Notes under the pieces: generated by a model
What the model was told of the DNA's origin: nothing
Databases searched by the model: none
What the model saw: the letters and a program-made list of their open reading frames with translations, nothing else
Shown: positions 1-64,000 of the stretch, piece by piece
Position numbering within the stretch: the first letter of the stretch is position 1
How the letters are laid out: each line of letters begins with the position of its first letter
Source of the DNA: Bacillota bacterium
Lineage (GTDB): Bacteria; Bacillota; Dethiobacteria; DTU022
DNA length: 64,000 bases
Reading direction: 5' to 3'
Assembly: GCA_012840855.1 (NCBI GenBank)
Contig: DUVX01000096.1
Coordinates: 41 to 64,040 of the forward strand
Made by a program: the position numbers and the translations under genes

Positions 1-8
1 AGGGCCAT

Positions 9-80
9 CCCCGCTGTTTCATGCAACAAACAGGTACGTCCCCGCTGTTGCATGCAACAAACAGGTACGTCCCCGGTGTC
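9..80. repeat. 31-bp tandem direct repeat (ccccgctgtt[t/g]catgcaacaaacaggtacgt), 2 full copies and a partial third, abutting the serS stop codon; may extend beyond the window edge
   Basis: Copy 1 at 9-39 and copy 2 at 40-70 differ at one position. A degenerate partial copy lies at 71-80. No spacers, so it is not CRISPR-like. Confidence 0.8.
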
Positions 81-83
81 CCG

Positions 84-1361
84 TCAGGGGGCGGTGAGCC
101 GGTCGCGGCCGCCGAAGTAGGGGCGCAGCACCTCCGGCAGGATCACGCTGCCGTCTTCCTGCTGGTAGTTTTCCAGAATCGCGGCGACGGTGCGGCCGAT
201 GGCCACCCCGGAGCCGTTCAGGGTGTGCAGGAACTGCGCTTTTTGTCCCGGCGCGGGGCGGTAACGAATCCCGGCCCGGCGGGCCTGGAAATCAGTAAAG
301 TTGCTGCAGGAAGAGATCTCACGGTAGGTCCCGGCTGAGGGAAGCCAGACCTCAAGATCGTATTTTTTCGCTGCGGCGAAACCGAGGTCGCCGCTGCACA
401 TAAGCATGACCCGGTAGGGCAGCCCGAGCAACTGCAAGACCTTTTCGGCGTCGGCGGTGAGGCTTTCCAGCTCCTGCGAAGACTCTTCCGGCGCAACAAA
501 TTTGACCAGCTCGACCTTGTTAAACTGGTGCTGGCGAATGAGCCCCCGGGTGTCGCGGCCATGGGCTCCCGCTTCGGAGCGGAAGCAGGCGCTGTAGGCG
601 ACATAGCGCAGGGGCAGCTGCGCGGCGTCAAGAATCTCGTCCCGGTGCAGGTTAGTCACCGGCACCTCGGCGGTGGGGATCAGGTAGTAATCGGCTCCCT
701 CGATCTTGAAGGCATCCTCGGCAAATTTCGGCAGCTGGCCCGTGCCAGTCATGCTGCCCGAATTCACCAGAAAGGGCGGAAAGATCTCGCGGTAGCCGTG
801 CTCACCGGTGTGTAGGTCAAGCATGAAATTAATCAGGGCCCGCTCCAGTCTGGCGCCGTCACCGCAGTAGAGAGCGAAGCGGCTGCCGGCAATCTTCCCC
901 GCCCGGGGGAAATCGAGGATGCCCAGGGCCTCTCCTAGATCCCAATGGGGCTGCGGGGTAAAAGAAAATTCCGGTGGGGTCCCCCAGGCACGGATCTCCT
1001 TGTTGTCCGCTTCATCCTTTCCGGGGGGCACCGCCGGATCGGGTATATTCGGCAGGCGCAACGCAATCTCTTCCATCTCCTCATCGAAACGGCGCAGCCC
1101 GTCATCGAACTCCTTGATCCGGGTGGAGACCCGGCGCATCTCCTCTTTTTTTTGCTGCACCGCCGCCTGATCTGTCCCGGCACGCCCGATCTCCCTGGAG
1201 ACCCGGTTCCGTAACTGCTTCAGTTCTTCCGTCTTCTGCAGCAGTCTGCGCCGCTCCCGATCGAGCTCCAGGAGGCGGTCCAGATCGGCCGGTTCGCTCT
1301 TTAAAGCGATGGCCTCTTTCACTATTTGGGGATTTTCCCGAACAAATTTTAGATCTAACAT
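84..1361 (-). CDS. serS: Seryl-tRNA synthetase (class II)
   Basis: The 84..1517 ORF contains [11 protein letters not shown] at residue 53, preceded by a GGAGGTG RBS. The N-terminal coiled-coil arm and class II core are typical SerS, and the inferred length is about 426 aa. The start is placed at the internal Met. Confidence 0.9.
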
Positions 1362-1393
1362 GATGGCCCACCTCCGACTATTAGTCCCCTTGG

Positions 1394-3103
1394 TTACATC
1401 TCCCCGGGGGCGGCGATCCCCAGGAGCCCGAGACCGTTCTTGAGAACGCGGCGCACCGCAGCGATGAGGAGAAGCCGTGCCCGGCGGAGTTCCTGCTGAC
1501 CGACCAGCACAGGGCACTCGTGATAGAAACGGTTGAAATCGCGGGCTACATCGATAAGGTAGCGCGCCAGGATGGAGGGCCGGTAGCTGCCAGCCGCATC
1601 GCTGATCTTTTCCGGGAAGGCAGCCAGGGTCTTCACCAGCGCCCTCTCTTCAACCTGCCCGAGGTGCCCGCCCGCTCCCTCAAACCAGTCCGGTTCATCG
1701 AGCCCGGCCCGCCGCAGGATGCTGCAGATGCGGGCATGGGCGTACTGGATATAGGCCGCCGTCTCGCCGGAGAAGTCGAGAACCTTCTCCCAGTCAAATT
1801 CAATATCCTTGATCCGATCATTGCTCAGATCGCCGAAACGAACCGCACCTAGACCAACTGCCCTGGCGGCACTTTCTTTATTGGCCAGGGTGGGGTTCTT
1901 CTCCTCGATGATCTCCCGGGCCAGGTTTATGGCGCGCTGGAGCACATCGGCCAGCAGGATCATCTTCCCTTTACGGGTCGACATCCGCCCCTCCTTGAAC
2001 CGGATCAGGCCGAAGGGGACATGAATACACTCCTTAGCCCAGGAGAGGCCGAGAAGCTCAAGCACTTTGACCATCTGCTGAAAATGCAGCGTCTGCTCGG
2101 CGCCGACGACGTAGAGCGCCCGGGTAAAATTGAAGGTGCGCTTGCGGTAGAGCGCCGCCGCCAGGTCCCTGGTCAGGTAGAGGGTGGCCCCATCTTTTTT
2201 GCGCAGCATCGCTGGGGGAAGTCCATATTTTTCGAGGTCGACGATGAGGGCGCCCTCGCTCTCCTGAGCGATCCCCTTTTCCTGTACGAACCTAATCGTA
2301 TCATCGAGCATATCGTTGTAGTGGCTCTCGCCGTGATGATAACTGAACCTGATCCCCAACAGATCGTAGACCTGCTCATAGTTTTCCAGGCTGAGCCGGC
2401 GGAAGAGCTCCCAGTAAGTCACCGCTTCCGCCTCGCCTTTTTCGAGGCGCTTGAACCATAGGCGAGCTTCTTCCTCGAGTGCGGGATCGGCTTCGGCCTC
2501 CTGGTGAAAGCGCACGTAAAGGTAATAAAGGTAGTTAACCGGATCCTGTTTCAGCTTTTGATCATCACCCCAGCGTTTGTAGGCCACGATCATCTTCCCA
2601 AACTGGGTCCCCCAGTCGCCGAGGTGGTTGATCCCGATACAGCGGCAGCCCTGCGATTCCAGGATCAAGGAGAGGGCATGTCCGATTACGGTGGAGCGGA
2701 TATGGCCGATCCCGAAGGGCTTACAGATATTGGGGGAGGAGTAGTCGATAACAATCACTTCCCCGCGGCCCCGATCGCTCTTCCCATAATCGGGCCCGCC
2801 AGCGAGAACTCTTTTCAGGATATCATCACTGAAAACCGGGTAATCCAGATAAAAGTTGAGGTAGGGCCCCCGGGGCGCTGCTTTCTCCCAGAAAACACCC
2901 CGCTCTCCGGAAAGGGAGCGGCCCAGCGCTGCGGCGATGGCTGCCGGAGACTGTTTTTGCCGGGCGGCCAGGGTAAAACAGGGAAAGGCCAGATCGCCCA
3001 TCGCCGGCTCCGGGGGCTCCTCCAGAAGCTCCACTACCCGGGGTACGGCAAGCTCAACGAGCGGGGCCAGAGCCCGACCGATCTCTTTTTTGTAATGATC
3101 CAT
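1394..3103 (-). CDS. argS: Arginyl-tRNA synthetase
   Basis: 569 aa. Class I HIGH motif ([14 protein letters not shown]) and KMSKS-like MSTRKG motif. There are 32 nt between argS stop and serS start, so the two are probably co-transcribed. Confidence 0.9.
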
Positions 3104-3159
3104 CCTGGAAACCTCGTTTCTTATTTGATCTTATCTTAGCCCAAAAGAGGCAAAATGAC

Positions 3160-3192
3160 AACGCAAATTCCCTAATAAGGGATTGCGTCCTT
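3160..3192 (-). terminator. Putative intrinsic terminator hairpin (ACGCAA-AT-TCCC/GGGA-TTGCGT) downstream of the LpqB-like gene
   Basis: Imperfect 10-bp stem with a TAATAA loop at 3163-3190. On the minus strand it is followed by a T-rich stretch (GTCATTTTGCCTCTTTTGG). It sits between the TCS/LpqB-like operon and the argS promoter region. Confidence 0.4.
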
Positions 3193-3213
3193 TAATTTGA
3201 AATACAGAGCCCT

Positions 3214-5262
3214 TTAAAATTCGGGATTGATATAGTAAGACTGATAGAATGCGCGATTGAGAGCGGGATAATCGGGCGGTGGAGACCAGCTTTCTCCTTC
3301 GATATAGACTTCAACGCCGGTGCAGCCGCTGTTTTCCAGGGCTGTCAAGAAGAGGGCGTCGAGGATCATCGCCGCCTGTAGCTGATCTTCGGTGTTGCCG
3401 TCTTCGGGGAACAGCATCTCAAAAGAACGATTCAAATTGATCCTCACTGTTTCGCCCCTTTCGGCGACCTCGATAAGGGTGAGATTGCCGGGAACAAAAT
3501 AGAGCGAGCGGCACTGCTTCGTCACCGTCTGCAGCAAGCTGAACAGGTCACGCTCCTTAATCTTCAGATCTCGCGCCTCCACAGGCACAAGGTAATAGCG
3601 CGCCTCGATATGCATGGGGATAAAAAGAGGCTCCTTCCAGCGGTAAGGTTTAAGCGGCTGCTTTAAAGGGCGTCCCTTCTCCCCCAGCTCTAACGGCTCC
3701 TCATCTACGGTCAGATATATATCGCGCACCTCCGAAAAACCGCCCAGGGTATAGCGCAGCGAATCGAGCACACCGGGGATCTGGGCCAGTTCATCAGCAT
3801 CGCCGCTTTCCGGCGAAAGCTCGAGATAAAGCTCTCCGCTGTCGCCGCTGAAGAGAACCTTGATTTCACTCCCCTTCGGTATTGTCCTGCAGAGCGAGCT
3901 TTCGCGGGAGGGGCCCCGGATCAACTCTTCGATGGAGGCGTCAAGGGGGGATTTCGTCCTGCTGATCAACCGGGTTATGGGGATATAGCTGCCGCTGGAG
4001 AAAAAATAGAGAGTAATCGCCGCCTGATCGGTTTCCAGCCCCACGCGCACAGGGCTGTAAAAAGGAACCGCCGCCGCATTCTCCCCATTCTCCTGATCGG
4101 GTGTGCTCTCCAGATCGACAACATCGATATAGCTGTCCTCACCCGCCAGAACAATGTAGCGGCGGTTGCCGGTAATGAGCATCTTTTCGACCCGCATCCC
4201 TACTTCCCAATGGGAAAGCTCGGCACCGCTTTCATCGTAAAGCACGATCTGGCTGAAATCCTCTTTGTACTGGCGCCAGGAGCAGGTGATAATCCGTGCG
4301 CCGTCGACGGTAAAGGAGGCCAGCGCTCCTTCCGCAATTTTTTTCTTCCAGATCGGGGCGCCGCTGGAATCATAATAGTAGAGGTTCTCTTCGGCCCCGC
4401 TGTTGCTGCCGTAGACGAGCAGGCTGTTTTCCTGGGGATTGAAACTTGCCGAGGAGACCTTGAGTCCGTCGGGGAGGGGTTTTTCCCAGATCAGCTCGCC
4501 TGAATCGCTGTATACCCCCAGCTCTCCCGATTCTGTGGCCAGGGCCAGTCTGCTTTCTGTCCGGGATACCGCAAGCAGTGAGCTGCCCTTGATTGCCCAC
4601 AGCTCCTTTCCCGCCAGCGTAACCGCCTCCGTCTGGAAGCTGTCTCCTTTCCGGTGCGTGTAAAAGATCTTTCCCTCACCCGGCTCCTCACCTGCAAGGT
4701 AGATCTTCTGCAGAGGGCCGGTGGAGAGAGTCCACTGTTGTGATCCCTCACGGCTGTAAAGCTCGAGATGATGCTCTTTCTTTTCCGGATCGCCCCTGCC
4801 GGCAAGAACCCACCTGCCGTTGGCGGAGAGCTCAACGAGATTGACCGGCTCGCTTAGCCCCTCCTGCCACCAGCTCTGCGAGGCGATGGACATAAAAAAG
4901 AGCTCGCCCCCCTCCGTTCCCACGGCCAGATAGTTTCCGCAGGATGAGATCTGGGTCTGCAGGGGATTTGTGGAGAAATCCTTTTCCCAGAGAAGCTGCC
5001 GCTCCCGGCTCAGCAGGCTCACTTTCTTGGAGTCGCTGCCGAAGATGATCCCGGTAGCATTACGATCAACACTTACGTCAAAGAGGTCGGCACGGGTGAA
5101 CCAGAGCTCGAAAAGATCACCTTCGTGGTCATCGACGGGCGGCTCGATCGGTTTTCCTCCCTTTAACATGGACAGGCTGCGCAAACCATAAGTCACCGCT
5201 CCGGCCGCCAGAAGCATAACCGCAAAGACGATTAAAAAATAATAGGGTTGTATCTTTTTCAT
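3214..5262 (-). CDS. Membrane-anchored beta-propeller plus tandem GerMN-domain protein (LpqB-like architecture)
   Basis: 682 aa. Single N-terminal TM helix (YYFLIVFAVMLLAAGAV). The central region has repeated blade-like segments (LLWEKDF, ELWAIKG, ELIWEKPLPDG, APIWKKKIAEGA). Two C-terminal GerMN-like segments (ITLYFFSSGSYIPITRL... and YYLVPVEARDL...LYFVPGNLTLIEV...). It lies immediately downstream of an OmpR-type response regulator and a histidine kinase. Confidence 0.6.
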   Translation of the reverse strand: MKKIQPYYFLIVFAVMLLAAGAVTYGLRSLSMLKGGKPIEPPVDDHEGDLFELWFTRADLFDVSVDRNATGIIFGSDSKKVSLLSRERQLLWEKDFSTNPLQTQISSCGNYLAVGTEGGELFFMSIASQSWWQEGLSEPVNLVELSANGRWVLAGRGDPEKKEHHLELYSREGSQQWTLSTGPLQKIYLAGEEPGEGKIFYTHRKGDSFQTEAVTLAGKELWAIKGSSLLAVSRTESRLALATESGELGVYSDSGELIWEKPLPDGLKVSSASFNPQENSLLVYGSNSGAEENLYYYDSSGAPIWKKKIAEGALASFTVDGARIITCSWRQYKEDFSQIVLYDESGAELSHWEVGMRVEKMLITGNRRYIVLAGEDSYIDVVDLESTPDQENGENAAAVPFYSPVRVGLETDQAAITLYFFSSGSYIPITRLISRTKSPLDASIEELIRGPSRESSLCRTIPKGSEIKVLFSGDSGELYLELSPESGDADELAQIPGVLDSLRYTLGGFSEVRDIYLTVDEEPLELGEKGRPLKQPLKPYRWKEPLFIPMHIEARYYLVPVEARDLKIKERDLFSLLQTVTKQCRSLYFVPGNLTLIEVAERGETVRINLNRSFEMLFPEDGNTEDQLQAAMILDALFLTALENSGCTGVEVYIEGESWSPPPDYPALNRAFYQSYYINPEF

Positions 5263-5330
5263 ATGCTGAGCACCCTCGCTTACCAGATCAATACTTAACT
5301 AAAATGGGGTTACTTCCTGCTTAATTATGA

Positions 5331-6755
5331 TTAATTATCGTTAACACTTTCGGCAAGCAGCGGCAAATTAACATAAAAGGTGCTCCCCTTCCCCTCCTCG
5401 CTCTCGGCCCAAACCCTGCCCCCATGGGCCTCCACCGTTTCCTTTACAATAGCCAGGCCCAGGCCGGTTCCCCCCTCTTCCCGGGAGCGGGCCTGGTCGA
5501 TTCGGTAAAAACGTTCAAATATAAAGGGTAGATCTTTTTCTGGAATTCCACAGCCGGTATCCTCAATTTTAATGGACGCCGCCGTCTCCTCCGCCCCGAG
5601 CGATATTTTCACCCAGCCCCCGGATGCTGTGGACTTCAGGGCGTTGTCCAGAAGGTTTTGAAATACCTGCCGCAACTGGAGCGCGGCTCCGGAGACGAGC
5701 ACCCTTTTGACGGGTAGATCGGTGAGGAGGCGCACTTCCTGATGGTCAAAACGGGGCGCCGCCTGCTGATAGAGTTTCCCGATTACCTCACGCAGATCGA
5801 CGGGCGCAAATCTTGCCGCGCCGCCCTCCAGAGTAGTCAGATCGAGAAGGTCCTGAACAAGAGCGATAAGGCGATCCATCTCACGATCGAGATCGTCAAT
5901 AAATTCCTGCTGCTGCTCCGGTTCCATCTGGTAATTTTTAAGTGATTTTATGATCAGGCTGAGCGAAGCAAGAGGAGTGCGCACCTCGTGGGCCACATTG
6001 GCCACAAAGTTGCGCAAATTTTTTGTATGGTAGTTCAGCTGCTCAGCCATATAATTGAAGCGCTGGGCCAATCGGCCGATCTCGTCCGCTGATTGCACCT
6101 CGATCTTCTGATCGAGCCGCCCCTCGGCCATGCTTCCGGCCGCCTCGCTTAAGAGCTCCAGAGGGCCGCTGAAGCGGCGGGCCAGGATGACCGCACCCAC
6201 GCCGGCTACGATAGCTGCAAGTAGGGTTGTTAGGAGAAAAAAACGCCGCGTATCGGCCATGATCTTGCCGATCTCCTGCAAGGATGCCGAGAGGAAGACC
6301 GCCCCCACCGTTTCATTATCCGCGTAGATCGGCAGCGCCACCTGCATCACTTTTTGCCTGGACAGCTCGCTGTACTGGATGGCAAAGCCGCTTTCGCCAG
6401 CCAGGGCATCCTTGATCTCCTCACGATCGAGAAGCTGCCCCAGCAGCCCCCCCACCCGCACGGAGTCGCCCAGGACGACCATCTTTTCATTCACAAAAAT
6501 AACCCGGGCCCGGGATTGGCGCCCGAAATTTTCAGCCAGCCAGCTCAGCCGGACCGGGTCTGCCTCCTCCTGCAGATAGGCGGAGACGAACTGCCCGGCC
6601 AGGTTTCCCGAGCGCAGCAGGTTTTCTTCCAGAGATTTAATGTAGTAGCGCTCCAACAGCTGATCGAGAAAGAGCCCGACGATGAGCATCACTGCGATAA
6701 TGGTCAACAAAAAGGTGACGGCAAGGCGGGAGCGGATGCTCCTGAACCTGAACAT
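5331..6755 (-). CDS. Sensor histidine kinase (MtrB-like: two TM helices, extracytoplasmic loop, HAMP, HisKA, HATPase; no PAS)
   Basis: 474 aa. H-box HEVRTPL. G-boxes DTGCGIP and GGTGLGL. A roughly 150-aa loop lies between the two TM segments. The start overlaps the response-regulator stop (ATGA coupling). Confidence 0.85.
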   Translation of the reverse strand: MFRFRSIRSRLAVTFLLTIIAVMLIVGLFLDQLLERYYIKSLEENLLRSGNLAGQFVSAYLQEEADPVRLSWLAENFGRQSRARVIFVNEKMVVLGDSVRVGGLLGQLLDREEIKDALAGESGFAIQYSELSRQKVMQVALPIYADNETVGAVFLSASLQEIGKIMADTRRFFLLTTLLAAIVAGVGAVILARRFSGPLELLSEAAGSMAEGRLDQKIEVQSADEIGRLAQRFNYMAEQLNYHTKNLRNFVANVAHEVRTPLASLSLIIKSLKNYQMEPEQQQEFIDDLDREMDRLIALVQDLLDLTTLEGGAARFAPVDLREVIGKLYQQAAPRFDHQEVRLLTDLPVKRVLVSGAALQLRQVFQNLLDNALKSTASGGWVKISLGAEETAASIKIEDTGCGIPEKDLPFIFERFYRIDQARSREEGGTGLGLAIVKETVEAHGGRVWAESEEGKGSTFYVNLPLLAESVNDN

Positions 6756-7450
6756 TAAGGCTCCTCCCTGAACTTATAACCCGTGCCCCACACGGTGAGG
6801 ATCAGCCGGGGGGTGCCGGGATCCTTCTCTATTTTTTCCCGCAGATGACGGATATGCACGTCCACGGTGCGGGCATCGCCAAAGTAGTCATACCCCCAGA
6901 TCTGCGCCAGAAGCTGATCCCGGGAGTAAACCCGACCGGCGTTGGAGGCCAGCAGGCTGAGAAGCGCGAACTCCTTTGCCGTCAGATCGATCTCCCGCCC
7001 CTTTAAACGGACCCGGTGCTGCAACAGGTCGATCGACAGCGGGCCGGCCTGGATCTGTTTGCGCAGCTCGGCACTCCCGGCGCTGCTGCGCCTCAAGATC
7101 GCTTTTATCCGGGCCACCAGCTCTCTCGGATTGAAGGGTTTGGTCATATAATCATCGGCCCCCAGCTCCAGGCCGAGCACCTTATCAATATCCTCGCCCT
7201 TTGCCGTGAGCATAATGATGGGGATCTCCTTTTTTTTGCGGATCTCACGGCAAACCTCGAAGCCGTCCAGGCCGGGAAGCATGAGGTCGAGGATAATAAT
7301 ATCAGGATTCACCTCGAAGGCTTTTTTGAGCGCTTCCTCGCCGTCAAAGGCCTCTTCTACCTGAAACCCCTCTTTTTCGAGATTGAACTTTAACGCCTTC
7401 ACCAGGGTTTTTTCGTCGTCTACGAGAAGAATTTTTGTTTTACCGGACAT
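6755..7450 (-). CDS. OmpR-family response regulator (WalR/MtrA-like)
   Basis: 231 aa. The receiver has DDE and ILDLMLPGLDG. The winged-helix has WGYDYFGDARTVDVHIRHLREKIE. It is very similar to the second WalR-like regulator at 47304. Confidence 0.9.
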   Translation of the reverse strand: MSGKTKILLVDDEKTLVKALKFNLEKEGFQVEEAFDGEEALKKAFEVNPDIIILDLMLPGLDGFEVCREIRKKKEIPIIMLTAKGEDIDKVLGLELGADDYMTKPFNPRELVARIKAILRRSSAGSAELRKQIQAGPLSIDLLQHRVRLKGREIDLTAKEFALLSLLASNAGRVYSRDQLLAQIWGYDYFGDARTVDVHIRHLREKIEKDPGTPRLILTVWGTGYKFREEP

Positions 7451-7456
7451 GACCGT

Positions 7457-8104
7457 CTAACCTCCGCTGGTAAGCTGCTGATAGGAAAGGGCTATCTCTT
7501 TAAAGTCTTCCCAAACGGGCCGTTTCTTGCTGCTGTCGCGCAGCAGCGCCGCGGGATGGAAGGTGGGCATATAACGGCGCCCCTCAATCTCGTACCACCG
7601 GCCCCGCAGGCGGGTCAGCGTATTTTTACTGTCGATCAAAATCCGCGTTGCCAGAGCGCCCAGGCAGATTATCATAGGCGGATCGATGAGGCGGATCTGT
7701 TCCCTCAGGTGGGGCAGGCAGGCAGCTACCTCGGCGGCATCGGGGAGCCGGTTGCGCGGGGGGCGGCATTTGACCACATTGGTGATATAGAGCTCCTCGC
7801 GGTTCAACCCCGCCGCTTCCAGAATCCGGCTCAGAAGCTTCCCCGCCGCGCCGACGAAAGGGATCCCCAGACGATCCTCATCGGCGCCGGGGCCCTCGCC
7901 CACGAGCATCAACCTGGCGCGGGGGTGGCCGCCCCCGAAGACAACCTGTTGGCAGCCCCCCCGGAGGGTGCAGCGATTGCAGGCCCGGCAGTTTTCTTCC
8001 AGGGTCGCCAGCCGGGCCTCCGCGGTCCGGGCCTGCTGCGGATCATCCTTCTCTTTCAGGTAATCAAGTAGCGAACGCTGCTGGTTTTTCTCCAAAGCCT
8101 TCAC
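7457..8104 (-). CDS. Uracil-DNA glycosylase, family 4 (Fe-S, thermostable type)
   Basis: 215 aa. Motifs CNRCTLRGGCQQVVFGGG, GEGPGADED and VKCRPP. It ends 6 nt upstream of the response-regulator start on the same strand. Confidence 0.8.
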   Translation of the reverse strand: MKALEKNQQRSLLDYLKEKDDPQQARTAEARLATLEENCRACNRCTLRGGCQQVVFGGGHPRARLMLVGEGPGADEDRLGIPFVGAAGKLLSRILEAAGLNREELYITNVVKCRPPRNRLPDAAEVAACLPHLREQIRLIDPPMIICLGALATRILIDSKNTLTRLRGRWYEIEGRRYMPTFHPAALLRDSSKKRPVWEDFKEIALSYQQLTSGG

Positions 8105-8132
8105 CCCGCTAATCTATTCCACAGCCGCACTC

Positions 8133-9311
8133 CTACTTCCTTCCTCCGGCGGCCGGCCTCAAGCCTGTCCGGATCGCCTCTTTGCCCGCAGCCACTGCAC
8201 GGCCCCGCTCTACCGGGTAACCGAGCGTCTGCAGTGAAAGCTCCAGAGCTTCGATGCCGGCCAGTAGAGCAGATTCTGTCACCGCCCCCAGGTGGCCGAA
8301 GCGAAAGATCTGGCCCTCCAGCTCCCCCTGCCCCCCGGCGATCTCCACTCCGAAACGACGCCTCATCTCCTCGCGCAGCTGATCCACCTTTATCGAGGCG
8401 GGCGCCCTCAGCGCAGTGACAGTGGGCGAGGCCTGCTGCAAATCTTTCACCAGCGGCTCCAGCCCCAGGGCTCCCGCCGCCGCGCGGACGGCGGCTGCCA
8501 TACGCCGGTGTCGAGCATAGCAATTTTGTCGCCCCTCGGCAAAATAGAGCTGCAGCCCCTCGCGCAGAGCCACACAGAGGGAGAGGGCAGGGGTGAAAGG
8601 CGTTTGCCCCTTTTCTAAATATTCCTGGGCTTTGCGCAGATCGAAATAGTATCTGGGCATCTTTGCTTCTGCTGCCGCCAGCCAGGCTTTTTCACTGACG
8701 CCGATAAAGGAAAGCCCCGGCGGAAGCAGCAGCGCTTTCTGCGATCCCGTCACACAGACATCGATCCCCCAACGATCCACCGGCAGATCTACCGCACCCA
8801 TGGAGCTGACCGTATCGACAATGAGCAGTGCGGGGTGATCGCCGCAAACCCGGCTGATCCGCTCCAGATCGTTGAGCATGCCCGTGGAGGATTCGTTATG
8901 CACCACCGTAATCGCCCGGAGGGTATGCTCTACATCCTCCCGCAACTTTGTCTCGAGGGCCTCGTAGTCGAGGGGCTGTCCCCAGGGTGTCTCGAGGCGC
9001 TCTACTGCGGCGCCATAGACACCGGCGATGGTAGCGAAGCGATCGCCGAATGAACCGTTCACCAAGGAGAGAACCCTCTCTCCCGGCGAAAGGAAGTTAA
9101 CAATTGCCGCCTCCATGGCCCCCGTTCCGGAGGATGTCAGGATATAAAGGCGGCCCCGGGTTTGGAAAACCTCCTTCAGCGCAGCGGTGGATTCTTCGAT
9201 AATTTTTTTGAAGCGGGGACCGCGGTGGTTGAACATCTCCGAGGACATGGCCCGGGCCACCGCATCCGGTACCGGGGCCGGACCGGGAATGAGCAGGTTG
9301 TTTTCTTTCAT
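8133..9311 (-). CDS. Class V aminotransferase (serine-pyruvate / alanine-glyoxylate aminotransferase family)
   Basis: 392 aa with a PLP-dependent class V fold (LIPGPAPVPDAV..., SSTGMLNDL, TGSQKAL lysine region). The substrate cannot be decided from sequence alone. Confidence 0.7.
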   Translation of the reverse strand: MKENNLLIPGPAPVPDAVARAMSSEMFNHRGPRFKKIIEESTAALKEVFQTRGRLYILTSSGTGAMEAAIVNFLSPGERVLSLVNGSFGDRFATIAGVYGAAVERLETPWGQPLDYEALETKLREDVEHTLRAITVVHNESSTGMLNDLERISRVCGDHPALLIVDTVSSMGAVDLPVDRWGIDVCVTGSQKALLLPPGLSFIGVSEKAWLAAAEAKMPRYYFDLRKAQEYLEKGQTPFTPALSLCVALREGLQLYFAEGRQNCYARHRRMAAAVRAAAGALGLEPLVKDLQQASPTVTALRAPASIKVDQLREEMRRRFGVEIAGGQGELEGQIFRFGHLGAVTESALLAGIEALELSLQTLGYPVERGRAVAAGKEAIRTGLRPAAGGRK

Positions 9312-9343
9312 TTTTAGTACACCTCTTTGTATAAAGATTAATT

Positions 9344-10450
9344 CTACTCCGGCGGGGCGGTGAGCAGACCACCGCGGCGGGCGAAACGTTCCTCCGCCAG
9401 GGTGAGCAGGCGATCAACCAGTTCACGGTAGCCGATGCCGCTTACCTCCCATAATTTCGGATACATGCTGATGGCGGTAAAGCCGGGCATGGTATTGATC
9501 TCATTCACATAGAGCGAACCGCTGTCCGTATCGACAAAAAAATCGACACGGGCCAGGCCGCCGGCCTCCACTGCTCTAAAAGCGCGGCAGGCGTACTCCC
9601 GCACCCTTTCTTCCAGATCCGGCGCCAGCCGGGCGGGATAGATTAGCTCCGAGCGGTCATCAAGATATTTGGCCCTGTAGTCGTAGAACTCATTGCTGGG
9701 GATAATCTCGCCGGGGCGTGAGGCGCGGGGCTCAAGGTCTCCTAGGACGCTGCATTCGATCTCCCTGCCCCGCAGCGCTGCTTCAACAATTACCTTGTCA
9801 TCGTAGCGCAGCGCCTCTTCGACAGCGGCGGACAGCTCCCCCTCCTCCATTACCCGGGAGATGCCGATACTGGAACCAAGATTGGCCGGTTTTACGAAAA
9901 GGGGTAGCCCTAGTTCGCTGCAAATCTGCCCCGTCAGGCGGGGAGCCTCCGCCTGCCACCGGGGGCGGTTAAAATGGAGGTAGGCCCCTACCGGGAGCCC
10001 GTGCTGCTGAAAGAGGAGCTTCATGACCACCTTGTCCATGGCCACCGACGAGGCGAGCACCCCGGAGCCCACATAAGGTATCCCAGCGAGCTCGAAGAGG
10101 CCCTGAACGGTTCCATCCTCGCCATAGGGACCGTGCAGAACGGGAAAAACCAGATCTATCTTCACGAAACGCCAGGAGAGCCCGCCCCTTGTTCCCTCAA
10201 TGAGCAGACCCGGCCGAAGCGGGTCGGTGAGCATGACCGCCCGGGGCAGAGCGCTCAGATCGCCTTGCTCCCGGAGACGCTCCCAGACCTCTTCGCCGCT
10301 CAGCCAGGTCCCGTCGCGGCTGATCCCCACTGGGATGATGGCATAGCGTTCCTCATCGATCGCTTCCATGATCGCCCGGGCCGATTTTAGGGAGACAACA
10401 TGCTCACCGGAGCGTCCTCCGAAGAGCACGGCAACATTTTTTCGTTCCAT
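9344..10450 (-). CDS. ddl: D-alanine--D-alanine ligase
   Basis: MERKNVAVLFGGRSGEHVVSLKSA at the N-terminus. ATP-grasp core. C-terminal EINTMPGFT motif. The start is placed at Met 7 of the 9344..10468 ORF, which has an AAGGGGTG RBS. Confidence 0.85.
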   Translation of the reverse strand: MERKNVAVLFGGRSGEHVVSLKSARAIMEAIDEERYAIIPVGISRDGTWLSGEEVWERLREQGDLSALPRAVMLTDPLRPGLLIEGTRGGLSWRFVKIDLVFPVLHGPYGEDGTVQGLFELAGIPYVGSGVLASSVAMDKVVMKLLFQQHGLPVGAYLHFNRPRWQAEAPRLTGQICSELGLPLFVKPANLGSSIGISRVMEEGELSAAVEEALRYDDKVIVEAALRGREIECSVLGDLEPRASRPGEIIPSNEFYDYRAKYLDDRSELIYPARLAPDLEERVREYACRAFRAVEAGGLARVDFFVDTDSGSLYVNEINTMPGFTAISMYPKLWEVSGIGYRELVDRLLTLAEERFARRGGLLTAPPE

Positions 10451-10598
10451 AGCGGCACCCCTTACCACTTGATCTTCCCCGGATAGAAGAAGCCGGCGAA
10501 TTATTACTGATTATTATATCATTAAACGTCAAAAGGCTGCAGCAGATCTGAAAGAGCTGCCGAAACCACAGCGGCACAGCTACAGGCAGCCCTTCCTG

Positions 10599-10627
10599 TT
10601 GCCAGGCCCAAAAAATATTGCTATAAT
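10599..10627 (+). promoter_or_regulatory. Sigma-A-type promoter (TTGCCA-17-TATAAT) for the ATP-grasp/racemase operon
   Basis: -35 TTGCCA at 10599-10604, a 17-nt spacer, and a perfect -10 TATAAT at 10622-10627. The TSS would be near 10635, about 65 nt upstream of the ORF. Confidence 0.6.
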
Positions 10628-10698
10628 TGTAAAGGTCTTAAGGCTGGTGGGCCGGACGATCAAAATCGGAAGAAATATTAAACAGATCTGGTGATATC

Positions 10699-12015
10699 TT
10701 GCTGAGGCAAACAACTCCCCCAAATAAAAGCGATGCCTTATTATATGGGCGCGAAGCCGCTTTTGTCCCGCTGCTTTTTGGCAGCGACATCAACGTCTAC
10801 TCTCTGGCGCGGGCATTTCATGAGAGCTATGGGCTCCGCTCAACAGTCTGGGGTAAATATGCTACGGGGCCCTGTTACAACAGCGATATCATCAATTTTC
10901 ACACCTGTGCGCAAAATGACCGGCCCGACCGCTTCATGGAGCATGTGCAAAGCTTTGCCCGATCGCAGGGTGATAAAATAGTTTTTCTTATCGGCTGCGG
11001 CGACAACTATATCCGCCTCTGTAGCGACTTTCTGGGTAGCTACCCGGATAATGTTATCGCCCCTTACCCCGGAAGGGAACTTGTCGATCTCCTCTTCCAC
11101 AAGGAGCGTTTTTACCGCCTCTGCGAGGAGCGGGGGCTGGCTTATCCGAAAACTTTTGTTTATCGGCCGGGCGAAAGTGCCGGCGCCGCGCCGCCCTTCG
11201 AGGGACCCTATATCCTTAAACCGGCCAATCCGATCCTTTACTGGCAGCACCCTTTCCCCGGTCAGAAGAAAGCGTACCGCTTTGCTCGCATCGGCGAGCT
11301 GGAGAGAGCCTTGGAGAAGGTCTACGCCGCCGGCTACGATGACAGCATGATTGTCCAAGATTTTATCCCCGGTGACGATACCTATATGCGGGTGATGACC
11401 GGGTACGCCAACCGGAAGGGCCGCGTTGAGCTGATGGCTCTGGGCCATGTGCTCCTGGAAGAGCACACCCCGCAGGGCATCGGCAACCACGCCGTGATCA
11501 TCAATGAATACGATGAGGCCCTGGCGATGGAGCTTAAAAACTTTCTTGAGGTCATCGGCTTTACCGGTTTTTTTAACTTTGATCTGAAATACGACCAGCG
11601 CGACGGTAAAATGAAGGTGCTGGAGCTCAATGTCCGCCAGGGGCGGAGCAACTACTATGTCACCGGGGCAGGGCACAATCTTGCCGAATACCTGGTGAAC
11701 GATTATATCCTGAACCAGCCCGCCGCATTCACCATCGCCCGAGAGAAATATCTCTGGAGCGTGGTGCCGCGAAGCGTTATGTTCAGCTATATCCGGCCGC
11801 AGATCTACAGGGAGGAGATGAGAGCGCTGATCATGGAGGGACGGATCAACAACCCCCTCAATTATGCTGCTGACAGAAATTTTAAACGGCGCCTTTCTCT
11901 TTTCAAATCACAGCTGGGCCATATCTACAAGTACCGCAAATACCTCGGCAACAGCGTTCGCGCCGCGCAGGCTCCCGCCGCCTCCGTATACCCGCGGACG
12001 CCGGGCGAAAAGTGA
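10699..12015 (+). CDS. ATP-grasp family ligase (candidate D-aspartate ligase, Aslfm-like; otherwise an uncharacterised carboxylate-amine ligase)
   Basis: 438 aa. An N-terminal pre-ATP-grasp region and a central ATP-grasp fold (ILKPANPILYW..., FNFDLKYDQRDGKMKVLELNVRQGRS). Followed at a 31-nt gap by an Asp/Glu racemase and divergent from ddl. The start is annotated as TTG with no obvious RBS, so the start is uncertain. Confidence 0.5.
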   Translation: MLRQTTPPNKSDALLYGREAAFVPLLFGSDINVYSLARAFHESYGLRSTVWGKYATGPCYNSDIINFHTCAQNDRPDRFMEHVQSFARSQGDKIVFLIGCGDNYIRLCSDFLGSYPDNVIAPYPGRELVDLLFHKERFYRLCEERGLAYPKTFVYRPGESAGAAPPFEGPYILKPANPILYWQHPFPGQKKAYRFARIGELERALEKVYAAGYDDSMIVQDFIPGDDTYMRVMTGYANRKGRVELMALGHVLLEEHTPQGIGNHAVIINEYDEALAMELKNFLEVIGFTGFFNFDLKYDQRDGKMKVLELNVRQGRSNYYVTGAGHNLAEYLVNDYILNQPAAFTIAREKYLWSVVPRSVMFSYIRPQIYREEMRALIMEGRINNPLNYAADRNFKRRLSLFKSQLGHIYKYRKYLGNSVRAAQAPAASVYPRTPGEK

Positions 12016-12046
12016 TCAGCCCGTCAAGGAAAGGGCGACCGTTCCT

Positions 12047-12736
12047 ATGCTGGGGGTAATCGGCGGGATGGGCCCCCAGGCGACCTGGCTCTTTTTACAG
12101 GGCGTCACCGACAGAACCGGCGCCGACTGCGATCAGCAGCATATCCCGATGATCATCTTAAACCATACTACCATGCCCGATCGGACGGCGGCGATACTTT
12201 CAGGTAATGAAAGCATGATCCGCAATCTCCTGCTCAAAGATGCCAGGTTGCTGGAGCAAAACGGCTGCCGCGCTATCGCTATCCCCTGCAATACCTCCCA
12301 CTATTTTGTCGATGGGATTCAGGCGGAGATCTCTATCCCCATCATCCATATGGTCCGCGAGACCGTCAACCGGGTTGCAAAAAACAAAGCTGGAATCAAA
12401 AAACTGGCTATCCTGGCCACCGACGGCACCAACAGGACGGGGATCTACCATGAAGAATGCCGCCGCTGGGGGCTTGAGGCCTATACCCCTTCACCGGAAA
12501 AGCAGCTGCTGATGATGAAGATCATCTACGAGGAGATAAAGCGAGGCAGGCAGGGCAGCCTTTCGGACTTTTTGCAGGTGGAGCAGGAGATCCGCAACGC
12601 AGGCTGCGAAGCGGCGATCCTGGCCTGCACAGAGCTCTCCTGCTTCGCCCGCCAGCATCCCCTACCCAACTACTATATTGACGCCATGGATGTGCTTATC
12701 GACAGAACAATACAGTTTTTCGGAAAGGATAAATAG
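12047..12736 (+). CDS. Aspartate/glutamate racemase-family protein (aspartate racemase-like)
   Basis: About 229 aa. Starts MLGVIGGMGPQAT. Has the second catalytic Cys region (LACTELS). The start is an internal Met of the 11864..12736 ORF, with a GGAAAGGG RBS. Confidence 0.75.
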   Translation: MLGVIGGMGPQATWLFLQGVTDRTGADCDQQHIPMIILNHTTMPDRTAAILSGNESMIRNLLLKDARLLEQNGCRAIAIPCNTSHYFVDGIQAEISIPIIHMVRETVNRVAKNKAGIKKLAILATDGTNRTGIYHEECRRWGLEAYTPSPEKQLLMMKIIYEEIKRGRQGSLSDFLQVEQEIRNAGCEAAILACTELSCFARQHPLPNYYIDAMDVLIDRTIQFFGKDK

Positions 12737-12807
12737 AGCGGCGGGCACCCCCGTTGTTCACAGGGAGGCCCGCCGATGAATTGCATCATTCCTGCTGTCC
12801 TTGAACG

Positions 12808-14892
12808 CTATTCTTTCTCTTTCTCCGCCGCGGCGGCAGCGATAACCTGCTCTGCGGCCTGGTGCGGCACCTCTTCGTAATGCGAGAAAGCCATCGTAAA
12901 AAAGCCGCGCCCCTGGGTCATTGAGCGCAGGTCGATGGAGTACCTGAACATCTCGGCCATGGGAACCTGGGCGCGTATCTTCTGCAGCTCTCCAGCCGAG
13001 TCAACGCCCTGGATCCTGCCCCGCCGGCCATTCAGATCGCCCATGATATCGCCCATATAGGCATCGGGAACCGTGATCTCCACATTCATCACCGGCTCGA
13101 GGAGAACCGGCTGCGATTGCTCCATCCCCTTGCGGAAAGCCATCGCCGCAGCGATCTTGAAGGCCATCTCTGAGGAATCCACCGTATGGTAAGAGCCGTC
13201 TACCAGCTTTACCTCCATATCGACAACGGGGTAACCGGCGAGGACCCCCTCTTCCATGGCCTCGCGGATCCCTTTCTCCACCGCGGGCACATACTGCTTC
13301 GGAACCACCCCGCCGAATATTTTGTCTTCAAAGACAAACCCCTCACCTGAGGCCAGCGGCGCCAGTTCGAGGAAGACATGACCGTACTGGCCCCTGCCCC
13401 CGGTCTGTTTCTTATGCTTCCCTTCCACCTTGGCCTGCCCCTTGATCGTCTCCTTATAGGGCACCTTCGGCGTGGACAGATCAACCTCTACCCCGAATTT
13501 CTGGGAGAGGCGGCTGACGATAATCTCCAGGTGCAGCTCGCCCAAACCGGAGATGACGGTCTCGCGGGTTTCTGCTCGCCGCTCCAGGTGAAAAGTGGGA
13601 TCTTCTTCGAGAAAACGGGAAAGGCCGCTGCTCACCTTCTCCTCATCTCCCTTGGTCTTCGGCTCCACGGCGAAGGAGATCACCGGCTCGGGGAACCCTA
13701 TCGGCGGAAACTGGAAGGGGCTGCTCCGATCGCAGAGGGTATCCCCAGTAGCGGTCTGCTGCAGCTTGGCCACAGCGGCAATATCACCAGCCACCACCTG
13801 CTCCATGGCGATCTGATTTTTGCCCCGCATGGTAAAGAGCTGCCCAATCCGCTCATTCCGGTCTTTGTTGGCATTGTAGATCTGGGAATCGGGTCTGAGC
13901 ACCCCGGAATAGACCCGGAAATAGTTGATCCTCCCCACATAGGGGTCGGCTAGCGTCTTGTAGACCAGAGCGGCGAAGGGCTCCTCGGGCGAGGGGCTGC
14001 GCTTAAGCTCATCGCCGCTTTCGGGATGGACCCCGCCTACCGCTTCCAGATCAAGCGGCGAGGGGAGAAAATCTTTTATGAAATCGAGAAGGGTGGTGCT
14101 GCCCAGGTTGGTGATGGCGGAGCCGCAGAGCACAGGGGTGATCTTTCTTTCCAGGATGCCGCGCCGCAGGCTCTGCCTGATCTCCTCCTGATCCAGCGCT
14201 TCGCCCTCGAGGTACTGGAGCAGCAGCTCATCATCGGTCTCGGCGACGGCTTCGATCAGTTTTTCGCGCAGCGCGCCGGCCTGCTCGCGCAGCTCAGCGG
14301 GGATCTCCTCGCTCTTCACTGTTTTGCCGTCGTCGGAGAAGTAGAGCGCTTTCTCCTCGATGAGGTCCACTACCCCTTTGAAGTCATCCTCTTTGCCGAT
14401 GGGCAGATGAACAGGGACTACGTTCACCCCGAAGTGCTGCTGCAACTGCTCCATGGCGCCCTCAAAATTGGCGTTTTCCCGGTCCAGCTTGTTGATCAGA
14501 ACGAGGCGGGGCAGGCCAAAATCATCGGCATACTGCCACACCTTCTCAGTACCTACCTCCACCCCCGATACGGCGCAGACAACGACGGCACAGCAGTCAG
14601 CCACGCGCAGGGCGCCGATCAGATCCCCGATGAAGTCAAAGTAACCGGGCGTATCCAGGAGGTTGATCTTCACGCCCGCCCACTCCAGGGGGGCCAACCC
14701 CACGTTGATCGTGACCTGCCTTTTGATCTCGTCGGGATCGTAGTCGGTGACGGTGGTGCCCGCTTCAATAGTGCCCTGGCGGTTGGTCGCGCCGCTGGTA
14801 AAGAGAAGCGCCTCGGCAAGAGAGGTCTTTCCGGCACCTCCGTGGGAGATTAAAGCAACATTGCGGATCGCTTCACTGGAATAATATTTCAT
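12808..14892 (-). CDS. Elongation factor G paralog (EF-G2-type translational GTPase)
   Basis: 694 aa. G1 AHIDAGKTT-like motif ([15 protein letters not shown]), G3 DTPGYFDF, and EF-G domains II-V. It sits away from the str operon, so it is a paralog rather than the canonical fusA. Confidence 0.8.
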
Positions 14893-15011
14893 TAATAATC
14901 GCCTCCTCCGTGCTACTCTACAGCCGCTACTGGCAAATTTTTTACTACCCGCCGGTGGCGGATATCCTCCAGCTCTCTCTTGCAGGCGCGCTCAACTCCC
15001 CCGCGCCCCTG

Positions 15012-16499
15012 TTAAACGGGATAGATCAGGTTGCGCCCCTCCCGGCGCAGAAGTGACTCATCGATCTCTGTAAGACGCGTGAAATCGGGTTCTCGGGAAC
15101 CGGGATCTGCCTTTTTAACCGTGCTCACCTTTTGGGTGCCGGCAGACAGCGGAGGAAGCAGCCCGCGGCGCCTCTTGAAAAAATCCAGCGCCACATTGGG
15201 GAACAGGATATAGGAGAGCAGGTCCTCCTCCTGGACCATATAGTCGGCGATCTCCCGCCGCGCAGCGGGCAGCTGGGGCTCGAGCAGATCGGCGGGCCTG
15301 ACGGTAACAGGTTTTTCATCGCCCAGCACCTGCCGCTGGATGGTGGCGTTGATCTCGCCCGGGGGGCGTCCATAAAGGCCGCGCAGGTAATTTTTTAGCT
15401 CCGTGGAGACCATTTTATAGCGCTCTCCGAGGAGCACATTGACGACGGCCTGGGTCCCCACAATCTGGCTGCTCGGTGTGACCAGCGGTGGGTAACCCAG
15501 ATCGGCGCGGACCCGGGGAACTTCCTCGAGGACCTGGGGCAGCAGATCAAGGGCTTTCTGTTCGGCCAATTGCGAGGCCAGGTTGGAGATCATCCCGCCC
15601 GGTATCTGGTAGCGGAGCACATCGGTATCCACTCCCATGATCACATTGCGGGGGATCTCGTAACTGCCGGCCACCCCTTTAAAATATTCGCTGATCCGGG
15701 CCAGAAGCTGCAGATCCACCCCGGTATCGTAGGGTGTCCCCCTGAGCGCCGCCACCATGCTGTCCGCGGGGGGCTGGCTCGCTCCCAGGGAAAGGGTGGC
15801 ACAGGCCACATCGATCACATCAGCGCCCGCCTCGATCCCTTTAAGATAGGACATCGAAGCCATCCCGCTGGTGTAATGGCAGTGCAGCTGCACCGGCAGG
15901 CCCACCTCGGCCTTCAGACGGCGCACCAGCTCAAAAGCATCGGACGGCGAGAGCAGCCCGGCCATATCTTTAATGCAGATGGAATCTGCCCCCATAGTGC
16001 TGAGCTTTCCAGCCAGTTCCACAAAATGGGCAATATTATGCAGGGGGCTGATCGTATAGCTCAACGCCGCCTGAACATGGGCGCCCTCTTCTTGGGCTGC
16101 TTTCATGGCCTGCTCCATATTGCGGGAATCGTTTAACGCATCGAAGATCCGGATAATATCGATGCCGTTTTCGACAGCCCTCTTGATAAATTCCTGGACT
16201 ACATCGTCGGCGTAATGGCGGTAACCGACGATATTCTGGCCCCGCAGGAGCATCTGTAGCGGCGTCTGTTTAAAAAGGCGCCGCAGACGGCGCAGCCTTT
16301 CCCAGGGATCTTCGTCGAGAAAGCGCATGCAGGCGTCAAAAGTAGCGCCTCCCCAAACTTCCAGGGAATGATAGCCCACCTGATCCATCAATCCGGCGGC
16401 AGGGATCATCTCCTCCAGGCGCATCCTTGTAGCCAAAAGAGACTGGTGGGCATCACGCAAAGTTGTATCGGTGATCCCTACTTTCTTCTGATCGCTCAT
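15012..16499 (-). CDS. Pyruvate carboxyltransferase-domain protein (oxaloacetate decarboxylase alpha / transcarboxylase 5S-like) with no recognisable biotinyl domain
   Basis: MSDQKKVGITDTTLRDAHQS (HMGL-like TIM barrel) starts at an internal Met with a GGGGGGA RBS. The C-terminal 70 aa have no AMKM biotinylation motif. The inferred length is about 495 aa. Confidence 0.7.
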   Translation of the reverse strand: MSDQKKVGITDTTLRDAHQSLLATRMRLEEMIPAAGLMDQVGYHSLEVWGGATFDACMRFLDEDPWERLRRLRRLFKQTPLQMLLRGQNIVGYRHYADDVVQEFIKRAVENGIDIIRIFDALNDSRNMEQAMKAAQEEGAHVQAALSYTISPLHNIAHFVELAGKLSTMGADSICIKDMAGLLSPSDAFELVRRLKAEVGLPVQLHCHYTSGMASMSYLKGIEAGADVIDVACATLSLGASQPPADSMVAALRGTPYDTGVDLQLLARISEYFKGVAGSYEIPRNVIMGVDTDVLRYQIPGGMISNLASQLAEQKALDLLPQVLEEVPRVRADLGYPPLVTPSSQIVGTQAVVNVLLGERYKMVSTELKNYLRGLYGRPPGEINATIQRQVLGDEKPVTVRPADLLEPQLPAARREIADYMVQEEDLLSYILFPNVALDFFKRRRGLLPPLSAGTQKVSTVKKADPGSREPDFTRLTEIDESLLRREGRNLIYPV

Positions 16500-16530
16500 C
16501 CGGTCCCCCCCCAAAAAAATGCTCTCCAAT

Positions 16531-17811
16531 CTATGGTTCCAACAGCCGGCAGGCGGTGGAGCCGAGTCGGCGACCCCAGACCAGCGCCTCCGTGAGCGGA
16601 AAGCCGGGGATGATCGTTTTTCCGTTAAGCACTCCTGCCGTCTCCCCCAGAGCATAAAGCCCTTCCACCGGCTCTTCGTTCCGCAATACCCGCCCGGTTT
16701 TGTCGACGGCGATCCCCCCAAGGCAGTAGGAGGCCACCGCTTTTATCCTGACGGCAAAAATTTCACTTCGCCCCTTCCTGAAGTAGCGCTCCAGCTCCGG
16801 AAGCTCGAGCGCACAGTCCTCCATAAAAGCGCCGATGTCGCTGTAACGGGGCCAATCCGGTTCCTCTTTTTCCTTCAATCCTGCGCCGGATAGAAGCATA
16901 TACCCCCGGGAGGAAGGACTTTTTGCCAGCATCTGCACCAGCTCAGTCTCGCGATCTGGTGAAAGCGGGATCAGCTCCTCATCAACGACCGCCAGCGCAC
17001 CCGGCGGCGTCTCCACCGGCATCCAGCCCTGCCTCTTTTCTGCCGCCAGGGTATAGGCAAACCGCGACTCCTCCACCAGATCCAACCCGGCCTCGCGGGC
17101 CAGCTTAAGGCTCTCGCCGCCACCACTTCGCCAGGGGGCGACAGCCGTACCCGGCGCCAGCTCCTCGACCCATGCCTGATCATCCAAAAAACCGCCGTCG
17201 GCCAGGATAACCGCCGGGGCGTAAATATGATTATAGACCCCGGCGGGATCGGTAAAACCTACACCTGAGATCTCGCCGCCCTGGATGAGCAGCTCCTCGA
17301 GAACGGCCCCCTCAATAAAGCGGACCCCTTCCCGCTGGAGACTCTCCCACAGGCGGCGGTGCACCTGGTCGTAAGACAAGTTTGCCCGAAGGCAGCGCTG
17401 CGGCGCTTCTTGCGAAAATTTTAGCCCTGTTTCCTGGGACAGCCATTCCAGATCCCCGGCCGCCCTTTCGCAAATCAGGGCGAGATGCCACTTTTTGCAG
17501 CCCATCCTGCCGGCATCATCCAAAAAATCTTCAAAGGATCGGCCGTCAGCCCTTTCTTCAGGACAGAGGGCGCCCTCCTCCCAGAGCCAGTCTTCAGCAA
17601 GGGGCTCGCCGGAAAAGATGATCACAGCAGCGCCCTTTCGGGAAGCCTCCAGGGAAGCAACGAGCCCGCCGATGCCGTCACCGACAACGATGATGTCGGC
17701 GCTCAGGGGCGGCTTTTTGTCCCTGCTCAAACCCGGTTCAAAACCACAACCGGAAAGAAAAAACAGAAGGAACAGGGTTATCAGAAGGATGCTGCGGCAG
17801 CGCAAAATCAA
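16531..17811 (-). CDS. Secreted lipoprotein of the FAD-binding_2 family (fumarate reductase / flavocytochrome c flavoprotein-like)
   Basis: 426 aa. Signal peptide with lipobox LSGC. Dinucleotide-binding motif [11 protein letters not shown]-terminal [19 protein letters not shown] typical of FAD_binding_2. The start overlaps the gyrA stop by 4 nt. Confidence 0.7.
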
Positions 17812-20243
17812 ACCCTTCTCTCCTCTTCGGGAAGGGCGATCAGATCCATCACCCGATCCCCTTCGTCAAGGCGAATCAAGATAACCCCCCGGGCGTAGCG
17901 GCGCATTAGGGTAACCTCCGCCGTCTTCTGACGGATCACCAGCCCTTCGGCGGTAACGATTATAAAATCCTCCGCCTCCTCGCTCATAACCTTAAAGCCG
18001 GTTAAAGGCCCGCTCTCTTTGGAGATCCTCATCCCCACCAGACCCCGCCCGGCCCGGCGCTGAGCCCGGAATTCAGCCAGGGAAACCCTCTTTCCATAAC
18101 CGGCCTCGGAGACCATGAGCGCGATCTTACCCTTGCTGACCAGATCAGCACCGATAACCCGATGCGGCGGCTCCAGGGCGATCGCTTTCACCCCGCGGGC
18201 AACGCGCCCCATGGGCCGGACATCTGTTTCGGAAAAGCGGATGAAATAGCCCTCATCAGTGCCGATAATGAGCTCTTCCGCACCGCTGGTCAGGTTTACG
18301 GAGATAAGCTCGTCATCATCGGGCAAAGCGATCGCAATCAACCCGGTTTTACGGGCATGGCGATACTCCTTCAGCGCTGTCTTTTTAATATACCCCCCGG
18401 CGGTAATAGCAACCAGGTACCTGCTCTCATCGTATTCCCTGATGGGCAGGCTGGCGGTAATATATTCTTTCTTTTCCAGGGGAAGCAGGTTCACCATAGC
18501 CATGCCCCTGGCCTGGCGGCTGGCCTCCGGTATTTCATAGATATTTAACAGATAGACCCTCCCCCGATTGCTGAAGCAGAGCAACTTGTGATGGGTGGAG
18601 GCAAAATAGCACTGCTCCACAAGATCATCCTTGCGCATCTGCATGCCGACGATGCCCTTACCGCCGCGACGCTGGCTGCGGTATGTTGAGGCCGGCAGCC
18701 TTTTGATATAGCCGCGATCCGTGATCGTGATCACGACATCTTCTTCGAGGATCAGGTCGGTAAGCTCCAGATCGACCGTTTCTGCCACGATCTGGGTGCG
18801 CCGCTCGTCGGCGTATTTTGCACCGATCTCCCGCAGTTCATCGCCGATAATGCTCATCAGCAGCCCTTCATCGGCCAAAATACGACGCAGGTAATCGATC
18901 TTCTTCAGCAGCTCCTGATGCTCCTCTTCAAGTTTCGACTGCTCCAGCTGGGTCAGACGCTGTAGGCGCAGATCGAGGATCGCCTGGGCCTGTTTTTCAG
19001 AGATAGAGAGGAGCTCGATGAGGCCATTGCGTGCACTGGGGCCATCGGGAGCACGGCGGATCAGGGCGATCACTTCATCAAGCCTGGAGAGGGCGATGCG
19101 AAGCCCTTCGACAATATGAAGCCTCTCTTCAGCCCGTTTCAGATCATAACGGGTCCGCCGCTCCACCACCTCTTTTTGATGCTCGAGATAGTGGAAGAGC
19201 ATCTCTTTTAAATTTAATACACGCGGCTCGCCATCTACCAGGGCCAGCATGATGATGCCGTAGGTTTGCTGTAGCGGGGTATACTGATGGAGTTGATTGA
19301 TGATCAGCTGAGACTGATAACCGGGGCGGACCTCCAGCACTATGCGCACCCCCGTATGATCGGACTCGTCTCTTAAGTCGGTGACCCCTTCGATCTTCTT
19401 ATCCTTGATCAGCTCGGCAATCTTCACCACCAGTTTGGCCTTGTTCTGCTGATAGGGCAGCTCGGTAATGACGATATGCTCCCGGTTCTTATCTTTTTTA
19501 TCAATGAGTACCCGGCCCCGCATCCGGATGATCCCCCGGCCCGTCCGATAAGCTTTGTTGATCCCCTCATAGCCCACGATGAGCCCTCCGGTGGGGAAAT
19601 CGGGGCCGTGGATCAGGCGCTGCAGATCCTCCACGGTGCTCTCGGGGCGCTTGATCAATAGCTGCAAAGCTTCGATGAGCTCGCCTAAATTATGGGGTGG
19701 TATATTGGTGGCCATCCCCACGGCGATGCCGGCCGATCCGTTGGCCAGCAGATTGGGAAAACGTGCCGGCAGCACCACCGGTTCTTCCAGGCTCTCATCA
19801 AAATTGGGCCGAAAGTCTATAGTTTCCTTGTGCAGATCTCGTAACAGCTCCATCGCCGAGGTGGAGAGACGGGCCTCGGTATAACGCATCGCCGCCGGCG
19901 CATCGCCGTCCTGCGAACCGAAGTTGCCGTGTCCGTCCACCAGGGGATAGCGTGTCGAAAAATCCTGGGCCAGGCGAACCATGGCATCGTAAAGAGCGCT
20001 GTCACCATGTGGATGGTATTTGCCGAGCACCTCGCCGACAATACGCGCCGATTTGCGATAAGGTTTATCGGGCGTGGAGCCCATCTCCGCCATGGCATAG
20101 AGAATGCGGCGGTGAACGGGTTTAAAGCCATCCCTTACATCGGGCAACGCCCTGCTGACGATCACACTCATGGCGTAATCGAGAAATGATTTTTTTACCT
20201 CTTCATGAACGCTAACCGGTACAATCCTTTTTTTCTCGTCCAT
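17808..20243 (-). CDS. gyrA: DNA gyrase subunit A
   Basis: 811 aa. Active-site region [10 protein letters not shown] with the catalytic Tyr, QRDR, and the C-terminal beta-pinwheel. Confidence 0.95.
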
Positions 20244-20329
20244 CAGATTCCCTTTCCCGAAACTTCAAGATTTCAATACCGCCCGCCGCACAGCAGAGTA
20301 GGGGGCGGCCGGCTTATTCCAAAGCGCGG

Positions 20330-22276
<1,947 letters not shown>

Positions 22277-22298
22277 TCAATCATTTTAGCAACTATGC

Positions 22299-22538
22299 TT
22301 ATCTATTTTTGCTTTCTCGGCGCGCCAGGGTGGTCGGAACAATGGGAGAGAACAGTAGAGCGTCATCGGTGACAATAAAAGATTTATGTCGCCCAAGATC
22401 GCTGTTCCGGTAAAATTTCTTATCGCTGCCCGATTCAAGAAATTGTTTATTAACGGGGTTGTCCCGGAGGTTCATATTAAAAATACCGATCAATTCGCTC
22501 TTAAAAACAACCCGCCCCTTTCCGATATGGATAAACAT
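22299..22538 (-). CDS. DUF370 family small protein (RemB/YaaB-like), the usual recF-gyrB interposed gene in Firmicutes
   Basis: 79 aa. MFIHIGKGRVVFKSELIGIF is the characteristic N-terminus. The local GC content is lower than the flanks. Confidence 0.65.
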   Translation of the reverse strand: MFIHIGKGRVVFKSELIGIFNMNLRDNPVNKQFLESGSDKKFYRNSDLGRHKSFIVTDDALLFSPIVPTTLARRESKNR

Positions 22539-22571
22539 CTTACTCCCCCCGTGATACCGGCGCTTTTTAAT

Positions 22572-22868
22572 TTAAAAGTGGTCATCCAACCCGATCTGAA
22601 AGTAGATATCGTCAACTAATTTTTCACCGGCATATTGATTCAATTTTTCAATCAATTGAGGCTTTAACAGGGTTAGGTGGTAGGCCCAGGTAGAATCGCT
22701 CACCCTCACCCGGAGTATTTCCCGCTCTATCCGGTGCGCGCGGGTCACCGCGGCGATCTTTTCACCCACCAGGTGCTCCCACTGATCTATTATAAGGTAT
22801 TGGCGATATTGGCGCCACATTTTTCTTTTTTCCAATACCTGTCTAATAATCTGTCCCAGCTCAATCAA
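22572..22868 (-). CDS. DUF721 protein (DciA-like)
   Basis: The C-terminal roughly 90 aa (WEHLVGEKIAAVTRAHRIEREILRVRVSDSTWAYHLTLLKPQLIEKLNQYAGEKLVDDIYFQIG) match the DUF721/DciA pattern. The start is probably a TTG overlapping the recF stop (ATTGATTGA), or the ATG at 22820. The longer annotated ORF overlaps recF and is not used. Confidence 0.55.
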   Translation of the reverse strand: MIELGQIIRQVLEKRKMWRQYRQYLIIDQWEHLVGEKIAAVTRAHRIEREILRVRVSDSTWAYHLTLLKPQLIEKLNQYAGEKLVDDIYFQIGLDDHF

Positions 22869-23976
22869 TTTTAACCTTCCCCCGGGAAATATTATAGACC
22901 TGCGCCCCGCCGGACCAGCGCTGCTCCGCCGCCCATGATGGTGAAGCCGTGGTGATAAAGGATTGTCCCGCCCTGCTGCGTAGAAATTGCAGCAGATGGG
23001 CGCTTCTCTTTTCATCGAATTCGGAGAGAACATCATCGAGCAGCAATATTGTCTCTTCGCCGCCGGCTTTTTTAAAGAGGTCCACCTCACCTATCTTCAA
23101 AGCGAGCACAACGCTGCGCTGCTGCCCCTGGGAGCCGTACTTGCGGGCATCGCGGCCATCGATCAGCATGGCAAAATCATCGAGGTGAGGGCCGAACATG
23201 GTGGAACCGCGGCGGATCTCCGCCGTATACCCCTTCCTGAGCTGCTCCAGGAAAGCTCCCTCCAGAAGATCGGGGTCGCCGTCAAATTTTATCGTTGGGA
23301 GATATCGCAGCGTGAGCATTTCTTTCCCTGCCGTAAGGGTGGCAAAGTGAAAGCCGGCCCTGCTCTCCAGTGCCGCCAGCATCTTCGTTCTCTCCCTGAT
23401 GATAACGCTGCCCCACCTTGCCAGAGCCAGATCCCAGGGTTCTAAAAGCGAGCGCGCCGCAGCGGAGCTGCCCCGCTTTTCCTTTAAAATCCGGTTTCGC
23501 TGCTGCAGGGCGCGATGATAATCGCGCAGCCGGCGGTAGTAGAGCGGTTTCAGCCGCGAGCCCTCCATATCCAGAAAGCGGCGGCGGATGGCGGGGCCCT
23601 CTTTAACGAGGAGAAGATCGTCGGGCGAGAAAACCACAATGGGCTGGCGATAGATATACTCCGCCCTTTTGAGCGCCTTACCGTTGCATCTTACCTGAAG
23701 ACGCCGCGGCAAGCGGTACTCTATCCCGACCCGGCTGCTTTCCCCTTTTTTTTGAAAGGTCCCCTTCAGGGAAAAATATTCACTACCAAAACGCAACAGA
23801 TCGGCTTCCCGGTTGGTCCGGAAGGAACGAGATACAGCCAGGTAGTAGATCGCCTCCAGGAGATTGGTTTTCCCCTGGGCATTGAGCCCGGTAAATATAT
23901 TGATCCCCCGATGAAAGGAGAGCTCTTCCTGAAGATAGTTGCGAAAGTTGACCAGTTTTAATGTCGCCAAATACAT
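22861..23976 (-). CDS. recF: DNA replication and repair protein RecF
   Basis: 371 aa. Walker A GLNAQGKTNLLEA and ABC signature region. Confidence 0.9.
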   Translation of the reverse strand: MYLATLKLVNFRNYLQEELSFHRGINIFTGLNAQGKTNLLEAIYYLAVSRSFRTNREADLLRFGSEYFSLKGTFQKKGESSRVGIEYRLPRRLQVRCNGKALKRAEYIYRQPIVVFSPDDLLLVKEGPAIRRRFLDMEGSRLKPLYYRRLRDYHRALQQRNRILKEKRGSSAAARSLLEPWDLALARWGSVIIRERTKMLAALESRAGFHFATLTAGKEMLTLRYLPTIKFDGDPDLLEGAFLEQLRKGYTAEIRRGSTMFGPHLDDFAMLIDGRDARKYGSQGQQRSVVLALKIGEVDLFKKAGGEETILLLDDVLSEFDEKRSAHLLQFLRSRAGQSFITTASPSWAAEQRWSGGAQVYNISRGKVKID

Positions 23977-23993
23977 GATCGAATTTGCACTAT

Positions 23994-25109
23994 CTAGTTC
24001 ATCTTGATCGGCAGGACGAGATAAAGATAGCTTTCATCGCCGGGCAGGCGAAAAACAACAGGCCCGCTTTTACCATGAAAATCGATAATGATCTCCTCTG
24101 AAACGGTAGCCTTGAGAATATCCATCACAAACCGGGAATTTATATAGAGCTCCACCTCTTCGCCCTCTTTTTTAACAGCAAGGGATTCTTCCATGCGCCC
24201 GATCTGCGAGGAGACGCGAACAAAAAGGGTGCTTTCAGAGAGGGAGAGCTGGATGGCGCTGTTGATCCCCTCGGCAAGCAGGGCTGCCCGGCTCACCGCA
24301 TCGGTAAGCTCATGGCGGCTCACAAATATTCTCGTGGAGTAGTGTTCCGGTATGACGGAGCTTATATCGGGATACTTTTCATTTAACAGCCGCGCTGCAA
24401 AGTAAACCGTGGGAAGCCTGAACACGAGATGATCCTTGCCGGGGTAAATTACCACTTCCTCCTGCTCCAGATCCAGGATCCTCGAGAATTCACGCAGCGC
24501 TCTGGCTGGCGCGAGACAACGTAAAGGCTCGAAGTGCCAATCTCCGTCCAAAAGGCTTTTAAAGACCAGACGGTAGGTGTCCGAAGAGATCAGGTTCCAC
24601 CTGCCGCCATCAAATTCAAAGAGAATACCGTTGAAAGCCGGCCGCGTCTCCTCGGTGGAGGCGGCAAAGACAACCATTTTCAAAAGATCCCGCAGCACCG
24701 GCGCATCGATAGTGATGGTACTGTCGCTCCCCGGTAAGAGCTCTTCTACCCGGGGAAAGTCGGCCGGATCCGATCCGAACAGGTTGTAGCGGGATTGGCC
24801 GCTACTCAGGGAAAGATGGAGGTTGTCCTGATCCAGATCGAGCTGCACTTCCTGCTCCGGCAGCAACCGGACGATATCGGTTAACTTGGGCGGCAGCAGC
24901 ACGCTTCCCGGCTCGTCACCCTCGTAAGGAAGAGAGACTTTGATCGAAAGCTCGAGGTTGGTGCTGGAGAGGACCAGCTGCTGGGAATCGCTTTCCAGAA
25001 GAATGTTCTCCAGAGATTGCACCGCCGAATCCTTTGGTAAAGCCTTTTCTACGATCTCCAGGGAACGGTGTAAACCGGTCTTCGGTAATAGAATAGAGAT
25101 ATCATTCAC
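23994..25109 (-). CDS. dnaN: DNA polymerase III beta sliding clamp
   Basis: 371 aa with a three-domain clamp architecture. GTG start. Immediately downstream of dnaA. Confidence 0.9.
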   Translation of the reverse strand: MNDISILLPKTGLHRSLEIVEKALPKDSAVQSLENILLESDSQQLVLSSTNLELSIKVSLPYEGDEPGSVLLPPKLTDIVRLLPEQEVQLDLDQDNLHLSLSSGQSRYNLFGSDPADFPRVEELLPGSDSTITIDAPVLRDLLKMVVFAASTEETRPAFNGILFEFDGGRWNLISSDTYRLVFKSLLDGDWHFEPLRCLAPARALREFSRILDLEQEEVVIYPGKDHLVFRLPTVYFAARLLNEKYPDISSVIPEHYSTRIFVSRHELTDAVSRAALLAEGINSAIQLSLSESTLFVRVSSQIGRMEESLAVKKEGEEVELYINSRFVMDILKATVSEEIIIDFHGKSGPVVFRLPGDESYLYLVLPIKMN

Positions 25110-25184
25110 CCACTTTCTCGTTTTTGAACAGGTAAGAATCTAGGAGCTATTTATAGATCTAGGAAATACTAATAACAGACCCTG

Positions 25185-25311
25185 TGGAAAATGTTAAAAA
25201 GTAAAAAAAGAGCTCTCCCATTGCCTTTATGTCGCCCGATGATGTGGACAAGCCCCTCAATAGTTTAGGGGATGAATGTGCATAGATCGGATTTCCTCTG
25301 CTTGTCCATAA
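25185..25311. promoter_or_regulatory. oriC part I: DnaA-box cluster in the dnaA-dnaN intergenic region
   Basis: Near-consensus TTATCCACA-type boxes: TGTGGAAAA (25185-25193), TGTGGACAA (25245-25253) and TTGTCCATA (25303-25311). Confidence 0.6.
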
Positions 25312-25316
25312 GTTAC

Positions 25317-26678
25317 TCATAGGCTGTTAGAGATCTCATTTCTAATCAGATCGACAGTCATCTTCTTATCGCCCTCGCTTTCCAAAAGATCTTCAATTTT
25401 TCTGACGGCGTAGAGAACGGTAGTGTGATCGCGTCCACCAAATTCTTCGCCGATCTTCGGTAAGGATAGCTCGGTAAGATCGCGTGCCAGGTACATGGCC
25501 ACCTGTCGGGCGAAGGCTATCTCTTTGGTTCTTCTTTTACCGCAAATATCGTCTCCCTTGAGGTGAAAATGTTCAGCGGTGGCTTCGATGATCTTCTCTA
25601 CAGTGATCTTCTTTTTGGGGGAAAATAGAACATTCTTGAGCGCCTCATCGGTCAGCTCCATGGTAACCTCGGAATCGAAAAGGGAGGCATAGGCGACAAT
25701 TCTGATCAGGGCGCCCTCCAGTTCACGGATATTATTTTCTATTTTGGTAGCAATATAATGGATCACTTCATCGGGGATAGTTAAGCCCTCGGTGAGCGCC
25801 TTTTTCCTGAGAATGGCGATCCTCGTTTCGAGATCGGGCGATTGGATATCGGTGATAAGGCCCCATTCAAAACGGGAACGCAGGCGATCCTCCAGCGTGG
25901 GGATCTCTTTGGGCGGACGATCGCTGGAGATAACGATCTGCCGGTTGAGATTATGGAGAGTGTTGAAAGTATGGAAAAATTCCTCCTGGGTCTGCTCCTT
26001 TCTAGCTAAAAACTGGATATCATCGATGAGCAGGATCTCCATGCTGCGATATTTGTTACGAAATTCAGCGGTTTTGTTATCGCGGATCGAATTGATAAAA
26101 TCATTGGTGAACTTCTCTGAAGAGCAGTAAAGGATATTATTGCAGTGATGGTGATTGATCACATACTGACCGATAGCATGTAGTAGGTGAGTTTTTCCCA
26201 GCCCCACGCCACCGTATATAAAAAAAGGGTTATAGGCTTTGGAGGGGGTTTGGGCAACGGCCAGGGAAGCGGCGTGCGAAAGGCGATTACAGGGGCCGAC
26301 AACAAAGCTTTGGAAGGTGTAGCGGGGGTTAAAAAAGGAGAGATCTTTGGCGTCCCGCTCCTCTGTATCCGCCACTGTCGGAACAACGGCGTCGTCATCA
26401 CCGCTGTTTTCTTCAAAATCGATAAAATCTGCAGAGACGACGAACTGGAGATCGTAATCCTGTGAGGTAACCTCCTCGATTTTTTTCTTGATTATTTCGC
26501 GGTACTTATTTTGTAGCCACTCGCGGGTGAAATCATTGGGCACCGCAACGAGAAGGCAGTGATCTTTAAGAGAAACCGGGTGGGTCGAATGAAACCAGGT
26601 TTCGAAGCTTGGCCTACCGATCTCCTTGCCAATTTCAGCAAGGATTGCCGACCAGAGTGTAGAAAGATTACCGGGCAA
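25317..26678 (-). CDS. dnaA: Chromosomal replication initiator DnaA
   Basis: 453 aa. AAA+ Walker A GGVGLGKTHLL, sensor motifs, and C-terminal DnaA-box binding domain (EIGEEFGGRDHTTVLYAVRKIE). TTG start with a GGGAGGT RBS. Confidence 0.95.
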   Translation of the reverse strand: MPGNLSTLWSAILAEIGKEIGRPSFETWFHSTHPVSLKDHCLLVAVPNDFTREWLQNKYREIIKKKIEEVTSQDYDLQFVVSADFIDFEENSGDDDAVVPTVADTEERDAKDLSFFNPRYTFQSFVVGPCNRLSHAASLAVAQTPSKAYNPFFIYGGVGLGKTHLLHAIGQYVINHHHCNNILYCSSEKFTNDFINSIRDNKTAEFRNKYRSMEILLIDDIQFLARKEQTQEEFFHTFNTLHNLNRQIVISSDRPPKEIPTLEDRLRSRFEWGLITDIQSPDLETRIAILRKKALTEGLTIPDEVIHYIATKIENNIRELEGALIRIVAYASLFDSEVTMELTDEALKNVLFSPKKKITVEKIIEATAEHFHLKGDDICGKRRTKEIAFARQVAMYLARDLTELSLPKIGEEFGGRDHTTVLYAVRKIEDLLESEGDKKMTVDLIRNEISNSL

Positions 26679-26717
26679 GATGATACCTCCCTGCTGAATT
26701 TGCGAAGGGTTTTGGAG

Positions 26718-26830
26718 TTATACACAAATTAGCATAGTTACTAACAGGTTGCTGTGAATAACCTCGCAAGATAGCTATGTTAAGCTTACAGTAGATCATA
26801 TATTAACAGATATAATGGGGCATCGCAATC
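26718..26830. promoter_or_regulatory. oriC part II: DnaA boxes plus an AT-rich putative unwinding element, between dnaA and rpmH
   Basis: TTATACACA (26718-26726) and TGTGAATAA (26753-26761, reverse complement TTATTCACA). An AT-rich tract lies at 26770-26815 (agatagctatgttaagcttacagtagatcatatattaacagatataatg). Confidence 0.6.
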
Positions 26831-26879
26831 ACCAGAAAGAGGCGCGAGGCCTATTTGAAGGCGAAAAGAGCCGGTTATC

Positions 26880-26909
26880 TTGACATTGGTAATTTTTTTG
26901 CGGTATACT
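26880..26909 (+). promoter_or_regulatory. Sigma-A-type promoter of the rpmH-rnpA operon (TTGACA-18-TATACT)
   Basis: -35 at 26880-26885 and -10 at 26904-26909. It overlaps a weak DnaA-box-like TTATCTTGA. Confidence 0.55.
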
Positions 26910-26948
26910 TTTTCTGCAACCTAACAAAAGCGCTAGAAAGGGTAAATT

Positions 26949-27083
26949 ATGAAAAGGACCTATCAACCTAAACTGAGAAGAAGAAAGCGTAAGCATGGTT
27001 TTATGAACAGAATGAGTACTACCGCCGGAAGAGCGATCATCAGGAGAAGGCGCCGGCGGAAAAGGCGGAGGATCAGCGCTTAA
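26949..27083 (+). CDS. rpmH: 50S ribosomal protein L34
   Basis: Hand-translated as [43 protein letters not shown] (44 aa). It is absent from the ORF track because it is under 60 aa. Confidence 0.95.
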
Positions 27084-27092
27084 AAGCGGGGG

Positions 27093-27428
27093 ATGAAGGT
27101 AAAGCGGCTTAAAAAAAACTGGGAATTCAAGAGAGTATACCGGCGAGGCAAATCCTTTGTCTCTAAAAGAATTGTCCTCTATGTTTATCCCAACAGGACC
27201 GATCACAGCAAAATTGGGTTCTCCATAAGCAAAAAAGTGGGGAAAAGCGTACAACGAAACCGGATCAAAAGGATTTATCGGGAAGCATTTTTAAGCCTTT
27301 ACCACGAAATCAAGCAGGGTTACGATCTTGTTGTGGTGGCCCGGAGAGAAGCTGTGGGGGTACCTTTGAGCCTGGCCCGGGAGGAGTTGTATGCGCTTTG
27401 CCGCAGGGGAAAGTTGCTTCGAAAATAA
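27093..27428 (+). CDS. rnpA: Ribonuclease P protein component
   Basis: 111 aa. Basic protein with the RNR-like motif region, immediately after rpmH. Confidence 0.9.
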
Positions 27429-27448
27429 AACAGCCAGCAGGGCTGATC

Positions 27449-27658
27449 ATGGAAAAAGTATGCCTGGCGGCGATATCAGTGTATCAAAGATATATTTCGC
27501 CGCTAAAACCTCCTACCTGCAGGTTCTATCCGACCTGTTCTCAGTACTGTTATGATGCAATAAGAAAATACGGGGTCTTCCGGGGTGGTATGCTCGGGGT
27601 GAAACGGATACTGCGATGCCATCCTTTCCACCCGGGCGGCTACGACCCGGTAAAATAA
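27449..27658 (+). CDS. yidD: Membrane protein insertion efficiency factor YidD
   Basis: [22 protein letters not shown]...[11 protein letters not shown]. The start is placed at the internal Met (MEKVCLAA). Confidence 0.85.
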
Positions 27659-27690
27659 GGCTCCTCCAGGAAACCAAGGGGTGATCTAAG

Positions 27691-28440
27691 ATGATCGATA
27701 CCATTGCACAATTTTTCGGGGTGATTATCGGCTATATCTATACGCTAATACCCAATTTTGGTGCAGCCATTGTTATTTTTGCCGTTTTGTTCAAGCTGGT
27801 GACCTTTCCGCTGAACCAGAAGCAGCTGCAATCGAGCAAGAAGATGCAGGAGCTAAATCCGGAGATGAAGCGTATTCAGCAAAAATACAAGAACGATAAA
27901 GAGAAGCAGAACCAGGCCATGATGGAATTTATGCAGAAGCATAAGATCAACCCCATGGCCGGCTGCCTGCCTCTGCTCGTTCAGCTGCCGATTCTCTACG
28001 GAATTTTTCGCCTGCTCAGGGACACGGGAAGTTTCCTGGGGGATACGATCAACACCTTCCTGCTACCCTCGCTTCAGTTTCTTGATCTGAGTATCGCCCC
28101 GAGCAAGTTTCAGGGGGATATGGTCCAGCAGGTGATATTTTATTCATTACCGATAATTTCGGGGCTCACCACTTACCTTTACCAGAAAACAGCGATCACC
28201 GATCCCAGCCAGAAAATGATGCTCTACGCCATGCCGGCGATGTTTGTGTTTTTTAGTTTTCAGTTCCCGGCGGGGCTGATTGTCTACTGGATTACAAACA
28301 ACCTTTTGACTATGGGGCAGCATCAGCTGGTAGTGCGGATGGATGAGGAGAACAGGAGCGAAACAAAAGTGGAGCCAGCGGCGGGGAATAAACAGAAGAG
28401 ATCGCCAAAAGTTAAAAAAGGAGCAAAAGGAGAGAGATGA
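27691..28440 (+). CDS. yidC: YidC/Oxa1 family membrane insertase (short Firmicutes type, SpoIIIJ/YqjG-like)
   Basis: 249 aa, multi-TM, with the conserved GCLPLLVQLPIL region. Confidence 0.9.
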   Translation: MIDTIAQFFGVIIGYIYTLIPNFGAAIVIFAVLFKLVTFPLNQKQLQSSKKMQELNPEMKRIQQKYKNDKEKQNQAMMEFMQKHKINPMAGCLPLLVQLPILYGIFRLLRDTGSFLGDTINTFLLPSLQFLDLSIAPSKFQGDMVQQVIFYSLPIISGLTTYLYQKTAITDPSQKMMLYAMPAMFVFFSFQFPAGLIVYWITNNLLTMGQHQLVVRMDEENRSETKVEPAAGNKQKRSPKVKKGAKGER

Positions 28441-29057
28441 TACCTGTTGAAACAACGGGACGTACCGTGGAAGAAGCCGTGGAGAAAGCGCTCTCCGCTC
28501 TCGGAATAAGAAAGGAAAACGCTTCCATTAAGGTGCTCAGCGAACCGGCGCAGGGCCTCTTCAGCTTTATCAGCTCACGGGTGGCGCGGGTTAAAGTGGA
28601 GCCGCAGGAGGGGCCGGCGGAGTATTTAAAAAATATACTGGGCGATATTATTGCGCCGATGGGTTTAAGGACAAAGGTTATGGTGGAGGAAGATGAGGAG
28701 AAGATCGAGGCTGCGATCAGCGGCAAAAGAGTGGGAGTCTTAATCGGGCGGCGGGGGAAAACTTTAAATGATCTGCAGTACCTGGCAAACACGATAATGC
28801 GCCGTCAGTTTACCCATTTAGGGAAGATGATCATTATCGATGTGGAAAATTACCGCTACCGGCGCGAAAAAACATTAACCCGCCTGGCCAGGAATATTGC
28901 CCGCAGCGTAGAACAGGACGGATGCGAAGAGATACTCGAGCCGATGACGCCGCAGGAGAGGCGGGTGATCCACCTGGCGCTAAAGGACTGCGGTGGCGTG
29001 GTCACCTACAGCAGAGGAGAGGAGCCCTACCGAAAGGTGGTTATTGCTCCCCGGTAA
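28437..29057 (+). CDS. jag: Jag/KhpB RNA-binding protein (KH plus R3H)
   Basis: 206 aa. KH-like GRRGKTLNDLQYL. C-terminal R3H domain. Confidence 0.85.
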   Translation: MIPVETTGRTVEEAVEKALSALGIRKENASIKVLSEPAQGLFSFISSRVARVKVEPQEGPAEYLKNILGDIIAPMGLRTKVMVEEDEEKIEAAISGKRVGVLIGRRGKTLNDLQYLANTIMRRQFTHLGKMIIIDVENYRYRREKTLTRLARNIARSVEQDGCEEILEPMTPQERRVIHLALKDCGGVVTYSRGEEPYRKVVIAPR

Positions 29058-29102
29058 GCGAGAGGTAGCGCACCGCTCCTCGGCCGGGGAGCGGTTTTTT
29101 CT

Positions 29103-30512
29103 TTGAAAGGGGGATTATATTTGGGTTTTGATGAGACCATCGCCGCCATCGGCACTCCCCCGGGGGAGGGAGGCATCGGCATAGTCCGGATCAGCGGAGC
29201 AGAGGCCTACTCCATCGGCAAAAGGATATTTGTGCCTCGCAGAAAGGGGCCGGCTGACGATTATCCCCGCTCTCACCACCTCTACTATGGCCATATATTT
29301 TCCGAGAAGGGCGGGATCATCGATGAAGTGCTGCTCTCTTTTATGAAAGCGCCGCACACCTATACCCGCGAAGACAGTGTGGAGATAAACTGCCACAGCG
29401 GTATATTTACACTGCGGCAGATATTGAAAAGGGTGCTGAGCGAAGGGGCGCGACTGGCCCGACCCGGTGAGTTCACCGAGCGGGCTTTTTTAAGAGGGCG
29501 TATTGATCTGAGCCAGGCGGAAAGCGTTTTGCGGATAATCCGGGCTCGCTCGGAGGAAGGGGCTCGTATAGCAGCCGATAATTTAAAGGGGAGGCTCTCA
29601 CAAAATATTCGTAAGATGCGCAGCGCCATGCTCAGCCTACTGGCCCGGGTGGAGGCCCAACTGGATTTTCCCGATGATCTGGATGATGAAGCGGCGGTGG
29701 AGGAGGAGATCAAAAAGGAGCTGTTGCGGTTCAGGGGGGAGCTGGAGAGATTGGCGGAAGGCGCTGAAAGAGGGCAGACAATGCAGGAGGGACTGCTCAG
29801 CGCCATTGTGGGAAAGCCCAATGCCGGAAAATCCTCCCTGCTCAACGCTCTACTCCGGGAGCAGCGGGCCATTGTCCATGAAGCGCCCGGTACAACGCGG
29901 GATCTGCTCGAGGGATATCTCACCATAAGCGGCTACCCGCTACGCCTGATCGACACCGCCGGGATCCACGCGACGGAGGATCCGGTGGAGCAGGCAGGCA
30001 TAAAAAAAGCGGCGGGAGCTGCTACCAGAGCCCGGCTCATGATCCTGGTGCTCGACGGCTCCACCGCCTGGAGCGAAGATGACGATGCCGCGGCAGCGCT
30101 AATCGGGCCGGGGCAGCTGGTGGTCATCGTGATCAACAAGATAGATCTGCGGCAGCGGCTCAGCAGGGAGATAGTGAGCGAAAAATTTGGCGATTGCCCG
30201 GTAGTGGAGACGGCGGCGATCAAAGATGAGGGCATCGGCTGCCTGGAGGAGACGATCGGGAGATTGCTCGATCGCAGCCTGGGGACGGCCGGTGCAGAGT
30301 CGCCGATCATGACCAGCATGAGACAGGCCCGGATTGTTGAGGAGACGCGGGATAGCCTGGAGAGGGCGCTAGGGGTTCTATCCGGGCAGCCGCTGGAACT
30401 GGTAGCCCTGGAGCTGCGGGAAGCCTGGCGGAAGCTCGGAGAGATTACCGGGGAAACTGCTTCGGGAGAGCTGCTCGATCAGATCTTCAGCGAGTTCTGT
30501 ATCGGCAAGTGA
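29103..30512 (+). CDS. mnmE: tRNA modification GTPase MnmE
   Basis: 469 aa. G domain GKPNAGKSSLLNAL and DTAG. C-terminal FCIGK. Confidence 0.9.
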   Translation: MKGGLYLGFDETIAAIGTPPGEGGIGIVRISGAEAYSIGKRIFVPRRKGPADDYPRSHHLYYGHIFSEKGGIIDEVLLSFMKAPHTYTREDSVEINCHSGIFTLRQILKRVLSEGARLARPGEFTERAFLRGRIDLSQAESVLRIIRARSEEGARIAADNLKGRLSQNIRKMRSAMLSLLARVEAQLDFPDDLDDEAAVEEEIKKELLRFRGELERLAEGAERGQTMQEGLLSAIVGKPNAGKSSLLNALLREQRAIVHEAPGTTRDLLEGYLTISGYPLRLIDTAGIHATEDPVEQAGIKKAAGAATRARLMILVLDGSTAWSEDDDAAAALIGPGQLVVIVINKIDLRQRLSREIVSEKFGDCPVVETAAIKDEGIGCLEETIGRLLDRSLGTAGAESPIMTSMRQARIVEETRDSLERALGVLSGQPLELVALELREAWRKLGEITGETASGELLDQIFSEFCIGK

Positions 30513-30537
30513 AAAAAGGTGGGCCGGGAAAGGCGAT

Positions 30538-31257
30538 ATGAGGGAACTGGCACCCATTTTGGAAAATATAGCTAAGATGCTCGATCTGAAACTGAATAAC
30601 GAGCAAAAACGACAGCTTTTGCGATATATTGCGCTGATACTGGAGGGTCTCACGAGGCAGCGGCTGGTGGGGGAAACAAGGGGAGATATTCTGGTGGAGA
30701 AGCATCTTTTTGACTGTCTTTATCCCTTGAAGCTGTGGAGATTGACACCCCCCAGCCTGCTCGATCTGGGAACGGGGGCGGGCCTGCCGGGGATTCCTCT
30801 TAAAATATGCCTCCCCGGTACGGAGCTTTACCTCCTCGATGCAGCGAGGCGCAAGATCAATTTTTTAAGGCGCGTTGCCGCCGAGCTCGCCCTACAGGGT
30901 ACCTATTTTATGCCAGGAAGGGCCGAGCGATGGGGCCACCATCCCCGCTACCGCGAAAAATTTGACTGTGTGGTCAGCCGTGCCGTGGCCGGAGCTGCAG
31001 TTTTGGCCGAGCTGGCTTTGCCGCTGGTAAGGGTGGGGGGAGAGCTGCTCCTTTACAAAGGGAAAGGGGGCCCCGAGGAGATCGAGGAAGCAGGGGCCTC
31101 CATACGGCTTTGTGGAGGGCGGCTGGAGCGCTGCGGACGCTACCGCCTGCCTACAGGAGAGGAGAGGACCCTTTTTGCGATAAAAAAAATTGAAGCTACC
31201 GCTGCGGCATACCCCCGGAGAGAGGGGAGAGCGGCGAAAAAGCCGCTGGGCTCCTAA
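30538..31257 (+). CDS. rsmG: 16S rRNA (guanine527-N7)-methyltransferase RsmG (GidB)
   Basis: 239 aa. SAM-binding LDLGTGAGLPGIPL. It follows mnmE directly, with no mnmG gene in between. Confidence 0.85.
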   Translation: MRELAPILENIAKMLDLKLNNEQKRQLLRYIALILEGLTRQRLVGETRGDILVEKHLFDCLYPLKLWRLTPPSLLDLGTGAGLPGIPLKICLPGTELYLLDAARRKINFLRRVAAELALQGTYFMPGRAERWGHHPRYREKFDCVVSRAVAGAAVLAELALPLVRVGGELLLYKGKGGPEEIEEAGASIRLCGGRLERCGRYRLPTGEERTLFAIKKIEATAAAYPRREGRAAKKPLGS

Positions 31258-31337
31258 TTTTATTTCTAATTTTGAAGGAATGTTACTGCGGTTGTCTAAT
31301 TAAATTTTAAGAGTATACATAAAGGGCGGGTGCTCAC

Positions 31338-32180
31338 ATGAAAGATAACCGGATGAAAGGGTACCCTGCGGTGCGGGGGGTGCCCGGCGAGGAGAAGGTC
31401 ATCCAGGTAAAAATAGAGGCGCTACTACCAAACCCCTACCAGCCAAGACAGGATTTCCCAGAAGATAAGATCAATGAGTTAAGGCAGTCCATCAGGACAT
31501 ACGGGCTGTTGCATCCCATCATCGTCCGTCGAAGGGGGCGGGGCTACCAGATTGTGGCCGGGGAGCGGCGGGCGATAGCCTGCCGGGGCCTGGGCTGGAA
31601 AACGATCCCGGCGATAGCAAGAGAGGTAACCGACAGCGCCATGGCAACGATGGCGCTTATCGAGAATTTACAGCGGGAGAACTTAAATTATCTCGATGAA
31701 GCCGCCGGCTATGCCCGGCTGATACAAGAATTTGCCCTCACTCAGGAGGTGCTCGCCCAGAGGCTGGGGAAAAGCCAATCGACCATCGCCAACAAGATGA
31801 GGTTACTGAAGCTTCCCGTTGAAGTGAAGGAGCTCCTGGTAAAAGAGCAGCTCAGCGAAAGACATGCCCGGGCTCTTCTAAAATTGGAAACAGAGGAACA
31901 GCAGCTGGCGATGATCCAGCAGATTATCAAGAAAAAGCTCACCGTGAGCGAAACGGAGAATAAAATTGATCAGATCGTGGGGAGAGAGGAGACCGGAGGG
32001 AGCGCCCCGCAGCGCAAGGTTGTGGTGCGGGATGTTCGCATCTTCCTGAACACGCTCCGAGAAGCGGTCAGGATTATTGAGAAATCCGGCCTCAGCCCCG
32101 AGGTGGAGGAGAAAGTGGAGCGCGATTATGTAGAGGTAACGATACGCTTTAAACGTAACAGTGACTTTAACGGGATCTAA
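31338..32180 (+). CDS. noc: ParB-family nucleoid occlusion protein (Noc-like)
   Basis: 280 aa. ParB box GERRxRA (GERRAIACR) and HTH (QEVLAQRLGKSQSTIANKMRLL). It lies upstream of parA-parB, as noc does in Firmicutes. Confidence 0.75.
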   Translation: MKDNRMKGYPAVRGVPGEEKVIQVKIEALLPNPYQPRQDFPEDKINELRQSIRTYGLLHPIIVRRRGRGYQIVAGERRAIACRGLGWKTIPAIAREVTDSAMATMALIENLQRENLNYLDEAAGYARLIQEFALTQEVLAQRLGKSQSTIANKMRLLKLPVEVKELLVKEQLSERHARALLKLETEEQQLAMIQQIIKKKLTVSETENKIDQIVGREETGGSAPQRKVVVRDVRIFLNTLREAVRIIEKSGLSPEVEEKVERDYVEVTIRFKRNSDFNGI

Positions 32181-32213
32181 AGAGCAAACTTATCGGTACA
32201 AAGGAGAGGGGAA

Positions 32214-32972
32214 ATGGCAAGGATCATAGCCATCGCCAATCAAAAAGGCGGTGTCGGTAAAACCACCACGGCAGTAAACCTTAGTGCCGCCCTGGCCCGT
32301 AGGGGAGAGAAAGTATTACTGCTGGATATCGATCCCCAGGGGAATACCACGAGCGGCATCGGCCTCTCCAAGAAGGAGATCAGGGTCTGCGTTTACGATG
32401 CTCTGATCAATGATCTACCCCTGCAGAGGATTATCTTGCCTTCTCGCTGGGAAAATCTAGATGTGGCGCCGGCCACAATCCAGCTGGCCGGCGCAGAGAT
32501 CGAGCTGGTTCCCACAGTATCGCGAGAAGTAAAATTAAAAGAGGCGCTTCAACCGATTATTGACAGGTACTCCTTTATCATGATCGACTGCCCTCCATCC
32601 CTGGGATTGTTAACCTTGAACGCGCTCACTGCTGCCGATGGGGTCCTGATCCCCATCCAATGCGAATATTACGCTCTGGAGGGGCTGGGCCAGCTGATGA
32701 ATACAATTACGCTGGTCCGCAAGCATCTCAACCAAAAACTGGACATTGAGGGTGTTGTCCTGACGATGTACGACTCGCGGACAAACCTGTCCGAGCAGGT
32801 TGTGGAAGAGGTGCGGGGCTACTTTCGGGAAAAAGTTTACCGGACCATCGTTCCCCGAAATGTCCGCCTCAGCGAAGCGCCGAGCCACGGTCTCCATATC
32901 TTCGAGTATGACCCCCGCTGCAAGGGTGCGGAGGTATATTACGCCCTGGCACGGGAGGTGATCGGAGATTGA
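32214..32972 (+). CDS. parA: Chromosome partitioning ATPase ParA/Soj
   Basis: 252 aa. Deviant Walker A KGGVGKTT. Confidence 0.9.
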   Translation: MARIIAIANQKGGVGKTTTAVNLSAALARRGEKVLLLDIDPQGNTTSGIGLSKKEIRVCVYDALINDLPLQRIILPSRWENLDVAPATIQLAGAEIELVPTVSREVKLKEALQPIIDRYSFIMIDCPPSLGLLTLNALTAADGVLIPIQCEYYALEGLGQLMNTITLVRKHLNQKLDIEGVVLTMYDSRTNLSEQVVEEVRGYFREKVYRTIVPRNVRLSEAPSHGLHIFEYDPRCKGAEVYYALAREVIGD

Positions 32973-33829
32973 AAGAGAAAAAACGGCTCGGCCGGGGGTT
33001 AGGTGCGCTGATCAATGAAGCGCTGACCGGGGAGGAGAATATCATGGAGCTGCCCCTGGATCAGGTGAAGCCCAACCCCCTACAGCCGCGCTCGGCTTTC
33101 GATCCGGGCAGGCTGGAGGAGCTGGCGGATTCCATCAGAGAACACGGCGTAGTTCAGGCGGTGATCGTATCGCCTGCGCCCCGGGGGGGCTATTACCTCG
33201 TCGCCGGCGAAAGGCGCTGCCGGGCGGCCAAAATGGCGGGGCTGACGAAGGTGCCGGCACTGGTCAGGGAGCTCGATGAGCGGGCGATGTTGGAGATCGC
33301 TCTTATTGAAAATTTGCAGCGCGAGGACCTGAACCCCATTGAAGAGGCGAGCTCTTATCGCCGGCTCATGGATGAGTTTGCGCTAACCCAGGAAGAGCTG
33401 GGGAGACGTCTGGGGAAAAGCCGGCCGGCCATCGCCAATGCGGTGCGCTTGCTTTCGCTGCCGCAGAGCGTGCAGAAGGCTATCATTGAAAAAAAACTGA
33501 ACGTGGGGCAGGCGCGGCCGTTGCTGGCAATAGAGGATCGATCCCGCCAGGAAGAGATGGCTCGACAGATCATCGAGGGTAAACTGACGGCCCGCGAAGC
33601 GGAAAAACTAACCGGTAAGGGAGCGAAGATGGGGCAGAAGCGCCGCCGGGAGGTGCCGGAACCGGCAGATCCCCTCACCAAAGAGCTGCAGGGCAGATTG
33701 CAGCGTCAGCTGGGAACAAGGGTCAAGATCTACCGGCGCAGGGGCGGCGGCTCCATCGAGATATCTTTTTACGGGGAGGATGACCTCGAGCGGCTCATCT
33801 CTCTGCTGATGCCAACCGGGCTGGATTAA
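32969..33829 (+). CDS. parB: Chromosome partitioning protein ParB/Spo0J
   Basis: 286 aa. ParB box GERRCRAAKMAG and HTH (QEELGRRLGKSRPAIANAVRLL). Confidence 0.9.
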   Translation: MKEKKRLGRGLGALINEALTGEENIMELPLDQVKPNPLQPRSAFDPGRLEELADSIREHGVVQAVIVSPAPRGGYYLVAGERRCRAAKMAGLTKVPALVRELDERAMLEIALIENLQREDLNPIEEASSYRRLMDEFALTQEELGRRLGKSRPAIANAVRLLSLPQSVQKAIIEKKLNVGQARPLLAIEDRSRQEEMARQIIEGKLTAREAEKLTGKGAKMGQKRRREVPEPADPLTKELQGRLQRQLGTRVKIYRRRGGGSIEISFYGEDDLERLISLLMPTGLD

Positions 33830-33832
33830 ATA

Positions 33833-33848
33833 TGTTTCACGTGAAACA
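33833..33848. promoter_or_regulatory. parS centromere site (TGTTTCACGTGAAACA, perfect consensus palindrome)
   Basis: Exact 16-bp parS starting 4 nt after the parB stop codon. Confidence 0.9.
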
Positions 33849-33911
33849 TATCGGAAAAAGGAGAATGGACGCTAAAGGAGAAGTAATCGTTGTTAACATA
33901 TCTTAACAAAG

Positions 33912-34454
33912 TTGAGGGGTGGTGAAAGGGGCTTGCCACTTTGGGAAGATCTAGACCTGTGGGTATCTGCTCATCCGGCCGCCCTTGTCGCCATCGCGGG
34001 GGCGGCCCTGCTGGCCGGCCTGGTTGTGGCGATAGCGGCGCTGGTGGCGGCGCGTCGGTTGAGGCGGCGTTATGCCCGGCTGATGATGAATCAGGAGGGG
34101 CTCGATCTGGAAGAGCTGCTCGGCAGTCACGGGGAGCTTCTGCAGGAGGGCCTTCATAGCAGGGAAAGGATTGAGGCGCGCCTAGATGCGGCGGAGGCGC
34201 AGCTGCGCTCCACGATAGCCGGCGTGGCCCTGGTTCGCTACAACGCTTTCCGGGAAACCGGCAGTGATCTGAGCTTCTCCCTGGCTTTGCTCGATCGCGA
34301 TCTAAACGGCGTTGTGCTGACAAGCCTGTTCGGACGCGATGAGAGCAGGTGTTACGGTAAGACCATCGAGCGGGGGGAACCGGTCCATAGCCTCAGTGAG
34401 GAAGAGGCCTGCGCTCTTGTAGAGGCGAAAAGCCGGGTCAGGGCGCAGGATTGA
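33912..34454 (+). CDS. DUF4446 family protein
   Basis: N-terminal TM. Conserved core VRYNAFRETGSDLSFSLALLDRDLNGVVLTSLFGRDESRCYGK. This family commonly follows parB in Firmicutes. The start is uncertain. Confidence 0.6.
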   Translation: MRGGERGLPLWEDLDLWVSAHPAALVAIAGAALLAGLVVAIAALVAARRLRRRYARLMMNQEGLDLEELLGSHGELLQEGLHSRERIEARLDAAEAQLRSTIAGVALVRYNAFRETGSDLSFSLALLDRDLNGVVLTSLFGRDESRCYGKTIERGEPVHSLSEEEACALVEAKSRVRAQD

Positions 34455-34468
34455 AGGCGGGGTAGCTG

Positions 34469-35368
34469 ATGGCTGACAAGAAACGATGTTTTACGATTAT
34501 GATCGTGCCTCATTCCGAGGAATCTACATACAGTATTCGCGTGCCCCTCTACATTGGCCAGCTAGTCGTTGCCCTCTGCGTAATCGGGCTTGCCGCTTTT
34601 TTTGTTCTGGCCTACGCATACAGCCGCGCCCTTACCGAAGCCGAGGAGGCGGCTATCCTACGGCGGGTTAACCAGGCCCAGCAGGACGAGATCGACTCTT
34701 TCGCCCGGCAGACCCAGCAGCTACTTCAGCAGATGCTGGAGGTAGAGGAACTGGCCCGGCTGGTGTCGGAGAAGTTGGGGCTCAGACTGGAGGATGGAAA
34801 ATCCACTTCGCGTAAAGAGGAGCGCTCCCCGGAAGGGCGTAACTATGCATCGCGCGCTGATGAGCGGATTTTGGATCGTACGGCAGACAACCTGGCCGCG
34901 CTGGAGGAGCTTCTGCCCGAAAACACTGTAGCCCTGCAAACACTGAAAGAAGAGGTTGATGAATATAACCGCCGCCTGGCGGCAACCCCTTCTGGATGGC
35001 CCTGCGGAGGCAGGGTCACTTCGGGATTCGGGATGCGCCGATCGCCCTTCGGAGGGGGCTACAGATTTCATTACGGCATCGATATCGCCTCATCTCATGG
35101 CAGCTCCATCTGGGCCACCGCAAAAGGGAGGGTTTCCTTCGCCGGATACAGGCGGGGGTTGGGGAACCTGGTCATTATCCAGCATGGCTATGGCTTTCAA
35201 AGCTATTACGGACACCTCTCCAGGATAGCTGTTTCACCGGGCCAGGTGGTGGAGAGGGGCCGGGTGATCGGATATATGGGGCGAACCGGATCTGCCACCG
35301 GTACCCACCTTCACTATGAGGTGCATCTCCACGGGGTGGCGGTGAATCCGGCGCAATATATGTACTAA
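34469..35368 (+). CDS. M23 family metallopeptidase (LytM domain) with N-terminal TM and coiled-coil
   Basis: 299 aa. HYGIDIA...H, YGHLS and GTHLHYEVH zinc-binding motifs. Confidence 0.85.
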   Translation: MADKKRCFTIMIVPHSEESTYSIRVPLYIGQLVVALCVIGLAAFFVLAYAYSRALTEAEEAAILRRVNQAQQDEIDSFARQTQQLLQQMLEVEELARLVSEKLGLRLEDGKSTSRKEERSPEGRNYASRADERILDRTADNLAALEELLPENTVALQTLKEEVDEYNRRLAATPSGWPCGGRVTSGFGMRRSPFGGGYRFHYGIDIASSHGSSIWATAKGRVSFAGYRRGLGNLVIIQHGYGFQSYYGHLSRIAVSPGQVVERGRVIGYMGRTGSATGTHLHYEVHLHGVAVNPAQYMY

Positions 35369-35386
35369 TAAGGGAGGGGGCGTTCT

Positions 35387-35806
35387 ATGTTTAAGAGGAC
35401 ACCGCGGGAGGCTCCACCGGGCAAGGTCAGCACGATCATCGGCGAGGATGCTTGCTTTAAGGGATCGATCAAGACAAAAAGCCTCATCAGGATCGATGGT
35501 GAGATGGAAGGCGATATCACTACCCAGGGTGACGTGGTCATCGGGGAGAGTGGAAAGGTGAAGCTGGATCTAAAAGCCCGCAATATTACCATCGCCGGAC
35601 GCTTTGACGGCAGCCTGGAGGCAGAGGGTAAGCTGGAGATAAGAGGAAGCGGGGTTATCCTAGGGAGCGTGAAGGCAAACGGTCTGATCGTTGACGACGG
35701 CGCTGTTTTTTCCGGGAATATGGAGATCTGCGTTTACACTGAGGGTGCGGCGGCGCTGCCTTTCCAAGAAAAGGGATCTGATTCTGGAATAGAGGAGAAG
35801 ACTTAA
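35387..35806 (+). CDS. Bactofilin (polymer-forming cytoskeletal protein)
   Basis: 139 aa. Repetitive beta-helix segments (GDVVIGESGKV, ITIAGRFDGSLEAEGKLEIRGSGVILGSVKANGLIV). 18 nt downstream of the M23 peptidase. Confidence 0.8.
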   Translation: MFKRTPREAPPGKVSTIIGEDACFKGSIKTKSLIRIDGEMEGDITTQGDVVIGESGKVKLDLKARNITIAGRFDGSLEAEGKLEIRGSGVILGSVKANGLIVDDGAVFSGNMEICVYTEGAAALPFQEKGSDSGIEEKT

Positions 35807-36399
35807 CCCCGGGTGAGGGCCTGCTGCAACCCCTCCGCCATGACTCTGGCGATCTCCAAAACATGGTGGAGTCGAGTGCTCTGCAAAACCATCTGCTCCA
35901 TGAATCCGCCGATATTGACGATGCCGCTTAAGTAGATCTGGCCCACCGGGGGCAGGTGTTTGTTGACGCCCGCGCCGGGCATGAGCGGGCCCCGACCCAC
36001 TTCGATCAGCCCCACACTACCCGGTTTGCCCAGAGAAGCGTCGACGGCGATTACGAGGGGCCTGGCGGGGTTGTCGCCCAGCTCAACTCTGTGTTTTTCC
36101 AGATTAAGGGCGTGAACGGGGCTGGCCAGGGTTCCCCTGATTGTGGTGCGCGGCAGCGAAAGCTGCTCCAGATAAGAGCCCACCAGCGGGCCCAATGAAT
36201 CGCCGGTGGAGCGATCCGAGCCGATGCAGATTACGGTTCGCTGCCGCCCCGGGGAGCATCCCCCCAGGCTGGAGATCAGGATCATCAGGGCGCCGGCGAT
36301 CTTGTCCGCTGCTTTAAGATCCTGGTAATTTATCCGCAGCGCGGCCTTTTCTTTAGCTCGCGCCCCCCCTCGCGGTGGTGTTACCAGTAGGTCGGCCAT
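35803..36399 (-). CDS. yyaC: Sporulation protein YyaC (DUF1256, GPR/HybD-like putative protease)
   Basis: 198 aa. VICIGSDRSTGDSLGPLVGSYL is the hallmark segment. Confidence 0.6.
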   Translation of the reverse strand: MADLLVTPPRGGARAKEKAALRINYQDLKAADKIAGALMILISSLGGCSPGRQRTVICIGSDRSTGDSLGPLVGSYLEQLSLPRTTIRGTLASPVHALNLEKHRVELGDNPARPLVIAVDASLGKPGSVGLIEVGRGPLMPGAGVNKHLPPVGQIYLSGIVNIGGFMEQMVLQSTRLHHVLEIARVMAEGLQQALTRG

Positions 36400-36442
36400 C
36401 GAAGTCCTCCTCGCGGCTGATATACCTTAGTTATATTAGAAG

Positions 36443-37132
36443 TTGCCCTTAAATATGTATGAAGGGATCCGGATAAGTCCAAGGAAAGCAGTGGAGCAGT
36501 TGATCTGGCTGGATCTGGCCGTGGTTTCCCTGATCCTCCGAGGAGCGATCAGCGGTTACCGGTGGGGATGGCGCCGGGCTCTTGGCCACCTGGGTGCGCT
36601 TATTTGCGCCGCGTTAACGGCGCTGCTGGGCCGGGGGGATCTGAAATATTTTGGGGCTCGGCATGGCAATTTGGAGAAGGTAATAGAGACTGCCGTTCAC
36701 AGCCGCCTGGCCCTCCCGGTAAGCGCCCCTGTTGACGGGGCAGTTCGTCCCCCGGGGCTGCCCGGAGCGCTATGGCAGGCGTTGTATCAAGGAGCGGCGC
36801 CGGCGGCGGATCCCGGTAATCTGGCGACGCTGTTGACAGCGCTGCTGGGTCACACCGTTGCTTTTCTGGCCGGCCTGGCGCTCTGGTGGGGATTTTTCCA
36901 TCTCTGTGGGGCAGCCCTGGCAGATAAAGAGGAGGGCCAGATAAGCATCGCCGCCCGCCGGGGGGGGGTGATGATCGGCATGGCCGGACAGCTCTGTTGC
37001 GCCGCCATCATCATCGGTGTAGCCCTTCCCCTGGCTTGGTTGGGCGGGGTGCCGCCGGAGCTTTTGCAGATCGAAGAGACCCGCCTGGCTTGCCTGGCCT
37101 GGAATATTTTTGCTGCTCTAAAAATCTGGTGA
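36443..37132 (+). CDS. CvpA-family membrane protein (tentative)
   Basis: 229 aa, with 4-5 TM segments. The N-terminus LDLAVVSLILRGAISGYRWGWRRALGHLGALI resembles CvpA. Confidence 0.4.
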   Translation: MPLNMYEGIRISPRKAVEQLIWLDLAVVSLILRGAISGYRWGWRRALGHLGALICAALTALLGRGDLKYFGARHGNLEKVIETAVHSRLALPVSAPVDGAVRPPGLPGALWQALYQGAAPAADPGNLATLLTALLGHTVAFLAGLALWWGFFHLCGAALADKEEGQISIAARRGGVMIGMAGQLCCAAIIIGVALPLAWLGGVPPELLQIEETRLACLAWNIFAALKIW

Positions 37133-37239
37133 AAGAACCCTTTTCCGGGGACAAGCAGGAATTGGCGGGAAAAAGAAGAACATTATACTTTTACAATCAC
37201 CATACTAACCTTGGGTATCCCCAAAAGCGAGGGAGATAG

Positions 37240-37893
37240 ATGTTGATAATTTTATTGGGTCCTCCGGGTGCGGGCAAGGGAACACAGGCAGACCGGTTGG
37301 TCAAGAAATACGATCTGGCCTATATCGCTACGGGAGATATTCTCAGGGCCGCTGTGAAGAGCGGGTCTCCCCTGGGGCGGGAAGCACGGGTATTTATGGA
37401 GCAGGGGCAGCTGGTTCCCGATGAGGTTGTCGTGGGCATCGTCCGGGAGCGGCTTACTGCCCCCGACTGCACCGGAGGCGCGATTCTGGATGGTTTTCCC
37501 CGTACTGTAGCCCAGGCGCAGGCACTGGATAAAGTTCTGGGTGAGATCGGCACGGGGATAGACCGGGTTATCCATATCGAGGTTGATGAAGAAGAGCTGA
37601 TCACCCGCCTGACCGGGCGGAGGGTCTGTCGCGACTGCGCCGCGACATATCATATTAACTTCAATCCGCCCCGCGTGCGCAATGTCTGCGATCAATGTGG
37701 TGGGGAGCTTTATCAGAGAGAAGATGATTCTCTCTCCACGGTTCAGGAAAGGCTGGCGGTTTACCGCGAACAGACCGCTCCGCTCATCGATTACTACGGT
37801 AGAGAAAACCTTATCACCATCATCGACGGCAACCGGGAGATCGAGCAGATTTTTTCCGATATAAGCGCTGCCCTTGAGGTGGGATCGGCCTAG
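37240..37893 (+). CDS. adk: Adenylate kinase (zinc-binding LID type)
   Basis: 217 aa. P-loop GPPGAGKGTQ. LID CRDC...CDQC. It lies outside the usual secY-adk-map context. Confidence 0.9.
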   Translation: MLIILLGPPGAGKGTQADRLVKKYDLAYIATGDILRAAVKSGSPLGREARVFMEQGQLVPDEVVVGIVRERLTAPDCTGGAILDGFPRTVAQAQALDKVLGEIGTGIDRVIHIEVDEEELITRLTGRRVCRDCAATYHINFNPPRVRNVCDQCGGELYQREDDSLSTVQERLAVYREQTAPLIDYYGRENLITIIDGNREIEQIFSDISAALEVGSA

Positions 37894-38093
37894 TGGAGCC
37901 CTATCAGATCGGGCAGATCGTGGAGATGAAAAAAGGGCACCCCTGCGGAGCCAATCGCTGGCAGATCACCAGGGTGGGGGCAGATTTCAGGATACGTTGC
38001 CTTCAGTGCGGTCGCAGTGTCCTGATGCCGCGGAGCCGCTTTACCCGCCGTGTCAAAAAAGTGATCGGCGGGGGGCCGGCAGAAAATAGATAA
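37893..38093 (+). CDS. DUF951 family small protein
   Basis: 66 aa. GQIVEMKKGHPCGANRWQITRVGADFRIRCLQCGRSVLMPRSRFTRRVKKV. It is typically paired with ychF. Confidence 0.6.
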   Translation: MEPYQIGQIVEMKKGHPCGANRWQITRVGADFRIRCLQCGRSVLMPRSRFTRRVKKVIGGGPAENR

Positions 38094-38105
38094 GGGGGGC
38101 GCCAA

Positions 38106-39176
38106 GTGTCCTGGAGTTGCGGGATCGTCGGTCTGCCCAATGCGGGGAAGTCCACATTCTTCAAAGCGCTGACGGCGATCGATGTTCCTATTGACAGCTA
38201 TCCTTTTACCACCATAGATCCCAATGTAGCGGTGGTTCCCCTGAAAGATCCCCGCCTGGAGGCGCTGGCAGCGCTTTGCGGCTCCACAAAAGTGACCCCG
38301 CCGGCGATACGCATTGTCGATGTTGCCGGCCTTGTCGAAGGGGCCAGCAGGGGGGAGGGGCTGGGCAACCGTTTTTTGGGGGAGCTGCGCAACGTCGATC
38401 TGCTGCTCCATGTCGTGGCCGGCTTTTCACAATTGGAGGGGGCGGGTGAAAGCCCCGCGTCCCGGGCTGCCCTGATCAATCTGGAGCTTACCCTCGCCGA
38501 TCTGGAGACGGTGGCGCGCCGCAAAGAGAAGGTCCGCGGGCAGCAAAAAGGAAGCCCCGTTCAATCCACCGCAGAGCTGAATTTTCTCGATCGCTTGGAG
38601 CAGCTGCTGCTGCAGGGAGAGCCGGCCCGCCTTTTTCCAGCGGGAGAGAGTGAAAAAGAGTACCTCGAAAGGCTCTTTTTGCTCACTTCGAAAAAGATGC
38701 TCTATATCTTTAACCAGGATGAAAACGGGGCACCGCCGCCGCGGGGGATGATCGAGCTGGCCCGGGCGGAGGGAAGCCCCATGGTTTCACTTTGCGCCCG
38801 CCTCGAGGCGGAGATCGGTGAACTCCCCGAAGAGGAGAAAGGGTATTTTTTAAAAGAATTCGGTCTCGGGGAATCGCGGGTTGATGAGCTGCTGCGGCAG
38901 TGTTACCGCCTGCTGGATCTGCTCACCTTCTATACGGTGAAGGGTGAAGAGGCCCGCGCCTGGTTCGTTCCCCGCGGCGTCACCGCTCTCGAAGCGGCCT
39001 TCATGATCCATACGGATATGGGCCGGGGTTTTATCAAAGCCGAAGTGATCTCCGGGGAGTCTCTGGTCGAAGCGGGCAGCCTGACAGCGGCGCGTGAAGC
39101 GGGGGTTCTCCGCACCGAAGGGCGGGACTATCTGCTGGCCGACGGTGAAGTGATCTATATTCACTTCCGCAGTTAG
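38106..39176 (+). CDS. ychF: Ribosome-binding ATPase YchF
   Basis: 356 aa. G1 GLPNAGKSTFF, and TGS domain at the C-terminus. GTG start. Confidence 0.9.
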   Translation: MSWSCGIVGLPNAGKSTFFKALTAIDVPIDSYPFTTIDPNVAVVPLKDPRLEALAALCGSTKVTPPAIRIVDVAGLVEGASRGEGLGNRFLGELRNVDLLLHVVAGFSQLEGAGESPASRAALINLELTLADLETVARRKEKVRGQQKGSPVQSTAELNFLDRLEQLLLQGEPARLFPAGESEKEYLERLFLLTSKKMLYIFNQDENGAPPPRGMIELARAEGSPMVSLCARLEAEIGELPEEEKGYFLKEFGLGESRVDELLRQCYRLLDLLTFYTVKGEEARAWFVPRGVTALEAAFMIHTDMGRGFIKAEVISGESLVEAGSLTAAREAGVLRTEGRDYLLADGEVIYIHFRS

Positions 39177-39341
39177 GCTTCGACAGTATCTTTGTTTATT
39201 CGCCGGGCGGACAGCTCCGGCGACAGGATACCCGGTTATCTGCATCTGCCGCTTGCCTGCGGTGGTGAGATATGCTATGATCAGCCCGTACCAACCTGCT
39301 CCATATAAAGGGGCCGACAGTCCAGAGGGAGGTGAAACGCA

Positions 39342-39629
39342 GTGGCCGTCTATGAAACCATGTTCATTTTTCAACCAGAACTAGAAAACGAAACTGAGGA
39401 AGAGCTTTTAAATAGCATCAAGGCCATTTTACAGAGACTCGGAGGAGAGGTTACCAGAGCCGATGACTGGGGAAAACGTAAGCTGGCCTACGAGATCAAC
39501 AAATTTACTGAGGGTCATTATTATCTGTTGCAATTCAAGGGATCCCATGAGATCGTCCCCGAACTCGAGCATTTCTTCCGGGTCAACGACGCGGTAATCC
39601 GCTTTATCATCGTGCGGGAAGACGAGTAG
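39342..39629 (+). CDS. rpsF: 30S ribosomal protein S6
   Basis: 95 aa. GTG start with a GAGGGAGGTG RBS. MAVYETMFIFQPEL. Confidence 0.9.
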   Translation: MAVYETMFIFQPELENETEEELLNSIKAILQRLGGEVTRADDWGKRKLAYEINKFTEGHYYLLQFKGSHEIVPELEHFFRVNDAVIRFIIVREDE

Positions 39630-39652
39630 AATCTCTATTTTACAAAAAGGCG

Positions 39653-40057
39653 GTGCATGGGATGCTTAACCTCGTGGTGTTGATCGGTCGTTTGACTCAT
39701 GATCCGGAGCTCCGTTATACTCCCGGGAACGGCACAGCGGTAACCACATTTGACTTGGCGGTCGATCGGCCTTTTACCAACAAACAGGGTGAAAGAGAAG
39801 CTGATTTTATCAGGATCGTTACCTGGGATAAGCTGGCGGAAACCTGTGCCAACTATCTGCAGAAGGGAAGGCTGATAGCGGCAACGGGACGCTTGCAGAT
39901 CCGTTCCTACGACGACCGGGAAGGGATTCGCCGCAAGGCCGCTGAGGTGGTGGCGCGGGACATCAGATTTCTCGAGCCGCCGCGCACCAAGGATCCGGGA
40001 GACTCTTCGGATTCCTTTTCCGGAGACGAAGTAAGCGAAGATGACATTCCTTTTTAA
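39653..40057 (+). CDS. ssb: Single-stranded DNA-binding protein
   Basis: OB fold and an acidic C-terminal tail ending DDIPF. Confidence 0.9.
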   Translation: MHGMLNLVVLIGRLTHDPELRYTPGNGTAVTTFDLAVDRPFTNKQGEREADFIRIVTWDKLAETCANYLQKGRLIAATGRLQIRSYDDREGIRRKAAEVVARDIRFLEPPRTKDPGDSSDSFSGDEVSEDDIPF

Positions 40058-40070
40058 GGAGGCTGGTTAG

Positions 40071-40301
40071 TTGAGGCGCGATCGGGGCCGTAGACCTAAA
40101 AGAAAAATATGCAGTTTTTGTGTTGATAAAGTTGAGCAGGTAGATTATAAGCAGTACGAGAAGCTGAAGCGCTTTATTACGGAGCGGGGCAAAATCCTGC
40201 CGAGGCGTATCTCCGGCAACTGCGCCAGACATCAGCGTCAGCTGACGCGGGCGATTAAAAGAGCGCGGATCATGGCTTTGCTCCCCTTTACCTCCGAATA
40301 A
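40071..40301 (+). CDS. rpsR: 30S ribosomal protein S18
   Basis: 76 aa. TTG start with an [25 protein letters not shown]. Confidence 0.9.
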
Positions 40302-40478
40302 TCAGATCAAAAGGACCCCCCCCCGGGAAAACGGTGCTGGAGGCTTCTGCTGCCGGCGCCGTTTTTTAGCTTTATTCCTGGGCAGGAGCACGACGCCGGC
40401 GGCGCGAATTAATAAGCTGGTGGAGGCCGAGCAAGAAGAGGCAGATGTACAGAGCAAACCTTTGAAAGGGTGGAGCCG

Positions 40479-40925
40479 ATGAAGGTTATTTTGAAAGAAG
40501 ATGTCCCTGGATTGGGGGAGAAAGGCGAAGTGAAGGATGTTGCGCCCGGTTATGGGCGTAACCTGCTGATTCCCCGGGGGCTCGCCGAGGAAGCCACGCC
40601 GGGCCGTCTGCGCGAACTGCAACACCGGGCGCAGGTCTCGAAGAAAAAGGAGCGCCGGCAAAAAGAAGAGAGCCTCGTCCAGGCGGAGCACCTGGAGAAG
40701 CAGGAGCTCCGTTTCAGGCTCGCCGCCAGCGAAGGCGGACGGCTGTTCGGCTCGGTGACGGCAACCGATATCGCCGGGGAGCTGCAGCGATTGGGTTTTG
40801 CTGTGGACAAGAAAAAGATCATCCTCGAGGAGCCGATCAAGGCCGTCGGCCGTTATGAGGTTACCGTCAAGCTTTACTCGGGAATCAAGGCCGTGGTTGC
40901 AATAGAGGTGGAGGAAGAGAGTTAG
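40479..40925 (+). CDS. rplI: 50S ribosomal protein L9
   Basis: MKVILKEDVPGLGEKGEVKDVAPGYGRNLLIP. About 148 aa. Confidence 0.9.
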   Translation: MKVILKEDVPGLGEKGEVKDVAPGYGRNLLIPRGLAEEATPGRLRELQHRAQVSKKKERRQKEESLVQAEHLEKQELRFRLAASEGGRLFGSVTATDIAGELQRLGFAVDKKKIILEEPIKAVGRYEVTVKLYSGIKAVVAIEVEEES

Positions 40926-40935
40926 GAGGCAGATT

Positions 40936-42840
40936 ATGGGGCCGGAGCAGCAGGCCACAAGGATCGACAGCCGGCTTAGCGCCCTGCTGGATCTGGTAGG
41001 CCGGGTTTATGGAACAGAAGAGATGGTCTTGAAGGCGGGTAAACTGGAGGCGCTTCTCTTGATTCGCTCGCAAAAGCCGGCCCAGCAGCTGCTGGGCTTG
41101 CAGCGTCTCCTGTTTGAGGATCCCACCTTGAGCGAGGCGCCTGCGGAAGAGGAGTACGGGGCTGTTATCACTGATCTTGAAGGGGTTCTCGCCGGCATGA
41201 TGGCCCGGCGGACGCTGGAAGAATCGCTGGAATACAAGATCCGGGAGCGCCTGGAGGAGCAGCACGAGAAATATCTGCAGGAGATAAAAAAAGAGATCGT
41301 CAGGGAATGGAGCGGAGTGGAAAATCCGCAGACGCTTAAAAAATACGCCCGGGCGGAGAAGATGTTCGCCCGGCAGCTCTCCCGCTCCGCCCAGGAGATG
41401 CTCCGACCGTCGCGGTTGGAGCAGATTGTCGGGCAGGACGAGGCGGTGGCCGCGCTTGTCTCTAAACTGGCTTCGCCCTACCCGCCCCATATTATCCTCT
41501 ACGGCCCTCCCGGCGTGGGAAAGACTACCGCGGCGCGTCTGGCCCTGGCGAATGTGCAGGAGATGGCGGGGGCGGTCTTTTCGGAAAATGCACCCTTTGT
41601 GGAGGTTGATGGGGCTACCCTGCGCTGGGACCCCCGTGAGATCGCCGATCCGCTGCTCGGGTCGGTGCATGATCCCATCTACCAGGGGGCACGGCGAAGC
41701 CTGGTGGAGGGCGGGGTCCCCGAGCCAAAACTGGGGCTGGTCTCCGATGCGCACGGCGGAATACTCTTTATCGATGAAATTGGCGAAATGGACTTTGCAC
41801 TGCAGAGCAAGCTGCTCAAGGTTTTGGAGGACAAACGGGTCAATTTCGACTCGGCCTATTATGATCCTACCGATACAGAGGTGCCCAAGTACATCCGGCT
41901 TCTTTTTGAAAAGGGTGCCCCGGCCGATTTTGTTTTGATCGGGGCCACCACCCGCCCGCCGGAGGCGATCTCGGCGGCGCTGCGCTCGCGCTGCTCGGCA
42001 GTCTACTTTGAACCGCTCACGCCTCACGAGATAGAAAAAATTGTGCACAGCTCAGCCGCCCGGTTAAATCTGGCTATCGAGCCGGAAGCGGCCCGCCTGG
42101 TGAGCGGCTACACCTGCGAGGGCAGGCGGGCGGTGAGCCTGCTGATCGACGCATACGGGCGGGCCCTTTACGAGGATCGGTACCGCGGTGAGGGGGAGCG
42201 GCAGTTCGTTGTCACCGCCGCATTGATGCAAAAAGTGCTGGCGAGCAACCGCTATTTTCCCTTAAACCCCGTATGGACCGGCGACAGGACCGAAACCGGG
42301 CGGGTGCTGGCTCTCGGGGTGAGCGACTATACCGGGCAGGTGCTGGAGATCGAAGCGCTTGCTTTCCCCGCCGCCAAATCGGGCAGGGGGGAGATCCGTT
42401 TCAACGAAACAGCTGGCTCGATGGCCCGGGACTCTGTTTTCGTAGCGGCTTCCCTGCTGCGCAGTTTGACAGGTGTCGATATAAAAGATTTTGACCTGCA
42501 TCTCAACGTAGTCGGAGGGGGCAACATAGACGGGCCTTCCGCCGGAGCGGCCATCTTTCTGGCCATATTGAGCGCAGTGAAAAAGATCCCCCTGCGGCAG
42601 GATTGCGCTGTTACCGGCGAAATATCGCTGCGCGGGCAGCTAAAAACGGTAGGCGGTATTACCGAAAAAATTTACGGAGCCCGCCTGGCCGGACTGAAGA
42701 AAGTAGTGATCCCGCCGGGAAACGGCGCCGGGACCGGCCGTCGCTTCCCTGATATAAAAATTGCTACAGCCGGGGAGGTTGGAGATCTGCTTCCCCACTT
42801 TATGGAAAGCGGCGCTCTCCGGCAGTTGCAGATCAAGTAA
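40936..42840 (+). CDS. Lon-like ATP-dependent protease (AAA+ ATPase plus C-terminal S16 Lon proteolytic domain; sporulation LonC-type arrangement between rplI and dnaB)
   Basis: 634 aa. Walker A GPPGVGKTT. Walker B ILFIDEIGEM. Lon catalytic serine in DGPSAGAAIF with a downstream Lys (KKVVIPP). Confidence 0.75.
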   Translation: MGPEQQATRIDSRLSALLDLVGRVYGTEEMVLKAGKLEALLLIRSQKPAQQLLGLQRLLFEDPTLSEAPAEEEYGAVITDLEGVLAGMMARRTLEESLEYKIRERLEEQHEKYLQEIKKEIVREWSGVENPQTLKKYARAEKMFARQLSRSAQEMLRPSRLEQIVGQDEAVAALVSKLASPYPPHIILYGPPGVGKTTAARLALANVQEMAGAVFSENAPFVEVDGATLRWDPREIADPLLGSVHDPIYQGARRSLVEGGVPEPKLGLVSDAHGGILFIDEIGEMDFALQSKLLKVLEDKRVNFDSAYYDPTDTEVPKYIRLLFEKGAPADFVLIGATTRPPEAISAALRSRCSAVYFEPLTPHEIEKIVHSSAARLNLAIEPEAARLVSGYTCEGRRAVSLLIDAYGRALYEDRYRGEGERQFVVTAALMQKVLASNRYFPLNPVWTGDRTETGRVLALGVSDYTGQVLEIEALAFPAAKSGRGEIRFNETAGSMARDSVFVAASLLRSLTGVDIKDFDLHLNVVGGGNIDGPSAGAAIFLAILSAVKKIPLRQDCAVTGEISLRGQLKTVGGITEKIYGARLAGLKKVVIPPGNGAGTGRRFPDIKIATAGEVGDLLPHFMESGALRQLQIK

Positions 42841-42854
42841 GGAGAATCAATTAG

Positions 42855-44210
42855 ATGGCTCTCACAGTTGACCGGGTTCCCCCGCAGAGCATCGAAGCGG
42901 AGCAGTCCGTCCTGGGGTCGATGATTATCGAAAAAGAAGCGATCTTTGTTGTAGCGGAGCTGCTCCAGGAGAGCGATTTTTACCGCACGGCCCATCAAAA
43001 GATCTTCGAGGCGATCATCGCTTTGAGCGAAAAAGGAGAGCCCGTAGATCTGGTTACCCTGGCCGATGAGCTGCAGCGCCGGCACGCTCTCGAGGCGGCG
43101 GGCGGTACGGCCTATCTCAGCGCCCTGGCCGGAGCGGTGCCCACAGCGGCGAATGTGCAGTACTACGCCCTGATCGTGCGCGATAAGGCGATACTGCGTT
43201 CACTGATCAATACCGCCACCAGGATTGTAGCCGGCTCTTTCGAGGGGCCTCCCGATGTGGAAGAATTTCTGGACAGCGCAGAACAGCAGATCTTTGAGAT
43301 CGGCCGGCAGGGCCAGCGGGAGGGTTTTGTCCCCTTAAAGGAGGTTCTCAAGGAAGCCTTTGACCGGATCGAGCACCTCTTTGACGATAAAAAAGGAGTC
43401 ACCGGGCTCTCCTCCGGCTTTACCGATCTGGATATGATCTGCTCGGGTCTGCAGCCCTCAGACCTGATCATCGTTGCTGCCCGGCCCAGCATGGGCAAGA
43501 CGACTTTGGCCTTGAACATGGCTCACCATGTGACCGTTAAGCAGAGGAAGCCAGCTGCATTTTTTAGCCTGGAGATGTCCCGGGAGCAGCTGGCCCAGCG
43601 GATGCTCTGTGCTGAAGCGAAGATCGATGCCCACAACCTGCGCCGCGGATTCCTTTCGCAGGAGGAGTGGCAGAAACTGACGCGCGCTGTCGGCCCCCTA
43701 GGTGAAGCGCCGCTCTATGTGGATGACTCGGCCTCGCTTTCAGTGATGGAGGTGCGCGCAAAGGCGCGCCGCCTGAAAGCGGAAAGGGGGCTGGAGGCTG
43801 TCTTTGTCGACTACCTTCAGCTGATGCGCGGTTTCAGCAGGGCAGAGAACAGGCAGCAGGAACTTTCCGAAATATCGCGCTCTTTAAAGGCGCTGGCCAA
43901 AGAACTCAACATACCGGTGGTGGCGCTCTCGCAGCTGAGCCGGGCTGTAGAAAAGAGAGAGAGCCGCCGCCCTATCCTCAGCGATCTCATGGAATCGGGA
44001 GGAATCGAAGCGAACGCCGATGTGGTGCTTTTCATCTACCGGGAATCCTACTATCACCGGGATACGGACAAGGGAAATATTGCTGAAATTATCATCGCCA
44101 AGCAGCGTAATGGCCCCGTGGGGACGATTGAGCTCTGCTTTCTCGATCGTTTCAACTGCTTCGCCAATATTGCCCGCACGGAGAGGGTTGAAGCGGCGCC
44201 GAGCATGTGA
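42855..44210 (+). CDS. dnaB: Replicative DNA helicase (DnaB family)
   Basis: 451 aa. The N-terminal domain has IEAEQSVLGSMI. RecA-like domain with Walker A GKTTLALNMA. No intein. Confidence 0.95.
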   Translation: MALTVDRVPPQSIEAEQSVLGSMIIEKEAIFVVAELLQESDFYRTAHQKIFEAIIALSEKGEPVDLVTLADELQRRHALEAAGGTAYLSALAGAVPTAANVQYYALIVRDKAILRSLINTATRIVAGSFEGPPDVEEFLDSAEQQIFEIGRQGQREGFVPLKEVLKEAFDRIEHLFDDKKGVTGLSSGFTDLDMICSGLQPSDLIIVAARPSMGKTTLALNMAHHVTVKQRKPAAFFSLEMSREQLAQRMLCAEAKIDAHNLRRGFLSQEEWQKLTRAVGPLGEAPLYVDDSASLSVMEVRAKARRLKAERGLEAVFVDYLQLMRGFSRAENRQQELSEISRSLKALAKELNIPVVALSQLSRAVEKRESRRPILSDLMESGGIEANADVVLFIYRESYYHRDTDKGNIAEIIIAKQRNGPVGTIELCFLDRFNCFANIARTERVEAAPSM

Positions 44211-44224
44211 GAAAGGATAGAGCG

Positions 44225-45619
44225 ATGCTTAAAAAGTACGATGTCATCATTGTGGGGGCGGGTCCGGCCGGCATCTTCGCCGCGCTGGAGCTGAGCCGCC
44301 GGAAGGGAGCCCGGGTAGCGCTTCTCGACAGGGGTGCGGCCCTCGGAAAGCGCAAATGCGCCACCCTGGGCGAATACGGACGTTGCCTGCGTTGCGATCC
44401 CTGCGCGATCACCTGCGGCTGGGGCGGTGCCGGGGCCTTCAGCGACGGCAAGTTGACTCTCTCCCCGGAATTCGGGGGCAGCCTGAATGAGTACCTGGCG
44501 CCGTCCCGGCTGGAGCAATTGATTCAGTATGTAGACGGGGTCTACCTGGAGCATGGCGCCACCGATATCCTCTACGGCACCGACACGGCGGCAATTAAAA
44601 AACTCCAGCGCGATGCCGCTGCGGCGGGGCTGCACCTGATTCCGGCGCTGCTGAGGCATCTGGGCACAGAAAACTGCTATCGCGTTCTCGAAAAGCTCTA
44701 CTCCCGCCTGGATAAAGAGGTCGATATCGCCACCGGCACCGAAGTCGCCGCTCTCCTGACCTCCGGCGGGAAGGCGGCGGGTGTGGAGCTCGCCTCGGGG
44801 AAGCAGCTTCATGCAGATTACGTGATCTGCGGTCCGGGAAGAGCGGGCGCCATGTGGATGCATGGAGAAGCCTCCCGCCTGGGATTGAAGGGGTTGAACA
44901 ACCCCGTCGATATCGGACTGCGAATCGAAGTGCCGGCGGTGCTCCTCGACGATCTTACCAGTAAAGTTTACGAATCCAAGCTGATCTACTTCTCCCGTTC
45001 CTTCGACGATCGTGTCCGCACCTTCTGCATGAATCCTTACGGCGTCGTCGTCACAGAGAACAACGGCGGCCTGGTGACGGTCAACGGACACAGCTACGCG
45101 GAGAAACGCAGCGAAAACACCAATTTTGCCCTCCTCGTGAGTAAAACATTTACCGAGCCCTTTACTGAGCCTATTCGCTACGGTAGATATATCGCCAGCC
45201 TGGCCAATATGCTCGGTGACGGTGTCATGGTGCAGCGCTTAGGGGATCTGCAGATGGGCCGCCGCTCCACGGCTGAGCGGATCAGCCGCGGCATGGTCCG
45301 GCCGACCCTGCGGGAGGCGACGGCAGGAGATCTGAGCCTCGTACTGCCCTACCGCCACCTTCTTTCGATCATGGAGATGCTCGAAGCTTTGGATAGGTTG
45401 GTCCCCGGGATCAATTCACCGCACACCCTCCTTTACGGAGTGGAAGTTAAATTTTACTCTTTCCGCCTTCGCCTGACCCCCTGTCTGGAGACCGAAATAC
45501 CCAATCTTTTTGCCGTCGGTGACGGAGCCGGCGTCACCAGGGGACTCGTCCAGGCGTCGGCCTCGGGGGTCCTGGCGGCGAGGGAGATCAGCCGCCGGCT
45601 GGGCTGCCGCCCTGAATAA
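44225..45619 (+). CDS. FAD-dependent dehydrogenase of the COG2509 type (FAD/NAD(P)-binding with a Cys cluster)
   Basis: YDVIIVGAGPAGIFAA Rossmann motif and CATLGEYGRCLRCDPCAITCGWGG. The start is placed at MLKKYD. Confidence 0.6.
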   Translation: MLKKYDVIIVGAGPAGIFAALELSRRKGARVALLDRGAALGKRKCATLGEYGRCLRCDPCAITCGWGGAGAFSDGKLTLSPEFGGSLNEYLAPSRLEQLIQYVDGVYLEHGATDILYGTDTAAIKKLQRDAAAAGLHLIPALLRHLGTENCYRVLEKLYSRLDKEVDIATGTEVAALLTSGGKAAGVELASGKQLHADYVICGPGRAGAMWMHGEASRLGLKGLNNPVDIGLRIEVPAVLLDDLTSKVYESKLIYFSRSFDDRVRTFCMNPYGVVVTENNGGLVTVNGHSYAEKRSENTNFALLVSKTFTEPFTEPIRYGRYIASLANMLGDGVMVQRLGDLQMGRRSTAERISRGMVRPTLREATAGDLSLVLPYRHLLSIMEMLEALDRLVPGINSPHTLLYGVEVKFYSFRLRLTPCLETEIPNLFAVGDGAGVTRGLVQASASGVLAAREISRRLGCRPE

Positions 45620-45839
45620 ATTATGGTGCACCAGGTAATTATAGCCACATAGAAGAGAGCACCACCGTCCCCGGGATTTAGATTACCGGCAGCGGCAGGG
45701 ATTTTTTTCTTTTAGGGAGCAGGAATTTCAGGTTTTGCAGCGAAATGATTAAGGCATTTTAATAATTGTTAAGAAGTAGTATTAGTATTAACAATTGTGT
45801 TTCGCAGCAGTCTTTAACCGTGAGCCCTAAAGGAGGTTT

Positions 45840-47228
45840 TTGATGAGATCCCAGAGTGGCCGATTATGGACAGCGGCGCTACGCAAAAGATTGCAGCGCG
45901 CTTACCGTAACAGCGAGCTGAGGAAACTGCGGCTGTGGTTTGAGGGTAAAACCCTGCACTGGTCGCTTTACCTGGTGCTGGCATCGCTTTTGATCAGCGT
46001 GCTTTTGGGGGTGCATCATTACCGCTCTTCTTTTTTCTACATAGTCAATGTGGAGGGGGAGGAGATCGGTATGGTTCATGATGAGGGCGTGGTGAAGCAA
46101 TTCCTCGACGATCTCACGTCAAAGTGCAGCTCCTTCTACGGGATGCCCGTGGAGCTCGAGCAGGAAGTTACCCTGAACCGTGAATATCGCTCCTCCGGTG
46201 AAGAAAATCCCGGCGCTGTGCAAGAGGCTCTCCGCCGGCAGATCAGGCTGGTCACCGATGCGGTCATGCTGACGGTGGATCAGGTTCCTGTTGTTCCGCT
46301 GAGGTCGGAGAAAGAGGTTGACGAGGTGGTCGATCTGCTTAGCAACCGCTTCGCCAGCCAGGTAGGCGATAAAAACCTGCTGAAGACTTGCCTGGTTGAG
46401 GAGGTTGGTGCGGCACCGTGCTGCGTTTCTCCGGAGAGGGTTTGCGCTCCCGGGGAAGTGGCGGAGCTGCTGTGCGGTGATGGAGAGATCGAAGAGGGCC
46501 GGGCGCTTCTGGCCAGCAGGGCGGGGGAGAAATTGCAGCTGGAAGAGGCGCTGCCGCAGGTACATGTGCAGACTGTTGAAAAGATCAGCATTACAGAAAC
46601 TATCCCTTTCAAGACCAGCTATCGCTATAGCAACAAAATGTGGTATGCGCAGAGCCGTGTGATCACCCGGGGCGAGGCGGGCAAAAAAGAGGTTTCCTAC
46701 CATGTGACCCGTGAAAATGGCCGGGAGATTGCCCGTAAGAAAGTAGATGAAAGGATTCTCCAGGAGCCGGTTACCAAAGTGGTGGAGAAAGGAACCGCCC
46801 GGGCCCCCTCGCTGGGCAGCGGCCGTTTTCTCTGGCCCGTGGAGGGCGGCGGCAAGATCAGCTCCGGATACCGTACCGCCGGCAGGCCGGGGCATGTGGG
46901 CATCGATATCTGGCACAGTAATGGCATCAATACCCGGATCCTCGCTGCAGACAGCGGAGCGGTGGTAGAAACAGGCTGGGACCCTGCCCGGGGCAACTAT
47001 ATCGTGCTCTATCACGGTTCTTACTACACCGTCTACGCCCACAACCGGGTGAACAGGGTCTCCGCAGGGGATACAGTCAGCCGGGGTCAGTGTATCGCCT
47101 TGATGGGAAACACCGGCCGCACCTATGGCCGGACGGGGGTGCACCTTCACTTCGAAGTCCGCCTGGGCCAGTTGAAGAAATGGTCGGCCAATCCCACGGT
47201 TAATCCTCTGAATTTCTTCAGCCCTTAA
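45840..47228 (+). CDS. M23 family metallopeptidase with N-terminal TM anchor and long linker
   Basis: 462 aa. HVGIDI, YAHN and GVHLHFEV motifs in the C-terminal 130 aa. Confidence 0.85.
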   Translation: MMRSQSGRLWTAALRKRLQRAYRNSELRKLRLWFEGKTLHWSLYLVLASLLISVLLGVHHYRSSFFYIVNVEGEEIGMVHDEGVVKQFLDDLTSKCSSFYGMPVELEQEVTLNREYRSSGEENPGAVQEALRRQIRLVTDAVMLTVDQVPVVPLRSEKEVDEVVDLLSNRFASQVGDKNLLKTCLVEEVGAAPCCVSPERVCAPGEVAELLCGDGEIEEGRALLASRAGEKLQLEEALPQVHVQTVEKISITETIPFKTSYRYSNKMWYAQSRVITRGEAGKKEVSYHVTRENGREIARKKVDERILQEPVTKVVEKGTARAPSLGSGRFLWPVEGGGKISSGYRTAGRPGHVGIDIWHSNGINTRILAADSGAVVETGWDPARGNYIVLYHGSYYTVYAHNRVNRVSAGDTVSRGQCIALMGNTGRTYGRTGVHLHFEVRLGQLKKWSANPTVNPLNFFSP

Positions 47229-47246
47229 ATTTCCAAACGGATCTGT

Positions 47247-47281
47247 AAAGGGGCTGTCCGTAAAGGGCGGCCCCTTTTTTG
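47247..47281 (+). terminator. Intrinsic terminator after the M23 gene (GC-rich hairpin plus T6)
   Basis: aaaGGGGCtgtccgtaaagggcgGCCCCtttttt. Confidence 0.6.
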
Positions 47282-47303
47282 TCATGGGGAAATCGGCAGG
47301 GAT

Positions 47304-48053
47304 TTGCACCCCGGGAAAAGAAGTAAATCAGGTCTACTTTTTTTAAGGAGCGATCATTTGACTGCGCGGATACTGGTAGTCGACGACGAGCGGCCCATCG
47401 CCGAGATCTTGAAGTATAATCTGGAGAGGGAAGGGTATGAGGTTGTCCTGGCCTTCGATGGCGAGGAAGCGCTGGAGCGCCTGGAAGAAAAGGAGCCCGA
47501 TCTGATCCTCCTCGATATCATGCTGCCCAAAAAGGACGGTTTCGCCGTATGCCGCGAGATTCGGGCTCATAAAGAGATCCCCATCATCATGCTGACGGCG
47601 AAAGAATCGGAGCTGGACAAGGTCCTCGGTCTGGAGCTGGGGGCCGACGATTACGTCACGAAGCCCTTCAGTGCACGGGAAGTCATGGCCAGGGTAAAGG
47701 CCACCCTCAGGCGTACCCGCGCTTTTGTCGGGGGGGGACAAAAAAAATGGCGCCAGGGCGATCTTCTTGTCGATCCGGAGACGATGCAGGTTTTTAATCG
47801 CGGCCGTCCGGTGGATCTGACGCCCAAAGAGTTCGATCTCTTAGCGGTGCTGATCCAGAGGCCGGGACGTCTTTTCAACCGGCAGCAGCTGCTTAACTCC
47901 GTCTGGGGATACGATTTTTACGGCGACGAGCGGACGGTTGATGTGACGATCAGGCGGCTGCGGGAGAAGCTGGAGTTAAACCCCGCCGAGCCGGAATATA
48001 TACATACCAAGAGGGGTGTGGGCTATTATTTCAGGCAGAAGCATCCGTTTTAG
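47304..48053 (+). CDS. walR: Cell-wall homeostasis response regulator WalR (YycF)
   Basis: Near-identical block to WalR (IPIIMLTAKESELDKVLGLELGADDYVTKPFSAREVMARVKATLRR; WGYDFYGDERTVDVTIRRLREKLE). The true start may be an internal TTG/ATG. Confidence 0.85.
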   Translation: MHPGKRSKSGLLFLRSDHLTARILVVDDERPIAEILKYNLEREGYEVVLAFDGEEALERLEEKEPDLILLDIMLPKKDGFAVCREIRAHKEIPIIMLTAKESELDKVLGLELGADDYVTKPFSAREVMARVKATLRRTRAFVGGGQKKWRQGDLLVDPETMQVFNRGRPVDLTPKEFDLLAVLIQRPGRLFNRQQLLNSVWGYDFYGDERTVDVTIRRLREKLELNPAEPEYIHTKRGVGYYFRQKHPF

Positions 48054-49869
48054 AAGCCTGCAATGGAAGATTGTGCTGGTCTATTCCCTACTCCTGCTCT
48101 TTGCCCTGCAGCTGATCAGCGTCTACCTGGTGCAGTCGCTGGAGCAGTATTATCTGCATAATTTCAAGACGGGCCTGGAATACCAGGCTCGCCTGCTCGC
48201 TTCATTTCTGGAGCCTTTCTTACGGGATGAGCCTGAGTCATCCGAGGATATCGCCAATCTGGTCCGGGAATTTAGCGGGCTCCGCGAAACGGAGATCGCT
48301 GTTTTGGATTCCTCTGCCCATATCTGCGGCAGCTCCAAAAGCCAAACCCAGGTGGGAGGCCGCCTGATCCGAGATGAGGTGACCAGGGCGCTGGCGGGTG
48401 AGCAGGGAGAGGCGATCCGCCTCGATCCCGCCGCCGGAGAGAGGCGCTGTTACCTCGCTTTTCCCTTGAAAGGGGGAGGCGATGTCAACGGAGTGATCTA
48501 CCTGAGCGGTTCTCTGAAGAAGGTCGACACCGTTTTGAATCAGATCAAGCTGATCCTGCTGAGCGGTTCCGGCCTCGTTTTGGCAATAAGTACGCTTCTA
48601 GGCATGGTTCTAGCGAGGACGATCACCACCCCGATCCAGGAAGTGACCCGGCAGGCGGGGCTGATGGCTCGCGGTGATTTCTCACAGGTGATCAGGGTTA
48701 AATCGGGCGACGAGATCGGCCGGCTGGGCGCATCCTTTAATTATCTCGCCCGGCGGCTGGACCGGAACATAAAAGCGATCTCTACAGAGAAGAGTAAAAT
48801 AGAGGCGATCATCAACCATATGAACGACGGGGTCATCGCTCTCGACGGGAAGGGTCGCCTCATCCATATCAACCCGGCGGCGCAGGCGCTTCTGGACAAA
48901 TTCAGCCAAAGAGAAGAGCATTCACATCGGGGCAGGTACGGTTTCAGCCTGCTTAAAAGCCTGGTGGGGGCGCCGCCGCTGCGCCGGTTTTTGCGCCACC
49001 GCGAGCCGCTCACGCTGGAGGTGGCCCGGGATGCGCCGGCGGTGGCGTTAAAGGTTACCCTTGCTCCTTTCGAGGAGGAGGAGGGGAGGGCGGAGGGCAC
49101 TCTGGTGGTGCTCCATGACGTCACTGTGGAGAGGGCGCTGATCAGGCAGCAGCAGGAATTTGTGGCCGATGTATCGCATGAGCTGAGGACACCCCTGACA
49201 ACGATAAAAAGCTATGTGGAGACGCTTCTCGACGGTGCCGCTGCCGATCCGGCGATTCGCAGCCGTTTTTTGAACGTGCTTAAGCGCGAAACCGACAGGA
49301 TGGTGGATCTGGTCCGGGATCTTCTCGATCTATCCGGTCTCGGCTATAGCGGTGCAGAGCTGCAGAAGAGCAGGGTCGATCTGCCGACCCTGGCCGGTGA
49401 AGCGCTGGAGCAGCTGGAGCAGAAAGGGGAGCTGAAGCGATCAAGGATAGAGCTGGCTCTTTCGCCGGCGCTGCCCCCGCTCTGGGCTGACCGGGAAAAG
49501 ATTATGCGCGTCTTTTTGAACCTGCTCAGCAACGCTATACGGTACACCCCCGCCGACTCCAAGATCAGGATCGGAGCGGCGGAAGGGGGCGAGGAAGGTT
49601 GGGTGCAGGTATTTATCGAAGACAACGGGCCGGGGATCCCCCCGGCGGACCAGGAAAGGATCTTTGAGCGTTTCTACCGCGTGGAGAAAACACGCAGCCG
49701 CGATTACGGAGGAACGGGACTGGGCCTGCCCATCGCCCGCCGGGTTGTCGAGGCTCACGGCGGAAAGATCGGACTGGAGAGCATCGAGGGAGTGGGGACG
49801 AGGGCCTGGTTTAGCCTGCCCGCTGCGGCCCCGCAGAAAGGAGGGGGAGCCGGTGAAGGAGAGGGCTAA
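48016..49869 (+). CDS. walK: Sensor histidine kinase WalK (YycG)
   Basis: 617 aa. The N-terminus SIRFRSLQWKIVLVYSLLLLFALQLISVYLVQSLE mirrors YycG. Extracytoplasmic loop, HAMP, PAS, HisKA (HELRTPLT) and HATPase. Overlaps walR by 38 nt. Confidence 0.85.
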   Translation: MWAIISGRSIRFRSLQWKIVLVYSLLLLFALQLISVYLVQSLEQYYLHNFKTGLEYQARLLASFLEPFLRDEPESSEDIANLVREFSGLRETEIAVLDSSAHICGSSKSQTQVGGRLIRDEVTRALAGEQGEAIRLDPAAGERRCYLAFPLKGGGDVNGVIYLSGSLKKVDTVLNQIKLILLSGSGLVLAISTLLGMVLARTITTPIQEVTRQAGLMARGDFSQVIRVKSGDEIGRLGASFNYLARRLDRNIKAISTEKSKIEAIINHMNDGVIALDGKGRLIHINPAAQALLDKFSQREEHSHRGRYGFSLLKSLVGAPPLRRFLRHREPLTLEVARDAPAVALKVTLAPFEEEEGRAEGTLVVLHDVTVERALIRQQQEFVADVSHELRTPLTTIKSYVETLLDGAAADPAIRSRFLNVLKRETDRMVDLVRDLLDLSGLGYSGAELQKSRVDLPTLAGEALEQLEQKGELKRSRIELALSPALPPLWADREKIMRVFLNLLSNAIRYTPADSKIRIGAAEGGEEGWVQVFIEDNGPGIPPADQERIFERFYRVEKTRSRDYGGTGLGLPIARRVVEAHGGKIGLESIEGVGTRAWFSLPAAAPQKGGGAGEGEG

Positions 49870-51169
49870 GAGCGTGCTGCTCTGTCTGCTGGTGCTCTGC
49901 AGCCTGATTTTGACGTACCAGCTCTGGTTTGGGCAACGGCCGGTGGAGACAACAGCGGAGAGCGATTATGAGCCGGTCTACTTTGACGAAACACGGCCGC
50001 TGTCGCAGATGATCCACCCGCAGCGGATCTATATCTATCGCGAGGAGAAGCGCTACCAGGTCCGCCGCGGTGAACCGGGCTTCGACTTTTTCTGGGAAGA
50101 GCTGTCGGAGTTGCTGCAGGAGATGGCCGAACTGGATTATTATTACGACAAAGAAGGGCTTCTCGATGGAGCTGCCCTCTTTATTTCGATGCAATTCGAA
50201 CCGCGCTTGCCCCTGGGCCCGGAAAGCATCTGGCTGAAGAGCAGGCGTGGCGGCCAGCTGGCGGGGCTGGAGATCTGGCGATGGGAAGAGCGTTACTGGG
50301 CTAAGTTGGAAGAGGCCGGGGGCGCGGCTCCCCTACTGCTGTTGCCGCCGGGTTGGGCGGGGCGGCTGGCGGGGCTCTACGATCGCTTCGAGCCGCAGCC
50401 GGAACAGCTCTGTGAAATGCTGCCGGCGGGGGAGATCATGATGGTACGGCAAACTGCGGTCAAGATCAGCGAATTCGTATGTGTGCCGGCAGCTATCTCC
50501 AGGATGAAGCGGTACTCCTTGAAAAAGGAGCGCCTCGATGAGGAAGCGCTGCTAAAAACTTTCTTTATCAACCGCAATCTTGTCCGCGAGATCAAGGAAA
50601 AGGACGGCGGGCTGATCTACACCGACGGAGAGCAGGGGCTGCGCCTGGAAAGAGGACTTGAATATTCCCATCCCCAGCCGGGGCAGAAGAGAGGCGATCT
50701 TTCTTATCCGGCAGCCCTGTTGAAGGTAGGCAAGCTGCTCGGCTATCACGGCGGCTGGCCCAACAGCCTTTATCTCGAAAATCTTGAGCGGCAGGAGCGG
50801 AGCGGGGGATCAACAGAGGGGCTCTTCAGGGCGCAGTGGCGCAGCTACCTCGACGGTTTTCTTCTGCTGGGGGATAATGGGGTGGAGATGACCTACCAAC
50901 ACGGTCTGCAGAGCTACCGGCGCAATCTTTACGAGCACAGCCAGGGATCCGGCGCCGGGGTGAAGGTGGAAGGCTACCAGGATGCCCTGAGAGCGGCGGT
51001 GAAGTCGCTGCAAGGGAAAGGGGAGCAACAGCTTATCCTGGAAGGGCTGGATCTGGCCTACTACCTTGAAGGGACAGAGGCGGTTCCGGTATGGGTCGTT
51101 CGCCTAAGCGGCGAGGTAATCCCGCTAAAGACAGATAAACTTGTTCCGCCGGAGGGATGGAAACCATGA
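49852..51169 (+). CDS. yycH: WalK regulatory protein YycH-like
   Basis: N-terminal TM (KSVLLCLLVLCSLILTYQLWF) and a periplasmic domain of about 410 aa. Positioned after walK. The start is ambiguous (GTG at 49852 or 49873). Confidence 0.6.
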
Positions 51170-52035
51170 ACCTGAGCCGGGCCAAGACGATTCTGATCTT
51201 CGCTTTTTTGGGGCTCAATCTATTTCTCTGCTTCTATCTCTTTGGGAATGCTCTCAGTGAGCCGCTGCGGATGCGTGTTTCACGCAAGCAATGGCGCGAA
51301 ATCGAAGAGCAGCTGGAGCGAAACGGATATACCCTGGCTGCGCAGGTCGATCGCAGCGCCAGAAAAAGCGCTTTCTTGACGGTATCCCCTTCAAAGGCAC
51401 CGGAGAAAGCGATCCGGGAACGCTTTGCCCTGTCGCCAACCCCTTTAACCGATTCCGCAGGTGCACTTCTATTCGAGGGGCGGCAGGCAAAGTTGAAGGT
51501 CTTCCCGGGGGGGCTGTTGCGGCTGGAGTTCGCGCCGGGGATAGCGCTTATGGAGGAAACAGCTGCCGATGAGGAAGCGGCGCCTGCCCCTTTTGTCGAG
51601 AATTTCCTTCGTGAAAAGGGCCTGGCGCCGGATGAGTTCTATTATGACCATGCTACCACTATTGACGGGAAGACCGTCCTCCATTACCTGCAGAGCTGCG
51701 AGGGCGCACCTCTTTTTAGCGGTTATCTTAAAGCGATTATGGAAAATAATACTCTTACAGCCCTGGAGCTGAGCCTGCTGGAGCCCAAAAAACCCCTTCA
51801 GGGTCAGGGGATGGAGGTGATCTCCTCCGCCAGGGCGCTGTTAAGGCTGATTGAAATCCGCGGAGCCAGTTCGCCGCCGCGCCAAATTGTCAAAGCCGAT
51901 CTTGGATTTTACAGCCGCTCCTACGATGCTGATGAATGGGAGATGCCGCCGGTGTGGCGCTTTCTTTTCGACAGCGGCGAGAGTATCTTTATCAACGCTT
52001 TTACCGGCAATTTGGAGCCGGAAACTTCTAACTGA
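51166..52035 (+). CDS. yycI: WalK regulatory protein YycI-like
   Basis: N-terminal TM (AKTILIFAFLGLNLFLCFYLF). About 290 aa. Overlaps the yycH stop (ATGA). Confidence 0.6.
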   Translation: MNLSRAKTILIFAFLGLNLFLCFYLFGNALSEPLRMRVSRKQWREIEEQLERNGYTLAAQVDRSARKSAFLTVSPSKAPEKAIRERFALSPTPLTDSAGALLFEGRQAKLKVFPGGLLRLEFAPGIALMEETAADEEAAPAPFVENFLREKGLAPDEFYYDHATTIDGKTVLHYLQSCEGAPLFSGYLKAIMENNTLTALELSLLEPKKPLQGQGMEVISSARALLRLIEIRGASSPPRQIVKADLGFYSRSYDADEWEMPPVWRFLFDSGESIFINAFTGNLEPETSN

Positions 52036-53339
52036 TGGGAGTAGATGAAGTGCAAAGAATAGCGCTGTATGGAGGGAACAGGCTGAGAGGCAGGGTCAGG
52101 ATCAGCGGGTCCAAAAATGCGGCCTTGGCGATCCTGCCGGCCGTGCTCCTGGCTTCCAAAAAGGTCTCCTTAAACAATGTTCCTGATATTACCGACGTGC
52201 GCACAATGCTGCGAATCATTGAGGATCTGGGGGCAACGATCCGCCGCCGGGGGCGTAATTCGCTGGATTTTTACCCTTCCAGGTTGCGGGGCTACGCCCC
52301 CCCCTACGATCTGGTGCAAAAAATCAGGGCCTCTTCCTATCTTATGGGCAGCCTGCTGGCCCGCTTCGGCAGGGCCACCGTCCCTGTGCCCGGGGGTTGC
52401 GATCTGGGGCCCCGCCCCATCGACCAGCACCTCAAGGGCTTCACCGCCCTGGGGGTGGACTGCCTCATCGAGCATGGCCTGATCAAGCTGACGGCCGACA
52501 AACTCAGCGGGGCGCATATCTACTTTGATGTGGTCAGCGTTGGCGCTACGGTTAACCTCATGCTGGCGGCGGCGGCGGCGGAGGGGCGGACGGTGCTGGA
52601 AAACGTAGCAAAGGAGCCGGAGATAGTCGATCTGGCCAATTTTTTAAATGCCATCGGCGCCGTGGTAAAAGGGGCGGGGACCGATGTGATCAAAATTGAC
52701 GGGGTGGAGGAGTTCGGCGGCGCCGAGCATACTATTATCCCCGACCGCATCGAGGCGGGCACTTTCATGCTTGCCGCCGCCGCGACCGGCGGGGATCTGC
52801 TCATGGGGGAGGTTATTCCGAAGCACCTGGAGGCGGTGACAGCGAAGCTGCGGGAGATGGATGTAAAAGTGGAAGTAGGTCCCGATCAGATCAGAGTCTT
52901 CCGGAGCGGGCCGCTGGCCCCCTCGGATCTTAAAACATTTCCCTACCCCGGCTTCCCTACCGATCTGCAACCGCTGGGCATGGTCCTTCTCACAGCGGCG
53001 GAGGGTACCAGTGTTGTCACTGAGAACGTTTTTGACGGCCGTTTTCGCCATGTTGATGAACTGGAGAAAATGGGAGCGAGGATCAAGGTCGAGGGGCGCA
53101 CCGCGGTTATCGACGGAGGTGTGCCTCTTTCCGGGGCACCGGTTTCGGCGACGGATCTGAGAGCGGGCGCGGCGCTGCTGGTGGCGGGGATGATTGCGGA
53201 GGGAGAGACGGTGCTCAGCGAAGCGGAGCATATCTACCGCGGTTACGAGAATATAGAGGAGAAGCTAAAGTCCCTGGGTGCGCAGATCAGATGCCACCGA
53301 GCCGGGCGATCCTCCGGTGCGGCGGACGATCAGGGCTAA
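52035..53339 (+). CDS. murA: UDP-N-acetylglucosamine 1-carboxyvinyltransferase
   Basis: 434 aa. GGNRLRGRVRISGSKNAAL. Active-site Cys region (GGCDLGPRPID). Confidence 0.9.
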   Translation: MGVDEVQRIALYGGNRLRGRVRISGSKNAALAILPAVLLASKKVSLNNVPDITDVRTMLRIIEDLGATIRRRGRNSLDFYPSRLRGYAPPYDLVQKIRASSYLMGSLLARFGRATVPVPGGCDLGPRPIDQHLKGFTALGVDCLIEHGLIKLTADKLSGAHIYFDVVSVGATVNLMLAAAAAEGRTVLENVAKEPEIVDLANFLNAIGAVVKGAGTDVIKIDGVEEFGGAEHTIIPDRIEAGTFMLAAAATGGDLLMGEVIPKHLEAVTAKLREMDVKVEVGPDQIRVFRSGPLAPSDLKTFPYPGFPTDLQPLGMVLLTAAEGTSVVTENVFDGRFRHVDELEKMGARIKVEGRTAVIDGGVPLSGAPVSATDLRAGAALLVAGMIAEGETVLSEAEHIYRGYENIEEKLKSLGAQIRCHRAGRSSGAADDQG

Positions 53340-53341
53340 AG

Positions 53342-53962
53342 ATGGAGTTCTGGCTCGTGCGCCACAGCAGGACGGCAGCAAATGTGGCAGGACGTTTTCA
53401 GGGGCGTCAGGATATCCCTCTCAATGAGGAGGGGCGTTTTGAGGCGGCGCTGCTGGCCCGTCGCCTGGAGGGGGCTGCTCAATTCACCCTTTTCCTGAGC
53501 AGCGATCTGCAGCGGGCCTGGGAGACTGCGCTGATTATTTCCCGGGCAATCAATCTGCTCCCCCTGCGGGAACCGCTTCTGCGAGAGCGTTCCTGGGGCT
53601 TCGCCGAGGGGCTCCGGCGCTGCGAGATTGCTGCAGCTTACCCCGGCCTCCTCTGCCCGGTAAGCGGCAGGCTGAAGGCGCTGCGCTGCGAAGGGGAGGG
53701 GGCGCGCCGGCTTCTGGCCCGAACGGGGGCGCTACGGCGGAAGCTCCGCCGCCGCCATGGAAGCCCGCGCCGGGTTCTTCTGGTGAGCCACGGCGGTTTG
53801 ATCAACGCCTTTATCTCCGGTGCTCTGGGGCTGTCGGGGAGGCAGAGATGGCCCTATGCCCCCGCTCCCGCCTCCCTGTCGATCCTCCGCCACGATCCGC
53901 TCCGCCAGCGCAGCCGCCTGCTCCTGTTTGACGACACCAGCCATCTTAATATAAAAAATTGA
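53342..53962 (+). CDS. Histidine phosphatase family protein (phosphoglycerate mutase-like)
   Basis: MEFWLVRHSRTAANVAGRFQG (RHG-type motif as RHS). Catalytic His in LVSHGGLI. Confidence 0.7.
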   Translation: MEFWLVRHSRTAANVAGRFQGRQDIPLNEEGRFEAALLARRLEGAAQFTLFLSSDLQRAWETALIISRAINLLPLREPLLRERSWGFAEGLRRCEIAAAYPGLLCPVSGRLKALRCEGEGARRLLARTGALRRKLRRRHGSPRRVLLVSHGGLINAFISGALGLSGRQRWPYAPAPASLSILRHDPLRQRSRLLLFDDTSHLNIKN

Positions 53963-54016
53963 TCCTTTACTGAGTCGATCCTTTTGAGTAAACTAAAAAG
54001 AAAAGGGGGCTGCGCC

Positions 54017-55153
54017 ATGGATTATGAAGACGGATATCGCTCAGCATCTCCTCATCGCCGCACGGCCCCGGCCTGGACGCTTTTCGTGGCCGGCCTGGGC
54101 GGGGTTCTCATCGGCGCCCTGCTTGTCTATCTCGTGCTCGTTGGAGGGGAACGCCTGCCCGGCGGGGACGATCCCCTGAAGGTGCCGCCGCCGGCCGGGG
54201 AGGAAGAGCCGTCACCGCCCCCGCCTCATGAGGACGATCTTGCAGTTGTCGATGTTGTCGACCGGGTTATGCCGGCGGTGGTGGCGGTCAATTGCTATGT
54301 CCCTGGCTCCTATTTTGGCCGAAACGTCTACGTGGAGAAGGGCAGCGGCTCGGGAGCAATTATCTCGAAGGATGGTTATATCGTTACAAATCAGCATGTC
54401 ATCGACGGTGCTGCCCAGATCGTGGTGGTCACCTCAGACTGGCGAAGTTTTGAGGCCGCCGTGGTAGGAGAGGACGCGCTGACCGACCTGGCCCTGCTGA
54501 AAATCGAGGGGGACGATCTCCCATCTGTTCCCCTGGGCAATTCGAGCTCGCTGCGAGTTGGAGAGACTGTCCTGGCGGCCGGCAATCCCCTGGGCTACCT
54601 TAAGCATACTGTCACCCGCGGGATCATCAGCGCCCTGGATCGCGAAGTGAGGGCTTCGCAGAGCCAGTATGCCTATACCTATATTCAGACTGATGCGGGG
54701 ATCAATCCCGGCAACAGCGGGGGGCCTCTGATCAACCTGGGCGGTGAGGTAATCGGGATCAATTCTGCCAAGATCAGCGGTGCCGAGGGGATCGGCCTGG
54801 CTATCCCTATCGATACAGTGAAACGGGTTGCGGATGATCTGAAAAAGGACGGACGGGTCCGCCGCCCCCAACTGGGCATCCTCATCCAGAATCTTTCCGC
54901 CTATACCGGGGATTCTGCAGACCAGGGGGTCCATATCGGCGAAGTTAACCCGGGCAGCCCCGCAGCGGCGGCCGGACTCAAGGCAGGCGATGTAATCACA
55001 GCGGTAGCCCGGAAAGAGGTGCGCTACAGTGCGCAGCTTTTCGATGCTCTACTCGGTTATTATCCTGGTGACGAGATCGAGCTGACCATTTTACGGAACA
55101 GTCGCAGCCGCACCGTCACCGTCGTCACCGGCGAAGCAGAAGCCGAGCAGTAA
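54017..55153 (+). CDS. HtrA/DegP-family serine protease with PDZ domain (membrane-anchored, YycK/HtrC-like position)
   Basis: Catalytic triad regions TNQHV, DLALLK and GNSGGPL. C-terminal PDZ. N-terminal TM. Confidence 0.85.
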   Translation: MDYEDGYRSASPHRRTAPAWTLFVAGLGGVLIGALLVYLVLVGGERLPGGDDPLKVPPPAGEEEPSPPPPHEDDLAVVDVVDRVMPAVVAVNCYVPGSYFGRNVYVEKGSGSGAIISKDGYIVTNQHVIDGAAQIVVVTSDWRSFEAAVVGEDALTDLALLKIEGDDLPSVPLGNSSSLRVGETVLAAGNPLGYLKHTVTRGIISALDREVRASQSQYAYTYIQTDAGINPGNSGGPLINLGGEVIGINSAKISGAEGIGLAIPIDTVKRVADDLKKDGRVRRPQLGILIQNLSAYTGDSADQGVHIGEVNPGSPAAAAGLKAGDVITAVARKEVRYSAQLFDALLGYYPGDEIELTILRNSRSRTVTVVTGEAEAEQ

Positions 55154-55183
55154 CCGCAGGGTGACGATGGGGAGAAGATCGAT

Positions 55184-56116
55184 TTGCATGTAGTTTTCGT
55201 ATTTATTGATGGACTGGGCCTGGGGCGGCTCTCCGATGATAATCCTCTCGTCTTCGCGGAAACCCCTTTTCTGACCTCTTTGTTCCAGGGGAATCCGCTT
55301 ACCGTAAAGATGAAGGATTTTCATGATCATCGCGCAAGCCTCAGCGCTCTCGACGCCCGGCTCGGGGTCCCCGGGTTGCCGCAGAGCGCCACGGGCCAGG
55401 CATCGCTATTTACCGGCGTAAATGCACCCCGCCGCCTGGGATATCACCTTAACGGTTTTCCGAACCGGGTGCTCCGCAATCTTCTGGCTGAGGAGGGGAT
55501 TTTTGCCGCGCTGCGAGAAGAGGGATACCGCTGCACTTTTGCCAACGCTTACCGGCCCTCTTTCTTTGAAAAACTAAAGCAGGGTCTCCCCGGGCGCCGC
55601 TACTCCTGCTCAACTCTGCTTACCTATTATGGTGAAGTACCCTTTTACGGCATCGACGAGTTAAAGGGGGGCAGCGCCCTCTACATGGATCTGACTAACA
55701 AGTTATTGAACAAGATGGGTTATGCCGTTCCGGAGATCACTCCCGAGGAAGCAGGCAAAAGATTGATCGATATTGGGACCCGCCACGATCTGACCCTCTT
55801 TGAATATTTTATCACCGATTACGCCGGGCACCGGGCCGATCGGGGAGAAGCCGGCCGGGTGATCAATGAGCTTGATCGCTTTCTCGGCGCTGCGGCGGAT
55901 CATCTGAAACCGGAAGAGATGCTGCTGATCATCACCAGCGATCACGGCAATATCGAAGATCTTTCCCACAGCAGGCATACCTTTAATCCCGTTCCGGCGC
56001 TGATGATCGGGGCGGCGGAGCTGCGGTGCAGGATCGCCCCGCAATTGCGCAAACTTACCGATATCAGGGCGGCCCTGCGGGTGGCGCTGGCGGAGAAAAT
56101 CGATGGGGGAGGGTGA
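55184..56116 (+). CDS. Metalloenzyme/alkaline-phosphatase superfamily protein (iPGM/phosphopentomutase-like core)
   Basis: 310 aa. N-terminal VFVFIDGLG metal-binding motif and C-terminal ITSDHGN. TTG start with a GGGGAGAAG RBS. Confidence 0.45.
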   Translation: MHVVFVFIDGLGLGRLSDDNPLVFAETPFLTSLFQGNPLTVKMKDFHDHRASLSALDARLGVPGLPQSATGQASLFTGVNAPRRLGYHLNGFPNRVLRNLLAEEGIFAALREEGYRCTFANAYRPSFFEKLKQGLPGRRYSCSTLLTYYGEVPFYGIDELKGGSALYMDLTNKLLNKMGYAVPEITPEEAGKRLIDIGTRHDLTLFEYFITDYAGHRADRGEAGRVINELDRFLGAAADHLKPEEMLLIITSDHGNIEDLSHSRHTFNPVPALMIGAAELRCRIAPQLRKLTDIRAALRVALAEKIDGGG

Positions 56117-56119
56117 CAG

Positions 56120-56731
56120 ATGCAGATAGAGACGCTGGTGGTGAGCATCTTTGCGACGAACTGTTACCTCGTCGGGTGCCCGGAGACGGGTGAGGGGATC
56201 GTGGTCGATCCCGGAGCCGGGGGGAGGCGGATCCTGGAGGCCATCGAGAAGAGCAGGTTGAATATAAGGGCCATCGTTAACACGCATGGTCATATCGATC
56301 ATACCGGGGCCAACGGCAGGCTGAAGCAGGCGCTGCAGGTGCCGCTCCTCCTGCCGGAAAAGGAGCTGGCGAGCTATCAGAACCCCGGCTTCGGGTTGAA
56401 GCTTATCTTCGGGAAGCCCACCCCGCCCGACGGCCTGCTTCGGGAGGGAGAGCAGCTCTCCTTCGGGGAGCGCCGGCTGGAGGTTCTCGAAACCCCCGGC
56501 CATACCGGTGGCTCCATCTCCCTTTACGGCCACGATGCCGTCTTTACCGGCGACGCTCTTTTTGCCGGTTCCATCGGCCGGACCGACTTGGCCGGAGGTT
56601 CCCACGATCTTCTGCTGCACTCCATCAGGGAGAAGCTGCTGGTTCTACCGCCCCATACTGCGGTCTACCCCGGTCACGGGCCGGCCACGACCATCGGCGC
56701 GGAGGCGCTGGGCAATCCCTTTCTGCGATAG
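56120..56731 (+). CDS. MBL-fold metallo-hydrolase (small GloB-like)
   Basis: 203 aa. HxHxDH as NTHGHIDHTG, and a later GHT. Confidence 0.75.
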   Translation: MQIETLVVSIFATNCYLVGCPETGEGIVVDPGAGGRRILEAIEKSRLNIRAIVNTHGHIDHTGANGRLKQALQVPLLLPEKELASYQNPGFGLKLIFGKPTPPDGLLREGEQLSFGERRLEVLETPGHTGGSISLYGHDAVFTGDALFAGSIGRTDLAGGSHDLLLHSIREKLLVLPPHTAVYPGHGPATTIGAEALGNPFLR

Positions 56732-56782
56732 CAGGTATTTCATGGTAATGCGGCCGATTCAAACCGGCCGGCCGGCAGGGCA

Positions 56783-58783
56783 TCACCGCCGGCGGCCGGC
56801 GGGTTGTTTCAGCTGGGGAAGCCAGGGGTAGAGCGGCGCAGGGCTGCAGCGAGTGCATTCCCCGGGCCCGGTGCCGCAGAGGAAAAGCTCCTCCCGAGCC
56901 GGCTCCGGGCAGCCGGGTCCGCAGCGCAACCCCGATTCAGGGCAGATGGGGTAGCGGACGATCCCTTCAGGTAGATCAAAGTCGAGAGGGTCGCTATCCT
57001 GTAGCGCCCGCTCCATGAACCAGGCCCACAGAGGCGCGGCCAGTCCGCCGCCGGATGAATCGAGCGGTATTTCGCAATCATCGCCCACATAGACGCCGCT
57101 CACGAGCTGCGGCGTGTAGCCGATCATATGCGCACTTTTATTATCCTGGGATGTCCCCGATTTTCCCGCAGCGGGACGGTTCAGGATGGCGCCTGCGGCG
57201 GCGGCGGTGCCTTCCCCGGTGAGCACGTCTTTGAGCATATCGGTGACGAGGTAGGCGATGGCGGGGTCGAGCACCGGCTCTTTCTGCGGCTCTCTTTCCA
57301 GCAGAACCCTCCCCCGGGCATCAGTTACCTTTCGGATCAGCAGCGGCTTCACACGATAGCCTCCATTGGCAAAGGAGGCAAAAGCCGCGGTGAGCTCGAG
57401 CAGGGAGACCTCGCCTGTACCTAGGGGCAGGGAGAGATAGGGCTCCAGGGGGGCGGTCACGCCCAGGCGCTTTGCCATCGCCACCGCTTTTTCCCTGCCG
57501 ATAGCATCATGTAACTTGATGGCGGTAATATTGCATGATTTTGCCAGAGCCTCGCGCAGGGTCAGCTCCCGGTTGTGAAAACCGCCGCCATAGTCTGTGG
57601 GGGCATAGGGCTCGGAGAGCCCCGCTTCAGTGAAGGTGACCGCTTCACAGAGTATCCGATCGCCGGCGGTAAAACCCTCCTCCAGAGCCGCCGCGTAGAC
57701 AAAGGGTTTGAAAGATGAACCCGGCGAGCGCGGTACGAGGGCGCGATTGAGATTGCTCTCTTCAAAATCGCGTCCCCCCACCAACGCTTTCACGTAGCCT
57801 GTGGCCGGGTCCAGGGCCACGAGCGCGCCCTGGGGCTGCCGGACACCGCTTTCGTCGCGCCGCTCCTCGGGGATGCCGGCGATGAGCTCCTCAGCCAGCT
57901 CCTGCAGCTCCCGATCCAGAGTCGTATATATCCTGAGCCCCTCCCGGTAGAGCGGGCTCAGATCTCCGTCGAAAAAATCGGCCATTTCGTTTTGAATGAG
58001 GTAGTCGATAAAATAGGAGGCGCTTTCGCCGGCATGCAGCTCACGGAAGGAGAGCTCCTCCTGCAGGGCCGCCCTTTTCTCTCCCTCGCTGATAAATCCG
58101 GTGGAGACCATCTGGCTGAGGACACTCTCGCGGCGCTGCTCCGCCGCTTCCGGGTTATGCTGCGGGGAGTAATAGGAGGGGCCCTTGGGCAGGCCGGCGA
58201 GGAGAGCCGCTTCTCCCAGGCTCAGCTCCGCCGCATTTTTCCCAAAATAGCTCCGCGCGGCCGCCTCCACCCCATAAGCGAAATGACCGTAATAGATCGT
58301 GTTGAGGTACATTTCCAAGATCTCATCTTTGTTGTAGCGTCGCTCCAGATGAATGGCATAGAGCGCTTCTTTAAGCTTGCGCTCCAGGGTGCGTTCATGG
58401 GAAAGATAAAGGTTTTTCGCGAGCTGCTGGGTAATGGTGCTGCCTCCCTGCGCAGTCTGGCCCTTCCGGAGATTGTTCAGCAGAGCCCGAAAAAGGGCGG
58501 CGGGATCAAAGCCGGGGTGGTGGTAAAAACGGCGATCCTCCACTGCCAGGGTGGCCTTGATGAGATGATCAGGGATCTGCTCCAGGGTGACGGGGATCCT
58601 GTTTTCCTGATAACGGAGAGCGAGGATCTCATCGCCGCAGTCAAATATCTGCGCAGTCAAGGGCGGAGAGGGCTCCGGAAGCCGGTCCATCTCCCCCACA
58701 GTGTAGAGCAGGTAGCCGAAGCTGGCGGATAGGCTCAGTAATAGGGCGATCAGGATGATTAAAAACCCGCGAAATAAGTTCAA
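56783..58783 (-). CDS. Class A penicillin-binding protein (glycosyltransferase GT51 plus transpeptidase) with a Cys-rich C-terminal tail
   Basis: 666 aa. N-terminal TM. GT motifs EDRRFYHHPG and GGSTITQQLAKN. TP motifs SSFKP, SCN and KSGT. The last 50 aa contain 7 Cys. Confidence 0.9.
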   Translation of the reverse strand: MNLFRGFLIILIALLLSLSASFGYLLYTVGEMDRLPEPSPPLTAQIFDCGDEILALRYQENRIPVTLEQIPDHLIKATLAVEDRRFYHHPGFDPAALFRALLNNLRKGQTAQGGSTITQQLAKNLYLSHERTLERKLKEALYAIHLERRYNKDEILEMYLNTIYYGHFAYGVEAAARSYFGKNAAELSLGEAALLAGLPKGPSYYSPQHNPEAAEQRRESVLSQMVSTGFISEGEKRAALQEELSFRELHAGESASYFIDYLIQNEMADFFDGDLSPLYREGLRIYTTLDRELQELAEELIAGIPEERRDESGVRQPQGALVALDPATGYVKALVGGRDFEESNLNRALVPRSPGSSFKPFVYAAALEEGFTAGDRILCEAVTFTEAGLSEPYAPTDYGGGFHNRELTLREALAKSCNITAIKLHDAIGREKAVAMAKRLGVTAPLEPYLSLPLGTGEVSLLELTAAFASFANGGYRVKPLLIRKVTDARGRVLLEREPQKEPVLDPAIAYLVTDMLKDVLTGEGTAAAAGAILNRPAAGKSGTSQDNKSAHMIGYTPQLVSGVYVGDDCEIPLDSSGGGLAAPLWAWFMERALQDSDPLDFDLPEGIVRYPICPESGLRCGPGCPEPAREELFLCGTGPGECTRCSPAPLYPWLPQLKQPAGRRR

Positions 58784-59331
58784 AGAGACTCTCCCCCCAC
58801 CGGATCTGTCAGTATATTGAATAGATAGTATGATCCTAGAGGGTGAAATTCATAACTATAAAAGAGATTTTATTAGAAAAGCAGGAAATAGAGGAACAGT
58901 AGCGAATAGCTTACAGCATAAGGTAGCAGGTCGCCCGGCGGGTCCGCCCGAGCTCACCGGGAGCCCGGAATAAATTATCCTCAAAAAGATCATAATTTTT
59001 CATAAGAAAGGTTTTGAAAGTCCCCCGAAAAAAGGCGCGCCCATTCTTTTGTTAATAGAGGCTCAGTATCTCCCTGTAAGGATATATCAGACTGGCCTGC
59101 GGTGTTTGTGCGAAGATGCTCACATGCGCTGCGCCACGCCGGGTTGGAGAACCCGGGCAGGGATACTGCGAGAACCGGCCAGGAGTATTTTGTCCGGCCA
59201 TTTACCCCGGTTGTCTGCTGATCCCCATACACATTTTAACCAAGCATAAGCACAGACGGGCGGCTTTCCCCGGAGGCGAATTGATCTGAGAGAACGTATC
59301 ATATAAATGAAGTAAGGGTGGTGTTTTTAAA

Positions 59332-60618
59332 TTGGATCCAAGTCAACTACAATCGGCGACGTTGAGTGAACTTCGCCGCCTGGCCAGGGAAAAAGCGCTG
59401 CGGGGCCATTCCACCATGCGCAAGCAGGAGCTGGTCGACGCTTTGACCCGGTTGCTCACCTCCGCGGAGACCGTTGCCGAGGATAATGGGGAAGATGAAG
59501 CGGAAAAGAAGCTGGACAGCGCTTCCGGCCTCCTGGAGATCATGAATGATGGGTTTGGGTTTTTGCGCCGTTATCGTTATCGCTATTCCGACGACGATAT
59601 CTATATCTCCGCCTCGCAGATTCGACGCTTTAATCTGCGCACGGGAGATATCATCTCCGGCCGGATCAGGCCGCCGAAAGATAATGAGCGGTATTATGCG
59701 CTGCTGCAGGTGGAATCGATCAATGGGGATAAGCCGGAAAGCTTTGCGCGGCGGCCCACCTTCACCTCGCTGGTGCCGGTCCATCCCCGTGTAGCGATGC
59801 GCATGGAGACGGAACCCCATATTCTTGCAACCAGGATTATCGATCTTCTGATCCCCATCGGCAAAGGGCAGCGGGGGCTGATTGTCTCTCCCCCTAAGGC
59901 AGGAAAGACCATTCTTTTAAAACAGATTGCCAACAGTATCTCCACGAACCATCCCGAGGTAACCCTGATCATCCTGCTGGTCGATGAACGGCCCGAAGAG
60001 GTTACCGATATGGAGCGCAGCGTCAAGGCCGATGTGGCCAGCTCTACTTTTGACCAGCGGCCGGAGAACCATATCCGGATCTCCGAGCTGGTTCTGGAGA
60101 GGGCCCAACGCCTCGTAGAGCGGGGGCACGATGTGGCCATCCTTCTGGACAGCATTACCCGCCTGGCCCGAGCCTACAACCTGGTCATCCCCCCCAGCGG
60201 GCGGACCCTTTCCGGGGGGATCGATCCGGCGGCCTTCTACAAGCCCAAACGCTTTTTCGGAGCGGCCCGCAATATTGACGGCGGCGGCAGCCTTACGATC
60301 ATCGCCACCGCTCTAATCGATACCGGCAGCCGCATGGACGATGTGATCTATGAAGAATTCAAGGGGACGGGTAATATGGAGCTGCATCTGGACCGCAAGA
60401 TCTCCGAGCGCCGTATCTTCCCGGCCATCGATATATCCCGTTCGGGGACGCGCCGCGAGGAGCTTCTTCTCGATGAACACAAGATCGAGCTCATGTGGGC
60501 CCTGCGGCGGGCGATGGGAAATACCCAGAACGTTGAATTCCTGGAGATGCTCTTCGACCGGCTAAAGAAAACAAAAAACAACGAGGACTTTCTCAACAAC
60601 ATGTATACTTTTTCATAA
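59332..60618 (+). CDS. rho: Transcription termination factor Rho
   Basis: 428 aa. N-terminal domain, RNA-binding OB fold, and RecA-like ATPase ([10 protein letters not shown]). TTG start with an AAGGGTGGTG RBS. Confidence 0.95.
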
Positions 60619-60733
60619 AATCTTTGCGCAAGCCCCGGGAAAGTAAAGCTTCCCCGGGCCACCTCACCTGCCCCCGAGGGTGTAAAATGAATAAATATGC
60701 TTCTCGAACAGCAAAATATGGAACAAAGTTGCT

Positions 60734-61624
60734 GTGAGGGAGGCTGATATGATGTCAGGTCTTGCGAAGACAGCTACGGCAATGCTCATCGGGGGGCTGA
60801 TCTGCCTCGGCTTTGCCGGAGGTGGAGCAGCCCGGGAGCAGGGAGGGGAGGAAGGAGAGCGGGGAGGGGTGCCGCTTTATTATCTGCAGCTGCAGGATTT
60901 TACGGCAACCCTGGAAGAAGAAGCTCTCCGGCCAAAGATTTTAGACTATACGGTTCAGGCGGGAGACTGCCTGAGCACGATTGCGGCAGAATTTGGGACC
61001 GATCTGAGTACGCTCATACATCTGAACGAGCTGAGCAATCCCGGGCTGATCTACCCGGGGGACCGGTTGGAGATTCTGACCGTGGCCGGCTGCGTTCATG
61101 ATGTGGTGGAAGGGGATACGCTGGCAGCTATAGCGCGCTCCTACGGTGTTGAAGAGAGGGCGATACTGCAGGCCAACGAGATTGAAAATCCGGCGACGCT
61201 GCCCCGAGGGGAGCGCATCATCGTGCCGGGAGGGGTTATATCTCGCGGTGCGCTGCAGCCCTCCTTCCGGTGGCCCCTGCAGGGCAACCTCACTTCCGGC
61301 TACGGCTGGAGGGGCGGTAAATTTCATTACGGCATCGATATCGGTGCCCCCTACGGCTCGACCTTTCGAGCGGCGGCGGCCGGCCGGGTTGCCTTCGTCG
61401 GTTACAGGGGCAGCTACGGGATTTTGATCGAGGTAGATCATGGTGCCGGTTTTCGGACGCGCTATGCCCATGCAGGCAAGGTCCTAGTTTCGGCGGGCCA
61501 GCGGGTAAAGGCCGGCCAGAGGCTGGGCAGTGTGGGCATGACCGGCAATACTACCGGCCCTCATCTTCATTTTGAAATTCATGACGGCGGGGAGAAGGTG
61601 AACCCGCTGCGGCTCTTGAATTAA
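60734..61624 (+). CDS. LysM (x2) plus M23 metallopeptidase
   Basis: Two LysM repeats (YTVQAGDCLSTIAAEFG and HDVVEGDTLAAIARSYG), then M23 motifs HYGIDIG, YAHA and GPHLHFEIH. N-terminal signal/TM. Confidence 0.85.
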   Translation: MREADMMSGLAKTATAMLIGGLICLGFAGGGAAREQGGEEGERGGVPLYYLQLQDFTATLEEEALRPKILDYTVQAGDCLSTIAAEFGTDLSTLIHLNELSNPGLIYPGDRLEILTVAGCVHDVVEGDTLAAIARSYGVEERAILQANEIENPATLPRGERIIVPGGVISRGALQPSFRWPLQGNLTSGYGWRGGKFHYGIDIGAPYGSTFRAAAAGRVAFVGYRGSYGILIEVDHGAGFRTRYAHAGKVLVSAGQRVKAGQRLGSVGMTGNTTGPHLHFEIHDGGEKVNPLRLLN

Positions 61625-61670
61625 ACGGACCCCAGCGTTGTTGGGATCTTTGTAGGATGGCGGTGGTGGA

Positions 61671-63173
61671 GTGGTCTCTGTCAAAAACTTCAGCGCCGGG
61701 GAGCTGCTGGAGCCCTTTCTTCCGGACCGCCTGAAGAGGGAACTCCGGCGGATCAGCGTTTCCCGGCTGGCCTATCATTCCGGCAGGGTGGTGCCGGGAA
61801 CTCTTTTTTTTTGTTTGTTCGGCAGCAAAGCGGACGGACATGACTACGCTGCTGAGGCTGTCTCCCGGGGGGCGGCGGCCCTCGTTGTTTCCCGCCGGAT
61901 CGGCCCTGTTGCCGCCGGGGTGCCGGTGATTGCGGTGGAGGACAGCAGGCTGGCCCTATCCGCCGCCGCAGCCCACTTTTACGGATACCCCAGCGATAGG
62001 ATGAAGACGATGGGGATAACCGGCACTGATGGAAAGACCACGACCTCCTATTTTATCGCCAGCATCTTCGAAGCAGCCGGTTACCGCACCGCCATAATGG
62101 GCAGTAACGGCTTCATTTTGAAGGATCAAAGAAAGCAATTTGGCTTGACCACCCCACAGTCGCTGGATCTCCAGGAATATCTCCATCTTTCCCTGCAGGA
62201 AGGGGCGGCGGTGGCGGTGGTGGAAGTCTCTTCGCACGCTCTGGTGCAGCAAAGGGTGGCGCATTGCTTTTTTGACTGTGCGGCCTTTACTAACCTGAGC
62301 GGCGAGCATCTCGATTATCACCGGACCATGCCGCAGTATCTCGAAGCGAAAAGCCGGCTGCTGGGCCTGTTGAAAAGGGGGCGCTCCGCCGGCGGGGTTG
62401 TCCTCAATGCCGACGATTATTACTACCGTGAACTCTCCGCGCGGGCGGCGCATCTTCCCCAGCTCACCTACGGTGTTACCGCCGCAGGGGCTGGGATAAA
62501 AGCGGTGGGGCTGCGTCAGGACGAAAGTGGGCGCTACAGCTTCAACCTTCTAGGCTGGCCCGAGCCTTTTCCGGTAGAGCTCCGCCTTCCAGGAAGGTTC
62601 AATCTCTACAACGCTCTGGCGGCGGCGGCGGTGGCCCGACGGGAGGGGCTCGATCCCGCAGCGGTGGTTCGGGGGCTGGCGTCGTTGCGGCAGGTTCCCG
62701 GCCGCTTCGAAGAGTATGAGACGCCCGCAGGCTTCAATGTGATCATCGATTTCGCCCATACCCCGGAGGGGCTGGAGCAGGTCTTGAGGCTGCTTTCGGG
62801 GAGGCGGGCCCGTCGGCGGATCACTCTTTTTGGCTGCCCCGGCGAGAGGGATCGCCGCAAAAGGCCGCTGATGGGAAAGATCGCCGAGCTCTATAGCGAT
62901 ATGGTGATCCTCACCGCCGATAATCCCGCTGGGGAGGAGGCTGGGGCGATCATCGAGGATATCAGGCGGGGTATGAGCACCGATCCGCTGATCATCCCCG
63001 ACCGGCGGGAGGCTGTATTCCACGCCCTTTCCACCGCTGCACCCGGAGATCTGGTGCTCCTGGCCGGGAAAGGGGCCGAGGAGTACCAGATCATCGGAGA
63101 GAGGGCCGTACCGTACAGCGATCGTCAGGCAGTTGCCGACTATCTAGCAGAAAAGGGCTTCGGAGGGGGCTAG
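61671..63173 (+). CDS. murE: UDP-N-acetylmuramoyl-L-alanyl-D-glutamate--amino acid ligase MurE (DNPA variant, L-lysine-type signature)
   Basis: 500 aa. P-loop GITGTDGKTTT. The C-terminal domain has ADNPAGEE where meso-DAP-adding enzymes have DNPR. GTG start. Confidence 0.85.
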   Translation: MVSVKNFSAGELLEPFLPDRLKRELRRISVSRLAYHSGRVVPGTLFFCLFGSKADGHDYAAEAVSRGAAALVVSRRIGPVAAGVPVIAVEDSRLALSAAAAHFYGYPSDRMKTMGITGTDGKTTTSYFIASIFEAAGYRTAIMGSNGFILKDQRKQFGLTTPQSLDLQEYLHLSLQEGAAVAVVEVSSHALVQQRVAHCFFDCAAFTNLSGEHLDYHRTMPQYLEAKSRLLGLLKRGRSAGGVVLNADDYYYRELSARAAHLPQLTYGVTAAGAGIKAVGLRQDESGRYSFNLLGWPEPFPVELRLPGRFNLYNALAAAAVARREGLDPAAVVRGLASLRQVPGRFEEYETPAGFNVIIDFAHTPEGLEQVLRLLSGRRARRRITLFGCPGERDRRKRPLMGKIAELYSDMVILTADNPAGEEAGAIIEDIRRGMSTDPLIIPDRREAVFHALSTAAPGDLVLLAGKGAEEYQIIGERAVPYSDRQAVADYLAEKGFGGG

Positions 63174-63262
63174 CCCCGGGAAAAAACTTTCCTTCTGTTG
63201 CGCGATAAATAAGGTTGTGTTATCATCTAGTTTCGGAAGAAGAGCCAGAGGAGGTGCTTTTA

Positions 63263-63463
63263 ATGAAAGAGAATATTCACCCCCCTTATCACCGGACAAA
63301 ACTGACCTGTGCCTGCGGTGAGTCTTTTGAAGTGGGCTCCACAAAGGAGAACCTGCGGGTCGAGATCTGCTCCAAGTGTCATCCCTTCTTTACCGGCAAG
63401 CAAAAATTTGTTGATACCGGCGGCAGGGTAGAGCGCTTCAAGCGCAAGTATGGCCTCAAGTAA
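63263..63463 (+). CDS. rpmE: 50S ribosomal protein L31 (zinc-binding type A)
   Basis: [48 protein letters not shown]. Internal Met with a GAGGAGG RBS. Confidence 0.9.
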
Positions 63464-63500
63464 AAGCAGCCCCAAACCGGGGCTGCGGGGGGGAACGGAG

Positions 63501-64000
63501 ATGAAGAAGCCGCAATTGGTCGGCGGCCAGGCGGTTCTCGAGGGGGTCATGATGCGCCATCACGATCGGATGGCCATCGCCTGCCGGCGTGGTGACAACA
63601 GCATCAGCCTCATTTCGGAGAGGGTAACCCCTCTGGCCCGCCGTTTTCCGGTGCTGGGCTGGCCTCTTCTCAGGGGGGCCGTTGTCTTTTTTGAGTCTCT
63701 CGTCACCGGTGTGCGTGCGATCAACCTGTCAGCGGCGGAGGTACTCCAGGAGGAAGGGGAGGAGATCCAGGGCTGGCAGACCTTTCTCGTCGTTTTGCTG
63801 GGGCTGGGGCTGGGGGTTGCCCTATTTTTTATTCTGCCCACCTACCTGGCGAAGCTGGTGCCGCAGACCCTTCACCCGATTATTCTCAACTTCATTGAGG
63901 GGCTGATCCGCCTCGCCATCTTTCTGTCCTATCTATTTCTGGTGACACGCTGGGGAGAGATGAAGCGATTTTTTGCCTACCATGGTGCCGAGCACAAGGC
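63501..64000 (+). CDS. DUF1385 family membrane protein (5' part; runs off the window)
   Basis: MKKPQLVGGQAVLEGVMMRHHDRMAIACRR and the following TM segments match the DUF1385 N-terminus. There is no stop codon before the window end. Confidence 0.6.
   Translation, partial: MKKPQLVGGQAVLEGVMMRHHDRMAIACRRGDNSISLISERVTPLARRFPVLGWPLLRGAVVFFESLVTGVRAINLSAAEVLQEEGEEIQGWQTFLVVLLGLGLGVALFFILPTYLAKLVPQTLHPIILNFIEGLIRLAIFLSYLFLVTRWGEMKRFFAYHGAEHK

Follow-up and report, generated by a model that had tools for sequence, protein, structure and literature searches.

A putative D-aspartate ligase and aspartate racemase operon divergent from ddl in a spore-forming Bacillota lineage

Organization of the locus

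The window (the whole 64-kb stretch of DNA that was analyzed) carries, in its replication-origin region, two adjacent genes divergent from ddl:

9344..10468, minus strand: ddl, D-alanine--D-alanine ligase, the divergent neighbor (Pfam and NCBIfam; NF002528, 450.8 bits)
10599..10627, plus strand: sigma-A-type promoter, TTGCCA at 10599-10604, 17-nt spacer, TATAAT at 10622-10627, with a TG extended -10 (consensus scan)
10690..10695, plus strand: Shine-Dalgarno-like GGTGAT, 3 nt upstream of the TTG (read from the sequence)
10699..12015, plus strand: asl-like ATP-grasp ligase gene, putative D-aspartate ligase, 438 aa (open reading frame, TTG start)
12047..12736, plus strand: racD-like gene for a predicted PLP-independent aspartate racemase, 229 aa (open reading frame, ATG start)

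The ligase and racemase reading frames were on the same strand and exactly 31 nt apart, so the 438-aa ATP-grasp protein followed by an Asp/Glu-family racemase lay as the first-pass annotation had placed it. The adjoining ddl gene, also described there, was found in the same divergent arrangement in close relatives (L006, L026, and L043-L045); public gene calls of ddl begin 6 codons later (368 aa). A longer racemase frame from ATG 11864 (290 aa) was rejected because it overlaps the ligase gene and because the 229-aa form is the one seen in homologues and in public gene calls. Neither asnH nor asnB, which could serve amidation, was seen adjacent to the pair.

The promoter, previously called perfect, was present with the hexamers and spacing described but matched the consensus at 11 of 12 positions. 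In an alignment of seven relatives (ligases 66-74% identical to that of the window), the -10 block ATTGCTATAAT was invariant and a -35 hexamer (TTGCCA or TTGACA) was retained in most, which argues for function rather than chance; one relative (L040) lacked the -35 hexamer. Rfam returned no matches across the whole 64-kb window, which indicates that no riboswitch or leader lies upstream of the pair. Transcription from the conserved promoter would produce a bicistronic mRNA whose leader is approximately 65 nt long.

The TTG start had been described as lacking a ribosome-binding site and as unresolved, and neither description held. GGTGAT, which can pair with the complementary 3′ terminus of 16S rRNA, precedes the TTG and recurs in the same place in one relative (L005), with GGTGA in another (L006). 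The next in-frame ATG, GTG, or TTG is codon 80, and a start there would remove the invariant family residues D30, N32, Y34, and R38, which leaves the TTG as the only usable start. In addition, residues 1-20 were conserved in the alignment of the closest homologues (P0002-P0005), and independent gene calls on four public contigs gave the same 438-aa product. Ligase translation would thus begin at TTG 10699 from the GGTGAT ribosome-binding site.

Family and fold of the ligase

Profile searches of Pfam and NCBIfam yielded only sub-threshold ATP-grasp matches for the ligase and no model that names the protein, and a sequence search of the PDB returned noise only (FabZ, E 0.027). By tblastn against a plasmid collection, the ligase matched three Lactobacillaceae proteins, from Latilactobacillus curvatus, Lactobacillus crispatus, and Limosilactobacillus fermentum, with 36-38% identity over approximately 390-400 aa (87-90% of the query; E 2e-71 to 5e-77). 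The L. curvatus gene adjoins an amino-acid racemase gene and aspS, and the L. crispatus gene adjoins asnB; these Lactobacillaceae have Lys/Orn-D-Asp walls. The family alignment contained approximately 70 invariant columns, whereas the next-nearest ATP-grasp families were just 23-27% identical to the ligase (E 1e-6 to 1e-10). In a neighbor-joining tree, the clade of the window ligase fell inside the Asl-type family, far from an outgroup ATP-grasp protein, as a separate subfamily with about 36% identity to the lactobacillar proteins. Homologues numbered more than 2,258, and JGI names many of them "D-aspartate ligase." The host is an uncultured, Dethiobacteria-related member of the Bacillota, and the closest relatives of its ligase in the genome scan were uncultured Bacillota MAGs.

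The AlphaFold2 model (pLDDT 85.5, pTM 0.86) showed an ATP-grasp fold, with clade-specific, low-confidence tails at residues 1-18 and 420-438. Foldseek returned 463 PDB matches at E ≤ 0.001, and the best 50 were all ATP-grasp-type ligases; the top matches (E about 1e-13) included PylC and L-amino-acid ligases, with PurK and Ddl also present. Residues K174, K191, E270, D295, K297, N311, and R313 were invariant in the ligase alignment, and E309 was invariant among the closer homologues.

Cyanophycin synthetase and glutathionylspermidine synthetase, named earlier as families whose match would overturn the assignment, had no Pfam or NCBIfam match to the ligase and were absent from the best 50 Foldseek PDB matches. 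The tblastn search, the genome scan, and the top-120 lists contained no Enterococcus or Lactococcus records, and a protein search that started from a Carnobacteriaceae homologue recovered chiefly Sporosarcina and further Bacillales rather than Enterococcus. The connection to the characterized enzymes therefore runs through Lactobacillaceae orthologues, themselves identified by gene context. Homology, tree, and fold agree with the proposed D-aspartate ligase family and support assignment of the protein to the Asl type, as a putative D-aspartate ligase. To judge from their wall types, the Sporosarcina and Psychrobacillus members probably attach D-Glu, so the family as a whole would not be specific for D-Asp.

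The racemase

The racemase matched PF01177 (E 4.5e-38, residues 5-219) and scored 202.6 bits on TIGR00035 (cut-off 93.1). Its best solved relatives were aspartate racemases, led by the Pyrococcus horikoshii enzyme (1JFL, E 2.1e-41). Cys81 (in PCNTSH) and Cys194 (in ACTELS) align with the catalytic cysteines of 1JFL, and R46 and K165 correspond in the alignment to R48 and K164 of the Pyrococcus enzyme, residues with a role in substrate binding. The protein was 36.5% identical to L. curvatus RacD. The family model, the structural relative, and both cysteines support the partner proposed earlier as an aspartate-racemase-type enzyme.

Linkage across genomes

In 24 of 39 related loci, the ligase gene had a racemase gene on its own strand at most 600 nt downstream, a recurrence that makes the pairing more than chance. 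Among the 36 loci whose downstream sequence extended 3.5 kb or more, 17 had a MurE-like gene next, as did two shorter loci (about 19 loci, from Clostridia). These asl-racD-murE operons (L009-L028) came from Intestinimonas, Lawsonibacter, Oscillospiraceae, Anaerovoracaceae, and Ruminiclostridium, both uncultured and cultured. Their ligases were the closest homologues outside the window clade (47-63% identity), and gene order and spacing were the same as in the window. They differ in that the MurE-like gene directly follows racD, whereas the window operon ends at racD. The MurE-like products have the motif L-T-E/A-E-D-x-G rather than DNPx and are sometimes fused to ArgB.

Across Clostridia, gut genera among them, ligase homologues were widespread, and they were common in the spore-forming Sporosarcina, Psychrobacillus, and Ornithinibacillus. 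The earlier remark that such a system would be unexpected in a spore-former was therefore overstated; Lys/Orn-type bridged walls in spore-formers have precedent.

MurE and the likely acceptor

The DNPA-type MurE reported in the first-pass annotation was found far downstream of the pair:

61671..63173, plus strand: MurE, with DNPA at residues 417-420 (nt 62919) (TIGR01085, 460 bits; motif scan)

This gene is 50 kb from the pair and outside the operon; the 47-53 kb region, considered as an alternative position, holds WalRK/YycHI/MurA instead. The alanine of DNPA aligns at Arg416 of the DNPR motif of Escherichia coli MurE, and the glutamate of the GKGxE loop is conserved. The closest homologues, roughly 50 in number, carry DNPA, DNPG, or DNPV, so that the change spans the clade, and more distant, mDAP-type ones carry DNPR. 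The protein scored 457.8 bits on the mDAP-ligase equivalog NF001126 (cut-off 373) vs. 310 bits on the Lys-ligase model, and fell below the cut-off of PRK14022. It was nearer overall to mDAP-type enzymes (E. coli 1E8C, E 2.7e-81) than to Staphylococcus aureus MurE (4C12, E 4.6e-67), with which it shares DNPA at the mDAP-binding DNPR position. This pattern suggests that the arginine was lost independently inside an mDAP-type lineage. The window enzyme differs from the MurE of the Clostridia operons in both descent (mDAP-ligase lineage with R-to-A) and position.

The S. aureus enzyme with the DNPA motif adds L-lysine, although more than the DNPA/DNPR motif determines MurE specificity (PMC3829189). 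A MurE that has lost the mDAP-binding arginine can be read as a sequence proxy for L-Lys or L-Orn at position 3, and the DNPA-type MurE would supply one of these two as the acceptor.

Comparison with known systems

The Aslfm/Racfm system of Enterococcus faecium and the AslA/RacD system of Lactococcus lactis were reportedly described by Bellais et al. 2006 and Veiga et al. 2006. Each combines a D-aspartate ligase (EC 6.3.1.12) with an aspartate racemase (PMC4155827, PMC13631041). In L. lactis, aslA and racD form an operon, and aslA is present in lactic acid bacteria with Lys-D-Asp walls and absent from L. plantarum, which is of the mDAP type (PMC4155827); AslA/RacD of L. curvatus have also been described (PMC13631041). 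The window resembles these systems in clustering two genes, one for an ATP-grasp ligase and one for a PLP-independent Asp racemase, in a ligase of the same family (a comparison made only through the Lactobacillaceae orthologues), and in an associated MurE without the DNPR arginine. It differs in gene order (ligase then racemase, whereas the racemase comes first in L. curvatus), in a Clostridia-type ligase subfamily with short clade-specific N- and C-terminal tails, in a position divergent from ddl in the replication-origin region, and in its host, which is a spore-forming anaerobe and not a lactic acid bacterium.

Proposed function and alternatives

We consider it likely that asl and racD form a two-gene operon that provides the D-aspartate side chain in a Lys- or Orn-type (A4) peptidoglycan. 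By analogy with its family, the racemase would convert L-Asp to D-Asp through a two-cysteine, PLP-independent mechanism involving Cys81 and Cys194. The ligase, if it acts as do the E. faecium and L. lactis enzymes, would use ATP to activate the beta-carboxyl group of D-Asp as beta-aspartyl phosphate and would then couple D-Asp to the side-chain amine of the diamino acid at position 3 of cytoplasmic UDP-MurNAc-pentapeptide. This precursor would receive its D-Ala-D-Ala terminus from the neighboring Ddl. Once it is exported, cross-links between D-Ala4 and the alpha-amino group of D-Asp would be made by penicillin-binding proteins, and a class A penicillin-binding protein at 56783..58783 is a candidate for this step. 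The A4alpha (L-Lys-D-Asp) wall predicted earlier is supported as far as a Lys/Orn-D-Asp type; the choice of Lys over Orn went beyond what the sequence can decide.

It is unlikely, though worth weighing, that the same system performs another chemistry, in which the acceptor is L-Orn (A4beta) or mDAP (A4gamma) or the donor is D-Glu. The family has members in Ornithinibacillus, Psychrobacillus, and Sporosarcina, whose bridges contain Orn or D-Glu, and two ligase copies occur in Brachybacterium, whose walls are of the mDAP-D-Asp/D-Glu type. The downstream MurE of several Clostridia loci is fused to ArgB, an enzyme of the ornithine pathway; Lys and Orn are not distinguished by the MurE motif, and S. 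aureus MurE itself uses L-Orn weakly (PMC3829189). Against a D-Glu donor stands the co-transcription of a dedicated Asp-type racemase, since D-Glu would come from MurI and require no partner; a Sporosarcina locus, moreover, lacked the racemase gene. The loss of the MurE arginine speaks against an mDAP acceptor, and DNPA is the exact motif of the Lys-adding S. aureus enzyme.

We judge it very improbable that the pair has no part in the cell wall and that an enzyme resembling L-amino-acid ligases or PylC builds a small D-amino-acid peptide or metabolite from the racemase product. [quoted passage not shown] What these proteins have in common with the window ligase is the ATP-grasp fold: at 12-16% identity and a TM score of about 0.5, the similarity is generic, their gene context is different, and the ligase falls outside their families. 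Homology to the proteins found in Asl context was far stronger, linkage to ddl and murE recurs over many genomes, and no transporter, NRPS, or other biosynthetic gene adjoins the pair.

A cysteate racemase (CuyB) of sulfonate metabolism, lying beside the ligase incidentally, is scarcely credible and was rejected: the racemase barely passed the CuyB equivalog NF052483 (199.5 bits vs. a curated cut-off of 190), a model that hardly separates aspartate racemases, given that L. curvatus RacD, which both its context and the literature identify as an aspartate racemase, reaches 185 on it; the generic Asp-racemase model scored equally high, the flanking genes are those of the ligase and EF-G with no CuyA-type lyase adjacent, and the ligase-racemase adjacency is kept in the 24 loci described.

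Implications

With the D-aspartate side chain as the preferred function, the window pair is an ordinary further member of a known enzyme system and involves no new mechanism. It yields a concrete wall prediction for the lineage, namely, an A4-type peptidoglycan with Lys/Orn-D-Asp. The literature searched gave no wall data for this lineage, no wall chemotype for Dethiobacter or Intestinimonas, and no Clostridia with L-Lys-D-Asp. As a tentative reading that we put a little below even, the whole lineage may have replaced direct mDAP cross-links by a Lys (or Orn)-D-Asp bridge through two changes: the DNPR arginine would have been lost from an otherwise mDAP-type MurE, and a Clostridia-type asl-racD cassette would have been inserted beside ddl in the replication-origin region. 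If true, such a switch raises the question of the spore cortex, which normally contains mDAP: a second MurE may be encoded elsewhere in the genome, or the cortex would be of the Lys type.

Neither Pfam nor NCBIfam has a model for the Asl-type ligase family, and NCBI therefore labels its members "ATP-grasp domain-containing protein" or "carboxylate--amine ligase." This poorly labeled family is nevertheless widespread in Clostridia and tightly linked to racD and murE, and its recognition would be of use in genome-based chemotaxonomy, in the study of D-aspartate production by gut anaerobes, and in the prediction of endolysin and antibiotic targets.

The ligase-racemase operon

The ligase and racemase genes are separated by 31 nt and diverge from ddl; open reading frame and profile checks bore out the positions, sizes, and orientation given in the first-pass annotation.

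9344..10468, ddl, divergent from the pair
10599 to 10627, plus strand, promoter: TTGCCA at 10599, 17 nt, and TATAAT (last base 10627); the -10 is of the extended TG type
10690-10695, plus strand, GGTGAT, ribosome-binding site, 3 nt 5′ of TTG 10699
10699..12015, plus strand, ligase gene, TTG start, 438 aa
12047..12736, plus strand, racemase gene, ATG start, 229 aa

The promoter, previously described as perfect, matched 11 of 12 positions in a consensus scan and is therefore predicted to be strong rather than perfect. When the upstream regions of seven relatives were aligned (ligases 66–74% identical), the block ATTGCTATAAT was invariant upstream of the ligase gene, and most of the seven carry TTGCCA or TTGACA as the -35 hexamer; locus L040 has none. 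Judged from this alignment, the putative promoter block is a phylogenetic footprint amid otherwise diverged DNA.

The TTG start had been considered unresolved and devoid of a ribosome-binding site. GGTGAT lies 3 nt upstream of this codon and is complementary to the 3′ end of 16S rRNA, and GGTGA-type sequences were also found upstream of the ligase genes of relatives. TTG 10699 is the earliest start codon past the upstream stop; the next in-frame ATG, GTG, or TTG is codon 80, and initiation there would cost the family-invariant residues D30, N32, Y34, A37, and R38. The N-terminal 20 residues are kept in the nearest homologues (e.g., MLKQVAPPKNNDALLYGREAQ in homologue P0002), and the 438-aa product was identical in public gene calls from four contigs. 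These observations settle the annotated start.

Family and fold of the ligase

Pfam and NCBIfam profile searches with the ligase returned sub-threshold ATP-grasp matches only, and a PDB sequence search returned no match; the family has no curated model. A word-indexed search found more than 2,258 homologues, and an exhaustive HMMER search gave 360 clusters at 50% identity (E ≤ 1e-30). Nine homologue clusters shared the architecture of this ligase, at 430–443 aa, and hundreds of homologues of approximately 402 aa (53–63% identity) came from Eubacteriales, Oscillospiraceae, Intestinimonas, and Anaerovoracaceae. "D-aspartate ligase" is a recurrent JGI name for these proteins; NCBI uses "ATP-grasp domain-containing protein" or "carboxylate--amine ligase." The closest relatives in the genome scan were uncultured "Bacillota bacterium" MAGs.

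In a tblastn search of a plasmid collection, the ligase matched Latilactobacillus curvatus, Lactobacillus crispatus, and Limosilactobacillus fermentum (36–38% identity over 87–90% of the query, E 2e-71 to 5e-77), entries that look like chromosomal fragments filed as plasmids; the next-nearest ATP-grasp proteins reached 23–27% identity at most (E 1e-6 to 1e-10). The L. curvatus homologue lies downstream of aspS and an amino-acid racemase gene, and that of L. crispatus downstream of asnB, which are the contexts known for aslA, racD, and asnH of lactic acid bacteria (PMC4155827; PMC13631041). In this group aslA occurs in Lys-D-Asp species and is lacking in mDAP-type L. plantarum (PMC4155827); AslA/RacD of L. 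curvatus have been reported (PMC13631041).

A neighbor-joining tree placed the window clade within a Clostridia subfamily, in one family with the lactobacillar proteins and well apart from an outgroup ATP-grasp protein. The AlphaFold2 model (pLDDT 85.5, pTM 0.86) was confident except at residues 1–18 and 420–438, and its Foldseek matches in the PDB were led by PylC, followed by L-amino-acid ligases, PurK, Ddl, and carbamoyl-phosphate synthetase. PylC itself joins D-ornithine to the N-epsilon of lysine. Neither of the families named as counter-candidates, cyanophycin synthetase or glutathionylspermidine synthetase, was among the structural matches listed.

The racemase and the donor amino acid

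The partner is of the aspartate-racemase type, in line with the earlier family assignment: PF01177 spans the whole protein, TIGR00035 scored 202.6 bits, the best solved relative was Pyrococcus horikoshii aspartate racemase (1JFL, E 2e-41), and both catalytic cysteine motifs are kept (PCNTSH, Cys81; ACTELS, Cys194). With 199.5 bits, the protein also narrowly exceeded the threshold of 190 that NCBIfam sets for the cysteate racemase CuyB. This identity was rejected: L. curvatus RacD scores 185 on the same model, and no sulfo-lyase is nearby.

Ligase homologues are frequent among spore-formers of the Bacillales, such as Sporosarcina, Psychrobacillus, and Ornithinibacillus, and in Filibacter; many of these bacteria have A4-type walls. 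Homologues are widespread in Clostridia as well, so the system is less surprising in a spore-former than first thought. For some of these relatives D-Glu is the probable substrate, and no racemase gene adjoins the ligase gene in the Sporosarcina locus; "cross-bridge D-dicarboxylic-amino-acid ligases" is the description that suits the family best. Here, co-transcription of a putative aspartate racemase with the ligase argues for D-Asp as the donor.

Gene neighborhood in related loci

Of the related loci, 39 had 900 nt or more of sequence past the ligase gene; in 24 of these, a racemase homologue lay on the same strand within 600 nt downstream of it, as in the window. In L. curvatus the racemase is directly upstream. 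Six loci of close relatives (L006, L026, L004, and L040–L042) share the window order: udg, an aminotransferase gene, and ddl lie on one strand, asl and racD follow, and an EF-G gene converges on the pair. In approximately 19 Clostridia loci a MurE-like gene without a DNPx motif lies right behind the racemase gene, and six of these genes carry a fused ArgB domain. The recurrent linkage to ddl and murE makes a strong guilt-by-association case for a role of the pair in peptidoglycan-precursor synthesis.

The window EF-G gene (12808..14892, minus strand; NF009381, 1014 bits) converges on racD, a position kept in all close relatives, apart from any ribosomal-protein operon. The ArgB-fused genes (L010:5284-7794, L011:11955-14345, L013:12945-15326, L016:2446-4806, L024:7950-10466, and L028:12013-14388; from Intestinimonas, Ruminiclostridium, Lawsonibacter, and Oscillospiraceae) have a C-terminal acetylglutamate kinase (ArgB) domain (TIGR00761, 229.6 bits) and L-T-E-E-D-x-G where DNPx is expected. 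The fusion may, as a Rosetta-stone clue, point to L-ornithine as the substrate of these MurE enzymes. Two uncultured "Bacilli" MAGs (L018:2905-7218 and L020:8437-12730) carry a DNPR-type murE, an asl homologue, and a second murE-like gene without a DNPR-type motif, in this order, so that two MurE types flank the ligase; no racemase is present. Two asl-family genes each were found in Brachybacterium (L036:9902-14403, one copy in a 729-aa ORF, racemase also present) and Carnobacteriaceae (L030:3015-5521). Brachybacterium walls have two-residue D-Asp/D-Glu bridges, which the paired genes would fit. A 66%-identical relative, on one contig, has an extra 417-aa ATP-grasp protein directly upstream of asl (L041:328-1581), with weak PRK12767/CPSase-like matches and no counterpart in the window.

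The window lies on contig JBMNKB010000001.1 of NCBI assembly GCA_050951945.1 and spans the replication-origin region (17808..30512; dnaA, dnaN, recF, gyrB, and gyrA on the minus strand, mnmE and later genes on the plus strand), so the pair lies approximately 14 kb from dnaA (25317..26678, minus strand). Cumulative GC skew reaches its minimum at approximately 24–26 kb, and GC content drops to 46.5% at 26–28 kb. Cell-wall genes cluster around the origin: of two WalK-Cache-type two-component systems (5331..7450, minus strand; 47304..52035, plus strand), the second comprises WalR, WalK, YycH, and YycI in full, and genes for MurA, HtrA, and a class A PBP (56783..58783) come after it. An Rfam search at gathering thresholds over the whole window (1..64000) matched no RNA family; it detected neither tRNAs nor a T-box leader in front of serS or argS.

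MurE and the acceptor residue

The DNPA-type MurE noted in the first-pass annotation was confirmed.

61671..63173, MurE, carrying LTADNPAGEE

Alignment placed Ala at the position of Arg416 of Escherichia coli MurE; the other contact residues, namely the GKGxE-loop Glu and the RD..KRP segment, are kept. The carboxylate at the D-centre of mDAP is bound by Arg416, and the Lys-adding S. aureus MurE has DNPA, although this motif is not the sole determinant of specificity (PMC3829189). Among the best 120 homologues, the approximately 50 closest (44–99% identity) had DNPA, DNPG, or DNPV, whereas the more distant ones (Syntrophothermus, Desulfofundulus, Thermaerobacter, and Paenibacillus) all had DNPR. 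This distribution points to a clade-wide loss of the arginine inside an mDAP-type MurE lineage, in agreement with the NCBIfam scores (mDAP equivalog, 457.8 bits vs. Lys model, 310). The nearest named relative of this MurE was that of a Dethiobacteria MAG at 67% identity, with one from Dethiobacter sp. also among the matches; the lineage is therefore probably related to Dethiobacteria. The sequence does not tell Lys from Orn as the acceptor, and the genome may encode a second MurE elsewhere.

Proposed function

Promoter, ribosome-binding site, two-gene operon, family assignments, and conserved linkage are legible in the DNA. By analogy with the characterized E. faecium and L. lactis enzymes (PMC4155827; PMC13631041), RacD would produce D-Asp, and the ligase would activate the beta-carboxyl of D-Asp as an acyl phosphate and couple the amino acid to the side-chain amine at position 3 of UDP-MurNAc-pentapeptide; penicillin-binding proteins would then cross-link D-Ala4 to D-Asp. 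We consider it quite likely that the pair is a D-Asp side-chain system, and somewhat less so that the wall is exactly of the L-Lys-D-Asp type first proposed. The pair is a new and correctly recognized representative of a known system, of value mainly for the chemotype that it predicts in an uncultured lineage and as a pointer to an under-annotated enzyme family.

What the first reader, a model, noticed from the sequence alone, without database searches (positions are those of the whole stretch)
61671..63173. Stand-alone MurE with DNPA instead of the DNPR motif
The amino-acid-selecting motif in the MurE C-terminal domain reads ADNPAGEE. Meso-DAP-adding MurE enzymes carry DNPR, whose Arg contacts the distal carboxylate of DAP. 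L-Lys-adding enzymes such as S. aureus MurE have DNPA. This murE also sits alone between a LysM-M23 peptidase and rpmE, not inside a dcw cluster. That raises the possibility of a second, specialised MurE, for example vegetative Lys-type versus cortex DAP-type peptidoglycan as in Lysinibacillus.
Basis: partly seen in the sequence, partly recalled or inferred. Interest (0 to 1): 0.5.

Follow-up and report, generated by a model that had tools for sequence, protein, structure and literature searches.

The report
MurE ligase lacking the DAP-binding arginine
This is an intact cell-wall ligase (MurE) from an uncultured Dethiobacteria-type Firmicute that has lost the arginine that grips diaminopimelate, so it probably builds a lysine- or ornithine-type wall; that is a known kind of variation, although databases label this gene a diaminopimelate ligase.

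Summary
ORF 61671-63173(+) is a complete 500-aa MurE. Alignment to E. coli MurE puts its A-D-N-P-A-G-E-E on D-D-N-P-R-T-E-E, so Ala420 (GCT, 62928-62930) replaces Arg416. It lies between a LysM-M23 peptidase and rpmE, near the replication origin and outside any dcw cluster.

The Arg loss is lineage-wide. Forty-nine homologues without Arg form one clade in an NJ tree. All keep the catalytic residues and most share a second signature, G386P. The 70 more distant homologues all have DNPR.

Context suggests a cross-bridged, non-DAP wall. A D-aspartate-ligase-like ATP-grasp gene sits next to ddl in this window. Dethiobacter sp. has a FemAB gene abutting its DNPA murE.

The "second MurE" idea is partly right. 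The same MAG encodes another MurE-family ligase of 515 aa (HHW73912.1 versus HHW74693.1). It belongs to a distinct, highly conserved subfamily with a remodelled acceptor pocket, not a DNPR type.

I could not determine whether a third, DNPR-type murE sits in the dcw cluster.

Verdict: a probable L-Lys (or L-Orn) adding MurE of independent origin, annotated in databases as a DAP ligase. Modest interest.

The parts
61671..63173 (+). [quoted passage not shown]
   Evidence: ORF. TIGR01085 460 bits; Pfam Mur_ligase, Mur_ligase_M and Mur_ligase_C. AlphaFold model pLDDT 92.6, TM 0.86-0.88 to 1E8C and 4C13.
62919..62930 (+). D417-N418-P419-A420, the DNPA motif at the DNPR position (E. coli 413-416); Ala codon GCT at 62928-62930
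   Evidence: HMMER and MAFFT alignments; DNA read directly.
62022..62039 (+). ATP-binding P-loop G118-T-D-G-K-T123 (GxxGKT)
   Evidence: G118, G121, K122 and T123 are invariant columns in 40- and 119-sequence alignments; position 120 varies (D here, N in most).
62349..62351 (+). K227, equivalent of the carbamylated Lys224 of E. coli MurE
   Evidence: Invariant column.
62838..62840 (+). P390 (E. coli G386), a second clade signature beside the conserved Arg389-equivalent
   Evidence: Pro in 46 of 49 Arg-less sequences, Gly in 70 of 70 DNPR sequences.
63075..63080 (+). A469-E470: E. coli His467 replaced by Ala in this subclade; Glu468, which binds the side-chain amine, is kept
   Evidence: Column counts.
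60734..61624 (+). LysM-LysM-M23 peptidase with intact HxxxD and HxH motifs, 46 nt upstream; probably co-transcribed with murE
   Evidence: Pfam. The same gene pair occurs in L007, L008 and L060. There is no convincing terminator in the gap.
10699..12015 (+). ATP-grasp ligase of the family that JGI names D-aspartate ligase, divergent from ddl; candidate cross-bridge enzyme
   Evidence: 24% identity over 306 aa, E 4e-17, to the Halobacillus ATP-grasp beside a MurE-like gene and a racemase. Homologues at 53-63% identity are named 'D-aspartate ligase' by JGI. No curated model hit.
9344..10468 (-). ddl, D-alanine--D-alanine ligase
   Evidence: NF002528 450.8 bits, cut-off 262.
59332..60618 (+). rho, upstream flank of the conserved block
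   Evidence: Pfam; 90% identical in relatives.
63215..63463 (+). rpmE (L31), downstream flank; the real start is probably ATG 63263
   Evidence: Pfam; called as 66 aa on other contigs.

Best explanation
The gene is a functional, classical-type MurE of an uncultured Dethiobacteria-type Firmicute. [quoted passage not shown]

The ancestor of this lineage lost the arginine that pairs with the distal carboxylate of meso-DAP (E. coli R416 became Ala), and Gly386 became Pro. The enzyme kept Asp413, Glu468 and Arg389. I infer that it no longer selects DAP and instead adds a diamino acid with no distal carboxylate. L-lysine is most likely and L-ornithine is possible.

The free side-chain amine would then be extended by a cross-bridge enzyme. 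In this genome the candidate is the D-Asp-ligase-like ATP-grasp next to ddl. In Dethiobacter it is a FemAB transferase.

Shown: gene identity, motif position, clade-wide conservation, intact catalytic residues, genomic context, and the presence of a second MurE-family gene in the genome.

Inferred: the substrate, the cross-bridge, and the division of labour with the second ligase.
For: 1. MurE identity and fold are supported.
2. DNPA sits at the DNPR position.
3. The 49 Arg-less homologues (A 44, G 3, V 2) are monophyletic in an NJ tree. All 70 outgroup sequences have Arg. The P-loop glycines, lysine and threonines (G115, T116, G118, K119, T120), T157, T158, E182, R192, H210, K224, R389, D413, N414, G464 and E468 are invariant in the clade. 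G386P is present in 46 of 49.
4. Arg416 and Asn414 bind the D-centre carboxylate of mDAP. S. aureus Lys-MurE has DNPA, and there Asp406 and Glu460 hold the lysine amine (PMC3829189).
5. Dethiobacter sp. has a DNPA murE abutting a FemAB gene whose best model is the Lys N6-alanyltransferase FemX.
6. The window has an ATP-grasp gene beside ddl that belongs to a family labelled D-aspartate ligase. D-Asp ligases act on the L-Lys side chain (PMC4155827).
7. Synteny and sequence are conserved like those of a working housekeeping gene: 67-70% identity, against 71-78% for PBP1A.
Against: - No enzymology or wall chemistry exists for this lineage; a search for Dethiobacter plus peptidoglycan found nothing relevant.
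- The protein scores above the curated cut-off of a DAP-ligase equivalog (NF001126, 457.8 versus 373) and far below the Lys-ligase equivalog (NF010628, 310 versus 536).
- Every DAP-contacting residue except Arg416 is retained.
- The motif is not a sufficient determinant. S. aureus A409R gains no DAP activity. T. maritima MurE has DDPR yet adds L- and D-Lys.
- The genome has a second MurE-family ligase that could be the real Lys/Orn enzyme.
- 'D-aspartate ligase' and FemX are annotation-level or sub-threshold assignments.
Confidence: 0.6

Rival explanations
1. It is still a DAP ligase (meso- or LL-DAP), as databases annotate it. Asn414, Asp413, Glu468 and Arg389 would suffice to bind DAP, and the Arg loss would be tolerated or compensated.
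For: It scores above the NF001126 DAP-ligase equivalog cut-off. All other DAP contacts are conserved. Sources name it and its relatives a 2,6-diaminopimelate ligase. The motif alone is not decisive.
Against: The Arg is invariant in all 70 outgroup MurEs and in 133 of about 150 nearest 50%-identity representatives, which implies strong selection wherever DAP is used. Its loss is fixed across a whole clade, together with G386P. The FemAB and D-Asp-ligase-like neighbours fit a Lys/Orn wall. From my own recollection (paper not held), mutating the DNPR Arg of M. tuberculosis MurE abolishes activity.
Confidence: 0.15
2. It is one of two specialised MurE-type enzymes. This DNPA enzyme and the 515-aa MurE-like ligase would make different precursors, for example vegetative wall versus spore cortex, or two different diamino acids. 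This would resemble the Lys/DAP switch of Lysinibacillus sphaericus.
For: The two co-occur in the window's MAG and in two related species. The 515-aa protein keeps the nucleotide-, ATP- and D-Glu-side residues but has a wholly different acceptor domain. The lineage sporulates, judged by SpoIIR, SASP, SpoIID and Germane-domain genes.
Against: There are no expression data. The best promoter-like site upstream of the M23-murE pair is sigma-A-like and weak. Neither enzyme has the DNPR expected for a DAP cortex. The activity of the 515-aa family is unknown and it may not be a position-3 ligase at all.
Confidence: 0.3
3. The 515-aa ligase is the true Lys/Orn-adding enzyme, and this DNPA protein has a different or relaxed role, for example adding D-Lys or another non-canonical amino acid, or acting as a back-up.
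For: In Halobacillus mangrovi the 515-aa homologue sits between an ATP-grasp ligase and an Asp-type racemase. By my own recollection that genus has an Orn-D-Asp wall. The 515-aa family is more conserved (77-80% within the group) than the DNPA MurE (67-70%).
Against: The DNPA clade is present in all three Dethiobacteria sub-lineages sampled, with an intact active site. In Dethiobacter, FemAB is linked to the DNPA gene, not to the other ligase.
Confidence: 0.15
4. It is a decaying or non-enzymatic paralogue, like the plant MurE-like protein PAP11.
For: Plant MurE-like proteins with DNPK or DNPA motifs have lost ligase function.
Against: All catalytic and substrate-binding residues are invariant. 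The ORF is full length, the model is confident, and the gene is conserved across species in conserved synteny.
Confidence: 0.03

Closest known systems
Staphylococcus aureus MurE (L-lysine ligase, PDB 4C12/4C13; NCBIfam NF010628)
   Same: Both have DNPA at the DNPR position. The Asp (D406/D417) and Glu (E460/E470) that hold the side-chain amine are conserved. The fold is the same three-domain fold (TM 0.88). By my own recollection S. aureus murE also lies outside the dcw cluster.
   Different: Identity is only about 32%. The window protein scores 310 bits against a cut-off of 536 for that family, so the Arg loss arose independently. The window protein has Gly where S. aureus has Ser456, and carries G386P. 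Whether its pocket is acidic was not tested.
E. coli and M. tuberculosis MurE (meso-DAP ligases, PDB 1E8C, 2WTZ; NF001126-type)
   Same: These are the closest by sequence (about 35% identity, 277 bits) and by curated model. All catalytic residues and all DAP contacts except one are the same.
   Different: Arg416 is Ala, Gly386 is Pro and His467 is Ala. The gene is not in a dcw cluster.
Thermotoga maritima MurE (L-/D-lysine ligase, PDB 4BUB)
   Same: It is a Lys-adding enzyme that looks like a DAP-type MurE by sequence (266 bits). It shows that specificity can shift within this scaffold.
   Different: T. maritima keeps the Arg (DDPR) and can still use DAP in vitro. The window enzyme has lost the Arg.
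Lysinibacillus (Bacillus) sphaericus dual Lys / DAP-adding activities (own knowledge, 1970s biochemistry)
   Same: It is a spore-former with more than one position-3 ligase activity. The window genome also has two MurE-family genes.
   Different: Here neither gene has DNPR, and no developmental regulation is known.
515-aa MurE-like subfamily (HHW73912.1; Halobacillus 'Mur ligase family protein')
   Same: It is encoded in the same genome. It shares the MurE N-terminal and central domains, the P-loop, TT157/158, R192, H210 and K224.
   Different: It is 31% identical to the window protein. The acceptor-domain motifs are all replaced (DNPR becomes KD.V, GKGHE becomes GCQGM, K393/R394 are lost). 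The window gene is not a member of this subfamily.

Membership tests
MurE (UDP-N-acetylmuramyl-tripeptide synthetase, TIGR01085) | Whole-protein HMM score above the curated cut-off | tested here: met
   460 bits against a cut-off of 257.3.
MurE (UDP-N-acetylmuramyl-tripeptide synthetase, TIGR01085) | Three Mur-ligase domains (N-terminal, central ATPase, C-terminal) | tested here: met
   PF01225, PF08245 and PF02875 all above cut-off. Model pLDDT 92.6; TM 0.86-0.88 to MurE structures.
MurE (UDP-N-acetylmuramyl-tripeptide synthetase, TIGR01085) | Catalytic residues: P-loop GxxGKT, carbamylated Lys224, His210, Glu182, Thr157/158, Arg192 | tested here: met
   All present in the window protein; the clade-wide invariant columns are G115, T116, G118, K119, T120, T157, T158, E182, R192, H210 and K224.
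meso-DAP-adding MurE (EC 6.3.2.13) | DNPR motif, with the Arg binding the distal carboxylate of DAP | tested here: not met
   DNPA; Ala420 aligns with Arg416.
meso-DAP-adding MurE (EC 6.3.2.13) | Score above a curated DAP-ligase equivalog model | tested here: met
   NF001126 457.8 against 373. Three other DAP equivalogs score below their cut-offs.
meso-DAP-adding MurE (EC 6.3.2.13) | Adds meso-DAP in vitro, or DAP is present in the wall | not testable with these tools
   No biochemical data found.
L-lysine-adding MurE of the Staphylococcus/Streptococcus type (EC 6.3.2.7, NF010628) | Score above the equivalog cut-off | tested here: not met
   310.1 bits against a cut-off of 536.
L-lysine-adding MurE of the Staphylococcus/Streptococcus type (EC 6.3.2.7, NF010628) | Arg-less motif (DNPA) with the Asp and Glu that bind the side-chain amine retained | tested here: met
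   D417, A420 and E470. Roles of these residues are from PMC3829189.
L-lysine-adding MurE of the Staphylococcus/Streptococcus type (EC 6.3.2.7, NF010628) | Net acidic acceptor pocket | not tested
dcw-cluster murE | Located between pbpB/spoVD and murF/mraY | tested here: not met
   Flanked by rho, an M23 peptidase, rpmE and prfA, in the window and in relatives. Other DNPA-clade members are also stand-alone.
515-aa MurE-like subfamily | Remodelled C-terminal domain (HFANSGN, RGSRGV.VNRENA, GCQGMD motifs) | tested here: not met
   The window protein has the classical motifs and is 31% identical.

The most novel reading that the evidence does not exclude
Dethiobacteria may build their walls with two non-DAP MurE-type ligases. 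One is a classical MurE that lost the DAP-carboxylate arginine (this gene). The other is an uncharacterised, very conserved 515-aa MurE-like enzyme with a completely different acceptor domain. The 515-aa enzyme is also found in Halobacillus, between an ATP-grasp ligase and an Asp-type racemase. The two would supply chemically distinct precursors, for example vegetative wall versus spore cortex, or Lys versus Orn. The 515-aa family would then be a new class of position-3 (or other stem-peptide) ligase.
Probability: 0.25. Interest if true: 0.6.

Novelty: new member of a known kind. Interest (0 to 1): 0.33.

Why it matters
- It predicts the wall chemotype (Lys/Orn with a cross-bridge, not DAP) for an uncultured, spore-forming class common in anaerobic digesters and alkaline habitats.
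- It flags a probable systematic mis-annotation. NCBI and JGI name this whole clade '2,6-diaminopimelate ligase'.
- It offers a natural experiment on MurE specificity. Here a DAP-like scaffold lost only Arg416 (plus G386P). This is the reverse of the S. aureus A409R mutant, which failed to gain DAP activity.
- The co-occurring 515-aa MurE-like ligase is the more interesting lead for new peptidoglycan biochemistry.

Tried and rejected
- **Finding a DNPR murE or the dcw cluster in the same or a related genome.** No window protein has a paralogue in the dcw cluster that could be used as bait. This question is unresolved.
- **Using 'longest_contig' to link genes to one genome.** In the homology tables this value is shown only for cluster representatives. 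It worked only after cluster members and accession numbers were listed.
- **The Chryseomicrobium hit L051.** I first took it for a Lys-type MurE to pull out the S. aureus sequence. It is actually a member of the 515-aa subfamily. I therefore never obtained a direct residue-by-residue alignment to 4C12 and relied on the residue numbers in PMC3829189.
- **A non-coding element or riboswitch near murE.** Rfam found nothing in the whole window.
- **A closest DNPR sister group that might be a within-lineage paralogue.** No DNPR sequence is notably closer to the clade.
- **The unannotated 346-aa gene near the P0023 murE as a hidden FemAB.** It shows no similarity.
- **The M. tuberculosis DNPR mutagenesis paper.** It is not held.
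- **Fold comparison.** It cannot separate Lys-type from DAP-type MurE.
- **A sequencing error at the Ala codon.** Rejected.

Full report
**Observation**

The window carries one 500-aa ORF at 61671-63173(+). It scores 460 bits on TIGR01085 (murE; cut-off 257) and has the three Mur-ligase Pfam domains. Its closest solved relatives are E. coli, T. maritima, M. tuberculosis and S. aureus MurE.

HMMER aligns 'iltadnpageeagaiiedi' with E. coli 'vvtddnprteepraiindi'. Ala420 therefore occupies the position of Arg416. A 119-sequence MAFFT alignment gives the same column. The codons are gat aat ccc gct at 62919-62930.

The identical protein is found on 12 contigs from several independent runs. An AlphaFold model built from 40 homologues is confident (pLDDT 92.6). 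It superposes on MurE structures with TM 0.86-0.88, and matches DAP-type and Lys-type structures equally well.

**Setting**

The window is the replication-origin region of a Firmicute. The minus strand carries dnaA, dnaN, recF, gyrB and gyrA. The plus strand carries yidC, jag, mnmE, rsmG, noc and parAB. GC skew changes sign at about 24-27 kb.

Around the finding the gene order is murA, histidine phosphatase, HtrA, metalloenzyme, MBL hydrolase, PBP1A(-), rho, LysM-M23 peptidase, murE, rpmE. On other contigs this continues with DUF1385, prfA and prmC. The block is identical in relatives whose MurE is 67-70% identical.

murE starts 46 nt after the M23 peptidase gene, with no convincing terminator between them. 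The two genes are probably one transcription unit.

NCBI calls the protein HHW74693.1 (MAG, Bacillota bacterium). Members of its 90% cluster and its relatives are labelled Dethiobacteria bacterium.

**Is the missing arginine a lineage trait?**

Among the 120 best homologues, every sequence at about 45% identity or more has a non-Arg residue at this position (A 44, G 3, V 2). All 70 more distant sequences have DNPR.

The 49 Arg-less sequences form one clade in an NJ tree, with three sub-lineages:
- the window type (DNPAGE);
- the Dethiobacter type (DNPAS/TE);
- a DNPARE type.

Within the clade the following are invariant: the P-loop residues G115, T116, G118, K119 and T120, plus T157, T158, E182, R192, H210, the carbamylated K224, R389, D413, N414, G464 and E468. 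A second signature, G386P, is present in 46 of 49. No DNPR sequence is especially close to the clade. The clade is slightly more divergent than DNPR sequences are from each other.

Among the 150 nearest 50%-identity representatives of 1.8 billion proteins, about 133 have DNPR and about eight lack Arg at this position (P0015, P0048, P0478, P0493, P0519, P0548, P0594, P0597). Loss of the Arg is therefore rare but recurrent.

**What the motif means**

According to Ruane et al. 2013 (PMC3829189):
- Asn414 and Arg416 of DNPR hydrogen-bond the distal carboxylate of mDAP.
- S. aureus MurE has DNPA. Only its Asp406, together with Glu460, contacts the lysine amine.
- Replacing Arg by Ala discriminates electrostatically against DAP.
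- A409R does not create DAP activity, so the motif is not the only determinant.

T. maritima MurE has DDPR yet puts L- and D-Lys in the wall.

The window enzyme keeps the Asp and Glu that hold the amine and loses the carboxylate partner. I therefore infer a diamino acid without a distal carboxylate. L-Lys is most likely, and L-Orn is possible.

Curated models point the other way. The protein passes a DAP-ligase equivalog (NF001126, 457.8 against 373) and fails the Lys-ligase equivalog (310 against 536). This shows an independent origin from the Staphylococcus/Streptococcus family. It also explains why databases call it a DAP ligase.

**Context evidence for a cross-bridged, non-DAP wall**

1. 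In Dethiobacter sp. contigs the DNPA murE lies after proC, proB, proA and a homocitrate synthase. It overlaps, tail to tail, a FemAB-family gene. The best curated match of that gene is the UDP-MurNAc-pentapeptide-lysine N6-alanyltransferase FemX, at 124 bits, which is below the cut-off.

2. In this window a 438-aa ORF (10699-12015) lies divergent from ddl. It has no curated family hit. It is homologous (E 4e-17) to the ATP-grasp ligase that precedes a MurE-like gene and an Asp-type racemase in Halobacillus mangrovi. Its 53-63% identical homologues in Clostridia are named 'D-aspartate ligase' by JGI. D-Asp ligases are ATP-grasp enzymes that add D-Asp to the L-Lys side chain (PMC4155827).

3. 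The upstream M23 peptidase is consistent with cross-bridge or cross-link cleavage, but it is not diagnostic.

These are annotation-level leads, not tests.

**Is there a second MurE?**

In L068, a DNPARE-type murE converges on a 513-aa MurE-like gene. That protein defines a very conserved subfamily, 60-70% identical between Dethiobacteria MAGs, Clostridia, Halobacillus and Chryseomicrobium.

Cluster listings show that it co-occurs with the DNPA MurE in the same genomes:
- Window MAG: HHW74693.1 (DNPA MurE) and HHW73912.1 (515-aa ligase). A second assembly gives MGI6614621.1 and MGI6616394.1.
- P0010 species: HOA34676/HOA35960, HOJ83224/HOJ83361 and HOL14978/HOL15653. Both genes are on a 3,544,436-bp contig.
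- P0007 species: HOB28630/HOB28842 and HPZ41318/HPZ41596. Both genes are on a 2,088,991-bp contig.

In the window species the second ligase follows an M24 peptidase gene, asnB and a ferredoxin gene. It is not in a dcw cluster.

It keeps the MurE residues for UDP-MurNAc-peptide, ATP and the carbamyl-lysine. Its acceptor domain, however, is completely different: H359A, K393N, R394A, no DNPx motif, and GKGHE replaced by GCQGM.

The partner is not a DNPR/dcw enzyme, and its activity is unknown. I could not establish whether a third, DNPR murE exists in the dcw cluster.

**Verdict**

The gene is a real, functional MurE whose sequence argues against DAP and for Lys or Orn. It represents an independent loss of the DNPR arginine in the Dethiobacteria lineage.

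Arg-less MurE enzymes and stand-alone murE genes are well known in Gram-positive bacteria, so this is a new member of a known kind. The probable mis-annotation gives it some added value. So does the co-occurring uncharacterised MurE-like ligase, which is the more novel lead.

I put confidence in 'non-DAP specificity' at about 0.6-0.7, and in L-Lys specifically at about 0.45. Interest is modest.

Noticed in passing
Outside the window: L072:10001-11548, L073:7411-8958 (P0342 = HHW73912.1); also L069, L070, L068:2500-4041, L051:9938-11485, L071:8001-9548: A very conserved 513-515-aa MurE-like ligase subfamily is encoded in the same MAG as the window's MurE and in related species. It is 60-70% identical between Dethiobacteria, Clostridia, Halobacillus and Chryseomicrobium. 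Its N-terminal and central domains are MurE-like, but the acceptor (C-terminal) domain is entirely remodelled and has no DNPx motif. Sources name it variously DAP ligase, tripeptide synthetase or 'Mur ligase family protein'.
   Followed up: partly
L071:6688-10288 (Halobacillus mangrovi CP020772): The 515-aa MurE-like gene lies between an ATP-grasp ligase and an Asp-type amino-acid racemase. This looks like an operon for a non-DAP residue plus a D-Asp bridge.
   Followed up: partly
window 10699-12015 (+), divergent from ddl 9344-10468 (-): A 438-aa ATP-grasp ORF has no Pfam or NCBIfam assignment. Its homologues are labelled 'D-aspartate ligase' by JGI. It is a candidate peptidoglycan cross-bridge ligase.
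   Followed up: partly
L063:8747-12491 (Dethiobacter sp. JGI contig Ga0208242_100082): The DNPA murE lies after proC, proB, proA and a homocitrate synthase (TIGR02660, above cut-off), and overlaps a FemAB-family gene tail to tail. The homocitrate synthase could hint at alpha-aminoadipate lysine synthesis, or it could be NifV.
   Followed up: partly
L068:1002-4041 (PWVN01000016.1): A DNPARE-type MurE has a roughly 50-aa Pro/Gly/Ser-rich C-terminal extension (541 aa in total).
   Followed up: partly
P0476 (979 aa, from the representative library): A tandem fusion of two MurE modules in one protein. The N-terminal half has DNPR. The C-terminal half has DNAE at the same position (Pro replaced by Ala, Arg by Glu).
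   Followed up: partly
window about 20330-33829: Replication-origin region. dnaA (25317-26678), dnaN, recF, gyrB and gyrA are on the minus strand. yidC, jag, mnmE, rsmG, noc and parAB are on the plus strand. GC skew changes sign at about 24-27 kb. Near-consensus DnaA boxes flank dnaA (25183, 25243, 26718, 26753).
   Followed up: partly
window 34469-35368, 45840-47228, 60734-61624: Three M23 peptidase genes occur in 64 kb. The first is followed by a bactofilin gene (35387-35806).
   Followed up: no
window 58784-59331: A non-coding stretch of about 550 nt lies between the divergent PBP1A gene and rho. It has no Rfam match, and it may be a long rho leader.
   Followed up: no
L072:7370-9761 and L069/L070, L073: An asnB-type amidotransferase gene and a small ferredoxin gene consistently precede the 515-aa ligase in the window's lineage. 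AsnB-type enzymes amidate peptidoglycan residues in other Firmicutes, so a functional link is possible.
   Followed up: no
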